Assembly (NCBI GenBank): GCA_002269645.1
Contig: NIVC01000689.1
Coordinates: 124,001-188,000, forward strand
Length of the DNA stretch: 64,000 nucleotides
Reading direction: 5' to 3'
DNA from: Macrostomum lignano
Lineage: Eukaryota
Shown: one piece after another, positions 1-64,000 of the stretch
Position numbering within the stretch: the first letter of the stretch is position 1
Layout of the letters: each line of letters opens with the position of its first letter
Made by a program: the position numbers and the translations under genes
Notes under the pieces: generated by a model
What the model was told of the DNA's origin: nothing
Databases searched by the model: none
Seen by the model: only the letters and a program-made list of their open reading frames with translations

Positions 1-560
1 AAATGGGATTTGATGGGGCGACAAAATGGGAGTTGAGGGTACTAAAATGAGTACGTACTCCTACGATAGCACGATTTTAAGTAGTGAATGAAGTTTCTTA
101 ATGATAAATTGATGTCAGGATTTTTATGAACTCCTCGGTTATCTAATCAACGCTAAATAGGGTGTTTCCATCGTAATTAGTTTTTCGTGGGAATACATGA
201 GTTCTGAAATTTTTAGTTAGATTTTTATGAGCTCTTTCTGAAATGAGGGAAAATTAAGACTGTTTGCTGGGCCATCTCCTAGCTGTGGTATGCTGTTTTG
301 CAGCCGGGGTCTATTGGGATCTTTTTCCCACGAAAATGTGATCCATTTTATACCGTAGTTTCAAATTCATTGCAAGACACGCACGCACATGCTTTACTTC
401 TTTATATAAGGCAGACACACGAAATACGGAAGATTGATTTCCGTAATTTTATGTTTAGCTATCTGTTAACTACAGATAGCTAAATAGCTGGCTTAATTTC
501 ACACATCTCAATCTCTGTCTCATTCCACCTGCCTAATCATCTTCCTATATCACCTTTTCA

Positions 561-802
561 CTGTCTCCCTGTCTCACCCTCTCCCTGTCTCACGCTATCC
601 TTGTCTAACTCTCCCTGTCTCACCCTCTACCTGTCTCACCCTCTCCCTGTCTCACCCCCTCCCTGTCTCACGCTATCCTTGTCTAACTCTCCCTGTCTCA
701 CCCTCTACCTGTCTCACCCCCTCCCTGTCTCACCCTCTCCCTGTCTCACGCTATCCTTGTCTAACTCTCCCTGTCTCACCCTCTACCTGTCTCACGCTCT
801 CC
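561..802 (+). repeat. Minisatellite, 16-bp unit (CCCTCTCCCTGTCTCA) in a ~78-bp higher-order unit, ~3 copies
   Basis: Visible tandem units; ORF 601..867 repeats with a 26-aa period. Confidence 0.85.
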
Positions 803-2574
803 CAAGCTGCAGCATGCCTACGCCAATTCCTCAGACCCCAAGTCACCGCAGGTTAATCGGTAGTTAGTTTTCGCCACAGCAACAACAAAATACTAACTCT
901 GCAGATTGCGTTAACTCGGCCGAGAGGCAGCCGGCCCCACTGCCCACCAGGCCAGTTTATTGACTCTATGCGAAAGTTCTACGCTGGAATCTTCGGCTAG
1001 CCACGCGAATTCAAAGTTCCTCACTGTGAAGTGCCCCCGGAGGCCTGCGGGTGGTCGCACCAGCAGGCAGGCCAGTTTTCGCTAGACTTTCTCTGCTTCA
1101 TACCCTCACCTTAACCCGATCCCAAAACTGAACCTTTAAGCCAAACTTGCGCCCCACTCCCCTAAGGCCCCTCATCCTTTGGAGGAGTCTCCGCTAGTCT
1201 CGTCAACCGTCACGATGGCAAAACAATAAACTGGCCCGCTAGCCCGCCTGGCCGGTGGCACACATGCGTGCGAATCTGCATCATAGAAGCATGCGGCTTC
1301 TGTTTGTTCGCCAGATTCTGCAGAATCCGTCTTTATCTCTTCGTCTGTCTGTCCGTCCGTTCCTCTCTCTCTCTATCTCTAACTTGCTTTCATTTCGATA
1401 AAGAGTCCCAACCCTGTGGAACTGCAAAGAGATAAAGAAATGTTTTCGTTAGAAACAAAAAAAAACGCTCAATTGGTCATTTTGGTCTATAGTGGCTCTG
1501 GCTCGATACGGACCATGGTCAACTGAAGTAGAAGGACGCTTACACTCGAATTTCTTAAGAGATGAGCTGTAAGCCGTCAAGGCGTATTTGTCGTCTCGCC
1601 AGTGCATTCAGTACATGGAGGAAAGAAAAAAATGGAGTGCTAATCTGACTGAGTTATTTTTGTTTTGCTCCTTTTCGACTTTTGGCATCATGGTACCCCC
1701 CATTCCATTCTATTGGCTGTTGAGTGCCAATATCTAGAAGTCCTAACTAGTACTTTTTTTAAATTGACTGGCTTGTTTATCGACCTTTTCTAGAGTGAGA
1801 GATCCTCCCGTGTTTTGGAGGAAGTGTTGCTTACCCTCGTACACACTGTAGATTCGAGTTCAAGACTGAGTCGTTGGATCAGGTTACACATTTTAGACAA
1901 ACCCGAACTTCTTTAACCATTTTCCCATGGCAGTAGTTGTTTTCCCAAACCATGGTGTTTTTGGTATCCATGGAGGAATTGGTATATATTATCAATAATT
2001 GCAATCGTTGCATTTTAACCGATGCAAATTTTGGGAGAACAACCGTTGCAGGCAGCATGACAGGCCCATCCACCTGCATAAAGTTTGTCACCCTAGCAAC
2101 ACGGGAAGGCTCCCCCCCTCCCGAGCTGCCACATGATACTCGAGAGAGGGTCAAAACTGTTTGAGGGCATAAAAAATGGCTGCGCAAAGCAAGTGGAAAG
2201 CTGGCTGGCTGATTTATTGGCTATTTTCAGTGCAGCAGCCAACTTGCAAAAATAAGGCATCCGGAAATGGGAGCAGCTTTTGCACAGCAATTGTTATCGA
2301 GCGCCTCTATCTGTGCCGAAGGCTTCTTGACCATCAAAGCGCATTCTTAGCCAGCTTATAAATGCCATACAGTTTCTTTTTTTAGGTTCGGTGCGAGCAT
2401 TTTGTAAACAATTTGCGATTTCGTTTGACGCTGTTCGAGCGAGAGACTTGCAAACGGAACTTCAGAGACACTGCAGGTTGGGGATGTAAAACCTTCTGAA
2501 ATGGATTCTTACGCTGAAATTCACTTATTTGTCTGTCTACCTGCCCCTACGTCTCTATCTCTCTACACCGTCTC

Positions 2575-2611
<37 letters not shown>
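2575..2611 (+). repeat. (CT)n microsatellite
   Basis: Direct reading; similar CT runs near 12746-12770 and 13023-13050. Confidence 0.9.
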
Positions 2612-2612
<1 letters not shown>

Positions 2613-4569
2613 ACTTACCTATCTTTCCTTTATCTGTCTCCCATTCTCCCTTCATAGTCTCTGATCTGGAGATCTGGCCATTCACAACTTCCCATCCAAG
2701 CTAGCAATCCAACAGCCCTGCAGTTCTAATAATTGGCGCCGCCTTCCATTCGATTGAAAATCCAAGAGCCAGCCGAACGAATACTGTCCTCTTTTTGTTA
2801 TTTCAGGCACATTGCAATAAAACTAGGAAATTATTATTTGCGGGATTAAATTTTGAATAAGATAAGTTCAAGGAAATGCGGCTCAGTGTACGCAGCGGGA
2901 GATCGGGGAGGTCGCGGATGACAGGGGCGGAGAGGCACAGCACAGGTGAGGTCTGCGCGATCCGGTAATGCAAAAACTGCAACAAGTGCCCTCTCCACCA
3001 GTAAGCCTAGGGTTTTAGTAGAACCCTAAGGGCTCCAAAAATCCTGAAGTTTCGGGGTCCCTTGGGATCTTTATCACTTCTCTTTGGTCTTTGTGACTGG
3101 ACAGTACATGAACATAACTGAAGTCGCACGCGCGGCTCTCGAGTCTGTTATAACAAAAAATAAGCCACTAGAACAGCGCCAAGCGTCCAGCAGCCCCTTA
3201 TTGTCCATCTATTTCTCCTCCCTGACAGGCTTGGGACAGGTGGTGGCCGCCCCTTCCTCCGGCCGCTCCCAATCGTGTGTTTACACCGTTTACACGGCCC
3301 ACGGGAGCACGGAGGCTTGACAAGTGGATGGGGGAGGCTTGATGCGGAGCTGGCTAAAAAACCCGGGGAAATGAAGGGCCGGAGAGGCACCAAGCCAGTT
3401 CAGTTGTGCGCAGGAGAAACTGAGGAATGGGGAGGAAGCTGATGCTATAATAAACAATGCCGCAGCTATTTTGGACAGGGGTGGGACATGAAAACATGGG
3501 AGTTAGTGGGCACACTTGGGCCATTTCCAATAGTCATCTTTGCCTTAATGGTCATGAGTCTATCATTTGTAAATATCGATTCTTCAGCTAGACGCCATGT
3601 CTTGCCTGAATTCTAAAACTTGTTTAAGCAAGTTCAGCTCGAATAATTGTCGAATAAAAGTCGGCCAATTGGTGTTCCAGCGTGGGGCTTCGGTATTATT
3701 CGCTGCGGGAGGGCAAGACAGTGGGGTAAACCGCAACTTGGCCTACAAATCGGACGAAGAGCTTTGCTGCTTCCGTGCGAGCCATAAAAACAGGGGCTGG
3801 AGCGGATGAACTATCGGCGCAGTGACAGCGGAGCTGCTAAGTAATATAACCGTGTAGCAAGTGCAGCTTACATTGAAAATCCCCCCCTTCCCAGATCCCG
3901 TGCGCAGTTAAGAGTGTTGCACCGGCTCCAATGCACTCACTCCCCGGGGCAATTCATTAAATAACAAAACACACAGGCGTTTGCTCATCAATCAACAATG
4001 GAATGGAATTATTGAATAAGGATTCTTCAATACATGGAGGCGGGTGGGTCGGGTTAAGGCATCTGCTATACAGGCAGTGGTTGCCATTGGTAACAAATCC
4101 AATATTCAATGTTGTTTGTCTGTTCAAAGCTGGGCTTTGAGACCCGGCACAAGCACAAGCGCTCAGCCCCTCAGCTGCTCAGCCACTTTAGTCTGCACCT
4201 GTTTTCTTCTCTCTATAGCTGGCGCCGTGCCCTGTCTTGCCATTCTGCTGCTGTGCCCCATCTCTCTCCAGGTTTGGATACAAATCTGAATGCGGCCTTA
4301 TTGCAGAGTTCCTGTACGGGAGGCCATCTCTGCCTGCCTCTCTTGTCTTCTCTCTGCTCTACGTCAAACTGTAACAATTATTTATGGAGTCGCCTTTCAA
4401 TTGCTTTATCCTGCTAAGAAGAAATCATCTGCAAAAAAACAATTTCCAACGCAGATTAGGGTCTGCATGGAAAAATGTTGCAATTGATGTAGGAATGATT
4501 GCCTGCGAGAGATTGAGGGGAACTGAGGATTGGGGAGAAATAGCTCAAGCAGGATAGGGAAAGAGATAC

Positions 4570-5352
4570 TAGAGGGAAGGGGGTGGGAGAGAGGGTGAAA
4601 GATGGTAAAAGAGAGGGTGGGAAAGGGTGGGAGATGGTGGGAGAGAGGGTGAGAGAAGGTGGTAGAGGGTGAGAGAGAGGGTGAAAGAGAGGGTGAGAGA
4701 GGGTGAGAGAGGGTGGGAGAGGGTGGGAGAGAGTGTGAGAGAGGGTGGGAGAGGGTGTGAGAGAGGGTGGGAGAGGGTGTGAGAGAGGGTGAAAGAGAGG
4801 GTGTGAGAGAGGGTGAAAGAGAGGGTGAGAGAGGGTGAGAGAGGGTGGGAGAGGGTGGGAGAGAGGGTGGGAGAGAGGGTGGGAGAGGGTGAGAGAGGGT
4901 GAAAGAGAGGGTGAGAGAGGGTGGGAGAGAGGGTGAGAGTGGGAGAGGGTGAGAGTGGGAGAGGGTGGGAGAGAGGGTGGGAGTGGGAGAGGGTGGGAGA
5001 GAGGGTGGGAGAGGGTGAGAGTGGGTGGGAGAGGGTGGGAGAGGGTGGGAGAGAGGGTGGGAGTGGGAGAGGGTGTGAGAGAGGGTGGGAGAGGGTGTGA
5101 GAGAGGGTGAAAGAGAGGGTGAGAGAGAGGGTGGGAGAGAGGGTGGGAGAGGGTGAGAGAGGGTGAAAGAGAGGGTGAGAGAGGGTGGGAGAGAGGGTGA
5201 GAGTGGGAGAGGGTGAGAGTGGGAGAGGGTGGGAGAGAGGGTGGGAGTGGGAGAGGGTGGGAGAGAGGGTGAGAGAGGGTGAGAGTGGGTGGGAGAGGGT
5301 GGGAGAGGGTGGGAGAGAGGGTGGGAGTGGGAGAGGGGGGGAGAGAGGGTGA
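4570..5352 (+). repeat. Purine-rich GAGAGGGTG(G/A) array with an internal block duplication
   Basis: Almost pure G/A/T on the + strand; ORFs 4406..5386 and 4456..5502 are its translations and contain a repeated block. Confidence 0.9.
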
Positions 5353-5829
5353 GTAAGGAGTCTCCTGAAATCTGCCCTTTGTCCAATGAACGCAGTACAG
5401 GAGGCTACGAAGTAAACCAGAGAAAAATTCTACAGAATTTAATAAAACATTTTGCAGCTGAACCAGCCCACCCCTCAAGCCAGGTGTTCCCGACACAGAC
5501 AATCAGACAGTCGGCATAAAGGAAAAAGAAAATCAGAAAAGAATGCAGTTAGTTATCAGTTTCGCTATAGGCCTCTCAAACACCCAGCGGTGTTAAGCGA
5601 TGACACGAAGATGCGCTGCCGTCCTACCCAACGCGACACGTGACCCATTGACCTGTTCTTGTGCGAGAGTGATTGAACGCACAGGTGGGCTCGGGAATCT
5701 CCTACTAAAGTGTAAATTTTCCACAATCCAAAAAAATCAATTAAGCCAAAGAAACTTGACAGAGATTTTCATGCACTTGAAGGCGGAACTCTCTTTTATA
5801 GTTTGAACAGTTTGAACGCAGCAGCTCAC

Positions 5830-6888
5830 CCCGTCCTCAGACACCGTGGGTACAAAGCTCGGATCCACCCAGTCCTTCTCCGGCCCGTCCTGGCATCGGG
5901 GGTCTTTGCGAGGCTTCTTGGCAGCGGCCGACTGCTGCTGCTGCTGCTGCTGTTGTTGTTGTTGTTGTTGATGAGGCTCCAGCTGGTGCTGCTGCTGATA
6001 AGTCGGGTTCATCAGCCGGTGTCGGCTTTGGTTGCTCAGGCTGGTCAGGGGCAGCGGTGGCTGCTGCTGATGTCCGCTTATGGGCACGGCAGACACACCC
6101 GCTGTCGCCGCCGCTGCCGCTGCCACTGCCATTTCCTGCATCTGGAGTTGGCGCTGCTGTTGGGCGGCCTGCAGAGTCTGCAGCAGCCTCTCGTACTCGG
6201 CCAGGACCTGCTGCGCCTCGGCCAGCTGCTGCTGAGCCCCGTCGATAAAGCCGCGCGCTTTCTGCACCTCCGATAAGCTCGGCTGCTGCAGGCCGCGCAG
6301 CATTCGGCTGACCGCCGACGCGAGGCCTGCCGTCTCCTCCAGGGTGGCTTCCGCGCACTTTTCGAGCGTCCTTGGCGCCTGGGAGCCGTTGGCGGCGCCG
6401 CCGATGCCGGACGTGGACGAGGAGGGCGACGAGGACGACTGCGGCCGCGGCGACTGGTGCGGCGCTCCGCCCAGCGGGAACGGCAGGAAAACCGTCGGAC
6501 CGAGCGGGGGCAGCGACGCTGGCAGATTTCCGCTGCTGCCGCCGCCGTCACTGCCACCGTTCGCGCTGATTGTTGATGTCTTCGTGAGGTCCAGCGGAGC
6601 GGCCGCCGCCGCTGTGGCAGCCGCAGTGGCCTGCTGAGCGATGGCCTGAACGCCTGCAAAATAGTCCTTCAGGCTCATGCGACTGCTTTGTCTATCGCTA
6701 TTCGATTGTCGCTGCATATCATCTGCGGCCTCTGTCGGTGTCGAACTGCTGCCTTCCTCTTCGCTGATGCTGCCGCTTCTTATTTGGCGTCGCTGCTGCG
6801 GCTGCTGCTGGCCGGCCCACGATTGGGGCATCAGCCGCTTGGGCGCCTGGGCCTTGCGCCGATTCGCTGCTGCGGCCGAGGAGTCCAT
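5830..6888 (-). CDS. Large exon of a putative transcriptional co-repressor-recruiting protein (RRKAQAPKR, PLDLT, coiled coil, polyQ, NLS-like KKPRK); family unresolved
   Basis: GC-rich part of the 454-aa ORF from MDSSAAAANRRK (ATG 6888) to donor GGG|GTGAGC at 5830; pyrimidine-rich acceptor just upstream (~6913); no downstream exon identified in the window. Confidence 0.7.
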
Positions 6889-9654
6889 GGGCCAGATGAT
6901 TCGCGCCCACCTTGGGGAGGAATGGGGTGGTGGGTGGGTGGGGGCAGCCCCGATGGGAGTCAAGGGCACACAGGGGATTGGGGCTCTTATGGAGGGCAAG
7001 TTTACCGCAATCAACAGGTCTGAGGTGTATTGGGGGGGGGGGGCTTTGGATCCAGTTAGCCCTGCAATTAGAGAAGTTTCCAAGTTGAAACTTCTACTCA
7101 CTCGAGAGGTAGCAGGCTGTAGTAGAATATTATAGAGCCCTCTTTTTAGACAGAGCTATACGCTTGGCTCAATATGGTTTGCCATCATGCATTAGAAGAC
7201 ATTTTTCTATTGTTAGAGAAGCTGCCTCTACATGTGCTGCTATTGAGAGCTGGCAGAGGCCTCTCCCTGTCTGCGGCTCTCTCATTGGCTTCTGTAGCGC
7301 GCCGCAGATTAAAAACTGTTCTGTGGCGTGTTAAAAAAACGCGCACTGAAAGGCATGCATCTATGCAGCTGCTATATACTAGCTAGCATGTGCTGGACGC
7401 CAAGAAAATTTAATATTACAGAGAAAAGGCTAGTCCCCCCTCTATCGCGTTCGCGCTATTCATCTGTTGTCAAGTGCACAGAGACTCCCGCCTGCATTCA
7501 TGTATATAAAGCACTGCTGAGTGAGGTGGGTTCGCGGACGGTGTGTAATTCTTGCATTCTCATGCTCTAATGGGTACTGTCTCCTCGCCAGCTATTAAAA
7601 ATTTTCATTATTCCACTACTGGCTATATGCTGTGCTATTCTGCCTGTCTCTGCCTGTCCCCGCCCCTGACTTGAGCCGTATGACACAATTCGTACATGCG
7701 CGCATCTTCGGTCTGTTCCACTGGACGCGGCACAGACGCCGTCGCAGGTCTATTGTTGCAGCAACGAAGGCTCTCTGTTTGCTCCTATTCAAAAAGCTGG
7801 CGGCCTGTAACATTTTTTTCTTGGTTGACCACTTTCTGCCTCAGTATAGTGCAGGCCTAGCTCTTGTATGCTAGTCTAGAAATAATGCGACTCTGTGTGG
7901 AAAGCTGTTTGTCTGTATGTCTGTCTCTCGGTTTCTCTCTAGGGCGCAACATGCTGCTGCAGCCATGCATAGACTTTTTACGGTTTATTATAAGTTTTTC
8001 TACTCGATTGCTACCTAGTTTCGGGGCTGGGTGGGGCATTGTGTCGCATATGAAACCGACAGCCGACCCGCAGCGAGCAAGGAGGTGAGCAGTCAAGCCC
8101 ATTCCGCTGACCCCTGAGCAAGTACACACGCAGCCACATTGGGTGTACAGCGGCCCGACTTTCAAATCGTCATGCAGGTAGATAACTAGAGAAAAAACTA
8201 GAGAGCTTACCTTGGACAGCCTTTTGAAACCCTAGCGAATGGTCATTGAAATTTGGGAATCGAACCAGTCTCTCTGGCTCTGCAACTGATTGCGATTTCA
8301 AGTGATTGAATGTGTAAAAAACGATCTGGCTTTTTATTTCATTCGGCACCACCCAGATCTCCCCCCAGCGTGCGCGGAAAGAGTGAAAGTGATAGGAGAG
8401 TATAGTAGCTAGTGAGACAAAACGACTGCCTGGGAGAGAGGCGGGGGTGCCCAAGGCGGGGAGAGTGAAAAGAGACACGGATGGACAGACAGAGCGGAAG
8501 AAGCAGGCGGAAAAAGTGCGAAGAACATGCGCGCGCATGGGTGCATGGGAGAGAGAAGGCTGGGAGGATCGCGGAGTGAGGGAGTAGTGGGGCGGGGCCG
8601 GTCCCACCTGATTAACGCACCCCTCAGTCTTTAGGAGGGGGGGGGCGGGAAGAAAAACTGGGGGAGGGGATAAGGCGAGGCGTCGACACGATCCCCTACT
8701 AGCGGGGACTGTATTAGAAAAGGGGGATCTGGGCAGCTAACGCCTGGGATGAAATCTGCGCGCGTGTGAGAGAGTGAAAATAATGGAGAAATGGGCGGAG
8801 AAATCACCTCAGGGGCATGGAGCGGCACTGCAGCATCGCGTGCCCGACAGTTAGAACCGCCGGCTGCATGTGCGAGTCGGAAGCGAGCGAGAGCAATAAG
8901 CAGCGAAACGAGCACACGGATAGTGTTCGCATGCAGGTTCTGCGACTGGGTGGAGGGGCTTCCCTCACGCTTTCTTGTGTAACTCGAGTAAATCCCTCCC
9001 CAAAGCCGGTCCTGCTTCAGAAGCTCCGAGCCTCTGATGCGCTATTAAGTTTCCTAGCGGAGATTTCTCCTGTCTTCATAAATATCACCAGTTCACTCTT
9101 ATTAGCTACATGCATATACGAACAGTCCCATGTCAAAACATGCACCCAAATCCCCCAGCCAGCACCTGAATGAAGCATCGGATTGATGGGTGCTGTTGCA
9201 GTGAAACCGTGCAGGAGGACGAGAGAGGCGTCACGCGGTGCAGGTGACAGTCTTGGGATTCGCACAAAGCGCTCGGCCAGATTAAATCTCTCTATCTTCC
9301 TATGTTCCTTCCTCTCTCTAAGACGGAAATGTCGCTTCATCAACCCAACAGTCAGTTTCACCTGCTGCTCCGAATGCATTTATAACGCGCGTCGGTTTGT
9401 CCCGAATTCTTTGTCCCGACCACGGAATTGGAAAATGTCACTGTCCGGTGCGGTTGTTGGTTGCCGGGCTTCGATTCATTCGGTAACCATTGCTGCTATG
9501 GGTGCAGAGCATTTTGGTTACCAATGACTGATATAGAGTAACAATTGGTCACGTGTAAAGGGTAGAGACATGAAGTGGGGTGCCATGATTGTAAGTTGTA
9601 GTTCTATAAGCCCTATACATGTAGCTAGAGGTGATGAGGCAGGGTATAGATCAT

Positions 9655-10330
9655 GGAGGTACAGGATATAGATCCGGGAGGGACAGGACAGATCCGGGAG
9701 GGACAGAATATAGATCCGGGAGGGACAAGATATAGATCCGGGTGGGACAGGATATAGATCCGGGAGGGACAGGATATAGATCCGGGAGGGACAGGATATA
9801 GATCCGGGAGGGACAGGATATAGATCCGAGAGGGACAGGATATAGATCCGGGAGGGACAGGATATAGATCCGGGAGGGACAGGACAGATCCGGGAGGGAC
9901 AGGATATAGATCCGGGAGGGACAGGATATAGATCCGGGAGGGACAGGATATAGATCCGGGAGGGACAGGATATAGATCCGGGAAGGACAGGATATAGATC
10001 CGGGAGGGACAGGATATAGATCCGGGAGGGACAGGATATAGATCCGGGAGGGACAGGATATAGATCCGGGAGGGACAGGATATAGATCCGGGAGGGACAG
10101 GATTTAGATCCGGGAGGGACATGATAGATCCGGGAGGGACAGGATATAGATCCGGGAGGGACAGGATATAGATCCGGGAGGGACAGGATATAGATCCGGG
10201 AGGGACAGGATATAGATCCGGGGGGGACAGGATATAGATCCGGGAGGGACAGGATATAGATCCGGGAGGGACAGGATAGATCCGGGAAGGACAGGATATA
10301 GATCCGGGAGGGACAGGATACGGGAGGGGG
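9655..10330 (+). repeat. 22-bp minisatellite (GGGAGGGACAGGATATAGATCC), ~30 copies
   Basis: Direct reading; 22-aa period (3 units) in the overlapping ORFs. Confidence 0.95.
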
Positions 10331-11206
10331 AGGATGTAAATGCGGAAAAGAGACAGTATGTAAATAAAGAGTCAGGGTGTATTTGGAAAGAAGTGGCAAC
10401 TTTGGAACGAAGGTTGAGTGGCAGGTAGAGATTGCGGTTCGAAAAATCCACAGAATCCCCCGGAGACTCGCAGCAGAGCCGAACAGTTCAATCAACTCAC
10501 GGTTTAGCCAAAGTGCCTCTTTGCCAGCGCAAATGCCCCTGACTACATCCGGCAGGCTCGACACCGACTGTTGCCGCTCGCCCGGGATCAAACAGAATAT
10601 AATAGGCCCCAGTGGCATTAGCGCATCGCCAATGCATGCAGTTTCGCCCCTCTTATGCAGGAAGTTTTCGTCTCCCACCGCGTCAGCATGTATGCCTGCA
10701 GCATGTATTATTTGGGAAGTAGGAAGAAGTGCTTGCTAAGATGAGGATTGGCGTGTTTACACACGAGCAGGGCGCTTGACATTCAGCGGACTAGAGCCCC
10801 CGACTCTCCAGTCTACCGCGCGCCCTCTTCGCTTCCCCTGGACTGAAAAACAAAAGCATTTATGGGAAAAGTTTCAATGCAAAACACACGCACAGTGGAA
10901 GCATGTGCCGTAGGAGACAGGGCGGAGCCTGCTAGTGTGAATAAAGCTCCCTTCTAATTGCTTTCAGAGACAGATGAGGCGCATCTATGCAGCTGCATAA
11001 ATTTTATTTGGTTCAGAAGTGCCAGGACAGGTACCGGACACGCCAATGCAAATTTGAGGAAGCGTAGAGTCTAGTATGAGATGATGCATCATGTGACTGC
11101 ACTTAATTCCCTATACATTCCTTATTCATTGAGGTTCATAACACTGTCTAGCAGATTATATCCAGACATGGGGGTCGCTTTTCAATTTCACAAGCTCAAA
11201 AATCAA

Positions 11207-11326
11207 AGACAGAGACACTCATTTTAGCGCCACAGACAGACACTCATTTTGGCGCCGCAGACAGACACTCATTTTAGCGCCGCAGACAGACACTCATTTT
11301 AGCGCCGCAGACAGACACTCATTTTC
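11207..11326 (+). repeat. 25-bp minisatellite (CAGACAGACACTCATTTTAGCGCCG), 5 copies
   Basis: CACTCATTTT recurs at 11216, 11241, 11266, 11291 and 11316. Confidence 0.9.
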
Positions 11327-13631
11327 GCAAAAAAAGCCCAGTTGGCTAAAACTAACGTTCAGATAACACAAGTTTTTTTGCTGAGCGAAGACTCTATCAA
11401 TACGAGCGTAAATAAATCATACTTCAGTTATCCCATGTGTAACAGATGAAGTAGCTCTCAATAGCTATCTATCTAATAGGAAGCGCCCTGTCTAGCGCCG
11501 TATCATCCCTGTCGAGATAGGTATTTTGCCACGGCATTTCGATGGCACATAGTCGCAGCTTATAGACGACCGCACAGGACACTCTGCAGCTGATGCGTGG
11601 CGCGAGCTGCTCGAACAACAGCTGCAGCAACATCTTCATATTCCCACCTATAAGCACTGGTTAAATATGTTTAGCAAGAGGGAGAAAGCTGCAACGTGTC
11701 ATCTAATATAGGAAAGAATTCTTTCCTGCGTCGCCAAGTGTCGGATCGGACAGATTTGACCGAGTCAAATGGCAATTTTCGACAACTACTATTGCAGTAG
11801 GGGTCGGGCTGGGAATTTGTGACGTGCATTCCTGGAAAAACTACTGTGCGAAACTACCATATCCGCTTGGAATTGCCGACAACTAGGTAAAGCTGGTATT
11901 GATTTTATCGGCCAAGTTGATAGTAAAGCCAACCAAGTCGAGATTTTTCATTTGGCAGCAGTAGATTCGGTCTTGCCCATAGACATAGACATAGCGAGTA
12001 AGTTGATGATTTGGCCATAGACATCAGCACAAAGGATGCCAACCTCTCTCGTTGAAATCATGCTTAAAAATCGACTTCCAATGCAGTAACGATCAAAACC
12101 ATAAATTTGGTTGCTTTTTGCCCGAATATTTTTGGACGAGAACAACTCGGCTCACAATCGAGAAAAGAAACATTTGAGAGACAGGAAGATCTCAAGAAGC
12201 ATAGAAGTCATAGCACAGGTGTCGGCAAAGTTTTTTTTAACTCAAGGGCAAGATAAAGAATCCAGCTCATACCTGCGGACCAGAAAAGAGAGGAAAGGAG
12301 AGAAGAGAGAAGAGAGCTGAGAAGATACATAAACCTTAGGGGGCCGCATGTGGTTGACCGACTACAGGAGTTTGCCGAACCCTGTCATAGCATGATAACA
12401 TTTTCACTAGGGGGTAGTTGACCCCTTTGACCTCTGGATGGCTCCCCATCTCAATGCCAGATGGGCAGTTGCCCCCCTCTTACCCCTGTTCCCAGGTGCC
12501 AGTGTTTACGTGTCATTAGAAACGAAAAAATTTTTGATATAGTTACTAGTCTGGTAACTAGCTAAAGAGGAATGCTATTCAACATCTCTCATCCTAGCCA
12601 ATCTTGCCAGTCAGCCAGCAGCAGAAGCGCTAACTCGAGTTCGAATAAAAAAACCAGAGCGCGCCGTGCGCAGGTAGAGAAAATTTGAAAATCAGTGCGG
12701 CGTCACGAATGCAAGCGCAGAGGTAGAAAAAGCTCCGGATTCCCAGCTCTCTCTCTCTCTCTCTCTCTCGCCGTGTTTTCGAGTTCCATATTCCTTCATT
12801 CATCCTTCCGTAATGCCTCGCGGTTGCTCGCATTGAATCAAGAATTGGGTGGTCCGGTGCAGGTGAACCCGGATCAACCGCGTGTTCCGTGTGTGCGCAA
12901 CTGCATGCGACCTCGGCTTGAATCGGGCCATGCATACGGCAGTTGCTGCTGCTGCTGCTGCCCCCACGCATGCCCACCTGGCCATGTTTTCATGTGGGCC
13001 CTCCATCCACACATTCTATATTTCTCTCTCTCTCTCTCTCTCGCTCTCTCACACGCGCGCGGCATAATTCGCACACGCGCCTCCCCCCGCCGAGCCGCAA
13101 TCCGGCTGCACAGGACGCGGGTGGGAGGGGGGACCTGCTGGGACACATCCCTGCATCCCAGCCCGCTTTGCATGCATGCTCCGCGCGTGTGTTAGCTGCT
13201 AGGTATAGAAAAGTCGCAAATTCAATCCTTCTTCATCATCATCATCGCAGTCGTGTAGTAGCATAGCTGGCTACACAGGCAGATGCAAGACTTTGGGTGA
13301 AAAAGCGCGCGGTCATGCGCTCGGTTCGCTTCAATGAGCCGCCAGCTCGTGGCTGAGTACACGCAGTAGCGGCGCTTTCGTGATTAATCTTCAAGGCAAT
13401 AAGACGTCTGCAGCAACAGGAGACAGCGGAGGCGGATTTCGTTACAGCTCCCATTTTGCCATCCGTCTCTATTGATATTCTGTCGCCATCCGACTACATA
13501 ATAAATTTTCTTGGTCAATCTTCTCTCGTTTTGATGATCCAAATAACATTTTGCACAATTTATAGCGGCAACTCTCTTATTCATATTAACTTTAACATCT
13601 TTAAAATCAGACAATGGAAACAAAAGATAAT

Positions 13632-13835
13632 CCATAGAAATAAAGACTTTCCGTGACAATATTTGCGTTCTCCGGGATTTTATTTGGTAATATTCAATAA
13701 TATCCCATAAAGTCTTTATGTCTATGGTTTATACGAGATTACACATGCCTTTTTCGGGAGTCATTTTCATAAATCCCTCGGGCCTCAGGCCCTCGTGATT
13801 TATACAAATAACTCCCTCAAAAGGCATGTTTAATC
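13632..13835. mobile_element. Small double-hairpin MITE-like element
   Basis: Inverted repeats 13632-13726 (CCATAGAAATAAAGACTTT / AAAGTCTTTATGTCTATGG) and 13737-13835 (imperfect palindrome centred on GGGCCTCAGGCCC); no TSD recognised. Confidence 0.45.
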
Positions 13836-15557
13836 TGATACTTACAAACTAAAATGTAGCAGAAGTTTGACCATAGACTTACGTACAGTATGTTAACAAG
13901 CTAGTGGAAAGTAGTGAAAGTACTTTTGATTGAATGCACTCTAAGACTTCTTTGTTAGGCTGCTTTGACAAAGAGACATCTATGGAAGAACTTGGGAAAA
14001 CATAAAACTTTTAAAGCAGCAGAATATTTCCCACTGGGCTTCAGCTTCATTGCTTTTTGTTCCCTGCTTTTGCTGCACCAAAAGTCATGGATGCGCATTC
14101 TTGTTGCTCAGGGGAGTGTGATTTACACTCTTTAGAGGGCAGAGCATAGTGCAGCCGGGATTCATGCACAACTTTCATTGACTCATGGGTCTAATGCAGT
14201 CATTTACCACAGTAACTTTGCACATTTAGGAGTACCGCACCCAGTTACTCATTTGTCAGCTTCCACTTCGAAATTTTGCTAGCTTGCTAACTTACTGTAA
14301 TTCTATGGTCAAACTCCTGCTACATTTGAGTTTGTAACTTTTGTTTCCATTGTCTGATTTTTTAAATATTAAAGTTAATATGAAGAGAGTTGCCGCTAAA
14401 AAATTGTGCAAAATGATGTTATTTTTGCCTACTCTAAAACTCAAAAAGGACTCAGATTTAATTGCGTGCGCGGGCCCAATTTAAATTTTGATTCGAGCAT
14501 GGGATTTTCACCTAAACTGTCTGAGATTATATGAGGACTAAGACTAAATAGTCGTTTACGGTATCATTAAACTTGCGAGCTCAAGTGCCATAGAAATATG
14601 CATTCCTTACCAAACTCTCCGGTACCTCTACTCATAGTAGTCAGTTTGAATAGCGTTTAAGTCAAAGAAAATAAAGGAAAGACATTTTATTCTTTATTTT
14701 ATTTCTACCTAACAGGCGGTTCAAACAAAACGAAAAAATACCTGGAGGTATTTAAAATAAAAAAACACAGTCAGTCACTCGCAACAGTAGACTGAATTGA
14801 CTTTATTACACATTTCAGTATTAAATTGTAGCACACATATAGAAAAAGCACTATAAATGGTGCCCAAGTGTGTGAGGGCCAACCAGTACAGTTCATGTAT
14901 CAGTGTTTTTGTACTAAATAATGTACGTGTTCTTTTTACACTACAACATATTTTGAGGTCATTTGAGGACACAACAAACACGAGACACAATGAGTTATGA
15001 GCAAAAATGTGAAAAGATTGAAGTCTATCGGGCCGTCTGGATCTTAATAAATCTAATCTAGCTAGTATATAAACAGTGTATAAATATATATATCACATGC
15101 ATTAAAAATGATAACTGGAACACTGTAAATATTAGAAACGCAAGTGAAAACAGTTGCCAGGACACTTCGAAGCCAAAAAGCGGAAGCGGCACAGCAGCAA
15201 CAAAAACAACAAGTTTCGGACGCAAATCGATTGAGAGAAAAAATAAATTACTGCTCAGTCAAGCACAGATTTGTTGTGCAAGGTTTCCGTGCTAAGAATT
15301 AATAAACAACAGCAAGTCAAATTATGGGCTAAGGTAGTTTTTAAAAATACTCAACAAGAAAAGGTTGGGCTTTTATATTTACATAAATATGCGTGCCTTT
15401 AGTACTTGGTTATTATAATAGTTAAAATGTAAAGTATATACTGGGTTAATTACATCAGAAACTCACAGTAAAATCCAGTAGAGCATATCAAGAACATGCA
15501 GCATATTCTCAATTGTATGAGAGCTTTTATATTGTAATTGAACTACAAAAATTTTTG

Positions 15558-15589
<32 letters not shown>

Positions 15590-16079
15590 AAATGACTGAG
15601 ACAGCCAAGGTGAAGGTCCTGGGGAGGGGACATGGCGGAAAAACGAGGTGACCTCTCAAGAGCAAATCACCCTAAAACTCTTATTTGCGAGGGCAGGGGG
15701 GGGTCAAAGTCCCCCTATAGACACGATCCCTTTAGCTCGTAAAAATGTTTTTATGGGATCAGAGCCCCGCTCTCTTTGTAAGGGGGTCAAGGCCCCAACT
15801 AAGAGACGTGACTTACCGGAGTCACAAAAATCCCTCTTTTTAAAAGAGGGTCAAAATACCGAAAAATCACTTCCCAAGCATTTGTTACTTCCGTAAAGAA
15901 ATTGATGTGCCCGTTTATTTGGTGGTCACATTGATTGTCACATTGCAAGGGTCACATCGACGGTCACATAGAGACTATTTTAGGAGGTCAAAACCGACCT
16001 CTTTGAAATACGAGGGGGTCAACGCCCCCCCCCCCCGAGAAATAGGTGGCCCCTAAAAATCCTTCGATTTAGAGCTTGG

Positions 16080-16375
16080 TCAGCCGCTATCCGGACTCGA
16101 CAGTCTTCTGGCTTCAACGGCAGCCTCCGCCTCCGTAATCAGCTGGCTGAGCCGCTGGTCCAGCAGAGCTCGGCCGCGCGAACCGACCAGCGAGGAGCCG
16201 CCGGACAGCTGCTGCAAAGTTTGACCGAGGCTGGCCCGGCTGGCCGACTCCAGGACCAGCAGGGCGCCGTGGTAGCCGGACTCCCGGAACGATCGGTTTG
16301 CCTCGGCGTCGTCGCGAAGGAGGCCGAGGCCGCGCAGCCACTGCTGCAGACGATCGTTGGACCAGACAAGCAGGT
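16080..16375 (-). CDS. PPFIA: Liprin-alpha exon 12 (SAM3 and stop); not in the ORF track
   Basis: cgcag|AC gives [35 protein letters not shown]. Confidence 0.9.
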
Positions 16376-19300
16376 CTGCGGAGTTGATGCGTGCGGTGCG
16401 ACTTGTTAGGGAGTTGAGTGGGAATCGATGAAGGGGAATTTTGATCTCAGGGATTAGCGGGAATCAATGAGGAATTGCTTAGGGAATTAGAGGAATCTAA
16501 AGGGAAATAGGCGGTTGTAGCCTAGGGTTTAGAGCGTCGGACTCGCGACTAAAAGGTCGGGGGTTCGATTCTCGACCTACTCTTAAGCCAGACGCTTAGC
16601 TCTGCATTGCTTCAGTTCACCCAGCTGTAAAATGGGTGCCAGCATTACCTCGGATAATTGAGGGTGTGTGGCAGGTGTAATCAATTATTATTATCACTTT
16701 TATTATTAAAAGAAAAGGCTCAGTAGGCCTAAGTGAAATCGCAGGCGATTGCTCAGAAATTGAGGATAATCAAAGATTAAGAGTTAATTGAACAGATAGA
16801 ATCGCACAGACATCATAGTGGCTCAAGTTGAAGTGGAAACTCACCAGAGTCAACCTTGGCGCAGGCCTCGCGCCTGGCCTCCAGCGTCTGCCTATCGAAG
16901 CCAAGCAGATGCAAAGCCCGGATGCCGCAGACCAGCGACCGTCTGTGCCCGGAGTCCGACATACGCAGATAGGATCGGAGCTCCTTCTTGCCCAGACTTG
17001 GCAGCATCCTGGCGTCAACCAGGCAGTCCATGAAGGCCGAACGGTACTGGCCGAGGCCCAGGCTGGGCAGCCAGCTGTTGCCAACCCAGTCGTGTCCCAT
17101 CCGGCCGCAAACCAGACTCGGGTTGCCGGAGCTCCCCTGCCCGGCTGTCCAATCCAGCATCTCCTGCACGGCCAGTCTCAGCTTCAACCGGTGCAGCGGA
17201 TTTGAGATGCCCAGCTCTCGCTGAATGTCCTGGTCGGATAGACTAGCCATAATAGCGCCGGATTTCACATTGGCTCTGCAGGCGGCCACGTACCAGTCGG
17301 GCATGCCGACCCACAGCTCTAGCCAGGCGACTACAGTGGGACCGCTCCACTGGGTGAAGCTGGACCGGTCCTGCATCACCTGCTCCAGTAGTTCCTCTCT
17401 GTGAAAAGTCATTTATCATTAGTCAATAAAGTAAACAGGGGGAGCACAATAAATATCCAATGCCTCGTCATCTATGAGGGGTGTGTGGAAAAAGATACTG
17501 TGACAAGAATCGCTAAAAAGTTGTTGAAAACAACTCTCTTGTGACTCAAGCGACTCTGGGGCCATTCTTGCGACTTTTTAACGACTCAAACGTGTCTAAT
17601 GAGATGGAGAGGCGACTTTTGCATGACAAACAAGTCACGTGAGTTCTAGAATCGTAAAAGAGTCCAAGAGTCCAAGAATCGTTGCGTTGGCGCTTAACTT
17701 TCACTAGAGATGTGCGACTCTGATTAATCAAGCGACGCAAGTGCGCTTCAAACACAACTCAGTGTCTCTATAGCGACTCTAGCACGCCTCAAATACGACT
17801 CTTCCGCCCCTGAATCGTTTCAGAGTCGCAGACAATAAATACTTCAAAGTGATTCTCAAACTGACTTCTGTCCTATTTGACCTATGTCATCTGCAATGAC
17901 TCTGAAACGATTCTGGGGCGACGCAAGTGACTCCGGGACGCTTCTTGACCTGGGTACCGTTTTCATCGGGAATCCCAGAGCAAAAACAGTAGCAGCTGCA
18001 AACACAGCTTTGGTGTCGTTTTAAAGCGACAACATCTATTCTTTCCAATGAATTCAGTCGCGTGTATTTTGGTCATTTCATTCAAAAATGGTGTTACCAA
18101 AAAGTCGTCAAAGAGTCGCCAAAGAATCACTGAAGTGTTTTGTTTTATTTGTTTGCAACTCTGGGGCCGTAGAGTCCTATTTGAGGCGTGCTAGAGTCGC
18201 TGTAGAGTCACTGAGTTGTGTTCAAAGTACTTTGATTCACATCTCCGGCCTTTCAGCGGTGTTCTTCAGTCACAAAAGTCGCAGAATCGTTAGTGCCTCG
18301 CTTTTAAGACGCTCTGGACAGTTACAGTCAGAGTTACAGTTACGTAATAAACGCTCAGTGTAGCTTATTGGCGTTAATTGCAATCTATTGCTAGCTAGCC
18401 TACTGAGTTAGTAGAAAGTTAAGCACCAACACAACGATTCTTGCACGACTCTGTCGCGACTCTTACGATTCTACAACTCACGTGACGCGCTTGGGACGCA
18501 ACAGTCGTCTCTCCGTCGCATTTGACGCGTTTGAGTCGTTAAAGAGTCACAAGAGTCGTTAGAGTCAAGAGTTTTTTGCAGCCCACAGCCCCTGCTAACT
18601 AACAGGTTATTTCATATGAACGATTTTTTTTCTTAAAACAAAGACAAAACAAAAATGCGCACTTTTTCCTTCGCTGCCGTTCCTGATCGCCGCCAAAGAA
18701 GCTGTGACCGCTTGAAGTCATCGCGTCGTCAGTGGGGTATCGGGCGTCGTAACGGGATGAGCCGTCTGGCAAGTAGGAGGGCATGGGGACAGAAGCTGCG
18801 TGTCTTATTAGAAATGCATGAGCGTAACGCTAATGTGGCACATACGCTAGGCTGCAAACCAGACCCTCAAGATTTTGGAGTTATATAGTCACCTAAATCC
18901 TGAGGATCTGGGAGGCTGGTCAAGCAACTGAGGATCTGGGAGGCTGGTCCAGCAACTGAGGATCTGGGAGGCTGGTCCAGCAACTGAGGATCTGGGAGGC
19001 TGGTCCAGCAACTGAGGATCTGGGAGCTGGTCAAGCAACTGAGGATCTGGGAGGCTGGTCCAGCAACTGAGGATCTGGGAGGCTGGTCCAGCAACTGAGG
19101 ATCTGGGAGGCTGGTCCAGCAACTGAGGATCTGGGAGGCTGTCTCAGCAACTGAGGATCTGGGAGGCTGGTCCAGCAACTGAGGATCTAGGAGGCTGGCT
19201 CAGCAACTGAGGATCTGGGAGGCTGGCCCAGCAACTGAGGATCTGGGAAGCTGGCCCAGTAACTGAGGGTCTGTGAAACTGGCCCAGCAACTGAGGATCT

Positions 19301-22300
19301 GGGAGGCTGGCCAAGCAACTGAGAATCTGGGAGGCTGGCCCAGCAACTGAGAATCTGGGAGGCTGGCCAAGCAACTGAGAATCTGGGAGGCTGGCCAAGC
19401 AACTGAGGATCTGGGAAGCTGGCTCAGCAACTGAGGATCTGGGAGGCTGGTCCAGCAACTGAGGATCTGGAAGGCTGGTTCAGCAACTGAGGATCTGGGA
19501 GGCTGGTCAAGCAACTGAGGATCTGGGAGGCTGGCCCAGCAACTGAGGATCTGGGAAGCTGGTCCAGCAACTGAGGATCTGGGAGGCTGTCTCAGCAACT
19601 GAGGATCTGGGAGGCTGGTCCAGCAACTGAGGATCTGGGAAGCTGGCCCAGTAACTGAGGGTCTGTGAAGCTGGCCTAGCAACTGAGGATCTGGGAGGCC
19701 GGCCAAGCAACTGAGAATCTGGGAGGCTGGCCAAGCAACTGAGAATCTGGGAGGCTGGCCAAGCAACTGAGGATCTGGGAAGCTGGCTCAGCAACTGAGG
19801 ATCTGGGAGGCTGTTCCAGCAACTGAGGATCTGGAAGGCTGGTTCAGCAGCTGAGGATCTGGGAGGCTGGTCCAGCAACTGAGGATCTGGGCGGCTGGTC
19901 CAGCAGCTGAGGATCTGAGAGGCTGGTCCAGCAACTGAGGATCTGGGAGGCTGTCTCAGCAACTGAGGATCTGGGAGGCTGGTCCAGCAACTGAGGATCT
20001 AGGAGGCTGGCTCAGCAACTGAGGATCTGGGAGGCTGGCCCAGCAACTGAGGATCTGGGAAGCTGGCCCAGTAACTGAGGATCTGTGAAACTGGCCCAGC
20101 AACTGAGGATCTGGGAGGCTGGCCAAGCAACTGAGAATCTGGGAGGCTGGCCAAGCAACTGAGGATCTGGGAAGCTGGCTCAGCAACTGAGGATCTGGGA
20201 GGCTGGTCCAGCAACTGAGGATCTGGAAGGCTGGTTCAGCAGCTGAGGATCTGGGAGGCTGGTCCAGCAACTGAGGATCTAGGAGGCTGTCTCAGCAACT
20301 GAGGATCTGGGAGGCTGGTCAAGCAACTGAGGATCTGGGAGGCTGGCTCAGCAACTGAGGATCTGGGAGGCTGGCCCAGCAACTGAGGATCTGGGAAGCT
20401 GGCCCAGTAACTGAGGGTCTGTGAAGCTGGCCCAGCAACTGAGGATCTGGGAGGCCGGCCAAGCAACTGAGAATCTGGGAGGCTGGCTCAGCAACTGAGG
20501 ATCTGGGAGGCTGGCCAAGCAACTGAGGATCTGGGAAGCTGGCTCAGCAACTGAGGATCTGGCAGGCTGGTTCAGCAGCTGAGGATCTGAGAGGCTGGTC
20601 CAGCAACTGAGGATCTGGGAGGCTGGCCCAGCAACTGACGATCTGGGAGGCTGGTCAAGCAACTGAGGATCTGGGAGGCTGTTCCAGCAGCTGAGGATTT
20701 GGGAGGCTGGCCCAGCAACTGACGATCTGGGAGGCTGGTCAAGCAACTGAGGATCTGGGAGGCTGGTCCAGCAGCTGAGGATCTGGGAGGCTGGTCAAGC
20801 AACTGAGGATCTGGGAGGCTGGTCCAGCAGCTGAGGATCTGGGAGGCTGGCCCGAACAACTGAGGATCTGGGAGGCTGGTCCAGCAACTGAGGATCTGGG
20901 AGGCTGGCCCGAACAACTGAGGATCTGGGAGGCTGGTCCAGCAACTGAGGATCTGGGAGGCTGGTCCAGAAAATGAGGATCTGGGAGGCTAGTCCAGAAA
21001 ATGAGGATCTGGGAGGCTGGTTCAGAAAATGAGGATCTGGGAGGCTGGCCCAGCAACTGGGGATCTGAGAGGCTGGCCCAGCAACTGAGAATCTGGGAGG
21101 CTGGCCCAGCAACTGAGGATCTGGGAAGCTGGCCCAGTAACTGAGGGTCTGTGAAGCTGGCCCAGCAACTGAGGATCTGGAAGGCTGGCCAAGCAACTGA
21201 AAATCTGGGAGGCTGGCCCAGCAACTGAGGATCTGGGAGGCTGGCCCAGCAACTGAGGATCTGGCAGGCTGGTTCAGCAGCTGAGGATCTGGGAGGCTGG
21301 CCCAGCAACTGAGGATCTGGGAAGCTGGCCCAGTAACTGAGGATCTGTGAAACTGGCCCAGCAACTGAGGATCTGGGAGGCTGGCCAAGCAACTGAGAAT
21401 CTGGGAGGCTGGCCAAGCAACTGAGGATCTGGGAAGCTGGCTCAGCAACTGAGGATCTGGGAGGCTGGTCCAGCAACTGAGGATCTGGAAGGCTGGTTCA
21501 GCAGCTGAGGATCTGGGAGGCTGGTCCAGCAACTGAGGATCTGGGAGGCTGGTCAAGCAACTGAGGATCTGGGAGGCTGGTCAAGCAACTGAGGATCTGG
21601 GAGGCTGGCTCAGCAACTGAGGATCTGGGAGGCTGGCCCAGCAACTGAGGATCTGGGAAGCTGGTTCAGCAACTGAGGATCTGGGAGGCTGTCTCAGCAA
21701 CTGAGGATCTGGGAGGCTGGTCAAGCAACTGAGGATCTGGGAGGCTGGCTCAGCAACTGAGGATCTGGGAGGCTGGCCCAGCAACTGAGGATCTGGGAAG
21801 CTGGCCCAGTAACTGAGGGTCTGTGAAGCTGGCCCAGCAACTGAGGATCTGGGAAGCTGGCCCAGTAACTGAGGGTCTGTGAAGCTGGCCCAGCAACTGA
21901 GGATCTGGGAGGCCGGCCAAGCAACTGAGAATCTGGGAGGCTGGCTCAGCAACTGAGGATCTGGGAGGCTGGCCAAGCAACTGAGGATCTGGGAAGCTGG
22001 CTCAGAAAACTGAGGATCTGGCAGGCTGGTTCAGCAGCTGAGGATCTGAGAGGCTGGTCCAGCAACTGAGGATCTGGGCGGCTGGTCCAGCAGCTGAGGA
22101 TCTGAGAGGCTGGTCAAGCAACTGAGGATCTGGGAGGCTGTTCCAGCAGCTGAGGATCTGGGAGGCTGGCCCAGCAACTGACGATCTGGGAGGCTGGTCA
22201 AGCAACTGAGGATCTGGGAGGCTGGTCCAGCAGCTGAGGATCTGGGAGGCTGGTCAAGCAACTGAGGATCTGGGAGGCTGGTCCAGCAGCTGAGGATCTG

Positions 22301-25300
22301 GGAGGCTGGCCCGAACAACTGAGGATCTGGGAGGCTGGTCCAGCAACTGAGGATCTGGGAGGCTGGCCCGAACAACTGAGGATCTGGGAGGCTGGTCCAG
22401 CAACTGAGGATCTGGGAGGCTGGTCCAGAAAATGAGGATCTGGGAGGCTGGTCCAGAAAATGAGGATCTGGGAGGCTGGTCCAGAAAATGAGGATCTGGG
22501 AGGCTGGTCCAGAAAATGAGGATCTGGGAGGCTGGCTCAGCAACTGAGGATCTGGGAGGCTGGCTCAGCAACTGAGGATCTGGGAGGCTGGTCCAGCAAC
22601 TGAGGATCTGGAAGGCTGGTTCAGCAGCTGAGGATCTGGGAGGCTGGCCCAGCAACTGAGGATCTGGGAAGCTGGCCCAGTAACTGAGGGTCTGTGAAAC
22701 TGGCCCAGCAACTGAGAATCTGGGAGGCTGGCCCAGCAACTGAGGATCTGGGAGGCTGGCCCAGCAACTGAGGATCTGGCAGGCTGGTTCAGCAGCTGAG
22801 GATCTGGGAGGCTGGCCCAGCAACTGAGGATCTGGGAAGCTGGCCCAGTAACTGAGGATCTGTGAAACTGGCCCAGCAACTGAGGATCTGGGAGGCTGGC
22901 CAAGCAACTGAGAATCTGGGAGGCTGGCCAAGCAACTGAGGATCTGGGAAGCTGGCTCAGCAACTGAGGATCTGGGAGGCTGGTCCAGCAACTGAGGATC
23001 TGGAAGGCTGGTTCAGCAGCTGAGGATCTGGGAGGCTGGTCCAGCAACTGAGGATCTGGGAGGCTGGTCAAGCAACTGAGGATCTGGGAGGCTGGCTCAG
23101 CAAGTGAGGATCTGGGAGGCTGGCCCAGCAACTGAGGATCTGGGAAGCTGGTCCAGCAACTGAGGATCTGGGAGGCTGGTCCAGCAACTGAGGATCTGGG
23201 AGGCTGGTCAAGCAACTGAGGATCTGGGAGGCTGGCTCAGCAAGTGAGGATCTGGGAGGCTGGCCCAGCAACTGAGGATCTGGGAAGCTGGTCCAGCAAC
23301 TGAGGATCTGGGAGGCTGTCTCAGCAACTGAGGATCTGGGAGGCTGGTCAAGCAACTGAGGATCTGGGAGGCTGGCTCAGCAACTGAGGATCTGGGAGGC
23401 TGGCCCAGCAACTGAGGATCTGGGAAGCTGGCCCAGTAACTGAGGGTCTGTGAAGCTGGCCCAGCAACTGAGGATCTGGGAAGCTGGCCCAGTAACTGAG
23501 GGTCTGTGAAGCTGGCCCAGCAACTGAGGATCTGGGAGGCCGGCCAAGCAACTGAGAATCTGGGAGGCTGGCTCAGCAACTGAGGATCTGGGAGGCTGGC
23601 CAAGCAACTGAGGATCTGGGAAGCTGGCTCAGAAAACTGAGGATCTGGCAGGCTGGTTCAGCAGCTGAGGATCTGAGAGGCTGGTCCAGCAACTGAGGAT
23701 CTGGGCGGCTGGTCCAGCAGCTGAGGATCTGAGAGGCTGGTCAAGCAACTGAGGATCTGGGAGGCTGTTCCAGCAGCTGAGGATCTGGGAGGCTGGCCCA
23801 GCAACTGACGATCTGGGAGGCTGGTCAAGCAACTGAGGATCTGGGAGGCTGGTCCAGCAGCTGAGGATCTGGGAGGCTGGTCAAGCAACTGAGGATCTGG
23901 GAGGCTGGTCCAGCAGCTGAGGATCTGGGAGGCTGGCCCGAACAACTGAGGATCTGGGAGGCTGGTCCAGCAACTGAGGATCTGGGAGGCTGGCCCGAAC
24001 AACTGAGGATCTGGGAGGCTGGTCCAGCAACTGAGGATCTGGGAGGCTGGTCCAGAAAATGAGGATCTGGGAGGCTGGTCCAGAAAATGAGGATCTGGGA
24101 GGCTGGTCCAGAAAATGAGGATCTGGGAGGCTGGTCCAGAAAATGAGGATCTGGGAGGCTGGCTCAGCAACTGAGGATCTGGGAGGCTGGCTCAGCAACT
24201 GAGGATCTGGGAGGCTGGTCCAGCAACTGAGGATCTGGAAGGCTGGTTCAGCAGCTGAGGATCTGGGAGGCTGGCCCAGCAACTGAGGATCTGGGAAGCT
24301 GGCCCAGTAACTGAGGGTCTGTGAAACTGGCCCAGCAACTGAGAATCTGGGAGGCTGGCTCAGCAACTGAGGATCTGGGAGGCTGGCCAAGCAACTGAGG
24401 ATCTGGGAGGCTGGCCCAGCAACTGACGATCTGGGAGGCTGTTCCAGCAGCTGAGGATTTGGGAGGCTGGCCCAGCAACTGACGATCTGGGAGGCTGGTC
24501 AAGCAACTGAGGATCTGGGAGGCTGGTCCAGCAGCTGAGGATCTGGGAGGCTGGTCAAGCAACTGAGGATCTGGGAGGCTGGTCCAGCAGCTGAGGATCT
24601 GGGAGGCTGGCCCGAACAACTGAGGATCTGGGAGGCTGGTCCAGCAACTGAGGATCTGGGAGGCTGGCCCGAACAACTGAGGATCTGGGAGGCTGGTCCA
24701 GCAACTGAGGATCTGGGAGGCTGGTCCAGAAAATGAGGATCTGGGAGGCTGGTTCAGAAAATGAGGATCTGGGAGGCTGGCCCAGCAACTGGGGATCTGA
24801 GAGGCTGGCCCAGCAACTGAGAATCTGGGAGGCCGGCCAAGCAACTGAGAATCTGGGAGGCTGGCTCAGCAACTGAGGATCTGGGAGGCTGGCCAAGCAA
24901 CTGAGGATCTGGGAAGCTGGCTCAGCAACTGAGGATCTGGCAGGCTGGTTCAGCAGCTGAGGATCTGAGAGGCTGGTCCAGCAACTGAGGATCTGGGCGG
25001 CTGGTCCAGCAGCTGAGGATCTGAGAGGCTGGTCAAGCAACTGAGGATCTGGGAGGCTGTTCCAGCAGCTGAGGATCTGGGAGGCTGGCCCAGCAACTGA
25101 CGATCTGGGAGGCTGGTCAAGCAACTGAGAATCTGGGAGGCTGGCCCAGCAACTGAGGATCTGGGAGGCTGGCCCAGCAACTGGGATCTGAGAGGCTGGC
25201 CCAGCAACTGAGGATCTGGGAGGCTGGCCCAGCAACTGACGATCTGAGAGGCTGGCCCAGCAACTGAGGATCTGGGAGGTTGGCCCAGCAACTGAGGATC

Positions 25301-27269
25301 TGGGAGGCTGGCCCAGCAACTGAGGATCTGGGAGGTTGGCCCAGCAACTGAGGATCTGGGAGGCTGGCCCAGCAACTGAGGATCTGGGAGGTTGGCCCAG
25401 CAACTGAGGATCTGGGAGGCTGGCCCAGCAACTGAGGATCTGGGAGAGGCCAAACTGCAAGCAGTTATAAGAGCCGGCATACACTACTAAATAAGGCGGT
25501 TTACCCAGCGTTCTAGATCGAGGCGGCTGCGGCGAGTCCGGCCGCCGAAATATCCGGCCAAGAGTGCCGCCTAGGCGAGATTTTTTCTTGCCAACACCCC
25601 CGACGCCGCTGCTGCCGTACGCGGCGGCCAGCTGCTGCTGAGGCGAGCCGGAGGAGTTGCTGCTGCTGTGATAAGCATTGTTACTATTGCCGTTGTTACC
25701 GTTGCCATTATTACTAATAGTATTAGTGTTATTGTTATAACCGGAAGCATTTAGCGAGTCCCGACTGCCGCCAGATATTGGCGAGGAATGCGGCGACGAG
25801 CCGAGAGCGATTTCGGGCGACCTGCATAGCAACAAGATGGGGGATCGACGATAGCCGCTTAGGTATTGTATAAATAACAGCAGCTTAGTAGCACTAAGTT
25901 ATTTTGGATTCTAAAATGGGATAAATTAAAGCTTAGCTATGGCTCAACTATTGAATTAGACGTAGTTAATGGCCTTTCGGCGGGAAAATGGGCTGCTAAA
26001 ATGGCTATGGAGGCGCCCATGAGGGTAGTGAGGCGCGAAAATGAGTTATGTGGCACTAAAATGGGTGTTTTTGAGGCTCAAAAATGTCTTAGTGTCTGTC
26101 CGTCTTAGTGTCTGTCTGTCCGTCCGTCTTAGTGTCTGCCCGTCTTAGTGTCTGTCTGTCCGTCCGTCTTAGTGTCTGCCTGTCTGTCTGTCTCTATCTG
26201 CCTGTCCGTCTTAGTGTCTTAGTGTCTGTCTGTCTGTCTGCCTGTCCGTCTTAGTGTCTGTCTGTCTGTCTGCCTGTCCGTCTTAGTGTCTGTCTGTCCC
26301 TATCTGCCTGTCCGTCTTAGTGTCTGTCTGTCTGTCTTAGTGTTTTAGTGTCTTTCTGTCCGTCCGTCTGTCTCTCTGCCTGTCCGTCTTAGTGTCTGTC
26401 TGTCTGTCTGTCCGTCTTAGCGTCTGTCTGTCTGCCTGTCCGTCTTAGTGTCTGCCTGTCTGTCTGTCTATCTAGAGAAGAATGAATCTCTATGGCCAAA
26501 TATATTTCGAGGCGCTAAAATGATGAGCATTGAGACGCTATAGCAGTTATTTGAGAAGCTTAATTGGATAATTGCTCGTAGGGCGCTATAATTTCGGTAT
26601 TAGAGTGTCAAAATGATCCCAGGGCGTCAGTTTTTTACTATATTCTTTTGTTTCCTATCTGGTTTTGGTTCTTGTCCTTTCTGTTCAAACAGAACTCCAA
26701 GGACGGAAAAACTGTACTTTATAACGGGTACTCTAATCAAAGAACAAGGAACACACTGAAGCAATCAAGGCAATAAAATCTATTCTCAATCGCATGCAAA
26801 GACGATGGAATCAATTCTTTCATTTCAATATTATTACTGTTATCAAAACGCATGCGCACTTGTTATTGTTCTACTACTTTTAAGTCAAGTAGGAACTTCA
26901 AGACTTGAATATTGTTTTTTTCCCAAATCAATTCCGCTTGAACTCCATGCATGCGGTCGCCTCTGTGTAAAGAACACTGGTTTGGCCATAGACGCTCTAG
27001 CTTATGCGTATCCAGCCAATTTGAAGTCGACAGCACAACAACAGAGCTTGTTTATTGCCCCTCTGCCTCATAGCTTAACTTCTCCGACCGGTTTTTAAAC
27101 ACATCTTAACCCCGCTCAAGTCAGTGTTAGCTTAGGTCTCAAGCTTTATAGCTATCGATATGTATCATGTGTGTGCTTAGTGGCGCTGGCTAATGTGCGC
27201 CCGTACATTACAGTATTATTTCTTACAGAATTGCTTCAACACTCCTTTGCTACTGAAGGTAGATGCAGG

Positions 27270-27302
<33 letters not shown>

Positions 27303-27306
27303 GCCT

Positions 27307-27340
<34 letters not shown>

Positions 27341-30300
27341 CTGTAAAGAGTGAATCTCTATGGCCAAACCAGTATTCTCTTCCACAGATGGAATGCCTTG
27401 AGAGGGGAAATGAGAGAAACCTGCATCTTCAATGCACTAATTCATGCTCAAACCACTCAATGCCCTTCTGCAGTCTAAGGCACCTCGGCTCAGTCGATGT
27501 TAAAAATGACACAATTTCGGCCAGACTGTCAGCTTTTCCGCGGCTACAAGCCTTCTGATTGGCGGCTGAGCCTTTCTCCGACTGGGTCAGCTTGAGCGGC
27601 GGAGGGCGACACGGTGACGGGTTTGATGAAGCCGAAGAGGAAGCTGCGCTGTGCCCGTTGCCAGCTTTGACTGCCGGGGAACTTTATTATTTTTTTCAGA
27701 GATTTTAGGAAAGCAAAAAGGAAATGGGAAGATTTTTAAATAGCAATTTGATTAAAAGCTCCAACCGTCTGAAATAGTTTCTTTGAGACAAAGACGCAGT
27801 CAACTAGTAATATACTTCAATAACAAAGACTACAATCACTAGCAGTGAAACAAAGACCACCATCACTAGCAGTGAAACAAAGACCACCATCACTAGCAGG
27901 GTAACAAAGACCACAATCTCTAGCAGTGAAACAAAACCACCATCAGTAGCAGTGTATTAAAGACCACTATCACTAGCAGTAAAACAAAGACCACCATTAG
28001 CAGTGAAACAAAGACCACCATCACTAGCAGTGTATCAAAGACCACTATCACTAGCAGTGAAACAAAGACCACCATCACTAGCAGTGTAACAAAGACCACC
28101 ATCACTAGCACTGAAACAAAGACCACCATTAGCAGTGAAACAAAGACCACCATCACTAGCAGTGTATCAAAGACCACTATCACTAGCAGTGAAACAAAGA
28201 CCACCATCACTAGCAGTGAAACAAAGAGTGAAACGCAGAACTGCACGAACAAAGACTCACTCGTGCGCTTTGGCAAGAGCTCTGGCGACGCGTTCTAGTC
28301 GAACCGATCGTGGCGTAGTTGGCGGAGACTCGGCCAGCTGCTGCTGTTGCAGATGCTGATGATGAGGCACAGTGGACGCCGAGCGGCCCTTGACATGAGA
28401 GAGAATGTTTCAAGCATGCAGTGCTCAGTGAAATTATAGAGTTACATATAGATTCACAAAGTAAAACTAAAAAGGATCAAAGAACTACACAATAGAATAT
28501 TACAAAGCACAACACATTAAGGCTAAAAAAGATAATTTAGCGGTACATGTACACTGTGAACAGCTGCGTGAAGTTTCTGGGTGATGAAATTCAAGGACTA
28601 CAGACCGGGAAGCTGACATGTCAAGGCTCACGAGGGTATAAATGAGATTTCAAGGCTAAAGTCAGAAGCTACATGTAGTTTATTGAAAACTTTTTATTAC
28701 ATTATTTGATGCCTCCTCAGGGGAGGGATCGCTGATAAAAAAGCGTAATGTAAAAAATAAAAGAAGCTTCATGTCGAAGTTAAGAGATTCATTTGGGAAT
28801 CCCTACGATGTCGAGGCTTGCAGGGAATCGCTATAATGCTGTAGTAGTGCTATAATGACTCTTAGAGAGAATTACTGAAATTTCAATGCTTTAGGGTTAG
28901 GTTAGGGTTAGGGTTAGGGTTAGGCTAGGGTTAGGGTTAGGCTAGGGTTAGGGTTAGAAGGTTGACAGATATTTTTAGATTTCCAAGGCTTATTGGGGGC
29001 ATTGCTGAGATGTCAAGGGGGGAAGTTGATATGTTAAAGCTTGTGGGGGGGAATTACTGACATGTCAAGGCTTACAAGGTTTGACAGGAGATTTTTTAAG
29101 ACTTCAAGGATACATGTAGCTTATTAAAAAAACGTGTATTGCATTTCTTTGGCTCCCCAACGGGGGGGGGGGTAGATTGCTAGTTTTAGCTAAAAATTTG
29201 TAATTGCTTTTGATAGCAAGCTATACTACGTACATGTCCTGTGCCTAATAATAAAAAATCACAACTCAACTCATTCAGAGTTTTAAGAATCTTTTAATCA
29301 TATTTGGCTTACTGACATTGTAACAAAATTTGCAATGATTGTATACTCCTTGAACTCAGTGTTAAGCCTTCGTTGAAGTCGAATAAAATGCTTTAGTTAT
29401 ATCCTATTAGGCTAATATAGGCCATGTTTATGAAAAAAAGCCCAGTCAATATTGGCTCATTTTTCTGAATGCTTGAATTATTGTAGTTAAAAATCATTTT
29501 TTTGTTACGCAATCAATAAGATAAGAATGATAAGTTGTGCTGTTTTTTATTAATAGAATATCAATAGAGCTTCAGGAAAGGCAAGACATATCAAAAGATG
29601 AGCATTGGGTCTAACTGCTATCAAAAGAAATGACAATTTTTGTGCCGCAAAAAAAAGAAAATCTCTAGCCTGCGTATTTTTTTTCTGAAAAATTTGCCTC
29701 CTAAAATTTCCAAGAAACCTGAATCCTGAAGGTTCTGGATTATGAGATTTCGATCTCGGTAATTGAATACCCTCGATAATTTAAAGTAGCTGTAAACCGG
29801 TGGAGTAGAAAAAAAACTTGCTAATGCTACTATTAGTAACATATATACGGCGAAAGTGACAGTATCGAGAAGTCACAAGGTAAAAAATTGACGACAATAT
29901 TCAGCAGGTTATAATATAACTAAGAACTCTACTGGGAGGCGTTCCTGATCTCTGTACCTGCCAGTGGTTCAGAAACGGCGAATCCTCGTCTGCCGACAGA
30001 TGCGGCGTAGACGAGGACAGCCGGTGACGACGGCGAGGCCGCTGCCACCGATTCACGGTGCCGGATGGGAACAGGTGCTGCTGCTGCAGCAGCAGGGGAT
30101 GTGAAACAGTTCAATGATGAATAGCAGAAGATTTTCAATCCAATCATATATGCAACAGATAATCAGAAAGTGACCGCGTGTCTGCATGCGTATCAGCGAC
30201 ATGAGCAGGCTGACATTGCTGCAGGCACACACTCACACAGGAGTGTACAGCGGCCCTAACTTTATTTATCGTTAGGCATGTACACTTCACTGTGCCTTGG

Positions 30301-33300
30301 GGGTTGGCCCTCAAGGCCGTTAATTTGCACGAGCAGAGCCAAGCCGAGATTCCAATTTAGCCACAAATTAATGCGACTGCACTTGGAATCGAGCCTGGGT
30401 CGCTGACACATCAGAGCGCCGTGCTGGACCATTGGGCTACGGCCCCCCCCCACTTTGCCCCCAGCAAACCAAACAAAATAAATCAATAATATTAAAATCC
30501 TGCATCCAGCCTTACCGAGTAGCCAGCTGGGGTGCTCCGCCCGCTAGTAGGCGGACTGCTCGGCATCTGGTGGTGCTGCTGGTATCGCTGCTGATGATGC
30601 TGTTGTTGCCATGACGACGGAGCCGCAACTACATTAGTGGAACTGCCAACTCGAGATTGTAATTCTTCGGCTCTCTGCTCGGCGGTATCTTTCTCCTCTT
30701 GGATGAGGCGAATCTCATTGTTAATGGCGTCCAGCTGCTGTTGAATAACCAGGGCCAGCGACTGAGCCTCGGAGTGCTGCGGCGCCGGCGGCGGCGGTGG
30801 TGGCGGCGGCGGAGTCGGCCGAGAGGACCCCGGAGGCGCTGGAGGATGAACCGGATCGAATGCCTGCGTCAGTAGAGAGGGAGACAGGCATTCGTCGGGG
30901 TAATTAACATAGAAGAGCTGGCTTGTAGCACATATGCGACTTGGGAGAGCTTTAGAATTGTACAACAAATAGATAAAAAATAAGTAGAAGTGCGTGCCAA
31001 AATTCCAAAACACAGCAATGTCTGGCAGGCTAGGATTTGGAAAAAAACATAGAAATAAGAGGCAGATTTACATTTAATAAATTACTAAAATATAACAAGT
31101 TCCAGGCGGGTTAGTAATGCGCGTCTTCGGGAGAACATTCAAAAGTCCGTGCTCATATTCGCACCAGAAATCTACTAACTACTGGAAATCAACTGCTAGA
31201 TAGGGAATTCACACTGTTGGAAAGGGAAATCCGACTGTGGAAAGGGAAATCCCACTGTTGGAAAGGGAAATCCGACTGTGGAAAGGGAAATCCCACTGTT
31301 GTAAAGGGAAATCCCACTGTTGAAAGGGAAATCCCACTGTTGTAAATGAAAATCCCACTATTGGAAAGGGAAATCCCACTGTTGGAAAGGGAAATACCAC
31401 TGTTGGAAAGGGAAATCCCACTGTTGGAAAGGGAAATACCACTGTTGGAAAGGGAAATCCCACTGTTGTAAATAGAAAATCCCACTATTGGAAAGGGAAA
31501 TCCCACTATTGGAAAGGAAAATCCGACTGTTGTAAATGGAAATCCCACTGTTGGAAAGGGACATCCCATTGTTGGAAAGGGAAATCCGACTGTTGTAAAT
31601 GGAAATCCCACTATTGGAAAGGGACATCCCATTGTTGGAAAGGGAAATCCGACTGTTGGAAAGGGAAATCCGACTGTTGTAAATGGAAATCCCACTGTTG
31701 GAAAGGGACATCCCATTGTTGGAAAAGGAAATCCCATTTTTGGAAAGGGAAATCTCTCTTATTGGAAATAAAAATCCCTTTGATTTTTGTCAGTGTCCCA
31801 TTATCTCGCCAAATGCTTGTCAATAAATAAATACAATAGAAGGTCATTCAGACAACATTAACAATACAGGACAGACACTTCGGACACTTCCGGACAGTGC
31901 CGGACACACACCCAATCATCCTCGGCGGAATCCGAATAAACCAAATGATTAGCGTAATACATAGGGCAGGATTGGCTAACCCGGCCTGGATTGCCAAGGG
32001 AGTTGTAGCCGTTCATAATTACTGGCGGAGGCGGGGTTGGCTGCTGCGCACTGCCGCTGTAGGCTGTGACAGCGGCGGCGGCTGCAGCGAATTCCTGCTC
32101 CCGAGCCTTTGGCGAGTGGCAGAGCGTGTGGTCGATGCAATGGCAACAAGTTATTCTACATGCAATCGATAATTAAGATAATAATTCATTTACACAAGAC
32201 AAACTGCCTGGCTTATACAGTAAAATATTGTAATGCTGTTTCAGACTATTAATAATAAACAGACACTGTTTAGCACCTGTAAACAGACACTGTTTAGCAC
32301 TTGTAAACAGACACTGTTTAGCACTTGTAAACAGACACTGTTTAGCACTTGTAAACAGACACTGTTTAGCACTTGTAAACAGACACTGTTTAGCACTAAT
32401 AGACAGGCACTGTTTAGCACTAATAAACAGACACTATTTAGCACTACTAAACAGACACTGTTGCGCATCAATAAACAGACACTGTTGCGCATCAATAAAC
32501 AGACACTGTTTAGCACTAATAAACAGACACTGTTGCGCATCAATAAACAGACACTGTTGCGCATCAATAAACAGACACTGCTTAGCACTAATAAACAGAC
32601 ACTGCTTAGCACTAATAAACAGACACTGCTTAGCACTAATAAACAGACACTGTTTAGCACTAATAAACAGACACTGCTTAGCACTAATAAACAGACACTG
32701 TTTAGCACTAATAAACAGACACTGTTTAGCACTAATAAACAGACACTGCTTAGCACTAATAAACAGACACTGCTTAGCACTAATAAACAGACACTGCTTA
32801 GCACTAATAAACAGACACTGCTTAGCACTAATAAACAGACACTGCTTAGCACTAATAAACAGACACTGCTTAGCACTAATAAACAGACACTGCTTTACAC
32901 TAATAAACAGACACTGTTTCGCATCAGTAAACAGACACTGCTTTACACTAATAAACAGACAGTGCACAGTCGTTAATAAGCAAAATCCAGGCACCTGTTG
33001 CACAGTCTGCAGCACCCGCCGCTCCTCCTGTTCGCTGGCCAGCCTGTCGGCAAGATCGGCCGCCTCCTCAGCAGCTGCTGTGGCGGCGGCCTCGGCTTCG
33101 GCGGCGGCCTCGCGCAATTGCTGAGCCTCGGCGGCCAGGCGGGCATTCTCAGCGGCCAGGCGCTCCCGCTCGGCCTCGGCCGCTTCCAGTTCGCGCCTGG
33201 CCGCCTCCAGATCCGACACGATTCGGCCGCGCTCGTCAAGCGCCGACATTCGCTCCTCAAGATGCTGCTGCAGCCGGGCGTTGCTCTCAGTGAGCAGCTG

Positions 33301-36300
33301 ATCGACCGTGGCCGACAGCCGACCCTCGTGCTCTTCGTGCAGGCGTTCGCGTTCGCGAAAGCGCGCCAACTCGGCGCGAGCTTCGGCTAGCTCGGCGCGG
33401 GCTTCGATTAATTCGGCGGCGCCGTCCTCCTCGGTCTGCTCGCGGGCCAGACGAAGCCGGGCCTCAGCGGAGCGGAGGGCGCTGTCGCGGGCGGCCGCCT
33501 GCTCCTCCAGCCGGTCGCAGCGCTCCTGAGCCGTCTCGGCGTCTCGCCTGCCGAGGATCGGGGCAGGAGGAGGGAAACGCCTTGGTTTTTTTGTGTCCGT
33601 ATGCCTTAGCGGCTGTCTTTTAGTGCCTGTCTTTTTGCTTGTCTGTCGTAGTACCCGTCTGAGTGTCAGATTTAGTGTCTGTCTTAGTGCATGTCTTGGT
33701 GTTTGTCTTAGTGTCTGTCTTAGTGCATGTCTTGGTGTTTGTCTTAGTGTCTGTCTTAGTGCATGTCTTGGTGTTTGTCTTAGTGCCTGTCTTAGTGCAT
33801 GTCTTAGTGCATGTCTAAGTGTCCGCTTTAGTGTCTGTCTTAGTGCCTGTCTTAGTGTCTGTCTTAGTGCATGTCTTGGTGTTTGTCTTAGTGTCTGTCT
33901 TAGTGTCTGTCTTAGTGCATGTCTTAGTGTCCGATTTAGTGTCTGTCTTAGTGCCTGTCTTAGTGCCTGTCTTAGTGTCTGTCTTAGTGCATGTCTTGGT
34001 GTTTGTCTTAGTGTCTGTCTTAGTGCATGTCTTAGTTCCTGTATTAGTGTCTGTCTTAGTGCATGTCTTGGTGTCTGTCTTAGTGCCTGTCTTAGTGTCG
34101 TCTTAGTGTCTGACTCTGTCTTAGTGGCTGCCTGTCTTAGTGTCTGTATTAACTTCCTACTTTGCTGTTATAGGCATCGTATACCAAAATTATGTAGATG
34201 GTACACGAGCAACTGCTTTTATCGCCAAGCAATGCAAACTTCCTGCACTTCTGTTGGAAGAGAGGAGTGGCTAACATAGGCTTCAATTCAGTTTGTTGGA
34301 CTAGCAGTTACCCCACTTACCTGGCCGTCAGACACCGCTGCTCTTGATCAGCGGCTCGAGCTTCGGCCTCGCGTCGGGCCGCCTCCGATTCCGTTGCCTC
34401 GCGCTGCAGACGCTCCGCCCGCTGCACTGCCCGGGCCGCCTCGCCTTGGGCCACCTGCAGCGCCTCCTCGGCGTCGCGCAGCCGCCTGGCTGACTCGGCA
34501 GACGCTGCCGCCGCGGCCCCGGCAGCCGCAGCCGCCGCAGTCGATGCTGCAGTTTGCTGCTGCTGCTGATCCTGCGGCTGCCGTCGATTTGTCCCAGCGC
34601 CGGTGCCATCATCGCTGGCTGACGATAAGGAGCGGAGTCTGGCCAAATCCTCATTGGCTGCGGCGAGCTCAGTCTCCGCCCGCGTGGCCCGGTCTAGTGC
34701 TTGGCGCAGCTTCTCCTTCACCTGCGATGCAATGACGGGAGGCGGGTTCTGATCCTGATACTGTCAGTCCTGATTCTGATACTGTCAGTCCCGATCCTGA
34801 CACTGTCAGTCCCGATTCTGATACTGTCAGTCCCGATCCTGACACTGTCAGTCCCGATTCTGATACTGGCAGTCCCGATTCTGATACCGTCAGTCCCGAT
34901 CCTGACACTGTCAGTCCCGATTCTGATAACTGTCAGTCCCGATCCTGACACTGTCAGTACCGATATTCTGATACTGTCAGTCCCGATCCTGATACTGTTA
35001 GTCCCAATCCTGATACTGTCAGTCCCAATCCTCCTCTACTGACGTGACTCGTTGATTTCCCTGTATGCAAATTAGTGCAAAAGCGTAAAGTGAAAACACT
35101 AGGATTTTTTAGGCCCACCTTTTCGTCAAGCGCTTTGTGATGCTCAAACAAACTCTTGAGAGCTTTGAGCACCTCCACCTCCGAGCTGACGCCGGACGGC
35201 GAGGCGGCCTGCCGTTTGACAACGGTCATTCGAAGAGACCTCTCGTGCCTAGCAACCAGTGTCTCCAGGTGTTCCAGCAGCAGCCGGGTGTTGCTGCGCT
35301 CCGCTTTCAATTCGGCAACTTCGTCGTCCCGCTCTTGCAGCTGTTCGCGCAGCTGCGTCACCTCCTTGACCAGACTGACCGAGTCCTGGGCGGCGGATGA
35401 GGGCGAGGGGGGGGGGGTTGCATTGAGGATTTTCATCCCCAATTCATTCCGGTATCCAGCCGAGTCTATGAGATTCTGAGTTTAAACTTTCTGAATAACT
35501 ATCTAAGTTTGAAGCCCAAAGATGTAAATCAGAATTCCAAATATAGTAACCTGAATTCCTAATATAGAAAGCTGAAATCCCGAATATAGAAATCTGAATC
35601 CCAAATATAGAAAGCTGAAATCCCGAATATAGAAATCTGAATCCCAAATATAGAAACCTGAAATCCCGAATATAGAAATCTGAATCCCAAATATAGAAAG
35701 CTGAAATCCCGAATATAGAAATCTGAATCCCAAATATAGAAAGCTGAAATCCCGAATATAGAAATCTGAATCCCAAATATAGAAACCTGAATCCCAAATA
35801 TAGAAAAATCGGAATCCCAAATGTAGAAAACTTGAATCCCAAATCTATATAACTAAATCTCAATAAAGAAATTTAAATCCCAAATATACAAACCGTATCC
35901 AAAATATACAAATCTGTATCCCAAATATACAAATCTGTATCCCAAAAAAAGAAATATAAATCCCAAATATAGAAATCTGCAATCCGAAGTATAGAAATAT
36001 GAGCCGTAACATAAAATTTCGAATCTTAAATTCGAAATAAATTTTTAAACCAAATGAACTACCTGAATACAAATTCCCTTTAGTGATGGCTGTATAATCT
36101 CCTTAATTCCATTCTTAAATCTGAAGATAGGTCAAGGACAATCTTTCAACAGACTTCAAAGCGAAGTAAACGCAAAAGCGCTATAAAAACGAAGACACGG
36201 TCTGTCTCTCTTTTTCCTTACTTAAGCATGCAACAGATTTTAACTAACGGGCAAAAGCTATTCCCTGTCTTCTTAGCATACTTGCTAGCTTTTCTCGAGT

Positions 36301-38694
36301 GATTAATTAGTGCCATTTGTAGAATTAGTAAAAAGAAGCAGAAGCCTAATAGAAGATTGTGTGCGACAAAGAGAAAGATATGCTAGGATACAATACCCTT
36401 GATACTCTCTCTCTCTCTCTGAGAAATATACAAAAAGTACTATTTAACAAATTTAACATATTGCTAATCAATCAATTTGGAGCTGTCAAAGCAGAAAGCA
36501 ATGTACTGACAGACATATTTTGTCTTTGAACAGCAAAAAATGAAAAATAATAAGTAAAAATGTTACGATTTGGATTTTTTGTACTTTAGGCTCAATACCG
36601 GTTCCATTTCTTCCATTTCGGAACTGAATTAACATCTGAAATAGCTCGGCTATACGATTTGTATCTGCTTGCGTTTCTATGCTTCCATAATTCTGTCTAT
36701 GCGCTGAAGTAACAGTACTTCAGGTGTGCGAGGCTACAGTTTGGCTATGTATACAATCAACGCCGTTTTATAATTAATCATAGTCTATGGTAAAAAGTCC
36801 GAAACTGTATATAAAAGTCTGGATGCGAGCGAAGCAAGTCTTTGGACTTTTTAACCATAGACTATGATAAATTGAACCACTTTTATCGTAGAAGAATTTC
36901 CGTTACGATTTTACGTTAAAATTATACTGTTTGTTTGTGGCATGGGCTACTGCGATATAAATTTACCATAGAATAGAAAAGACGTGAGATCTGCAGACTG
37001 CATTGACTTCCGGGAGCCAAAATGGTCAAAAAGAAGAGGCGAAATGGCTTTCGGCTGATACACCTACGGAGTTTGCTTAGTTGCCGCCATCAGGCATCAA
37101 TGCTTTGCCAGGTAAAACCTTCCTCTGTGGATTTTTTGCTTTACTGTTCTCCTGTTCACTGGATCTCTGATTTTTTTAGTTCCCGTCTTCTCGAGTTGAT
37201 AAAAACATGTGTTCGTCTTTACTTTTAATCAGACAGCCCCCACACATTTCTTACTCACTAAAGCAGAGTTTCCAGTACCTTCCTTTCAATTCTCTGGTGA
37301 ATTTATATCGCAGAAATCCCTGTTCGTGGCTAGCTCTTAGTCCAGCTCGTCCCCAGCAGCATCGCGTGCATCAAAACTTGCATTTACCGCGCACGAGCTA
37401 TCAGAGCATCCCATTTATTCACTATGTATGAAGCAGAAACTTTTTGACTGTAATTAGACATAAGGCGGCGGAACACGGCATAGTTCCCAACACAAGGCGG
37501 GGAGACACCGCCATAGCTCTTACCTACTTATTGATTAGTTTATAAAGAATTTTAAAGGGACTTCATATATTCAGATATCAGGCAATCAAAAGCAAGATGT
37601 TAAGTATTTATATAAATATCAATAATAGTACACATTAGAAAACTGTGTTCGCGGATGCAGCAGCATCGATAGCCATAAGGCACAACCGGAATTATCTATA
37701 GACTAATTTTAGAATCAGATTTTAATATACACCGGCCCATTTATAGGTTGCTTGCTTCAACGCCAGCCAAGCCTTAAATGCTTCATCATGCAGTCTCAGC
37801 CTTATCTTGGGCACCCAGCCTCCAAATGCTTCATCATGCAGTCTCAGACTCACCTTAGGCACCCCAGCCTCCAAATGCTTCATCATGCGGTTTCAGACTC
37901 ACCTTAGGCACCCCAGCCTCCAAATGCTTTATCATTCAGTCTCAGACTCACCTTAGGCACCCCAGCCTCCTAATGCTTCATCATTCAGTCTCAGACTCAC
38001 CTTGGGCACCCCAGCCTCCAAATGCTTCATCATGCGGTCTCAGATTCATCTTGGGCACCCCAGCCTCCTAATGCTTCATCATACAGTCTCAGACTCACCT
38101 TGGACACCCCAGCCTCCAAATGCTTCATCATGCAGTCTCAGCCTTATCTTGGGCACCCAGCCTCTAAATGCTTCATCATGCAGTCTCAGACTCACCTTAG
38201 GCACCCCAGCCTCCAAATGCTTCATCATGCAGTCTCAGACTCACCTTAGGCACCCCAGCCTCCTAATGCTTTATCATGCAGTCTCAGACTCACCTTAGGC
38301 ACCCCAGCCTCCAAATGCTTCATCATGCAGTCTCAGACTCACCTTGGGCACCCCAGCCTCCTAATGCTTTATCATGCAGTCTCAGACTCACCTTAGGCAC
38401 CCCAGCCTCCAAATGCTTCATCATGCGGTTTCTGTCCATCCGGGCAGTCTCAGCCGAGCGCTTCTCCTCGGCCAAGCGGTCTTGCGACTCGCGCAGCGAT
38501 TCAACCAGCCTGTCCCGCTCATCAAGCAGGCTGACCATCAGCTGTTCGGCTGCCGCTGCGCCGCCTCCGTCGTAACCGCCGTTGTCGTCGACTCCGCCGA
38601 AATAGCTACTGCCGCCACCGTCCAGGTGCCAGCTGTCGCCGCCGCCGCGACCGCTAGCGCCATCCTCAGGTATGCTAGGCAATGCGTCGCACAT
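16080..38694 (-). CDS. PPFIA: Liprin-alpha (PPFIA/SYD-2), 12 coding exons: 38694-38392, 35385-35119, 34721-34321, 33547-32995, 32106-32023, 30863-30516, 30083-29958, 28388-28261, 25821-25505, 18765-18663, 17398-16845, 16375-16080
   Basis: Family motifs [78 protein letters not shown] and three SAM domains; all junctions are GT-AG and phase-compatible; 3480 nt total. Confidence 0.95.
16513..16716 (+). mobile_element. tRNA-derived CORE-type SINE, shortened copy
   Basis: A box TAGCCTAGGG, B box GGTTCGATTC, core GCATTGCTTCAGTTCACCCAGCTGTAAAATGG and TTA-rich tail; matches the copy at 41430-41750. Confidence 0.8.
16845..17398 (-). CDS. PPFIA: Liprin-alpha exon 11 (SAM1 and SAM2)
   Basis: [47 protein letters not shown]; [24 protein letters not shown]. 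Confidence 0.97.
17476..18595. mobile_element. Diverged foldback/hAT-like MITE rich in GAGTCG/CGACTC motifs
   Basis: ~17560-17705 is an imperfect inverted repeat of ~18410-18570; right end reads CAGGGGCTGTGG on the minus strand; no TSD found. Confidence 0.55.
18663..18765 (-). CDS. PPFIA: Liprin-alpha exon 10
   Basis: Acceptor cctacttgccag|AC, donor AA|GTGCGC; [19 protein letters not shown] joins in frame to EELLE. Confidence 0.85.
18898..25446 (+). repeat. 6.5-kb tandem array of a 28-bp unit (GCAACTGAGGATCTGGGAGGCTGGTCCA), ~230 copies, in liprin intron 9
   Basis: Direct reading; 28-aa periodicity in the ORF track; variant blocks recur. Confidence 0.98.
25505..25821 (-). CDS. PPFIA: Liprin-alpha exon 9
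   Basis: [16 protein letters not shown] corresponds to liprin KKKGIKSSIGRLFGKK; phases 2 and 1 fit the neighbouring exons. Confidence 0.85.
26088..26500 (+). repeat. GTCT/GTCC/GTCTTAGT microsatellite array followed by GAATCTCTATGGCCAAA
   Basis: Direct reading; the same flank follows the (TCTG)n run at 27268-27370. Confidence 0.8.
27830..28227 (+). repeat. 27-bp minisatellite (AGCAGTGAAACAAAGACCACCATCACT), ~14 copies
   Basis: Direct reading; liprin intron 8. Confidence 0.92.
28261..28388 (-). CDS. PPFIA: Liprin-alpha exon 8
   Basis: [34 protein letters not shown]; acceptor gtcaag|, donor GA|GTGAGT. Confidence 0.85.
28891..28957 (+). repeat. Interstitial telomeric (TTAGGG)n, ~11 units with CTAGGG variants
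   Basis: Direct reading. Confidence 0.92.
29958..30083 (-). CDS. PPFIA: Liprin-alpha exon 7
   Basis: Phase 0/0, open frame [24 protein letters not shown], donor CAG|GTACAG; low-conservation region. Confidence 0.65.
30516..30863 (-). CDS. PPFIA: Liprin-alpha exon 6 (LH2-type region); alternative start 30949
   Basis: [43 protein letters not shown]; [10 protein letters not shown]. Confidence 0.9.
31205..31755 (+). repeat. 21-bp minisatellite (GGAAAGGGAAATCCCACTGTT), ~26 copies
   Basis: Direct reading; liprin intron 5. Confidence 0.92.
32023..32106 (-). CDS. PPFIA: Liprin-alpha exon 5 (3' end 32023 or 31981)
   Basis: ccaaag|GCT gives [28 protein letters not shown]; two possible donors. Confidence 0.6.
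32250..32962 (+). repeat. 24-bp minisatellite (AAACAGACACTGTTTAGCACTAAT), ~29 copies
   Basis: Direct reading; 8-aa period in the ORFs; liprin intron 4. Confidence 0.95.
32995..33547 (-). CDS. PPFIA: Liprin-alpha exon 4 (coiled coil)
   Basis: [40 protein letters not shown] matches liprin [31 protein letters not shown]. Confidence 0.92.
33615..34147 (+). repeat. 12-bp minisatellite (GTCTTAGTGTCT and variants)
   Basis: Direct reading; liprin intron 3. Confidence 0.92.
34321..34721 (-). CDS. PPFIA: Liprin-alpha exon 3 (coiled coil)
   Basis: [12 protein letters not shown] continues DEKV; donor AG|GTAAGT. Confidence 0.92.
34748..35030 (+). repeat. 21-bp minisatellite (CTGATACTGTCAGTCCCGATY), ~13 copies
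   Basis: Direct reading; liprin intron 2. Confidence 0.9.
35119..35385 (-). CDS. PPFIA: Liprin-alpha exon 2 (LH1 region)
   Basis: [65 protein letters not shown]. Confidence 0.97.
35530..35995 (+). repeat. 21/22-bp minisatellite (AATCCCAAATATAGAAATCTG)
   Basis: Direct reading; liprin intron 1, 3' part. Confidence 0.88.
36778..36868. mobile_element. Small hairpin MITE-like element
   Basis: ATCATAGTCTATGGTAAAAAGTCC is inverted as GGACTTTTTAACCATAGACTATGAT. Confidence 0.5.
37770..38430 (-). repeat. 49-bp minisatellite made of the liprin exon-1 3' end plus its splice donor, ~13 copies
   Basis: Minus-strand unit GCATGATGAAGCATTTGGAGGCTGGGGTGCCTAAG|GTGAGTCTGAGACT. Confidence 0.95.
38392..38694 (-). 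CDS. PPFIA: Liprin-alpha exon 1
   Basis: [33 protein letters not shown]; donor AAG|GTGAGT. Confidence 0.92.
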
Positions 38695-40119
38695 TAAAAC
38701 AATGAAAACAAACGAAGATCGAAAACCGGGCCTCCTTGGTGCGTGGTTTTTCGCCACAGATACAGGCAGAGCCCAACTCCGCAGAGTATTCTAACAATAT
38801 TATAAAAGAATTAGCGGCGTTGGTTGCGGTGGGCGCATTGAGCTAGCTCAGAAATAGCAGGTTGAAGAAGGCATGTTTAAGATAGCTACAATTATAATTA
38901 GGCGGTCTAACATATAATAGAAAAGTTGTCGGAAGCGACAGGAATCTAATAGTCCCCTGGTGCCATCTGTTGAAGGTGCCAACGGTGGTGAGATGATGAC
39001 GGAATGCTGGAGAGACCAGCTGAGGATGTCCAGCAGTTGAGGTCTGCCCACTGTCGAGGCTTGATCAGCGTAACTAGAGAAATTCGCAACAGGGTGTCCA
39101 TAGTCACCTGGTGCCACCTTGTTGAAGGTCCAGAAGCTCCGCTGGTGAATGGTGAAGGCCAGTGAACATTCAACGAAGTCAGAACTGATGCAGACACATG
39201 TGGTCGACGTGCTGATGAAATTTGGAGGCTTGGCAAGGCTGCACTGAGGCGCAGTGCTAATTGGCGCACAGGGGTGTACTGAACACACCAGCGCTTATGG
39301 AAAAAAATCCGACCTTCTGGCAGAATCGTCGAATATCTCGACGGTCCGGAGGGCTGGAGATTCAATTCTTGTTTGAGAAGGTGCGCAACAAAAAGTTAAT
39401 TTGTGTATTGTTCTTTGCGGGCGGGAAAACTGGCTTGGCATTCCTTCTGTTAATAAAGTAACAAAATTGTGATAAAATACCCGCGTATAATAATAAGTTA
39501 AAAAAATAAGTATATTTCAACTCAGTCAAGGCTAAGCGCAGCATCATTATATGAACGAAAGTAATAGTAAAATACAGTTGAAGCAGAAGACGCAATAATA
39601 ATTGTTGACATGAATTCAAATATAGATTGAACCTAAAAATAAAGACACAATACCTGATGCACAAAAGCACTGTTATTGCACATACAGCGGTATATATTAA
39701 ATACAACAATAATAATAAATAAAATGCCGTAATTGTCAACTAGCTAGGTCAAATAACATGACAAAAATATGAAATTTACCGAAAGAGAAGCATTCAAATT
39801 ACACAATAATTGAGATAAATAGATAAAAAAGTGAAGTTACAAGCATTACGACAAAAAAATTGCGTTTCGATTTCGTTAAATATAATTTATCAAACAAATA
39901 CTAACGGTTAAAAATGTTAACATGATTAAAGCATTGATTTGAATATTTTACACTGCTGCACATCGGGAGCTGAGAGGCAAAACCCATGTTGTACACATGT
40001 TGTACTACAAAAAGGAATAGGGAGATCTGGAAAGGTGCTACACAGAATCTGGGAGGCTGGAGTCAGACTCGACAGATGGGATCTAGAAAGGTGGAGACCA
40101 CATCATTCGGGATCTGGGA

Positions 40120-40880
40120 AGGGGGAATCACACAAATAGGGATCTGGGAAGGGGAAAACCACACAAATAGGGATCTGGGAAGGGGAAAACCACACAATAG
40201 GGATCTGGAAAGGGGAAAACCACACAATAGGGATCTGGAAAGGGGAAAACCACACAAATAGGGATCTGGAAAGGGGAAAACCACACAATAGAATAGGGAT
40301 CTGGAAAGGGGAAAACTAAACAAATAGGGATCTGGAAAGGGGAAAACTACACAAATAGGGATCTGGAAAGGGGAAAACCACACAATAGGGATCTGGGAAG
40401 GGGAAAACCACACAAATAGGGATCTGGAAAGGGGAAAACCACACAATAGAATAGGGATCTGGAAAGGGGAAAACTAAACAAATAGGGATCTGGAAAGGGG
40501 AAAACTACACAAATAGGGATCTGGAAAGGGGAAAACCACACAATAGGGATCTGGGAAGGGGAAAACCACACAAATAGGGATCTGGAAAGGGGAAAACCAC
40601 ACAATAGGGATCTGGAAAGGGGAAAACCACACAAATAGGGATCTGGAAAGGGGAAAACCACACAATAGGGATCTGGAAAGGGGAAAACCACACAAATAGG
40701 GATCTAGAAAGGGGAAACCACACAAACAGGGATCTAGGTAGGGGAAAGCCTCAGAAAAAAGGGATTTGAGAAGGGGAAAACCACACAAATAGGGATCTGG
40801 GTAGGGGAAAGCCTCAGAAAAAAAGGGATTTGAGAAGGGGAAAACCACACAAATAGGGATCTGGGAAGGGGAAACCACAC
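40120..40880 (+). repeat. 30/31-bp minisatellite (GGGATCTGGAAAGGGGAAAACCACACAAATA), ~24 copies, just 3' of the CenH3 stop
   Basis: Direct reading. Confidence 0.93.
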
Positions 40881-40959
40881 GTAAGAAACTCGCATGGGAT
40901 TAGCACCAAGCACGCCCAGAACTATTTCAGATATAGTCAGTAGATCATCATCAGAGCGG

Positions 40960-42445
40960 CTAAATTCCGTGATTGCACAGCTGGCAGACCAGCAGCAAGT
41001 CCTCCCTAGACAGTGTAATCCGACTCCTGTGCTGGCATAGCCTGTAGGCATCGCTCAAGACCTGTACAACATAGGCTTCGGCGGCCGTCTGCAGACAGCA
41101 AATCGCCAACGCTTGCCAAGTGTCGCCAACGCCCGGCGATACAACCAGCTGGCCATTGTGCTTCAAATAGGCCGTGATCTCTTTCACTAGGCGCATAAAT
41201 GGCAGCTTTCTAATTAGCAGATCAGTTGAAGATTGGAAGTAGCGAATCTGACGCTCCACGTGCTGACGCTTGCGACGATGCTGCTGCTGCGGCTGCTTGG
41301 TGTGGGGAGGGTTTCGATTGACGTAAGCTAGCGACAAAAGTGCAGAATGAACTATTGTAGTGGGATTCAACTGAACGGACTTGAGCTGCGTTAAATAGCC
41401 ATGCTTTAAACCTAAACAGTCCTTCTTTAAACAATAATAATAATAATAACAATAACTGATGACACCTTGCCTTAATGGCCAGATGTGCAACCGACAGCTC
41501 AGCCGCAGCTTTTGCGCGGCGCATCTGAAGGCTGCGTACGGCTGTTCAGTCCAAGGACTGGAGGGTCGCCACACACAGCCTCAATTACCCCAGCTAATGC
41601 TGGCACCCATTTACAGCTGGGTGAACTGAAGCAATGCAGAGTTAAGTGTCTTGCTCAAGGACACAAATTGTTCCGAGTGGGTCGAGAATCGAACCCCCGG
41701 CCTTTCAGGCGTGAGTCCGACGCTCTGACCACTAGGCTACAACCCCATCCCCTTAAACCTAAATAGTCCTCCTTTAGCCTAAACGGTCTTCGCAAACCTA
41801 GATAATTCTCTTAAAACGTATCAGGTACGTTTTAAAAAACGTAAAAGGTAAAAAAGTGTCATGAGAAGCAAAGGGCGCACGCACCTTTCTAGCAAGCTGC
41901 TGACTCTTGCTACCACTAGGCGCTGCCGCAGTTGTCGACTTCTTCGAATGAGACGCAGAAGCAGGAGGATGAGAAGGCCTCCTGGCGGCTCTGGCTGGCT
42001 CATTTTCAGCATTATCGGCAGGCGCTGCAGCCGACAGCGAGTCATCCGAATCCACATCGTTTTCACCAGCCACAGCGGCAGGAGGCTCAGGCGAGGCGGA
42101 CACGCGAGGCCTCACAACAGCAGGAGCAGCTGATCGCCTGTACGACTGACGAGCGCCGGATGAAGCGGGCGTTGCTGAAGCTTCAACCCGACGGGCTACA
42201 GGAGACGGAACAGCAGCGGCAGCAGCGGTAGCCGGCCGATTCCTAACCGCGGCGCGGCCAATTAGGGCTGCAGCAGGTGTGCTAGATAATGGCGGAGCGA
42301 ATTGAGCCGGCAGTTGGGCCGGGTCGCGGCTAGCGTTGGCTTTGTCGCCTCCGCCGCTAGTGACAACTACATTAGTTGATTTAGCGTTCAGTGGTTGCTT
42401 CTTGGTAGCTGCTGCTGCCGCTGCTTGAGACTTTTGCCGCCGCAT
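40960..42445 (-). CDS. CENPA: Centromeric histone H3 variant CenH3/CENP-A; exons 42445-41885 and ~41295-40960 (~298 aa)
   Basis: Histone fold QIRYFQSSTDLLIRKLPFMRLVKEI..TWQALAICCLQTAAEAYVVQVLSDAYRLCQHRSRITL; H3 Q68 is M, F84 is W, T107 region is AY, loop 1 is longer, and the N-tail is long and basic/Ala-Pro-rich. The exon-2 acceptor is ambiguous. Confidence 0.88.
41430..41750 (-). mobile_element. tRNA-derived CORE-type SINE in the CenH3 intron with a ~24-bp TSD
   Basis: A box TAGCCTAGTGG, B box GGTTCGATTC, core CCTTGAGCAAGACACTTAACTCTGCATTGCTTCAGTTCACCCAGCTGTAAATGG, (TTA)n tail; flanks TTAAACCTAAAYAGTCCTYCTTTA at 41406-41429 and 41753-41776. Confidence 0.88.
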
Positions 42446-42599
42446 AATAGCTTTTATGTTATTTTTGTCAGGTTTGCAGGCTTACAGCTGCAAGATAAGA
42501 TGGGTTTGACTTAATAAGGAAGTGAAAATTAAGGACTAAGTGACTAAGTGACCAAGGATGTGAGGACTTGTGGCGTCGTGCGACTCGGTTTTCCCGCTC

Positions 42600-43230
42600 C
42601 AAAAAGATCAATGCAGTCTGTGGCCAAAGCAGCGATCGACTGCTTCACAAGGACTGGCTTCTCAAAAGAGATTCAAAGTGTCAGACACCAACTTCTGGTC
42701 CACGATGCTGCAGGCCTTGTACTGATGAATTGGAATCGGCACTATACCATCCATAAAGCTAGTAGAACGATTCCAAGGCACACTGAAGACCATGCTGAGA
42801 AGGCTGTTGGCACGCAAAAAGAAGTGAGACCAGTATCCGCCATATCCACTGTTTGCTATCAGGGAGGTGCCATAAGAACAGCCAGGCAGTTCAAGGACCA
42901 TTCAATCTGCTGCGTCAGGCCTGGGACAGACAGTAATAAGTAAGTTACTCACCAAGGTCACCAAGGAGGTCATCAAGAGGACATCATCTCCTTTGTCCTG
43001 GCACAGAGAGATTGACTGCATGCAAGACTAGACGCAGCAAGCAGGTGGAATGGAAGCACCAGAAACTCTGGTATGACTGGAGATTGTAGGAACAAGAATT
43101 GTTGTCTGGCAATCACGTGCTACTGTTACTGTCATCATTGTCCAAGAATCTGCATGCCAAATGGCAAGGTCTGTACCAATTGCTAGCAAAGTGCACAAAT
43201 GGGGTCCAATGTGAACTATTGGATTCAAAT
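42600..43230 (+). pseudogene. Decayed Ty3/Gypsy integrase (rve core and GPY/F module)
   Basis: Across frames: AKAAIDCFTRTGFSKEIQS, LVERFQGTLKTMLR, DQYPPYPLFAIREVP, QKLWYDWRL*EQELLSGNHVLLLL, NLHAKWQGLY; contains stops and frameshifts. Confidence 0.75.
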
Positions 43231-43801
43231 AGGAAATATAATTTATGAACATTTTCTATATAAACTTGCTCAAAAAATACAAGCCACAAGAGGCATTCCT
43301 GGTGCAGGTGTCAGTGTACTTGCAGGATATTGAGCCAAAGATATCGAACACCTCGATGAGAAATCGACTCAAGCCAACTCAAGCATGTCATAAAGGACTT
43401 CATGGGTGTCTTTAGCAAAACCCCTAGCTGGACCAACCTAGTCTAAACACTTCCAACCAAGTAGTTAAAGATTTGGCAATCCAAGGTATAACAGATAAGT
43501 CCTCTAAAATGAAATTCACTGAATGCTATCCAGCTTGGAGCAACTAAGATGCCTAACAGTGACTATTGCTTGCAAGTGTACCTATTGGCTAGGGATAGCA
43601 TGTGCCAATTTTAATCAAATTCAAAATACTGAATAACAAAAACATAGCATTGATGCTTGGGAGTGCCTATGGCCAAAAGGGCTAAGTTGGTTTTGTTAGA
43701 AGGAAACAATAGTTTTTGTTATCCAAGTTAATAGTTTAGCTAACCCAGCTGTAAATTTCCATTTGGCAATAGTAGATTTTGCCTTGTCTATAGACATAGA
43801 C

Positions 43802-44141
43802 CAGGGGTAGGCAAACTTTTTTATCTTAAGGGCCAGATAGAGAACCTAGAGCATGACTGCAGGCCAGATGAGGGGAGAGAAGAGAGAGGAAAGAGGAGAG
43901 AGGAGAGAAGAGAGGAGAGAGGAGAGAACAAAGAGGAGATAAGAAAAGAGAAAAAAGAGGTGAGGAGAAAAGGAAGAGAAGAGAAGAGAGAGGAAAAGAA
44001 GAGATTAGAGAGAAGAGTGCTTAGAAGAAATACAGACATTGAGCAGGCCAGATTGCTGTTGTGAAGTTTCAAAGGATCCCAAGGGCCAAATAGGCTTTGC
44101 AGGCTATATGTGGCCTATTGGCCAGAGTTTGCCAACCCTTG
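43802..44141. mobile_element. hAT/Charlie-like MITE containing a GA-rich tract
   Basis: TIRs CAGGGGTAGGCAAACT / AGTTTGCCAACCCTTG; degenerate 8-bp TSD ACATAGAC/ATATAGAT; empty-site paralog at ~11905-12030. Confidence 0.75.
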
Positions 44142-45319
44142 ATATAGATAGATAACCATTGATAAAAGATAACCAAGTTGATCATTTGGCTTGTTGGCCA
44201 TAGATATTAGCACAAAGAAATATATATATGGTAACTAGCAACATTTTATAAATATCATGCTTTAATATCAACTTCCATATAATAAAGATCAGAATTATAA
44301 ATTTGCTTAAATTTCATCTATTTGTCTATTATTGTTTCTTTATTTTATTTTAAACTTATAAGTTTTTCTCTATACATTTTTCTTTAAGCATGATATATAT
44401 GATATTGCAAAGTTAAAACTTAGAAAATTTTTAAAATCCTATTTTTATACAAACTTGCCTTTTGCATATATATTGACAAGTCATAGGATCCCTATTGAAG
44501 TCTCTATCTATAGATCTATTAGAAGATAAGATTATTCAATTGGCAAATTAACTAGAAAATGTTTTAGTAGCCCATATCTAAAAACTTAAAGCACTTAATT
44601 ATACAACTTGATGGAATTAAAGGAATTGGCAACCTAATATCTTTTTTTCTTTTCTCTTTACTCTTTTTTCACCTTTTTTTACTTTTTCATCTATTGTCTA
44701 CTTCATTTTTTCTTTCTTTATCTTATTCTTAGCAATTAATTATTTTTAAAAAATTGACAAAAGCCTATGAGACATATAAGAACTTTTACTAAAAACATAA
44801 AGCTGCAAAAATACAATAGTTTGCACAATAGGCTATTTATAGAGGCCTAGTCTTTCCAAAAATATCTATCTTATCTTCCTTGATTAGGGTGACTTTATTT
44901 AATACTTTGATGTTAATATTTAGGTCTTAAATAAAAGGCCTTGGTATTTTTTCTAAAATAATGTTTTAACTTTTTTTTAAATTAATAAATAAAAGCAAAA
45001 ATATGTTATGTCTATAGATAGCACTAATGGTTAAGCCTATGTAGCAGCCATTCTTAAATTGAATGCAAGTTTTCTTTAATTAGCATGCAAAAAGCTATGC
45101 CTAAGCCTATACTAGATTCTAGAGTTAGCAATCTTTTGGTTTCCTGCTCTAAATTATTTAAACACCTTTTTGAACTTTACAGCTACTGCTAGTATGGCTG
45201 GCCAACTTCCAGTGCCACAATCTATTGTCTTTGCTATTGAAGTCATCAACAGCATTATACTATGTGACCTTGATATGAATCATTGAGGATTGGTTGCGCT
45301 GGTACCTAATGTTAACAAA

Positions 45320-45450
45320 GAAAAATGTGATAGATGGCGAGGTACCACCTGCTTGCTAATAACAGGACTTGCGAGAGACATGTGGCATTGCTTTGTCCTA
45401 TAGGATTTTTATGTGGTGCCAAGCTTCTCCCATCAGCATTTTGGCAATAT
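45320..45450 (+). pseudogene. Possible Merlin/ISXO2-type transposase N-terminal remnant
   Basis: MARYHLLANNRTC.. resembles the LARxxLLxNxRxC zinc-finger start; short and degraded. Confidence 0.25.
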
Positions 45451-45459
45451 CCTCTACTG

Positions 45460-46740
45460 GATATATATATGTAGCAACGCAGAGAGTAGCACAGAAAAAA
45501 GAGATCTAGCTAGACTTTGCGCAGACATGTTTGCAGAACAACCAAGAGGGCAAGTCATAGCGGACTGGGGGCTGAGCCCAATGGCCTGCAAGTCAGTCAG
45601 AGATGTATCATTTAATGTCATAGTTTGGCCTTGGCCACGACGCAGGCACTTAGTGGGCTAATACAGGAGAGCTAGCACCAGAGGATTTTGCTTGCCCTGG
45701 CCATGGCTTCTTAGGCAGCAGCCAAATAACATCTGACGGGGTTTACAGATAGTGCAGCTGAGCGCAGGAACACTAGTGCAAGTCATCAGGTCCCTGGTCA
45801 GAACACTATCAGGGTAGTGCATGCCCAGGGCATAGCAGAGCAGTGACCTGTAGTGGGCATCCAGGGCTTGCTGTTGCATTGCAGTCATTGGCATAGCCTC
45901 CATGCCATATAGGAGAATCAGCTCAATGGCAGTGCAAAAAAAGGCACATCTTTAGGTTGTCATGAGCTGTTGAATTGAAGATGCTCCTGAGCATGCATGC
46001 CGCATGCTAGGCCTGAGTCCTATCAGAAACAATGGTGTTGGGGCTCAAGACAAGGGAGCCAAGGTAGAGGAAATCCTTGCACACCTTGATGACTTCTCTA
46101 TTTGGAAGAGCTAGCGCAGGGGTAGTTGCAGAGGCCATGTGGAGCACCTCAGTCTTGGATGCATTGATCACCAAGCCAACTCGGGTACCCTTGTAGAGTC
46201 TAGACAGAGCCCATTGGGCAGCAGCCGGATCGTGACACAGAAGAGCAATGTTGTCAGCATAGGCTAGAGCAGGCAGCGAGATGGCAGGATGTCGGGAGCT
46301 TCAGCGTGAGACCAGCACATAGCCATCATCTTCACGCAGGCATTGGTGAAGAACATAGTCTACTACAACAATGAAGAGTAGTGGAGCCAGCATGTTGCCC
46401 TGAAGGACGCCAGAAGTTGTGCTAAATTCTTCAGTGGGGCTGTCGCTTAACTGAACAAATGCTCTTAAAATGCTGTATAAGTCTATCACAGCAGCTACAA
46501 GTTTGGAAGGAATGTCATAGTAGGACAAAATCCACAGAAGTGCAAGTCTATCAACTGAGTTGAATGCTTTGCGGAAGTCAACAAAATCAATTAAGATGGA
46601 ATGCTGATATGTCTTATAGGCTTCAATGATACAGCAGATGGTTGCAACCTGCTCAGTTGTAGACTTGCCTGGTCTGAAACCACTTTGCCAGCTGAGAAGC
46701 AGCGGATTCAGCCTAGGCAGGCGGTTGCATAGCACTGCAT
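45460..46740 (-). mobile_element. 5'-truncated, decayed RTE-clade non-LTR retrotransposon (RT domain)
   Basis: QSGFRPGKSTTEQV, FVDFRKAFNSVDR, TSGVLQGNML, LAYADNIAL, GLVINASKTE, DFLYLGS; ends near a (TA)n run. Confidence 0.9.
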
Positions 46741-47289
46741 TGTGGCATGTTTACTAGATAATATATTAGATAATACTGGATAATATACTCTACTATATAA
46801 TACACTACTACCCTATGTAGAACTCTGTGAGCTTGTTCGATTCTGAAAAGTTCAAAAAGGGGTTTAATTAATTTAGAGTGGGTAACCAAAGGATTGCCCT
46901 TGGACACCCTATAGTCTACTATAGGCCTACATAGCATATAGGCAATATAGACATAGGTTAGTGCACATAAATAGGCCTACATATTATTGTTTAGTAAAGA
47001 ATCATACTGTAACTGAACTATATGACATCTAATTCTAAGGTAGGGCCTAGGCCAATAGATCATTGAATATACTATAGCCAGTAAGCCAGGCATAGCCTAG
47101 GCCCTAGCCTAGGTGAAAGACTTGGTCTTATAGGCAAGTAGAGTATTTTATAAGACAGATAATGTGACTAATGAAAACAATATCAATCAATGAAAAGTAA
47201 GATGGTTCAGATTAGGCCTAACTAAACCCTAATAAAAAATAAGTTAGGCCTAATATAATGAGGAAAAATGATTGATTAACTTCAATTTC

Positions 47290-48515
47290 TAAAGCTGTCA
47301 CGAGATCTCGATGAGACAAGATTCGAGACAAGATCTCGACATTTTTTCTTGTCTCGAGAAATCTCAAATTTTGTCAAGAAATTCAAGATGAGATTCAAGA
47401 ATTTTTCTGATACTTTTTTTCAAAAGCTTTTAAGTGATAAGATATAAAAAGGGGAGCAAATTTTCATATAAATACAACTGTTTGTTGTAACACACTTGAT
47501 AGGGCAATTTTCAAATGGTAAAATCTAGCCAATGTTGAGCAGTTATTTAACAAAAATAGCAAAGAATTTAAACTAGAATTAAGAAAGTATTCTGGAAAAT
47601 CTAAAAAATATATTTTAGAATTGTATCTTATCAAGAAATTTAAGACAAGATAAAGCAAGATAAGAGCAAGACAAAATGCATTTCTGAAATATATTTTTTA
47701 GATTTACTTTGTCTTGTCTCGTCTCGAAATTCTCGACTTATAAGCCTTTCTCGTCTCGAATAAAATCTCGGCAGTGCTTATCCCCACGGTACCGTAGGAA
47801 TAATTTCTGTCTTATTCCAACGGTACCGTGCGAATAATTTTCTGCTTATCCGCACGGCACACTGAGGAGATAGCTGCCCTATCTTCTACATATGCCGTGC
47901 GAATAATTTTCTGCTTATCCGCACGGCACACTGACGAGATAGCTGCCCTATCTTCTACATATGCCGTGCGAATAATTTTCTGCTTATCCGCACGGCACAC
48001 TGACGAGATAGCTGCCCCATCTTCTACATATGCCGTGTTGTGGGAAGTTTAGTCAAGGACGACTTAAGTCGTCCTTGAGTTTAGTACATACGATTTGAGT
48101 GCAGTATAACAACATAACTTGGCTTGAACATTTGTTCTAAAGAAATAAAGATTTTTTCTATGAGAAAGAATTTTTTTGTGTAGTAACAAATGATTTAAAT
48201 TAAATTAACTCTAAGAATTGTTTATTATTTAAATTTTTTGCAAAGTCTAATCTGATCTCGCCGTGATTTATATAGTCCATTGCCGCTTCCGTAGAATTTT
48301 ACTACTCATGTGAATTCGCATGATTCATATTCATATTGCGGACAAGCAGAAAATTATTCGCACGGCATATGTAGAAGATGGGCAGCTATCTCGTCAGTGT
48401 GCCGTGCGGATAAGCAGAAAATTATTCGCACGGTACCGTTGGAATAAGACAGAAATTATTCCTACGGTACCGTGGGGATAAGCAGTGCCTAAAATCTCTA
48501 ATTTTGACAGCTCTA
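47290..48515. mobile_element. hAT-type MITE with GTCTCG/CGAGAC subterminal motifs
   Basis: TIRs TAAAGCTGTCA / TGACAGCTCTA; perfect 8-bp TSD TCAATTTC (47282-47289 and 48516-48523). Confidence 0.88.
47778..48481. mobile_element. Foldback element nested in the hAT MITE, with 69-bp subterminal repeats (3 left, ~1.4 right)
   Basis: Long TIRs TTATCCCCACGGTACCGTAGG..; GCAGTGC duplicated on both sides (TSD 3, 5 or 7 bp depending on where the ends are placed). Confidence 0.85.
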
Positions 48516-48951
48516 TCAATTTCCACAAAAACATGCCACAAATGAAAAGGCCTATGTTCTTCGGACTTAAAAAATAATTTGCCAACCGAATCTTTCTGTT
48601 CCAGATCACAAGCAATTTTGACTGAAATAAGCTTTATTGTCACCGCTGTACTGGTTATAATTTCGAGGTATATATGTGAGGGTTCCCCGACAGATATTCG
48701 CGACAGATATTTTCTCCTTCAAACGGATAATTCAAACAAAAAATGAATTTATGTTTCGGGATGCATTACTTACTCTGACGCCGTATTCAGCTTTAAAATT
48801 TTGTAGACAAAAATTTTATGTCTTAAAGAAAAAAATATTAGTACGAATACAAAGTGTGTCAAAACGAATTTTATCACACATTCCTTACAAAAAAATTCTC
48901 ACGCCAAAGAACTTATGAAGTAACGGTAGCAATGAATTTTTTGTCAGTTTC

Positions 48952-49785
48952 TGACGCATGTCTCAACTTTGCAATGACACCTTAGACACATGTCCTACTT
49001 TTGTATTTCCTGGGATATCTGCTTCCAAAGTGTGCTTTCCGTGAGTCATTCATCATCCGTACCAAGACCAACCAAAACTTTGACTTATCGCTCCGTCTCT
49101 ATGCTTCAATCATTTGCTCTGAAACTTCTACCACTTCTTGACGCATGTCTCAGCTTTGCAGTGACACCTTAGACACATGTCCTACTTTTGTATTTCCCGG
49201 GATATCTGCTTCCAAAGTGTGCTTTCCGTGAGTCATTCATCATCCGTACCAAGACCAACCAAAACTTTGACTTATCGCTCCGTCTCTATGCTTCAATCAT
49301 TTGCTCTGAAACTTCTGCCACTTCTTGACGCATGTCTCAGCTTTGCAGTGACACCTTAGACACATGTCCTACTTTTGTATTTCCCGGGATATCTGCTTCC
49401 AAAGTGTGCTTTCCGTGAGTCATTCATCATCCGTACCAAGACCAACCAAAACTTTGACTTATCGCTCCGTCTCTATGCTTCAATCATTTGCTCTGAAACT
49501 TCTACCACTTCTTGACGCATGTCTCAGCTTTGCAGTGACACCTTAGACACATGTCCTACTTTTGTATTTCCCGGGATATCTGCTTCCAAAGTGTGCTTTC
49601 CGTGAGTCATTCATCATCCGTACCAAGACCAACCAAAACTTTGACTTATCGCTCCGTCTCTATGCTTCAATCATTTGCTCTGAAACTTCTACCACTTCTT
49701 GACGCATGTCTCAGCTTTGCAGTGACACCTTAGACACATGTCTGACTTTTGTATTTCCCGGGATATCTGCTTCCAAATTGTGCGT
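48952..49785 (+). repeat. 187-bp tandem repeat, left arm (4 full copies plus a partial)
   Basis: ORF starts at 48990, 49177, 49364 and 49551. Confidence 0.95.
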
Positions 49786-50446
49786 TCCGTGGGTTATGTC
49801 TATATATCTCTCGCTGCGTCTTTTGCTCAAGCATACTACGAGACACGCGATCAAACACATGATTGGTTTGCGTATTTCTCGAGATATTTTTTGAGCTCTT
49901 TGGTTTCAAAATGACACCTTTAGATAGAGTCAGCTAGCTTTTGTGTTATTCCTGAACAATGTCTGTTTCTTGGCGAATCTGGTGGCGAAAAGTATATTGT
50001 CGACATAAGTTTTTTGTAAAGTATTACAAGCAGTTTCTCGAAACAAAAAACAATAACTCATTAAGAACAACTGTATTTGTGTAAATGTCTTGTACTATGT
50101 ATAGATTATTGCAGTTACTAACGTAGTTGAGGGGAAAGAACAAATGGTCGTATGAATAAAGTGAGTAGTTGCTCAAACTCGGCGAGATTCTCAAATCAGT
50201 ATGAATAAAATGAGTGCGTCCTCCTGAGCAAGTGCTCAAAATCAATTTCCCAAGAGTTACATGTAGTGCTCTCCCCGTGAGCAAATGCTCGGTGACTGAG
50301 TAGAGACTCGCTTCAGTATGAATAAACTCTGGTCATAAACAATTGCAATTTGTCTTGAGATCTTGCTCAGCAAAAGTTGAGTCTCCTCTGTAGTAGACTC
50401 ACTGGTTGAGCAGCATCCAGCCATGTCCCTAAGCGGCAAATAGCGT

Positions 50447-51868
50447 CTATGTCCCTACGCTATTGAACTCAAATTTATAGGCAACCCATAGGCTTTTTCG
50501 CACAAGTAACGAAAACCAGCGGTCGCACTTTACCTGTTACCGCCATACAAAAGTGGCCTATCTAGGGAATATAAGATCTATGATTCATATGAACATTGAG
50601 CAACTGCTCCAGATCAGAGCAGTTGCTCGAGTTCGAGCTTTTGCTCAATCTCAGAGTTTGAGGTGAAACTCGCCAGTTATTGCTCACTGTAGTCATACGG
50701 CCAAAATAAAGCTAGGAAATTTTAGGAAATGTAACTTTCGTATAAACAAACATAACCGTCAGCTGTCTAAATTAATGCATGTGACACACACCTTGTTGTT
50801 CTGGTCTTGTTGTCGAGTCCAGCAAGATTTGTGAAACCAGAAGAGGCACGATGGGCACTCGATCTGCAGATTTTATGCGGTATAGCTATGCCTCATACGC
50901 TCGTATATACTTACATGAATTACCTTAGTGCGTCCAAAAAGTTCTTAGACACCCCTCCTATCTCTGCACATGTTCAATCGATTTTTATAAAAATTGACAA
51001 AAACATGTACCTATATGTAATGAATTCAGTGCTAAAGTTTCAGCTTAATCGGGTTGACATATAGCAAAAGAAATTGATCATTTCTAAGGTACACTAAGGT
51101 GTTAATTTTCAACGTAACTTACCCACTCAATTGTACTCGTAGAACGATTTCGACCCCGCGGCCGGGGTTCTTCTAAATGGCAACCGTGGCATGTGTTTTG
51201 CTCTGATTTTTCGTCAAAATTGGTTATTGCTGTCTTTATAATGCCTCGAGCAACGGACAGCTTTGGCTGCACATTAGGTATAATAGTGCACCTACCAAGC
51301 AATAAATTTCTTCCAAAGAGCGAAACAAAAACGCCGCAGGAGTCGGAGTCTATTTGCTGCGTGCAAATCCGATGGGAAACTGCGAAGCATTCCCTCTGGG
51401 AGTTTTCAATGAGTGGGCCAAGACATTCGTCGACATCTGACAATAGGAGTAGCGCGCTGAAACCGTAAAACGAATTTTATAGATGCAGAGATTTGCATAA
51501 GGTGTAATAAAATAATTTTAGGCTTGGTACATTCCTTACTTCCACTTTCTTGCTATTTCCTCCACTTCATTCTTTCTTCTTCCGCCAGTGCGCCTCATCG
51601 AGTCCAGTGAGTAGATTTTTTTCTCATCAAGAAAGATTGCTACGAGCCAAAAATGGCTCGGCGACAACATTGGAATCAGAATTTTTGTTATTTTCTAATT
51701 GTTGGATAGTGGTAAGAACAAAATGGATTGTATCGTTTCTTTAATAATTAATATACGAGTAATTTGTATTTGCAATTGTACTTACGCTTCTTCCTGTCGC
51801 GTAGTTCTGCAAGGCTTCTTTTGTCGGAAGCAGAAGATTGTTTGGGTTGTCAATTGTTCTGACTGAAA
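50447..51868 (-). CDS. Spliced Ulp1/SENP (C48) cysteine protease plus PHD finger, 5'-truncated; exons 51868-51786, 51694-51540, 51456-51123, 50863-50792, ~50533-50447
   Basis: KILIPMLSPSHFWLVAIFLDEKKIYSLDSM (His, Asp), TQQIDSDSCGVFV (Gln, Cys), CHGC..IEW|IECPSCLFWFHKSC; GT-AG junctions are phase-compatible; last exon uncertain. Confidence 0.8.
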
Positions 51869-51885
51869 CTGCAAAGTGCATAGAA

Positions 51886-52905
51886 AGCACACTTTGGAAG
51901 CAGATATCCCGGGAAATGCAAAAGTCAGACATGTGTCTAAGGTGTCACTGCAAAGCTGAGACATGCGTCAAGAAGTGGTAGAAGTTTCAGAGCAAATGAT
52001 TGAAGCATAGAGACGGAGCGATAAGTCAAAGTTTTGGTTGGTCTTGATACGAATGATGAATGACTCACGGAAAGCACACTTTGGAAGCAGATATCCCGGG
52101 AAATACAAAAGTAGGACATGTGTCTAAGGTGTCACTGCAAAGCTGAGACATGCGTCAAGAAGTGGTAGAAGTTTCAGAGCAAATGATTGAAGCATAGAGA
52201 CGGAGCGATAAGTCAAAGTTTTGGTTGGTCTTGGTACGGATGATGAATGACTCACGGAAAGCACACTCTGGAAGCAGACATCCCGGGAAACACAAAAGCA
52301 GGACATGCGTCCAAGGTGTCACTGCAAAGCTGAGACATGCGTCAAGAAGTGGTAGAAGTTTCAGAGCAAATGATTGAAGCATAGAGACGGAGCGATAAGT
52401 CAAAGTTTTGGTTGGTCTTGGTACGGATGATGAATGACTCACGGAAAGCACACTTTGGAAGCAGATATCCCGGGAAATACAAAAGTAGGACATGTGTCTA
52501 AGGTGTCACTGCAAAGCTGAGACATGCGTCAAGAAGTGGTAGAAGTTTCAGAGCAAATGATTGAAGCATAGAGACGGAGCGATAAGTCAAAGTTTTGGTT
52601 GGTCTTGGTACGGATGATGAATGACTCACGGAAAGCACACTTTGGAAGCAGATATCCCGGGAAATACAAAAGTAGGACATGTGTCTAAGGTGTCACTGCA
52701 AAGCTGAGACATGCGTCAAGAAGTGGTAGAAGTTTCAGAGCAAATGATTGAAGCATAGAGACGGAGCGATAAGTCAAAGTTTTGGTTGGTCTTGGTACGG
52801 ATGATGAATGACTCACGGAAAGCACACTTTGGAAGCAGATATCCCGGGAAATACAAAAGTAGGACATGTGTCTAAGGTGTCACTGCAAAGCTGAGACATG
52901 CGTCA
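51886..52905 (-). repeat. 187-bp tandem repeat, right arm (5 full copies plus a partial), inverted relative to the left arm
   Basis: ORF starts at 52119, 52306, 52493, 52680 and 52867. Confidence 0.95.
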
Positions 52906-53938
52906 GAAACTGACAAAAAAATTCATTGCTACCGTTACTTCATAAGTTCTTTGGCGTGAGAATTTTTTTGTAAGGAATGTGTGATAAAATTCGTTTTGAC
53001 ACACTTTGTATTCGTACTAATATTTTTTTCTTTAAGACATAAAATTTTTGTCTACAAAATTTTAAAGCTGAATACGGCGTCAGAGTAAGTAATGCATCCC
53101 GAAACATAAATTCATTTTTTGTTTGAATTATCCGTTTGAAGGAGAAAATATCTGTCGCGAATATCTGTCGGGGAACCCTCACATGAGGTATATTAGGTAA
53201 ATGGCAATGTGAAGCATTGTTAAATCAACGGGTAATACATCGTTAACACGTGTTTTTTTGTATAAGCATACTTCTAGATGCATTGTTTTGTTTTAAGCTT
53301 TTCAAAGAAACTGAAATATCTTAAATTCTTTTGTTCAACCATAAACGAAACTACTTATATGCCTCTTGTTTTACTTCCTTTCATGCGCGCTATTATAAAA
53401 AATCTTTCGCGAAAATGTCGTCACTTGTAGCAAAAACAGTAAATTACTTATTAATACTTCAAATTATCAAATTATCCATCCAATTAAGTCAAACTTCGTG
53501 TGATCACGAACAACTTTTATATCAATTTTGATTTCTTTTTAAATTTTTACATTCATTGTATTGTAAGGATTTTAATTTCTAATATTATAGAATTTTTATT
53601 AAAGAATTTAATTTCTAATATTATCTAATATAATATTTAGATTTTTAGATTTTAATTTGGACATTTGTACATTTTATATGGTTTAATTCTATAAAACAAT
53701 TTTTAATTAAAAATGAAATCAAAAGATTTTTTTGTATATTATAAAATAAAGTAGGCCTATTTTAGTATTTAATCTAATAATTATATAATATAAACTAGGC
53801 CTAGGCCCTAGCTATCATTGTCTTAACATCAAGAAGGCCTGGGTATAGCCTTTGAAATTTAAATAACTTTAGCCAATTGGTTCTTACTGATGCCAAATCA
53901 ATGCTAAAATGAACTATAATTAATATACTCATACTTAG

Positions 53939-54095
53939 GTGCAACCTTGGGATTCACTTGGCTGTTTCTATTGGCAACCCACACATGTAAGTCACTATTA
54001 GACAGAATAGTAGTCACGTGACTGTCTTAGCAAATAGCAACTTACATGTACATGTGTTGCCAATAGAAATGACCAGGTGATTCCTAAAGTTGCAC
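53939..54095. mobile_element. Decayed palindromic MITE
   Basis: GTGCAACCTTGGGATTCACTTGG..TTTCTATTGGCAAC is inverted as GTTGCCAATAGAAA..GGTGATTCCTAAAGTTGCAC. Confidence 0.65.
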
Positions 54096-54244
54096 ATATA
54101 TGGATATACTGCTATATATAACAAACTCAGCAAATGACATGGCTATCCTGCAGAATTGTTTGTTACACTTACTCATTACTATATACATTTTTTATCTATG
54201 AAGTGTTTTGGCATTAAAATTCAGTTGTGGGGGTTGCAACTGTC

Positions 54245-54793
54245 GGTACATGACCAAGATGGCCACACACCAAGATGGCCACAGCTTTAAGTGTCTAAAT
54301 AGATAATAATAAGCCTAGGTCTATATATTTCACTTATTTCCTATTGGTAATAATTAATTAGAGAAATAGATACTAAAAAGATGCTATATTGGAATTGTAA
54401 TATATTAGGCCCTTATATTATAGTCATTCTTTTGGCTTTAGCTTTTATTATAGCTTGACTTATATATATTTATTCACTATATCAAGCAAGTAGTCTAACA
54501 CAAAATAAATACCTTGCCTTGTATATTTATCTTAATTTTTGTATAGCATTACTAGTAACAATGGTTTCTCAATAAACAGATATTGATAGATTTGATAGAT
54601 GTAATGATAAGGAATAAATTGGCATAAAAACTAAAAAAGATTATTTAGTTTCAAATCTATTATTGCATTAGTATTTATAAATATGATTGATTAAACATAA
54701 TAAAAATAACAATAGCTACTATGTTACTAATTAATGATAAAAAGAGAGGAAAGCCAAAGAGACTCAATGTTGTGGCCATCTTGGTCTTATACC
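54245..54793. mobile_element. Non-autonomous DNA element with GG termini and an 8-bp TSD (Merlin- or MULE-like)
   Basis: TIRs GGTACATGACCAAGATGGCCAC / GTGGCCATCTTGGTCTTATACC; TSD CAACTGTC at 54237-54244 and 54794-54801. Confidence 0.8.
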
Positions 54794-56622
54794 CAACTGT
54801 CAAAAGTGTGATTGCTCTCACTGAAATTATCCTACCGCTGAGTCACCAAAGTTGTGCTAGGGGTAAACTTCTATCCCTATAAATAATTCCACAGCTGTCA
54901 CTAAAGTTGTCAAAGGGCTTAACTTTTGTCTATATATTAAATGTTTTAATGTTGGTAGCTGCTATTTAGCCCTTATAAGTATTGTTTTCCTGTTATTCCA
55001 GTAGCGTTTACTATTATTCTGGTAGCGTTTATTGTTATTTTGGACTGAGTGGTATATTGGCTTACTGGTATGTATATTGCATATACTTCTAATCCTGGGC
55101 GTTACTGAGATCAGAGGATCATAGTCTCTGGTTATTCTTATATGTATCAATTTAGGATCTACTTTGTATTCTCTTACTACTTCCACTTCTCAGTAGTATA
55201 TACTGTATGTGTTCTCTGCCACTTCACTTCTCTTCTGCAAATGAATAACTTGGAAAACAATCTTCAATAATGTTTACTTGGAACTCTTACTATCCACTAT
55301 TAACTGTCTTGTTATCAAACTGCAATGCGCAAGGTTGGTCTCTCCTCCACTGAAAATGCTTCTATTTATACTTTAATTTTTATTGCTAGTTTAAACAAAT
55401 ATTAGTTTGCATAAAATATTATAAAAAATATGTGTATTATAACAATTGTGTTTTCCTAGATTTGGCACGCATTCAAAATAAGTTATATGATTATCAATTT
55501 TATAAAAGAATCAGGAAGGCCCTGCACACAACTTAACTTTTATTGCAATTTCCAGGTTTTTCAAAATTTTAGTATGCAATTTTGAATTTATGTGCTGATG
55601 TCATTGGCAAATAAATGTCTTTGAATTCTGATACAAAGTCTAGGGCTTTAAAGAGAGAGGGTTTTGTTTAAAATTTTTTGCTAAGCTACAAATATTGCAA
55701 ATAAAGTGCTTTCTACTTAAAAATGACTAGTGGTCAACTTTCTTCCCTAACATGGATTGTGCCACTAAGAGGTTTGCCCAGCCCTTGAACTAACAAATAT
55801 TTTAATGCCAAAACACTTCTAAAATTTTGGCAAAATTTAAGATATAGCTGATTATCTAAGTTTGTTTAATAAATACTTTTATTTATATTAAATACCATTG
55901 TATTTAATGCTATTGAAAAATATCTATATCTTTTGTTTAAAATAACTACATATAATATTTATTGAATTTTTCCTTTAGTATGCCCTAAATAGATAATACT
56001 AAGCAATTGCATAATTATTTCCCATTTCATTGCTGCCTAATATTTGTGAAGCTATTATTAGCTATATTCAAATGTTTTTAGCCTAGGTAATTACTAGAAA
56101 ATTAGACCAAATTTGACCTGCCCTTTTTGTCATGATTTAAAGCACTAGCAGATCAAAAATCTTGTTGCATACTAGGCATTTTACTAAGTTTATTTCTAAC
56201 ATTGAAGCAGGAAATAGATGAATTGACCAAGAAAAAGTTTTTATTTCTAATTTCAAATTTCAAATAAATTTTTTTATAGAAATGCTTGTAAAACTTAAAA
56301 CAAAATCTTTATTTGCTTGTAATAAAAATTTAGGAAATAATTGTATGCAACCAGGTATCCCTATGCTTTAGGTCTACAAGAGCTGTGACTCTTGAAGCTT
56401 TTAATACTTAGGCAAAATAGAAACAAAATATTGTATAGAATTGAGATTTTTACTCTTATAACACATGGAGCTTGGTTGGTATTAACTTGTTGAATTAGAA
56501 AATGCATACTCTTAAACAATAGAAATTAGCTGTGGTAAGATTCTAGTTTCTTAGTAAAAACTTTTTCGTTAACTGGAAGGCATGGCAGTCTTTTTACTTT
56601 AAATTAAATCCCATTGCAGGCC

Positions 56623-57906
56623 ATGTCCTCCACCGGTGTTCTGTTTGCGCCACCCAACTATTTTCGCGCCCAGCGCGTTGAAATTGCTGCCGCCTACTCT
56701 GGCTTTAAACTGACCAAGGCCAAGTATGAGCCAGGCAAAACCGATAGCACCCTGGTCAAGAAGGGCTTCCCAGCTGGCTGCCTGCCAGCTTTCGAGTCTG
56801 GCAAGGAACAACTATTCGAAGCCAACGCCATTGCCCAGTTTGTTGCCAACGAGCAACTGCGAGGCGGCTCTGGCAATTCGGCCAACGTTGCCCAGTTCGC
56901 CAACTGGAGCGACGCCACCTTCGTGCCGCCCATGACCGCCTGGGTGCTGCCCTGCCTTGGTGTTACCAGGCCCGACGCTGGCCAGATCGAGGCCGCCAAG
57001 GCCCAGGTAGCAGCCGGTTTGAAGTTTCTGGACTCTTATCTGGCCACTCGAACCTACCTGGTTGGCGAGCGAATCACCCTCGCTGATGTGGCTGTAGCCT
57101 GCGATCTGTTGCCGCTGTTCCAGCACGCCATGGGCCCGGAGCAGCGCCGGCCATACGCCAACGTCTCTCGCTGGTTTAACACCCTGGTTAACCAGCCGGA
57201 ATTCAAGCGAATCCTAGGCGAGGTGAAGCTGGCCGATAAAGCTGGCGAATTCAGCCAGGCTCGCTACGATCAGCTGCGGCAACAGTCGGGCGGCAAGAAA
57301 GACGACAAGAAGCAGGCTAAGAAGGAAGAGCCGAAGAAGAAGGAAGCGGCGCCTAAGAAGGAGGAGCCAAAGAAGGAGGCTACAGCTACCGCTGCCGACG
57401 AGAGTGAGAAGAAGAAGGAGGATAAAGATCCTTTTGCCAAGCTCCCAGTCGGCACCTTCAACATGGACGAGTTCAAGCGCGTGTACTCCAACCAGGACAT
57501 TAAGACCGTTGCCATACCATACTTCTGGCAGAACTTCGATCCCGAGCACTACAGTCTGTGGTACTGCGAATATCTCTATCCGGAAGACCTGCGCCTCCTA
57601 TTCATGTCCAGCAATCTGATTGGCGGCATGTTCCAGCGCCTGGAAAGGATGCACAAGCACGCGTTCGGTTCCATGGTTGTGTTTGGCGAGAATAACAAGA
57701 GCACAATTAGTGGTCTCTGGTTCTGGCGCGGCCAGGGTCTGGCTTTTGAGCTTAGCGAAGATCTACAGGTGGATTATGAGAGCTACTCGTGGCGCAAGCT
57801 GGATCCTAAATCCGATGAGGCTAAGAAATTGGTTGAGGCCTACTTCCTGCATGATGAGGGCGACTTCGGTGACAAGAAGTTTGCTAGGGGCAAGATCTTC
57901 AAATAA
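56623..57906 (+). CDS. EEF1G: Elongation factor 1-gamma (eEF1B-gamma), coding region intronless
   Basis: GST-N and GST-C domains, K/E-rich linker, and C-terminal EF1G domain (KDPFAKLP..FNMDEFKRVYSN..FMSSNLIGGMFQRLE..VDYESYSWRKLD); ATG follows a cattgcag| acceptor, so the ORF-track TTG start at 56614 is intronic. Confidence 0.97.
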   Translation: MSSTGVLFAPPNYFRAQRVEIAAAYSGFKLTKAKYEPGKTDSTLVKKGFPAGCLPAFESGKEQLFEANAIAQFVANEQLRGGSGNSANVAQFANWSDATFVPPMTAWVLPCLGVTRPDAGQIEAAKAQVAAGLKFLDSYLATRTYLVGERITLADVAVACDLLPLFQHAMGPEQRRPYANVSRWFNTLVNQPEFKRILGEVKLADKAGEFSQARYDQLRQQSGGKKDDKKQAKKEEPKKKEAAPKKEEPKKEATATAADESEKKKEDKDPFAKLPVGTFNMDEFKRVYSNQDIKTVAIPYFWQNFDPEHYSLWYCEYLYPEDLRLLFMSSNLIGGMFQRLERMHKHAFGSMVVFGENNKSTISGLWFWRGQGLAFELSEDLQVDYESYSWRKLDPKSDEAKKLVEAYFLHDEGDFGDKKFARGKIFK

Positions 57907-59655
57907 TCTGGCATCCATCGCTAGCAGTTTGACTCAAAAATTTACTATCTAATCTTCTTCTTTGGCCACACGGCGCCAATGGTGGTTGGGCTTCTTTCGG
58001 AAGCTTATTATTATTGATCAATCAAAATAACAAAAAGGCCTGCAAAAAATATCAGACCATCTTTCAAGAAATGGACGAAATTTTTTAAGTTGTTTTTTCA
58101 GCTCTCTTGTTGTTTTTTTCTTTTTTGCGTAGCTATAGTGCACATATACTCGCCGAAAGCAAATTTCGCTGTAGAGATCGAGGTATTTAATGGGATTGTG
58201 TACAGCTATGGTTGCTTTCATTGCTTCAGCTCAGCTGTCCTAACGGTTTTTGACAGCATTTTCATTGTACTACTATAAGTAGCGTCTCACCTTTTTTACC
58301 AGCTGACTCCTGAACACAAAGAAGCTCACGCAGGGTGTACAACGGCCCTGAGTTTCGAATTGCCAAGGATTTAAACTCTGTGCTTCGGAGGTTGGACTTC
58401 ATGTGAATCGCACTCGAACGACAGCTGCTCTGCCCCTATGGCTCCAATGGAATAAAGGAATATGAGAGCTAATGTAGATAACAGTGACAGCATGGAGCCA
58501 TGTATGCTCTTGTTACTTGTATTTAGGTACTACTTACTGGTATGATCCGCAAGGAGTTGAAAACGAATCTTTATAACCTTCATCAACTCGCACATACTCA
58601 TAATGCTACCGCTGCTATGCTCTCTAGTATCGTTCGAAGAGCAAATCTTTCGTGTTGTGCAAACAGGGTGAGCAAAAGAACAAGGTTTGCGTGGCAGAAA
58701 CTAAGTCACTGCGAAAGATTTGCTCATTAATCTGCGTTTACTAACGAGAGGTAAGCGAGGTAACAAAGCAAAGGTCATTTTTAAAGTAGCGGAGGTTCCC
58801 ATTTGTAAAATTACAGGGATGGACAATCAAAGCAGCCTAGGATTTTTGTTCATATTTTAGCTTGCATGTTTCTGTTGCTGGATACTGCTTTCACGTTGCT
58901 TTTGACTCTCCCGACCCTGTAAGGGAATTTCTCACAATCGGCTTTGGGGAAACTGTAAAGCAAAAAGGACAAGGTGGGCATAATGTTAATTTATGACTAC
59001 ATAGGCTAATTATTGCCGAAAGCAAGGCTTGTACGAGCGTATGACTGCACCAGGTTGGAGCAGGAAAATCTTTTGTGGGTTTCCAAATCCTAATGGCTAA
59101 TGCGACGATCAAAGTTGGATTATATTTGAAAAAAATCTTGACTATGAAATGCAAATGTGCGAAAACGTTTTGGCACTTTTCTGTATCTACTTTTTTCATG
59201 TCGATGTGACCTTTATCGCACATAAATGGTTCTTACTCGTACTTCTATACTTTTCCAACTTTCAAATATGGGTCCAGTTTACAACTTCCGAGTGTCAAAT
59301 ACGAGTAGCTGCAGACTTGTCCATATTCTTAACTTGTGCGTGTTTGTCTTCTATTCGGGTCTGCTTACCAAAAGCACTCTACCGGCTAAGCCAATGGTAT
59401 TGGTTTCTGTCTGCATCCACCTACGATTTTTAGGCCAATCAGGTACTCCTGAGAGGTCGTAATTCTTTCTTTTTCAGGAAATATACAGTAAGTGGCAATC
59501 AGACAAGAGGCCTAAAACAAGACTGTTGACTGGGGCTTTGAAACAGTTCGGAATTCATTCAGCTGCTCGAAGCCTGCTCAAGCAGGAAAAGTCATCTCAA
59601 ACTGGATAACTCGAGCGTCCTTAATGCTACCGTCAGCTGTCCTGACGAGCATCCC

Positions 59656-60445
59656 ATGGACTATCGCTCGGTGCTAACCGGCATAGTCCTGGGCCTGATT
59701 TCGCTGGGTACAGTGTTCGGCAACTGTCTGGTTCTGCTGGCCGTGGCGCTGCATCGAAACCTTCGCTCAACAACCGGGGTATTTGTGTCCAATCTCGCCG
59801 CAGCCGACCTGCTGCTCGGTGCTTGCGTGTTGCCATTCAGCTCGGCTCTAGAGGTCACCGGTGGTTGCTGGCATTTTGGCAACATCCTCTGCGACATCTG
59901 GGCATCGGTTGACGTGCTCTGCTGCACTGCAAGCATCATGTCTTTATGTGTCATCTCCATGGAGAGGTACATCGGCGTGACCCGACCACTGCAGCACGCT
60001 AGCATCTTGACCCACCGTAGGGCAGTGCTTGTGGTCCTCTTTGTTTGGTTGCTCTCCTTGCTGGTCTCCGTTGGGCCACTAATTGGTTGGAAGAAACCAC
60101 GAAACGGCACCGAAGATCCTTACAAATGCGAAGTGTCCGACAACACTGCCTACATTGCCTTCTCCGTGACGTTTTCTTTCTATTTACCGCTGTGCGTCAT
60201 AATCTTCTTCTACATCCGCGTCTACCAAGAGGCTGTCAAGCAGACACGCTTCTTGACCTCCGGAGTAAAGACCGCGCGAACTTCTGGTCCAGCCTCTGCG
60301 GGAGCTTTTGTCCAGCGACATCTCACAACGGCGCCAGCCGATGGCTCAAATTCAAAAAATTCATCGGCAGTTGTGCTGCGCGTACACAGAGGCGGCGGTG
60401 GCAATCTAATGGCCAACTCCAAACAGCCGAAACTGCAGCTGACTG
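59656..60445 (+). CDS. ADRA1: Class A aminergic GPCR, alpha1-adrenergic-like, exon for TM1-TM5 and part of ICL3; TM6-TM7 not found in the window
   Basis: GNCLV, NLAAADLL, LPFSSALEV, CDIWASVDVLCCTASIMSL, ERYIGV, VSVGPLIGWK, FSVTFSFYLP, VLRVHRG; donor G|GTAAGT; the frame stays open upstream to 59542 with NxS/T sequons. Confidence 0.85.
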
Positions 60446-63400
60446 GTAAGTGAAGGGGTTTCTGAGGACGTAAATTTTTGCGTGTTTTTCAACAGAAATG
60501 ATATTGGATTTTTAAAAATGCAATGAAGTCAATTGACCTAGTTTCCTACATACAAGTAACTAGTTGAAGTTGAAGCCTCAGAATGAGATTGAGTTGTTAG
60601 AAAGTCTTGAAATGTAGCTAGCTACAAATTGTTCATTAGGCACATTGTTTAATTGCGCTATAAAGTACATTTAAGTTTAAGGGATAAAGACAACATATTA
60701 ATAATATATTCATGCGTTTGAAGTTTGTGAAAAGGACCTCTAATCGAGTAAGGACACTAGAAGGACATGTAAACATATAGACGCGTGTTCTAATAATCAG
60801 AGAAGTTATAACTGACAAAGGACCAGAAGGCAGACATCCATAGCGGCACTACGGACACGACGACAGAGTAAACCAACAAAGGACACCGACAGACGCGGAC
60901 AACGAATTAAAAAATAGGGAGGGAGTAGCGATCAAGGTCAATGAATACAATGGTACAAGTACATAGGCACGCACTTATACGATTATAGTAGTGTCTCGAT
61001 ATGGAGTGACATTTATAGAGTGACTTTTTCGACATTGCTGGGATCACGAAGCAGGCACGAAAATTAGATTATTTCGATACAGTAGTTGATAATTTGTAGT
61101 GTCTTTTTAGAAGCATTCAGACCTCTTGTTTCCTTCAGCTCGTACTAGCTCCAATTTACCTTGTTGTAACTGTTATTTAGTATATATAATGTGGATTGTT
61201 TATGACTTATGAGACCAGACGATAGTGATGACTTATGAGACCAGACGACACGAAAGGAAATTCAATTAAAACTTGCGCTTTGTATTTAGCTTGTGAGATG
61301 GTGCCTTTTCTCCAATAGGCATGTTGGCGGTAGGCTCCTGCAGCATCATCAGATAATGCTACTTCAGAAGGCGTGCGTAAGTCAACCGTCAATCCACCCG
61401 CACAGGCTTATGTAGCAACTAGCAAGTTAGCGGCAAGTCATCTGGTGCTTCTCTAGCTCACAGGTTAAGGGCGTGAATTTGAGGATTTTCCCGGCTCGAG
61501 CAAGGTGGCATTGCGATATCCTATTGCGTTTCAAAATCCCCGTCGAGCTGTGAGATTTGCGATCCGATTGGCATCTCTAATTTCTGGATTTCTGTTTTTC
61601 TCCTCCGTTATTGATTGAATCTCCCGATGCAAAGAAAGAGTGAGGAAATAAATTTGTCGCAGTCGGTGACGCTACTCCCTTTGTAACGGCGAGACGAATC
61701 TGTTTTCAATAGCCGCGCGCACGGTGCCAACTGGCGTCGGAATATAATTCCCTCCATCAAGAGGCTGACGTGCCTGCATCTATTAGAGCCCGGCTGAAAT
61801 CCAAGCCAAGCCAAGAGCGAGGAAGTCAGTCAGGAGCAGGAGATCATTTGCGGAAGCAGCGAGGAATCAGGAAGTTGGAAAATGTTCGGCGCAAAGCTTT
61901 AGTTAGTCAGTCGCCTCCCATTCCTCCTGTGCAGCTCCTATTCTTCATCATTCTCTCCTAGCATCTGTCAAGGCGGCTTTTGGTTGTTTTTAAATTCCAC
62001 GCGAGTGTGTGGAGAGAGACCAATAAGGAAAACAAGAGCCAGGGAATGAATTTGATATTTATAAGATCCTCATTGCGCGCGTTTGTCTCTCGGGCGGATG
62101 TTTTCGGCCTCTGTTGCGCATGTCAGGAAGGAGAGACGACAAACGCGACTATCAGATATCTGCAAAATTTGGATTGCTTTGAATTAATAAGAAGAAGCCA
62201 AATAATTTTCAGGAACCAACAGTGACATTCAGTTTTACTGAGGAAATTTTCGTGAATTTTTGCAAAGAACAACATTCACGAGGCCAGTAAATATAGGCAG
62301 TACTATTTTTACCATATTTTGTCTAATCTATAGGCATCTTTAATGCCCTTCGTATCAGCCGCAAGATAAGAATTTTTCGCGCGTTCAATTCCATTTTTCC
62401 CCACGTCTGACTGAGGATTGCGGCGGAGTGAAAAAAACCAGTTGTAAAACTGCTTGCCCGCCAGGCGGGGAAGCGCATTGCTTCCCTGAAGGAAAGCAAG
62501 TCTATTTGCGCACGGCTGAGCTAAAGCAAATTTAAGTCGTGACTCGCCATTCCTTTCCAATTCCTTGCTGCTACGCTATCCCCTGCCGGCCGAAGCCGTT
62601 AATTCTTAATCCAAGTCCTACACGACGCGTTGGCTGGTTGTCGGTCTCTAAGACACAGGGAGGGAGGCCCAGCAGAGCCAGCAGCAGTAGCGGCAGCACA
62701 AACACTGGGCTGGGCTTCGATGCGTGGCCAGACCAGCCAAGCGGCTAAGTCAAATAACAAGTGTTCCGATCTGAAAGCCGGCAAATAACTGCATCTCCTA
62801 CCAATGCAGATAAGCTATTGCTTGCTTAGCACCGCGTCGGCCGAGAGTCTTACGAGTAATTGCAGTTCGTTGTTAGCTTTACTACTAGCTCGTAGAATAA
62901 CAACTTGCAAGCGACGCTTGAAGCAACGCCTCTGGTGGGCGAAATTTTTGGATTGTACATTCAAGTATTTGTACAATAATTTCCGGATGTCATGCAGCTA
63001 ATTATTTCTGGTTTTTTAATAGTGCCTTTAGCAGCTTCTGTGTTTACCAGCACATTGTCTAAGGTACATCACTGGTTGGAAAAGTGAAGCGGGAATGCGC
63101 TCTCAGTTTCCATATCTTATCCTGGATACTTTACTCATCCTGCTGTCTCGATCAGCTTCACTTCCCCTCTCGGCCTGTTTGCTCAGGCAGACAGGACTGC
63201 ATGGCTACTCGGCAGAATGCGCTGTGCGCGCGAATTCCGAACAAACACGGTCTACACAATACAGCTTCATGCAGCTGCTGAGTTGGAGCGCGCATTCGTT
63301 CGACATAGACCTTTTTTGCGAAGAATTTCTCTAAAATAAAATGCAATTTAATTTCCATCTCTGTCCAAAAAGCAATTTGTATTTAAAGCGCTTCTTACTC

Positions 63401-64000
63401 TTGAACTCATCAAGCGATGTAGAACAGACAATAGGCAGCTCCATTTGAATGATTTTTTAAATCAATGCTGCATTCTGAAAAAACGCGATCAGAACGGGTC
63501 AGGGCAACCTTCAAATAATGTGACTGTTGCTGGGACCAAGTATTAACTGTATATCAGAGGCTAAATGCTTAGTCCCTACTAACTTAATATTCTGTGTCTT
63601 AATGCTGATGAAGTCATTGCGAAGAACATACCGGAGTTATCACACTGAGAGAGTTCCAACACGTGCGGATGATAGCTATAGATATAGATTCATATGATAC
63701 CTTCTTATGCAATCCGCCTGACCCGGATCTGCCCCAAAGGATCAAGATGAGGCCAAAAATATACCCAGAAAGAAATCAATTCTGTACAAGCTCCCATTGA
63801 GGCTTAGGCTATTTATATAGAAGCTTTGAGCTTGGAGATTACAAAGAAGGCGTCGTGCCACCTGGGGCTATATGGTATTAGTCAGCACAGAAGCAGCACT
63901 TTGATGGACAGTTTCATGCAGCTGACGGACAGCTATGAAAATAATCAGGATCCTTTGTTGTGATAGTCCAGATCCGTAGCTAGATAGAGCCGGTAGACGT

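Follow-up and report, generated by a model that had tools for sequence, protein, structure and literature searches.

A recently inserted foldback transposon, probably a non-autonomous MULE of the Rehavkus branch, in one copy of a duplicated Macrostomum lignano region

In the present study, a 4511-bp element was delimited upstream of the EF1-gamma gene, at positions 48674-53184 of the window (the whole 64-kb stretch of Mlig_3_7 contig NIVC01000689.1 that was analysed). We consider it probable that this element is a non-autonomous cut-and-paste MULE transposon, most likely of the Rehavkus branch, which was recently inserted in one copy of a duplicated M. lignano region. The parts of this reading carry different weight: membership of the MULE superfamily in the broad sense, which comprises Mutator and Rehavkus (PMC6446971), is very likely, and assignment to the Rehavkus branch specifically is favoured with only moderate confidence.

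Element boundaries, inverted ends and empty site

First, the boundaries are defined by the nonamer GAGGTATAT, which is present on both sides of the element with nine of nine positions identical (chance of such a match, p ~4e-6). The tips read ATGTGAGGGTTCCCCGACAG... on the left and ...CTGTCGGGGAACCCTCACAT on the right. The empty site proves that the insertion is recent and produced a 9-bp target-site duplication (TSD): a duplicated contig, NIVC01000202.1 (L005), whose flanks are ~99% identical, carries a single GAGGTATAT and no element, and reads ...GGTTATAATTTTGAGGTATATTAGGTAAATGG... The insertion hit one of two duplicated copies of this M. lignano region, and both the filled and the empty site of a clean, fully bounded foldback transposon are thus found in one assembly. 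The flanking and repeated features are as follows.

48665..48673, no strand: left TSD copy, GAGGTATAT; single at the empty site (NIVC01000202.1 6551-6559)
48674..48951, plus strand: left unique terminal domain, 278 bp; inverted pair, with 269 nt 100% complementary to 52916-53184
48952..49797, plus strand: left 187-bp array, 4 full units and a 98-nt innermost partial unit; TRF period 187 over 48952-49791, 4.5 copies, 98% matches
51883..52905, minus strand: right 187-bp array, 5 full units and an 88-nt innermost partial unit; TRF period 187, 5.5 copies, 97% matches
52158..52344, minus strand: unit R4 of the right array, a variant; six T>C changes (plus strand; A>G when read along the unit) clustered within 52268-52312
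52906..53184, minus strand: right unique terminal domain, 279 bp; inverted pair with the left terminal domain
53185..53193, no strand: right TSD copy, GAGGTATAT; 9/9 match to the left copy

The inverted arms measure 1124 bp (left) and 1302 bp (right) and are ~99% identical; the outer repeat of 269 nt is perfectly complementary, and the further arm pairs reach 97-98%. Together, the arms occupy 2426 of the 4511 bp (54%), which places the element in the foldback structural class, without a DDE ORF. Each arm consists of a unique terminus of ~278 bp followed by the 187-bp tandem array, and the arms enclose 2.1 kb of unique sequence. In the left terminal domain, the tip ATGTGAGGGTTCCCC is followed by two direct GACAGATATT motifs, and the two terminal domains differ by one 1-nt indel in a T-run. 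The innermost partial unit reads GTCTGACTTT in both arms, and all other units read GTCCTACTTT.

These results bear out the initial annotation on the perfect 9-bp TSD, the near-identical arms, the unique terminus of about 280 bp with its 187-bp array in each arm, the innermost variant common to both arms and the lack of a transposase. Its designation of the element as a young, non-autonomous foldback of the Mutator superfamily, with kilobase, repeat-bearing TIRs, is likewise supported by the empty site, the ~99% identity of the arms and the absence of a DDE ORF. Its structural account omitted the gene remnant in the interior, described below. The >1-kb hairpin that it envisaged as a source of dsRNA or small RNAs, and the seeding of a 187-bp satellite, are possible consequences of this structure.

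Several further observations were made on the element. All six changes in unit R4 are of one type, and five of the six lie in a WA context; speculatively, they might be the footprint of a deaminase or of error-prone repair linked to hairpin formation. Within the 64-kb window, no further copy of the tip, the 187-bp unit or the interior was found, and neither a tRNA nor an Rfam family above threshold was detected inside the element. Scans of metagenome and GTDB collections, which are mostly prokaryotic, returned zero relatives of the terminal sequence, and the ends showed no sequence similarity to any known family among those compared.

A gene remnant in the interior and its homologues

Second, the interior carries on its minus strand three spliceable exons encoding a C-terminal stretch of 197 aa, which comprises half of a SENP/Ulp1 (C48) protease and a PHD finger. 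The remnant runs inward from the right array and ends in a stop codon followed by a trailer of ~1 kb. The interior features, in order of coordinates, are listed below.

49823..50686, no strand: sub-terminal region of unique sequence on the 3' side of the gene remnant; TTGCTCA/TGAGCAA cluster in both orientations
50759..50863, minus strand: exon C, second PHD half (IECPSCLFWFHKSC...CVTC) and TGA stop; AG acceptor ahead of ATCGAGTGC
51123..51456, minus strand: exon B, C48 Gln/Cys box (TQQIDSDSCGVFV), then the first PHD Cys pair; open for 124 codons, AG acceptor, GTAAGT donor
51540..51694, minus strand: exon A, C48 His and Asp boxes (SPSHFWLVAIF...YSLDS); Pfam Peptidase_C48 match on the fragment
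51695..51882, minus strand: interval with the putative internal-deletion breakpoint; upstream exons (C48 N-terminal half, transposase) missing

The GT/AG sites and intron positions of the three exons are conserved, and the intron that follows the ...W of exon B is kept both in the related sequences L001 and L002 and in Garra rufa. Exon C is 80% identical to the same exon in L001 and L002 over a 15-aa tblastx segment (QIECPSCLFWFHKSC). The spliced A+B+C peptide matched Pfam C48 with 25.1 bits (gathering threshold 20.7; E 1.8e-5), and PDB profile matches were obtained to SENP1/2/5 at E ~1e-6 for the protease part and to the KDM5B PHD at E 3.7e-8. The C48 His, Asp and Cys and the oxyanion-hole Gln are conserved. 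The PHD finger follows the pattern C-X2-C...C-X2-C-X4-H-X2-C...C-X2-C, with the core WIECPSCLFWFH, and all eight ligands are invariant in a three-way alignment; the Pfam PHD match for the window peptide alone is weak. Profile positions 1-84 of C48 are absent from the remnant, and the right array begins abruptly at unit position 88. No ORF of at least 80 aa in the window matched the Rehavkus DDE HMM; this copy is therefore non-autonomous. In the sub-terminal region, 8 of the 19 TTGCTCA/TGAGCAA matches of the window fall within 864 bp (expected ~0.26), and these motifs are possibly protein-binding sites.

Only two homologues of the encoded tail were found. An exhaustive phmmer search of 1.8 billion representative proteins gave one real homologue (P0002), a fragment on 1.2-kb Logan contigs that are too short to show any transposase; a second match (P0001) was rejected as a spurious repeat protein. 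A profile search added a protein of the cyprinid fish Garra rufa (P0003), to which the tail aligned with a BLASTP value of 5e-8 and an hhalign probability of 97.8%. In G. rufa, the Ulp1-PHD exons begin at the end of a 767-aa ORF, and the match of this ORF to an HMM of six Repbase Rehavkus DDE domains, taken from published supplementary alignments, runs end to end (137.9 bits, E 2.9e-38 at Z = 1e6). No Pfam MULE model matched the fish ORF, and Pfam and PDB sequence searches with it were empty. No tandem-repeat TIRs flank the fish locus within 22 kb, so it is uninformative on TIR anatomy; possibly, it represents an old copy or one that was domesticated. With the concatenated tail as query, a word-indexed protein search returned no matches, a metagenome scan with tail peptides gave zero relatives in mostly prokaryotic collections, and exact-product look-ups of five element ORFs (113, 80, 60, 44 and 63 aa) retrieved no second M. 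lignano copy. Because the present copy has no transposase and no second copy was retrieved, the partner transposase was inferred through two steps of homology, from the flatworm tail to the fish tail and from there to the adjacent fish DDE ORF.

Classification and alternative explanations

Third, the element resembles the Rehavkus elements described to date, for example Rehavkus-1_TC and Rehavkus-3_TC of Tribolium castaneum and Rehavkus-1_HR of Helobdella, in several respects. Rehavkus makes a 9-bp TSD (PMC6446971, Tables 1 and S1). Its long TIRs carry subterminal tandem (mini)satellite repeats in variable number; the unit of Rehavkus-1_TC measures 164 bp and is present mostly in 5 and 8 copies per end. 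The present element has the same TSD length and long TIRs with 187-bp arrays of unequal length. Its protein remnant carries a C-terminal PHD finger, and a homologue of this tail is found in a gene that has a Rehavkus-type DDE domain. There are also differences. The host is a flatworm, whereas the Rehavkus hosts given in the 2019 review are insects and an annelid (PMC6446971); a SENP/Ulp1 protease precedes the PHD finger, whereas the published Rehavkus descriptions drawn upon here mention a PHD finger and not Ulp1; and clade membership is indirect, since this copy has no transposase. An Ulp1 or Ulp1-PHD tail alone does not discriminate between Rehavkus, Ginger1 and canonical Mutator.

The element might belong to a canonical Mutator lineage of the MuDR, Phantom or FB-NOF type, with the same structure and mechanism and a partner transposase of a different clade, a reading that we regard as unlikely. 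A 9-bp TSD and long TIRs are common to many MULEs, and Platyhelminthes have MULE groups such as Curupira and MuDR_SM (PMC6446971); most foldback elements have been assigned to Mutator (PMC4079207), and Mutator transposases with Ulp1 and PHD occur in Hydra and lancelet (PMC2836005). The TSD of 8-11 bp (typically 9 bp) and the often long TIRs of MuDR and Phantom are also found here; a DDE transposase of the Pfam MULE / Transposase_mut type is absent from this copy. However, the only tail homologue linked to a transposase adjoins a Rehavkus-type DDE ORF, one unseen by the Pfam MULE models, and subterminal tandem arrays combined with a C-terminal PHD finger are the published Rehavkus signature.

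Alternatively, the Ulp1-PHD exons could be a host-gene fragment captured in the manner of Pack-MULEs, the element never having derived from an autonomous copy encoding Ulp1-PHD. MULEs do take up host gene fragments (PMC6446971), and just the 3' part of a gene is present, with its introns. This explanation appears improbable nonetheless, as the position and orientation of the remnant, with its stop codon and trailer, are those of a terminally retained 3' end, the search of representative proteins gave no host-like full-length homologue, and in the fish the related tail directly adjoins a transposase ORF. Moreover, there are documented transposon genes that contain 1-4 introns and encode Ulp1/PHD tails (PMC2836005).

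An origin from another superfamily with foldback ends or an Ulp1-PHD tail (Galileo-like P, hAT, Merlin or Ginger1) is highly improbable and is contradicted by the TSD length, which is exactly 9 bp by the empty-site comparison. The TSDs of P/Galileo elements measure 7-8 bp and those of hAT elements 8 bp; in Galileo of Drosophila buzzatii, the TSDs are of 7 bp and the transposase is of the P type, with a THAP domain. A scan of the interior ORFs gave neither a THAP nor a P domain. Foldback structure is convergent, and the P element Galileo has kilobase TIRs in which internal tandem repeats add transposase-binding sites (PMC4079207), which makes it a useful mechanistic analogy. As a member of the P superfamily, it is therefore only a convergent parallel; instead of the Foldback, Galileo and Phantom elements named in the initial annotation, the closest described kin are Rehavkus and Tetris, whose anatomy is the same. 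Ginger1 elements such as Ginger1-9_HM resemble the present element in having an intron-bearing transposase gene with a C-terminal Ulp1 protease and PHD, and Ginger ends start with TGTNR, bases 2-6 of the element being TGTGA; they differ in their 4-bp CCGG/CCGT TSDs, TIRs of 40-270 bp and integrase-like DDE (PMC2836005). A Ginger1 reading of the TGTGA end was rejected, as a boundary placed there leaves no matching flanking duplication.

Finally, an assembly artefact, either an inverted duplication or a palindromic chimera of long reads, can be practically discounted, even though Mlig_3_7 was assembled from long reads and the genome is very rich in repeats, with known redundancy in the assembly (PMC5730564). 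Such an artefact would not duplicate, with 9-bp precision, a sequence found only once at the homologous site; nor would it yield arms that differ in unit number and have substitutions of their own, or place between them 2.1 kb of unique sequence containing the spliceable remnant of a gene.

Among foldback elements, FB of Drosophila makes a 9-bp TSD, as here, and its ends consist almost wholly of short (10-31 bp) repeats, in contrast to the 278-bp unique terminus and long 187-bp unit of the present element. FB likewise has long, tandem-repeat-rich inverted ends with hairpin potential and is usually assigned to Mutator (PMC4079207). The ends of Tetris of Drosophila virilis have the three-part anatomy seen here, with a unique outer domain, tandem units of ~200 bp and an inner domain; its known copies are all non-autonomous, and its TSDs of 8-10 bp have placed it in Mutator (PMC4079207). 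No coding remnant is present in Tetris, whereas the present element keeps three exons. In Tetris, a stretch of 37 bp is common to the repeats and the outer domain (PMC4079207). Here, in contrast, the 187-bp unit and the terminal domain are not significantly similar: their local alignment score (12) is at the shuffled level (mean 12.3), and a Tetris-like derivation of the unit from the terminus was rejected.

Proposed history and significance

Herein, we propose a history for this probable Rehavkus-type element. In the parent element, the Ulp1-PHD tail would have been fused to a Rehavkus-type DDE transposase or encoded downstream of it. An internal deletion, for example by abortive gap repair after excision, may then have taken away the 5' portion of this gene together with part of the innermost unit on the right. 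The transposase would be provided in trans by a full-length copy at another locus, and this enzyme would bind the terminal domain and possibly the repeat units as well. The copy number of the arrays (4.5 versus 5.5 units) might shift by unequal exchange or slippage.

The present findings leave the known working of such elements unchanged, and beetles and flies provide earlier examples of the architecture. A satellite-sized repeat within inverted ends is the route by which Tetris and the Tribolium Rehavkus seeded real satellites, and the expansion of Tetris TIR-220 into a free satellite has been shown (PMC4079207). The present results suggest that the hosts of Rehavkus-type elements include Platyhelminthes and a teleost, and that in a Rehavkus-type transposase gene the PHD finger can be preceded by a SUMO-protease domain. 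M. lignano has duplicated chromosomes and serves as a transgenesis model; in this species, a native DNA transposon that moved recently is a source of insertional polymorphism, and the element is a marker that tells the duplicated regions apart and possibly a tool. Only tentatively, we further suggest that a Rehavkus lineage is, or was very recently, active in this flatworm, beyond the insect and annelid range, with a transposase gene whose SENP-type SUMO protease and PHD tail is conserved, one intron position included, from the flatworm to a cyprinid. In that case, M. lignano would hold a live native cut-and-paste system that makes presence/absence differences between its duplicated chromosomes and carries the seeds of a 187-bp satellite.

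Structure and insertion site of the foldback element

The element, a foldback DNA transposon of 4511 bp, spans window positions 48674-53184 by direct reading and repeat analysis, and GAGGTATAT directly abuts both of its ends (48665-48673 and 53185-53193). The two ends pair with 100% complementarity over their outer 269 nt, and about ten substitutions and one 1-nt indel separate the arms over approximately 1 kb of alignment. Each arm is composed of a unique terminal domain and a tandem array:

Outer part of left arm: unique terminal domain, 278 bp
48952-49791: left 187-bp array, 4.5 copies, head-to-tail (TRF)
51883-52905: right 187-bp array, 5.5 copies, head-to-tail (TRF)
Outer part of right arm: unique terminal domain, 279 bp

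The consensus is matched exactly by five of the nine full 187-bp units. GTCTGACTTT was observed in the innermost partial unit of either arm and GTCCTACTTT in all other units; because this innermost variant is common to both arms, the arms mirror each other from tip to inner edge, with a one-unit difference. No further copies of the terminus, the 187-bp unit or the interior were found within the 64-kb window. The structure described in the initial annotation, namely a 9-bp target site duplication (TSD), near-identical arms, arrays and a shared innermost variant, was recovered in full.

Two local features of the element were also observed. First, unit R4 of the right array (52158..52344, minus strand) differs from every other unit by six substitutions, clustered within 45 bp (52268-52312). 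All are T>C on the plus strand, i.e. A>G on the unit strand, with five of the six in WA context. Neither polishing errors nor a diverged donor unit would be expected to produce one change type only; possible explanations are a patch of error-prone repair and the footprint of a deaminase. Second, 8 of the 19 window matches to TTGCTCA/TGAGCAA lie inside 864 bp (49823-50686), from the left array to the stop codon of the gene remnant, and several sit within short palindromes, e.g. GAGCAACTGCTC; this cluster may represent candidate protein-binding sites.

NIVC00000000 is the WGS accession of Mlig_3_7, a Macrostomum lignano assembly with 180 Mb in duplicated blocks that are 95% or more identical, attributed to the DV1 karyotype (PMC5730564). 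The window includes an intronless EF1-gamma ORF (56623-57906), whose exact product is encoded on two contigs of GCA_002269645.1: NIVC01000689.1, the window itself (100% identity), and NIVC01000202.1, a second copy of the region with flanks 98.7-99.3% identical. The latter lacks the element and reads GGTTATAATTTTGAGGTATATTAGGTAAATGG, with a single GAGGTATAT. This empty site fixes the element boundaries, proves the 9-bp target duplication and indicates that the insertion postdates the approximately 1% divergence of the two region copies; an assembly artefact is likewise ruled out by it.

A second, unrelated TIR element of 720 bp (47770-48489) lies 184 bp upstream, flanked by a perfect 9-bp TSD, TAAAATCTC (47761-47769 and 48490-48498). 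Its inverted ends, GGCA[G/C]TGCTTATCCCCACGG..., are near-perfect across about 110 bp and contain 34-bp subrepeats, with a 69-bp unit present three times in the left arm and once in the right. NIVC01000202.1 also lacks this element and has one TAAAATCTC. That two independent young insertions with 9-bp TSDs lie within 1 kb suggests that MULE-type elements were recently active or that the site is a local hotspot.

A gene remnant and its relatives

The interior, in which the initial annotation had described no coding sequence, was found by six-frame scan and Pfam to contain minus-strand fragments of an Ulp1/SENP (C48) protease and a PHD finger, with splice sites read from the sequence:

51540-51694, minus strand: exon A
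51123-51456, minus strand: exon B
50762-50863 plus stop, minus strand: exon C

The introns start with GTAAGG/GTAAGT and end in AG. After splicing, the 197-aa peptide matches Peptidase_C48 in Pfam at profile positions 85-179 (25.1 bits, E 1.8e-5; gathering threshold 20.7), and its C-terminal end shows the canonical PHD pattern C-X2-C...WIECPSCLFWFHKSC...C-X2-C. The N-terminal 84 C48 positions and everything upstream of them are missing; the right array has a sharp inner edge at unit position 88, which lies 188 bp upstream of exon A, and the left array decays more gradually than the right. The simplest reading is an internal deletion in which the element's gene lost its 5' portion.

In an exhaustive phmmer search of 1.84 billion representative proteins, exon B had one real match, P0002, located on two 1.2-kb Logan contigs. 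By tblastx, these contigs contain the same three exons with intron positions matching those of the element, at 37% identity over exon B and 80% in a 15-aa PHD-core segment. Searching with a profile of the two sequences brought in P0003, from the fish Garra rufa. This 139-aa protein, itself uncharacterised, has a Pfam PHD match (E 3.7e-7) and is related to the flatworm tail (exons A+B+C) by BLASTP (5e-8) and hhalign (probability 97.8%). The three-way tail alignment shows no variation at the C48 catalytic residues (His, Asp, Cys), at the oxyanion-hole Gln or at any of the eight zinc ligands, and the intron after '...DW' is kept in all three loci. Among solved structures, the profile of the tail and its two homologues matched SENP5, SENP1 and SENP2 (E 5e-7 to about 1e-4) and the KDM5B PHD finger (E 3.7e-8).

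At the Garra rufa locus, the C48 N-terminal exons start at ~9144, where a same-strand 767-aa ORF (6878-9181), unrecognised in Pfam and PDB sequence searches, stops. A Rehavkus DDE HMM, built from six DDE domains that were realigned after being taken from the alignment in the supplement of Dupeyron et al. 2019 (PMC6446971), was searched against all ORFs of at least 80 aa, both in the window and in all fetched loci. The fish ORF was the sole match, covering the whole model (1-305; 137.9 bits, E 2.9e-38 at a nominal 1e6 sequences), including the motifs LHLDATGSVV, VETDYSWALI, LHLCSSHILK and NCHVEEWF. Because this ORF adjoins the tail exons, at least one genome physically links the tail family to a Rehavkus-type transposase. 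No window ORF of 80 aa or more matched the profile, and thus the element copy is non-autonomous.

The fish locus (GCA_049309525.1, JBLIWC010000027.1; positions 6719-12612 of the fetched stretch) comprises the Rehavkus-type DDE ORF and, immediately after it, several exons that together encode an entire Ulp1 protease and a PHD finger; its only annotation is the uncharacterised 139-aa protein. Such a vertebrate locus falls beyond the hosts listed in 2019, which were insects and an annelid. No tandem-repeat ends were seen flanking it, so it may be old or domesticated. An insertion at 14295-20048 of the same fetched stretch has 100% identical inverted terminal segments, a 1095-codon ORF and an overlapping 768-aa ORF, which by eye resemble reverse-transcriptase/RNase H and tyrosine-recombinase, suggesting a DIRS-like retroelement.

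Other features of the window

A histone H3-fold ORF (40963-41574, minus strand; Pfam Histone, E 3.6e-21) has a loop that looks extended by eye, and joining of a possible N-terminal exon (41798-42445, minus strand) would give it a long Ala/Pro/Ser-rich N-terminal tail. The copy on NIVC01000202.1 is called as a 297-aa histone-domain protein. This gene looks like a centromeric H3 (CENP-A) candidate. Exons of a Liprin-alpha-like gene (16800-35500, minus strand; SAM domains 16816-17412, LIP-1 coiled coil 32437-33369) are interspersed with very large, presumably intronic, minisatellites, the largest of 6.5 kb (18900-25446; 28-bp unit, 233 copies), with more than 10 other arrays of 12-49 bp units. 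At 28891-28957 the telomere-type repeat TTAGGG occurs interstitially, in a short run of about 11 copies. NIVC01000202.1 lacks a 462-bp segment (60496-60957) that in the window lies just past the first coding exon of a GPCR of rhodopsin type (aminergic-like); the junction shows ACA microhomology only, and no TIR or clear TSD was found. A reverse-transcriptase fragment of a decayed retroelement (46304-46735, minus strand; Pfam RVT_1, E 1e-11) lies 2 kb upstream of both DNA-transposon insertions.

Putative mobilisation and family placement

The insertion is staggered by 9 bp, the kilobase inverted ends are near-identical with unequal unit numbers, and the transposase-coding part has been lost. 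Herein, we propose that the element would be mobilised in trans by a DDE-Ulp1-PHD protein supplied from a full-length copy. This protein might bind the terminal domain, where two direct GACAGATATT motifs occur at positions 15-37, and the 187-bp units, each containing CAGATAT in reverse orientation, could offer extra binding sites, as this weak 7-mer match hints. By analogy with Galileo and with the cited work of Liu and Wessler, a higher repeat number may raise excision frequency. Array length would shift through unequal exchange or slippage. Given their complementarity, the arms could form a hairpin, a putative source of small RNAs, and the 187-bp arrays might seed a satellite.

Ginger1 likewise has Ulp1/PHD tails, but its duplications are 4-bp CCGG/CCGT (PMC2836005); Ginger1 and Galileo as families are excluded by the 9-bp TSD of the element. 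The MULE superfamily is treated as Mutator plus Rehavkus, and Rehavkus is described as having 9-bp TSDs, TIRs of 26-412 bp, a PHD finger and minisatellites (PMC6446971); related repeats have grown into an 80-kb satellite. Tetris of Drosophila virilis, which shares the end anatomy of the element, has TSDs of 8-10 bp and no known autonomous copy, and was placed in Mutator on TSD size (PMC4079207). Membership of the Rehavkus branch is considered somewhat probable; the chain of evidence for it is indirect, and Ulp1-PHD tails are also on record for canonical Mutator transposases (PMC2836005).

The initial interpretation, a young Mutator-like foldback transposon with satellite-containing TIRs, was essentially right; the present analysis adds the empty site and the gene remnant and narrows the family placement. 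The best placement for the element is within the MULE superfamily, as a new, non-autonomous member with an architecture already known from beetles and flies.

What the first reader, a model, noticed from the sequence alone, without database searches (positions are those of the whole stretch)
50447..51868. Hidden spliced SUMO-protease (Ulp1/C48) plus PHD-finger gene carried by the transposon
Hand splicing reconstructs a full His-Asp-Cys triad with the oxyanion Gln (SHFW, LDS, QQIDSDSCG), followed by a PHD-like finger (CHGC..WIECPSC..WFHKSC..VKCDRW, with the last ligand apparently W). The junctions are clean and stop-free, implying recent selection. The 5' end abuts the right repeat array, so this is likely the C-terminus of a larger transposon protein. 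Ulp1 domains are known in plant Kaonashi MULEs, Ginger1 and Zisupton. A protease coupled to a chromatin reader could be an anti-silencing module that removes SUMO from silencing complexes at the element (inference). It is notable that it sits in a CpG-decayed domain near CenH3.
Basis: partly seen in the sequence, partly recalled or inferred. Interest (0 to 1): 0.85.

Follow-up and report, generated by a model that had tools for sequence, protein, structure and literature searches.

The report
Truncated SUMO-protease/PHD gene remnant in transposon
A young, non-autonomous Mutator/Rehavkus-like DNA transposon in the flatworm Macrostomum lignano keeps the last four exons of its lost transposase gene, which encode the back half of a Ulp1/SENP-type (C48) protease domain and a PHD finger; this domain pairing is already known from animal transposases, so the find is real but fairly ordinary.

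Summary
On the minus strand, four GT-AG exons (51866-51786, 51694-51540, 51456-51123, 50863-50759) splice into a 224-aa open frame. It carries the C48 His-Asp-Gln-Cys residues at Ulp1-like spacing, followed by a PHD finger.

One detail is wrong. The fourth exon reads straight on to C-VT-C and a TGA stop, as in all relatives.

The host element is window 48674-53184 (4,511 bp). It has 1.1-1.3 kb inverted termini built from 187-bp tandem arrays and an exact 9-bp target-site duplication. A 98.7 %-identical sister contig of the same M. lignano assembly has the empty site.

Relatives in fish are 700-1,280-aa proteins with transposase, Peptidase_C48 (PF02902) and PHD (PF00628). The module is therefore the transposase's own C-terminus, not a captured host SENP gene.

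This copy lacks the transposase and about 70 N-terminal residues of the protease domain. It is a deletion derivative, and its intact frame reflects youth rather than selection.

Ulp1+PHD on Mutator and Ginger1 transposases was published in 2010. Any anti-silencing role is untested.

Verdict: new member of a known kind, low-to-moderate interest.

The parts
48665..48673 (.). Left copy of the 9-bp target-site duplication, GAGGTATAT
   Evidence: Sequence. The empty site in sister contig NIVC01000202.1 has a single GAGGTATAT.
48674..49797 (+). Left inverted terminus. It has a 269-nt unique end (48674-48942, starting ATGTGAGGGTTCCCCGACAG) followed by 4.5 copies of a 187-bp tandem repeat.
   Evidence: (I1-I9; the outer 269 nt are 100 % complementary to the right end).
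49798..50758 (-). Internal non-coding region 3' of the gene remnant. It holds a cluster of GAGCAnnTGCTC palindromes (50163-50646).
   Evidence: The extra exon is rejected.
50759..50863 (-). Exon 4, IECPSCLFWFHKSCWTRQQDQNNKVCVTCINLDS plus a TGA stop. It carries PHD ligands 3 to 8.
   Evidence: The same exon start (W|IEC) is seen in L001/L002 and in Garra rufa L003.
51123..51456 (-). Exon 3. It carries the C48 oxyanion Gln113 and catalytic Cys119 (QQIDSDSCGVFV), a linker, and the first PHD ligands (C-HG-C). It ends ...STIEW|GTAAGT.
   Evidence: Homologue P0002 was found with this exon (E=1.7e-4 in 1.84 billion proteins).
51540..51694 (-). Exon 2, KITKILIPMLSPSHFWLVAIFLDEKKIYSLDS... It carries catalytic His41 (51655-51653) and Asp58 (51604-51602). 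Donor AA|GTAAGG, phase 2.
   Evidence: Both of its intron positions are shared with L002.
51786..51866 (-). Exon 1 remnant (SVRTIDNPNNLLLPTKEALQNYATGRS, donor AGC|GTAAGT). It is cut off upstream by the right repeat array. An in-frame ATG lies at 51932 inside the array.
   Evidence: Homology of this piece is not shown.
51883..53184 (-). Right inverted terminus, with 5.5 copies of the 187-bp repeat followed by the 269-nt unique end (52916-53184). Its innermost unit is cut about 12 nt short compared with the left arm, which suggests the deletion breakpoint.
53185..53193 (.). Right copy of the 9-bp target-site duplication, GAGGTATAT

Best explanation
Window 48674-53184 is a recently inserted, internally deleted (non-autonomous) cut-and-paste DNA transposon of the Mutator superfamily, of the Rehavkus-like type. 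It has a 9-bp TSD and long inverted termini made of subterminal tandem repeats, and the transposase of this type ends in a PHD finger. The host is Macrostomum lignano.

Shown: the 2.1-kb interior retains only the 3' end of the element's transposase gene. That piece encodes the C-terminal half of a C48 (Ulp1/SENP-type) cysteine-protease domain with all four catalytic residues, fused to a PHD finger.

Shown for relatives: in full-length relatives this module is the C-terminus of a 700-1,280-aa DDE transposase.

Inferred: in the autonomous element the PHD finger tethers the transposase to H3K4me3-marked chromatin. Its two cage tryptophans align with KDM5A W1625 and W1635. The C48 domain would remove SUMO, or a related Ubl, from chromatin, repair or silencing factors, or from the transposase itself, at the site of action.

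Inferred for this copy: it can be moved in trans through its intact termini. Its own truncated C48(deltaN)-PHD product, if made at all, is unlikely to be an active protease.
For: Element boundaries and mobility:
- An exact empty site with a single GAGGTATAT is present in sister contig NIVC01000202.1, which is about 98.7 % identical in the flanks.
- The termini are 1.1-1.3 kb, with the outer 269 nt 100 % identical, and carry 187-bp arrays of 4.5 and 5.5 copies.
- The host is identified by a 100 % match to NIVC01000689.1 of assembly NIVC00000000.

Domain identity:
- H-17-D and Q-6-C spacings equal those of Ulp1.
- A profile of the window and L002 modules hits only PHD fingers and C48 proteases in the PDB: KDM5B PHD3 at 1.2e-3, the Ulp1-like protease 6dg4 at 1.6e-3, and SENP5, SENP1 and SENP2 at 0.02-0.04, with the catalytic motifs aligned.
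- hhalign to the fish module profile gives 98.3 %, E=1.4e-14.
- That fish profile hits SENP2 at 2e-7, SENP1 at 2e-6, Ulp1 at 1.5e-5 and PHD fingers at about 3e-7.
- Its members carry precomputed PF02902 and PF00628 hits.

The module belongs to the transposase:
- In Garra rufa locus L003 a 767-aa transposase ORF lies directly upstream.
- 51 relatives were found, many of them transposase+C48+PHD.
- The transposase family has conserved DATG, TDxSxA, CxxH and SN..VE.WF..K motifs, and one member is named 'MULE transposase domain-containing'.
- All three intron positions are shared with L002, and the W|IEC position is also shared with the fish gene.

Literature:
- Ulp1 and PHD occur at the C-terminus of Ginger1 and Mutator transposases (PMC2836005).
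- Rehavkus has a 9-bp TSD, a PHD finger and tandem repeats in long inverted termini (PMC6446971; PMC10218199; bioRxiv 10.1101/2024.12.02.626372).

Truncation: no transposase and no N-terminal C48 half is present anywhere in the element or the window.
Against: - No autonomous copy from M. lignano could be recovered, because no eukaryotic genome search was available (all empty).
- The link to a transposase therefore rests on relatives that are only 25-34 % identical.
- Assignment of that transposase family to MULE/Rehavkus is indirect. It rests on TSD length, terminus architecture, motif inspection and one UniRef name. No Pfam MULE hit is recorded and no Repbase Rehavkus sequence was at hand.
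- Exon 1 and all splice junctions lack RNA evidence.
- No activity or histone-binding data exist for any member, so the functional part is inference.
Confidence: 0.82

Rival explanations
1. Passive capture of a host SENP/Ulp gene fragment by the transposon (Pack-MULE style), with no relation to the element's own proteins.
For: Only a fragment of the C48 domain is present, and it abuts the repeat array. MULEs are known to capture host fragments (PMC6446971).
Against: - The closest relatives are not host SENPs (E only 0.02-0.04). They are C48-PHD modules fused to transposases.
- Those relatives share the domain order, linker length and intron positions.
- A captured SENP fragment would not carry the same PHD finger.
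Confidence: 0.03
2. The remnant is a complete, functional small accessory gene of the element. It would be translated from the in-frame ATG at 51932 in the array to give a product of about 246 aa, and would act as a protease or chromatin reader in this very copy.
For: - The frame is open through all four exons, and all catalytic and zinc-ligand residues are intact.
- An in-frame ATG exists.
- KI-MULEs in plants carry ULP genes separate from the transposase (cited in PMC2836005).
Against: - Only 40 residues precede the catalytic His, against about 110 in Ulp1 and the SENPs. The WLxD region is absent.
- In all relatives the module is fused downstream of a transposase.
- The intactness is explained by the youth of the insertion.
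- The ATG lies in repeat sequence that is present in every 187-bp unit.
Confidence: 0.08
3. The element belongs to another Ulp1-carrying superfamily (Zisupton or Ginger1) rather than MULE/Rehavkus.
For: Both superfamilies are reported with Ulp1-type domains, and Ginger1-9_HM has Ulp1+PHD (PMC2836005). Zisupton is abundant in fish, where the relatives were found.
Against: - The TSD is exactly 9 bp.
- Zisupton makes 8-bp TSDs (PMC12730594), and its KDZ domain PF18758 (PMC9297572) is not among the relatives' Pfam hits.
- Ginger1 transposases are Gypsy-integrase-like, unlike the DATG / TDxSxA / CxxH family seen here.
Confidence: 0.06
4. Chance assembly of short ORFs, with no real gene.
For: Each exon is short, and hand splicing can create frames.
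Against: - Profile statistics are strong.
- An independent homologue has the same exon structure.
- Splice phases are consistent.
Confidence: 0.01

Closest known systems
Rehavkus DNA transposons (Mutator superfamily; Repbase families such as Rehavkus-1_TC and Rehavkus-1_HR)
   Same: - 9-bp TSD.
- Long inverted termini carrying short arrays of a satellite-like unit. Rehavkus-1_TC has a 164-bp unit in arrays of 5 and 8 monomers; here a 187-bp unit occurs in 4.5 and 5.5 copies.
[quoted passage not shown]
   Different: - Reported hosts are arthropods and annelids, whereas this host is a flatworm.
- A C48 domain is not mentioned for Rehavkus in the papers I could read.
- This copy has no transposase, so clade membership could not be tested by sequence.
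Animal MuDR-type and Ginger1 transposases with C-terminal Ulp1 and PHD domains (Bao, Kapitonov & Jurka 2010, PMC2836005; Hydra, Branchiostoma)
   Same: The same domain pair in the same order (Ulp1 catalytic domain, then PHD) at the C-terminus of a DNA transposase. Introns lie within the transposase gene.
   Different: Ginger1 has an integrase-type transposase and different TSDs.
Fish 'uncharacterized' transposase-C48-PHD proteins (e.g. P0030 Astyanax, P0034 Archocentrus, P0012 Gymnodraco; Garra rufa locus L003)
   Same: A homologous C48-PHD module (hhalign 98.3 %). Catalytic residues and zinc ligands are conserved, and the intron before IEC is shared.
   Different: Only 23-27 % identical to the full-length proteins, and 34 % to the 139-aa Garra rufa fragment P0003. 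These proteins are full length with a DDE transposase, and the TIR/TSD structure of the fish elements was not resolved.
Plant KI-MULEs (Kaonashi) and other ULP1-bearing MULEs
   Same: A Mutator-superfamily element carrying a C48 domain.
   Different: In the plant elements the ULP is a separate, often transduplicated gene without a PHD (from the literature cited; not tested here).
KDM5A/KDM5B PHD3, PHF2 and PHF8 H3K4me3-reader PHD fingers
   Same: These are the best PDB matches of the PHD part. Both cage tryptophans (KDM5A W1625 and W1635) align with W190 and W199 of the window peptide (PMC9172573).
   Different: The matches are weak (E 0.001-0.1). The C3-C4 loop is one residue shorter. Binding has not been tested.

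Membership tests
Peptidase C48 (Ulp1/SENP, PF02902) | His, Asp, (Gln), Cys catalytic residues in this order with family-typical spacing | tested here: met
   H41-17-D58 and Q113-6-C119. The spacings are the same in yeast Ulp1 1EUV.
Peptidase C48 (Ulp1/SENP, PF02902) | Significant profile similarity to bona fide C48 proteins | tested here: met
   - A1 profile against the PDB: Ulp1-like 6dg4 at E=1.6e-3; SENP5, SENP1 and SENP2 at 0.02-0.04.
- A1 against the fish profile A2: 98.3 %, E=1.4e-14.
- A2 against the PDB: SENP2 at 2.2e-7 and Ulp1 at 1.5e-5.
- A2 members carry PF02902.
- A single-sequence search alone was negative.
Peptidase C48 (Ulp1/SENP, PF02902) | Complete catalytic domain, including the N-terminal substrate-binding half (WLxD region, about 110 residues before the His) | tested here: not met
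   At most 40 residues precede His41. No N-terminal half was found in the element at E<=100 or in the window.
Peptidase C48 (Ulp1/SENP, PF02902) | SUMO/NEDD8 isopeptidase activity | not testable with these tools
   This needs biochemistry.
PHD finger (PF00628) | Cys4-His-Cys3 ligand pattern with canonical spacing | tested here: met
PHD finger (PF00628) | Profile similarity to known PHD fingers | tested here: met
   KDM5B PHD3 at E=1.2e-3 with profile A1. Relatives P0003, P0030 and P0034 carry PF00628. A2 against PDB PHD fingers gives about 3e-7.
PHD finger (PF00628) | Histone H3 tail (H3K4me3) binding | not testable with these tools
   The only evidence is that the two cage Trp align.
Mutator superfamily / Rehavkus-type DNA transposon | 9-bp (8-11 bp) target-site duplication | tested here: met
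   Exact 9-bp GAGGTATAT, verified against an empty site.
Mutator superfamily / Rehavkus-type DNA transposon | Long terminal inverted repeats with subterminal tandem repeats | tested here: met
   compared with the descriptions.
Mutator superfamily / Rehavkus-type DNA transposon | MULE-type DDE transposase encoded by the element | tested here: not met
   It is absent from this copy, so the copy is non-autonomous. The relatives' transposase has D, D, CxxH and E motifs, and one relative is named MULE. No Pfam MULE hit is on record.
Mutator superfamily / Rehavkus-type DNA transposon | Transposase clusters with Repbase Rehavkus sequences | not testable with these tools
   Repbase is not available.
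Zisupton (KDZ) | 8-bp TSD and a KDZ transposase domain (PF18758) | tested here: not met
   The TSD is 9 bp. PF18758 is not listed for any of the 51 relatives.
Pack-MULE style capture of a host SENP | Nearest relative is a host cellular gene | tested here: not met
   The nearest relatives are transposase-fused modules.

The most novel reading that the evidence does not exclude
The transposase-fused C48-PHD module may be an H3K4me3-guided deSUMOylase. It would locally strip SUMO from SUMO-dependent silencing machinery, or from repair factors, to keep the element active. The family appears still mobile in M. lignano, a transgenesis-capable flatworm where this could be tested. A further possibility is that the truncated C48(deltaN)-PHD product of non-autonomous copies acts as a reader-only competitor that modulates transposition.
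Probability: 0.12. Interest if true: 0.75.

Novelty: new member of a known kind. Interest (0 to 1): 0.3.

Why it matters
- It documents a very recently mobile (insertion-polymorphic) Mutator/Rehavkus-like element in a flatworm. The reviews I could read list this group only from arthropods and annelids.
- It links this architecture (9-bp TSD, satellite-bearing termini, PHD) to a C48 protease module. That module is conserved, catalytic residues included, from flatworm to fish transposases.
- That breadth argues the protease-plus-reader pair has a real role in transposition or in escaping silencing. No member has been tested experimentally.
- For genome annotation, the practical lesson is that this locus is a transposon remnant and not a host SENP or PHD gene.

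Tried and rejected
- A single-sequence search of the spliced peptide found nothing at E<=1e-3 in the 5.8-billion protein set. Against the PDB it gave only marginal PHD hits. Profiles were needed.
Run with exon 3 alone, it gave one true relative (P0002) and one repeat artefact (P0001).
- Exact look-ups of five element ORFs in the assembly collection found nothing, so no further M. lignano copies were recovered.
- A metagenome scan with the module profile gave 153 pattern matches, none confirmed.
- NCBIfam scans of eight related transposases gave no IS256 or MULE link, and only a weak XopD (C48) hit for P0048.
- A search for TIRs and arrays around the Garra rufa gene gave no convincing element ends.
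- The Zisupton paper (Böhne et al. 2012) was not held.

Full report
**What is in the sequence**

The feature is on the minus strand. Four exons join through canonical GT...AG introns with consistent phases:
- E1, 51866-51786, donor AGC|GTAAGT.
- E2, 51694-51540, acceptor TTAG|, donor AA|GTAAGG, phase 2.
- E3, 51456-51123, acceptor TTTCAG|C, donor TGG|GTAAGT.
- E4, 50863-50762, followed by a TGA stop at 50761-50759.

The introns are 91, 83 and 259 nt long. The spliced product is 224 aa. It contains His41 (SHFW), Asp58 (SLDS), Gln113 and Cys119 (QQIDSDSCG). The spacings are H-17-D and Q-6-C. The same spacings occur in yeast Ulp1, whose sequence I recalled from memory and then verified as 1EUV_A at E=3.5e-150.

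A zinc-ligand pattern follows: C-x2-C-x21-C-x2-C-x4-H-x2-C-x11-C-x2-C.

Reading E4 straight through gives ...NNKVCVTCINLDS*, which is a canonical last C-x2-C pair. Every relative closes its PHD finger in this same exon. L001/L002 end VCDDCTSMFNY*, and the fish proteins end W.C.LC. The fifth exon is therefore rejected, and the gene remnant spans 51866-50759.

**Is it more than chance, and is it C48 plus PHD?**

Single-sequence searches were nearly blind.

With exon 3 alone, the full HMMER scan of 1.84 billion representatives found one true relative, P0002. P0002 lies on two 1.2-kb Logan contigs, L001 and L002. These carry the same three exons with the same three intron positions. They conserve the catalytic residues (H-17-D again) and all eight zinc ligands at 32 % identity.

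A two-sequence profile of the window and L002 modules (A1) was searched against the PDB. Its significant hits (full-sequence E <= 0.05) were all PHD fingers and C48 proteases, and these also dominate the weaker hits up to E=10:
- KDM5B PHD3, E=1.2e-3.
- The Ulp1-like SUMO protease 6dg4, E=1.6e-3.
- SENP5, SENP1 and SENP2, E=0.02-0.04, with the catalytic motifs aligned.

A1 also retrieved a Garra rufa protein, P0003, annotated PF00628.

**The module belongs to a transposase**

At the Garra rufa locus (L003) a 767-aa ORF lies immediately upstream. The N-terminal C48 motif FKTLEPHEWL follows it.

Searching that ORF gave 51 relatives. Many are 700-1,280-aa fish proteins carrying the ORF's family plus precomputed PF02902 (Peptidase_C48) and PF00628 (PHD). 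Examples are P0030, P0034 and P0012.

An 8-sequence profile of their C-terminal modules (A2) matches the PDB as follows:
- SENP2, E=2.2e-7.
- SENP1, E=2.4e-6.
- Ulp1, E=1.5e-5.
- PHD fingers, about 3e-7.

A2 aligns with A1 at 98.3 % probability, E=1.4e-14, over 173 columns running from the His to the end of the PHD. A local HMM of the fish modules scores the window peptide at E=1.3e-8 among 1,196 window ORFs.

The N-terminal ORF family conserves DATG, TDxSxA, H.C..H, LWSG and (S/T)N..VE.WF..K. This is a DDE/CxxH pattern of the Mutator-like kind. One barnacle member is named 'MULE transposase domain-containing protein' by UniRef.

The module is therefore the transposase's own C-terminus and not a captured host SENP gene.

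**The element**

The remnant sits between two inverted arms:
- Left arm, 48674-49797.
- Right arm, 51883-53184.

Each arm has a 269-nt unique end, and these ends are 100 % complementary to each other. Each end is followed by a 187-bp tandem array, of 4.5 and 5.5 copies, at 97-98 % identity.

The window is 100 % identical to contig NIVC01000689.1 of assembly GCA_002269645.1, the Macrostomum lignano Mlig_3_7 genome. A sister contig, NIVC01000202.1, is about 98.7 % identical in the flanks. It lacks exactly 48674-53184 and carries a single GAGGTATAT where the window has two copies. This proves three things: the region is a discrete mobile insertion of 4,511 bp, the TSD is exactly 9 bp, and the insertion is recent.

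CpG o/e is 0.85 in the element and 1.0 in the gene part, against 0.28-0.39 in the flanks. So the element is not CpG-decayed; only its surroundings are.

**Classification**

[quoted passage not shown] This is the published description of Rehavkus, which is treated as part of, or sister to, the Mutator superfamily:
- PMC6446971, Table 1.
- Rehavkus-1_TC, with a 164-bp unit in arrays of 5 and 8 monomers in its inverted termini, PMC10218199.

Zisupton makes 8-bp TSDs and carries the KDZ domain PF18758, which is not recorded for any relative. Ginger1 transposases are integrase-like. Both are disfavoured.

I could not compare the transposase with Repbase Rehavkus sequences. The superfamily call therefore rests on architecture and motifs.

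**This copy is a deletion derivative**

Nothing in the window resembles the related transposases. Nothing in the element resembles the first 106 profile positions of the module. Only 40 residues precede His41, against about 110 in Ulp1 and the SENPs.

The right array's innermost unit stops about 12 nt short of where the left array's does, directly against E1. This marks the likely deletion breakpoint.

The open frame is explained by the youth of the insertion, so no selection on this copy needs to be invoked. An in-frame ATG at 51932 inside the array could in principle give a 246-aa C48(deltaN)-PHD product. Without the substrate-binding half, protease activity is unlikely.

**Likely mechanism (inferred)**

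Catalytic residues and zinc ligands are conserved from flatworm to fish. In autonomous elements the module is therefore probably functional.

The PHD's best structural relatives are all H3K4me3 readers: KDM5B and KDM5A PHD3, PHF2, PHF8 and KDM7. The two tryptophans forming the KDM5A trimethyl-lysine cleft, W1625 and W1635 (PMC9172573), align with W190 and W199 of the window peptide. This suggests the transposase is tethered to active, H3K4me3-marked chromatin.

The C48 domain would then deconjugate SUMO or a related modifier at that site. None of this has been tested.

**Novelty**

Ulp1 domains on Mutator elements of Hydra, lancelet and plants, and Ulp1+PHD on Ginger1 and Mutator transposases, were described by 2010 (PMC2836005). 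The present case adds four things:
- A flatworm host.
- Proof of recent mobility.
- A link between the Rehavkus-type architecture and a C48 module.
- The observation that a large, unannotated transposase-C48-PHD family exists in fish.

It is a new member of a known kind.

Noticed in passing
window 47761-48498: A second, unrelated foldback-type element (47770-48489, 720 bp). It has 110-nt inverted arms and 69-bp and 34-bp subterminal tandem repeats, and is flanked by a 9-bp duplication, TAAAATCTC. It is also absent from the sister contig NIVC01000202.1. Two independent young insertions with 9-bp TSDs therefore lie within 1 kb of each other.
   Followed up: partly
window 50163-50646: The palindrome GAGCAnnTGCTC occurs 4 times exactly and twice with one mismatch inside the element's interior, 3' of the gene stop. 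There are no exact copies elsewhere in the 64 kb. Window-wide there are 10 matches against 3.4 expected, and 0 of 100 shuffles reach 10. These may be protein-binding sites or a nested repeat.
   Followed up: partly
window 48674-53184 versus flanks 42000-47700 and 53185-56600: CpG observed/expected is 0.85 in the element (1.0 in the gene remnant) but 0.28-0.39 in the flanking intergenic DNA. The insertion is young relative to whatever depletes CpG here.
   Followed up: partly
window 51932 (minus strand): An ATG inside the innermost 187-bp repeat unit is in frame with exon 1. A promoter in the terminus could therefore yield a 246-aa truncated product. The same short ORF recurs in every repeat unit.
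   Followed up: no
window 46301-46735 (minus strand): A 144-aa ORF with reverse-transcriptase-like motifs (…FVDFRKAFNSVDR…), probably a non-LTR retrotransposon fragment.
   Followed up: no
window 18900-25446: A 28-bp minisatellite of 233 copies (6.5 kb, 90 % matches). There are many other minisatellites in the first 41 kb, which also holds liprin-like coiled-coil and SAM-encoding exons.
   Followed up: no
window 28891-28957: An interstitial TTAGGG telomere-type repeat of about 11 units.
   Followed up: no
window 56623-57906; L004-L007: An intronless EF-1-gamma gene (427 aa) encodes an identical protein on two contigs of the assembly. This fits the known duplicated state of the M. lignano genome. 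A histone-fold (CenH3-like) gene lies at about 40960-42445 (PF00125 in L006).
   Followed up: partly
L003 14702-19639 (Garra rufa): Next to the fish transposase-C48-PHD gene lies a retroelement. It has gag-like, reverse-transcriptase/RNase H and tyrosine-recombinase-like ORFs (DIRS/Ngaro-like).
   Followed up: no
P0044: A 1,211-aa member of the transposase family is labelled 'MAG: Sedimenticola sp.' in NCBI. This is almost certainly eukaryotic DNA binned into a bacterial metagenome-assembled genome.
   Followed up: no
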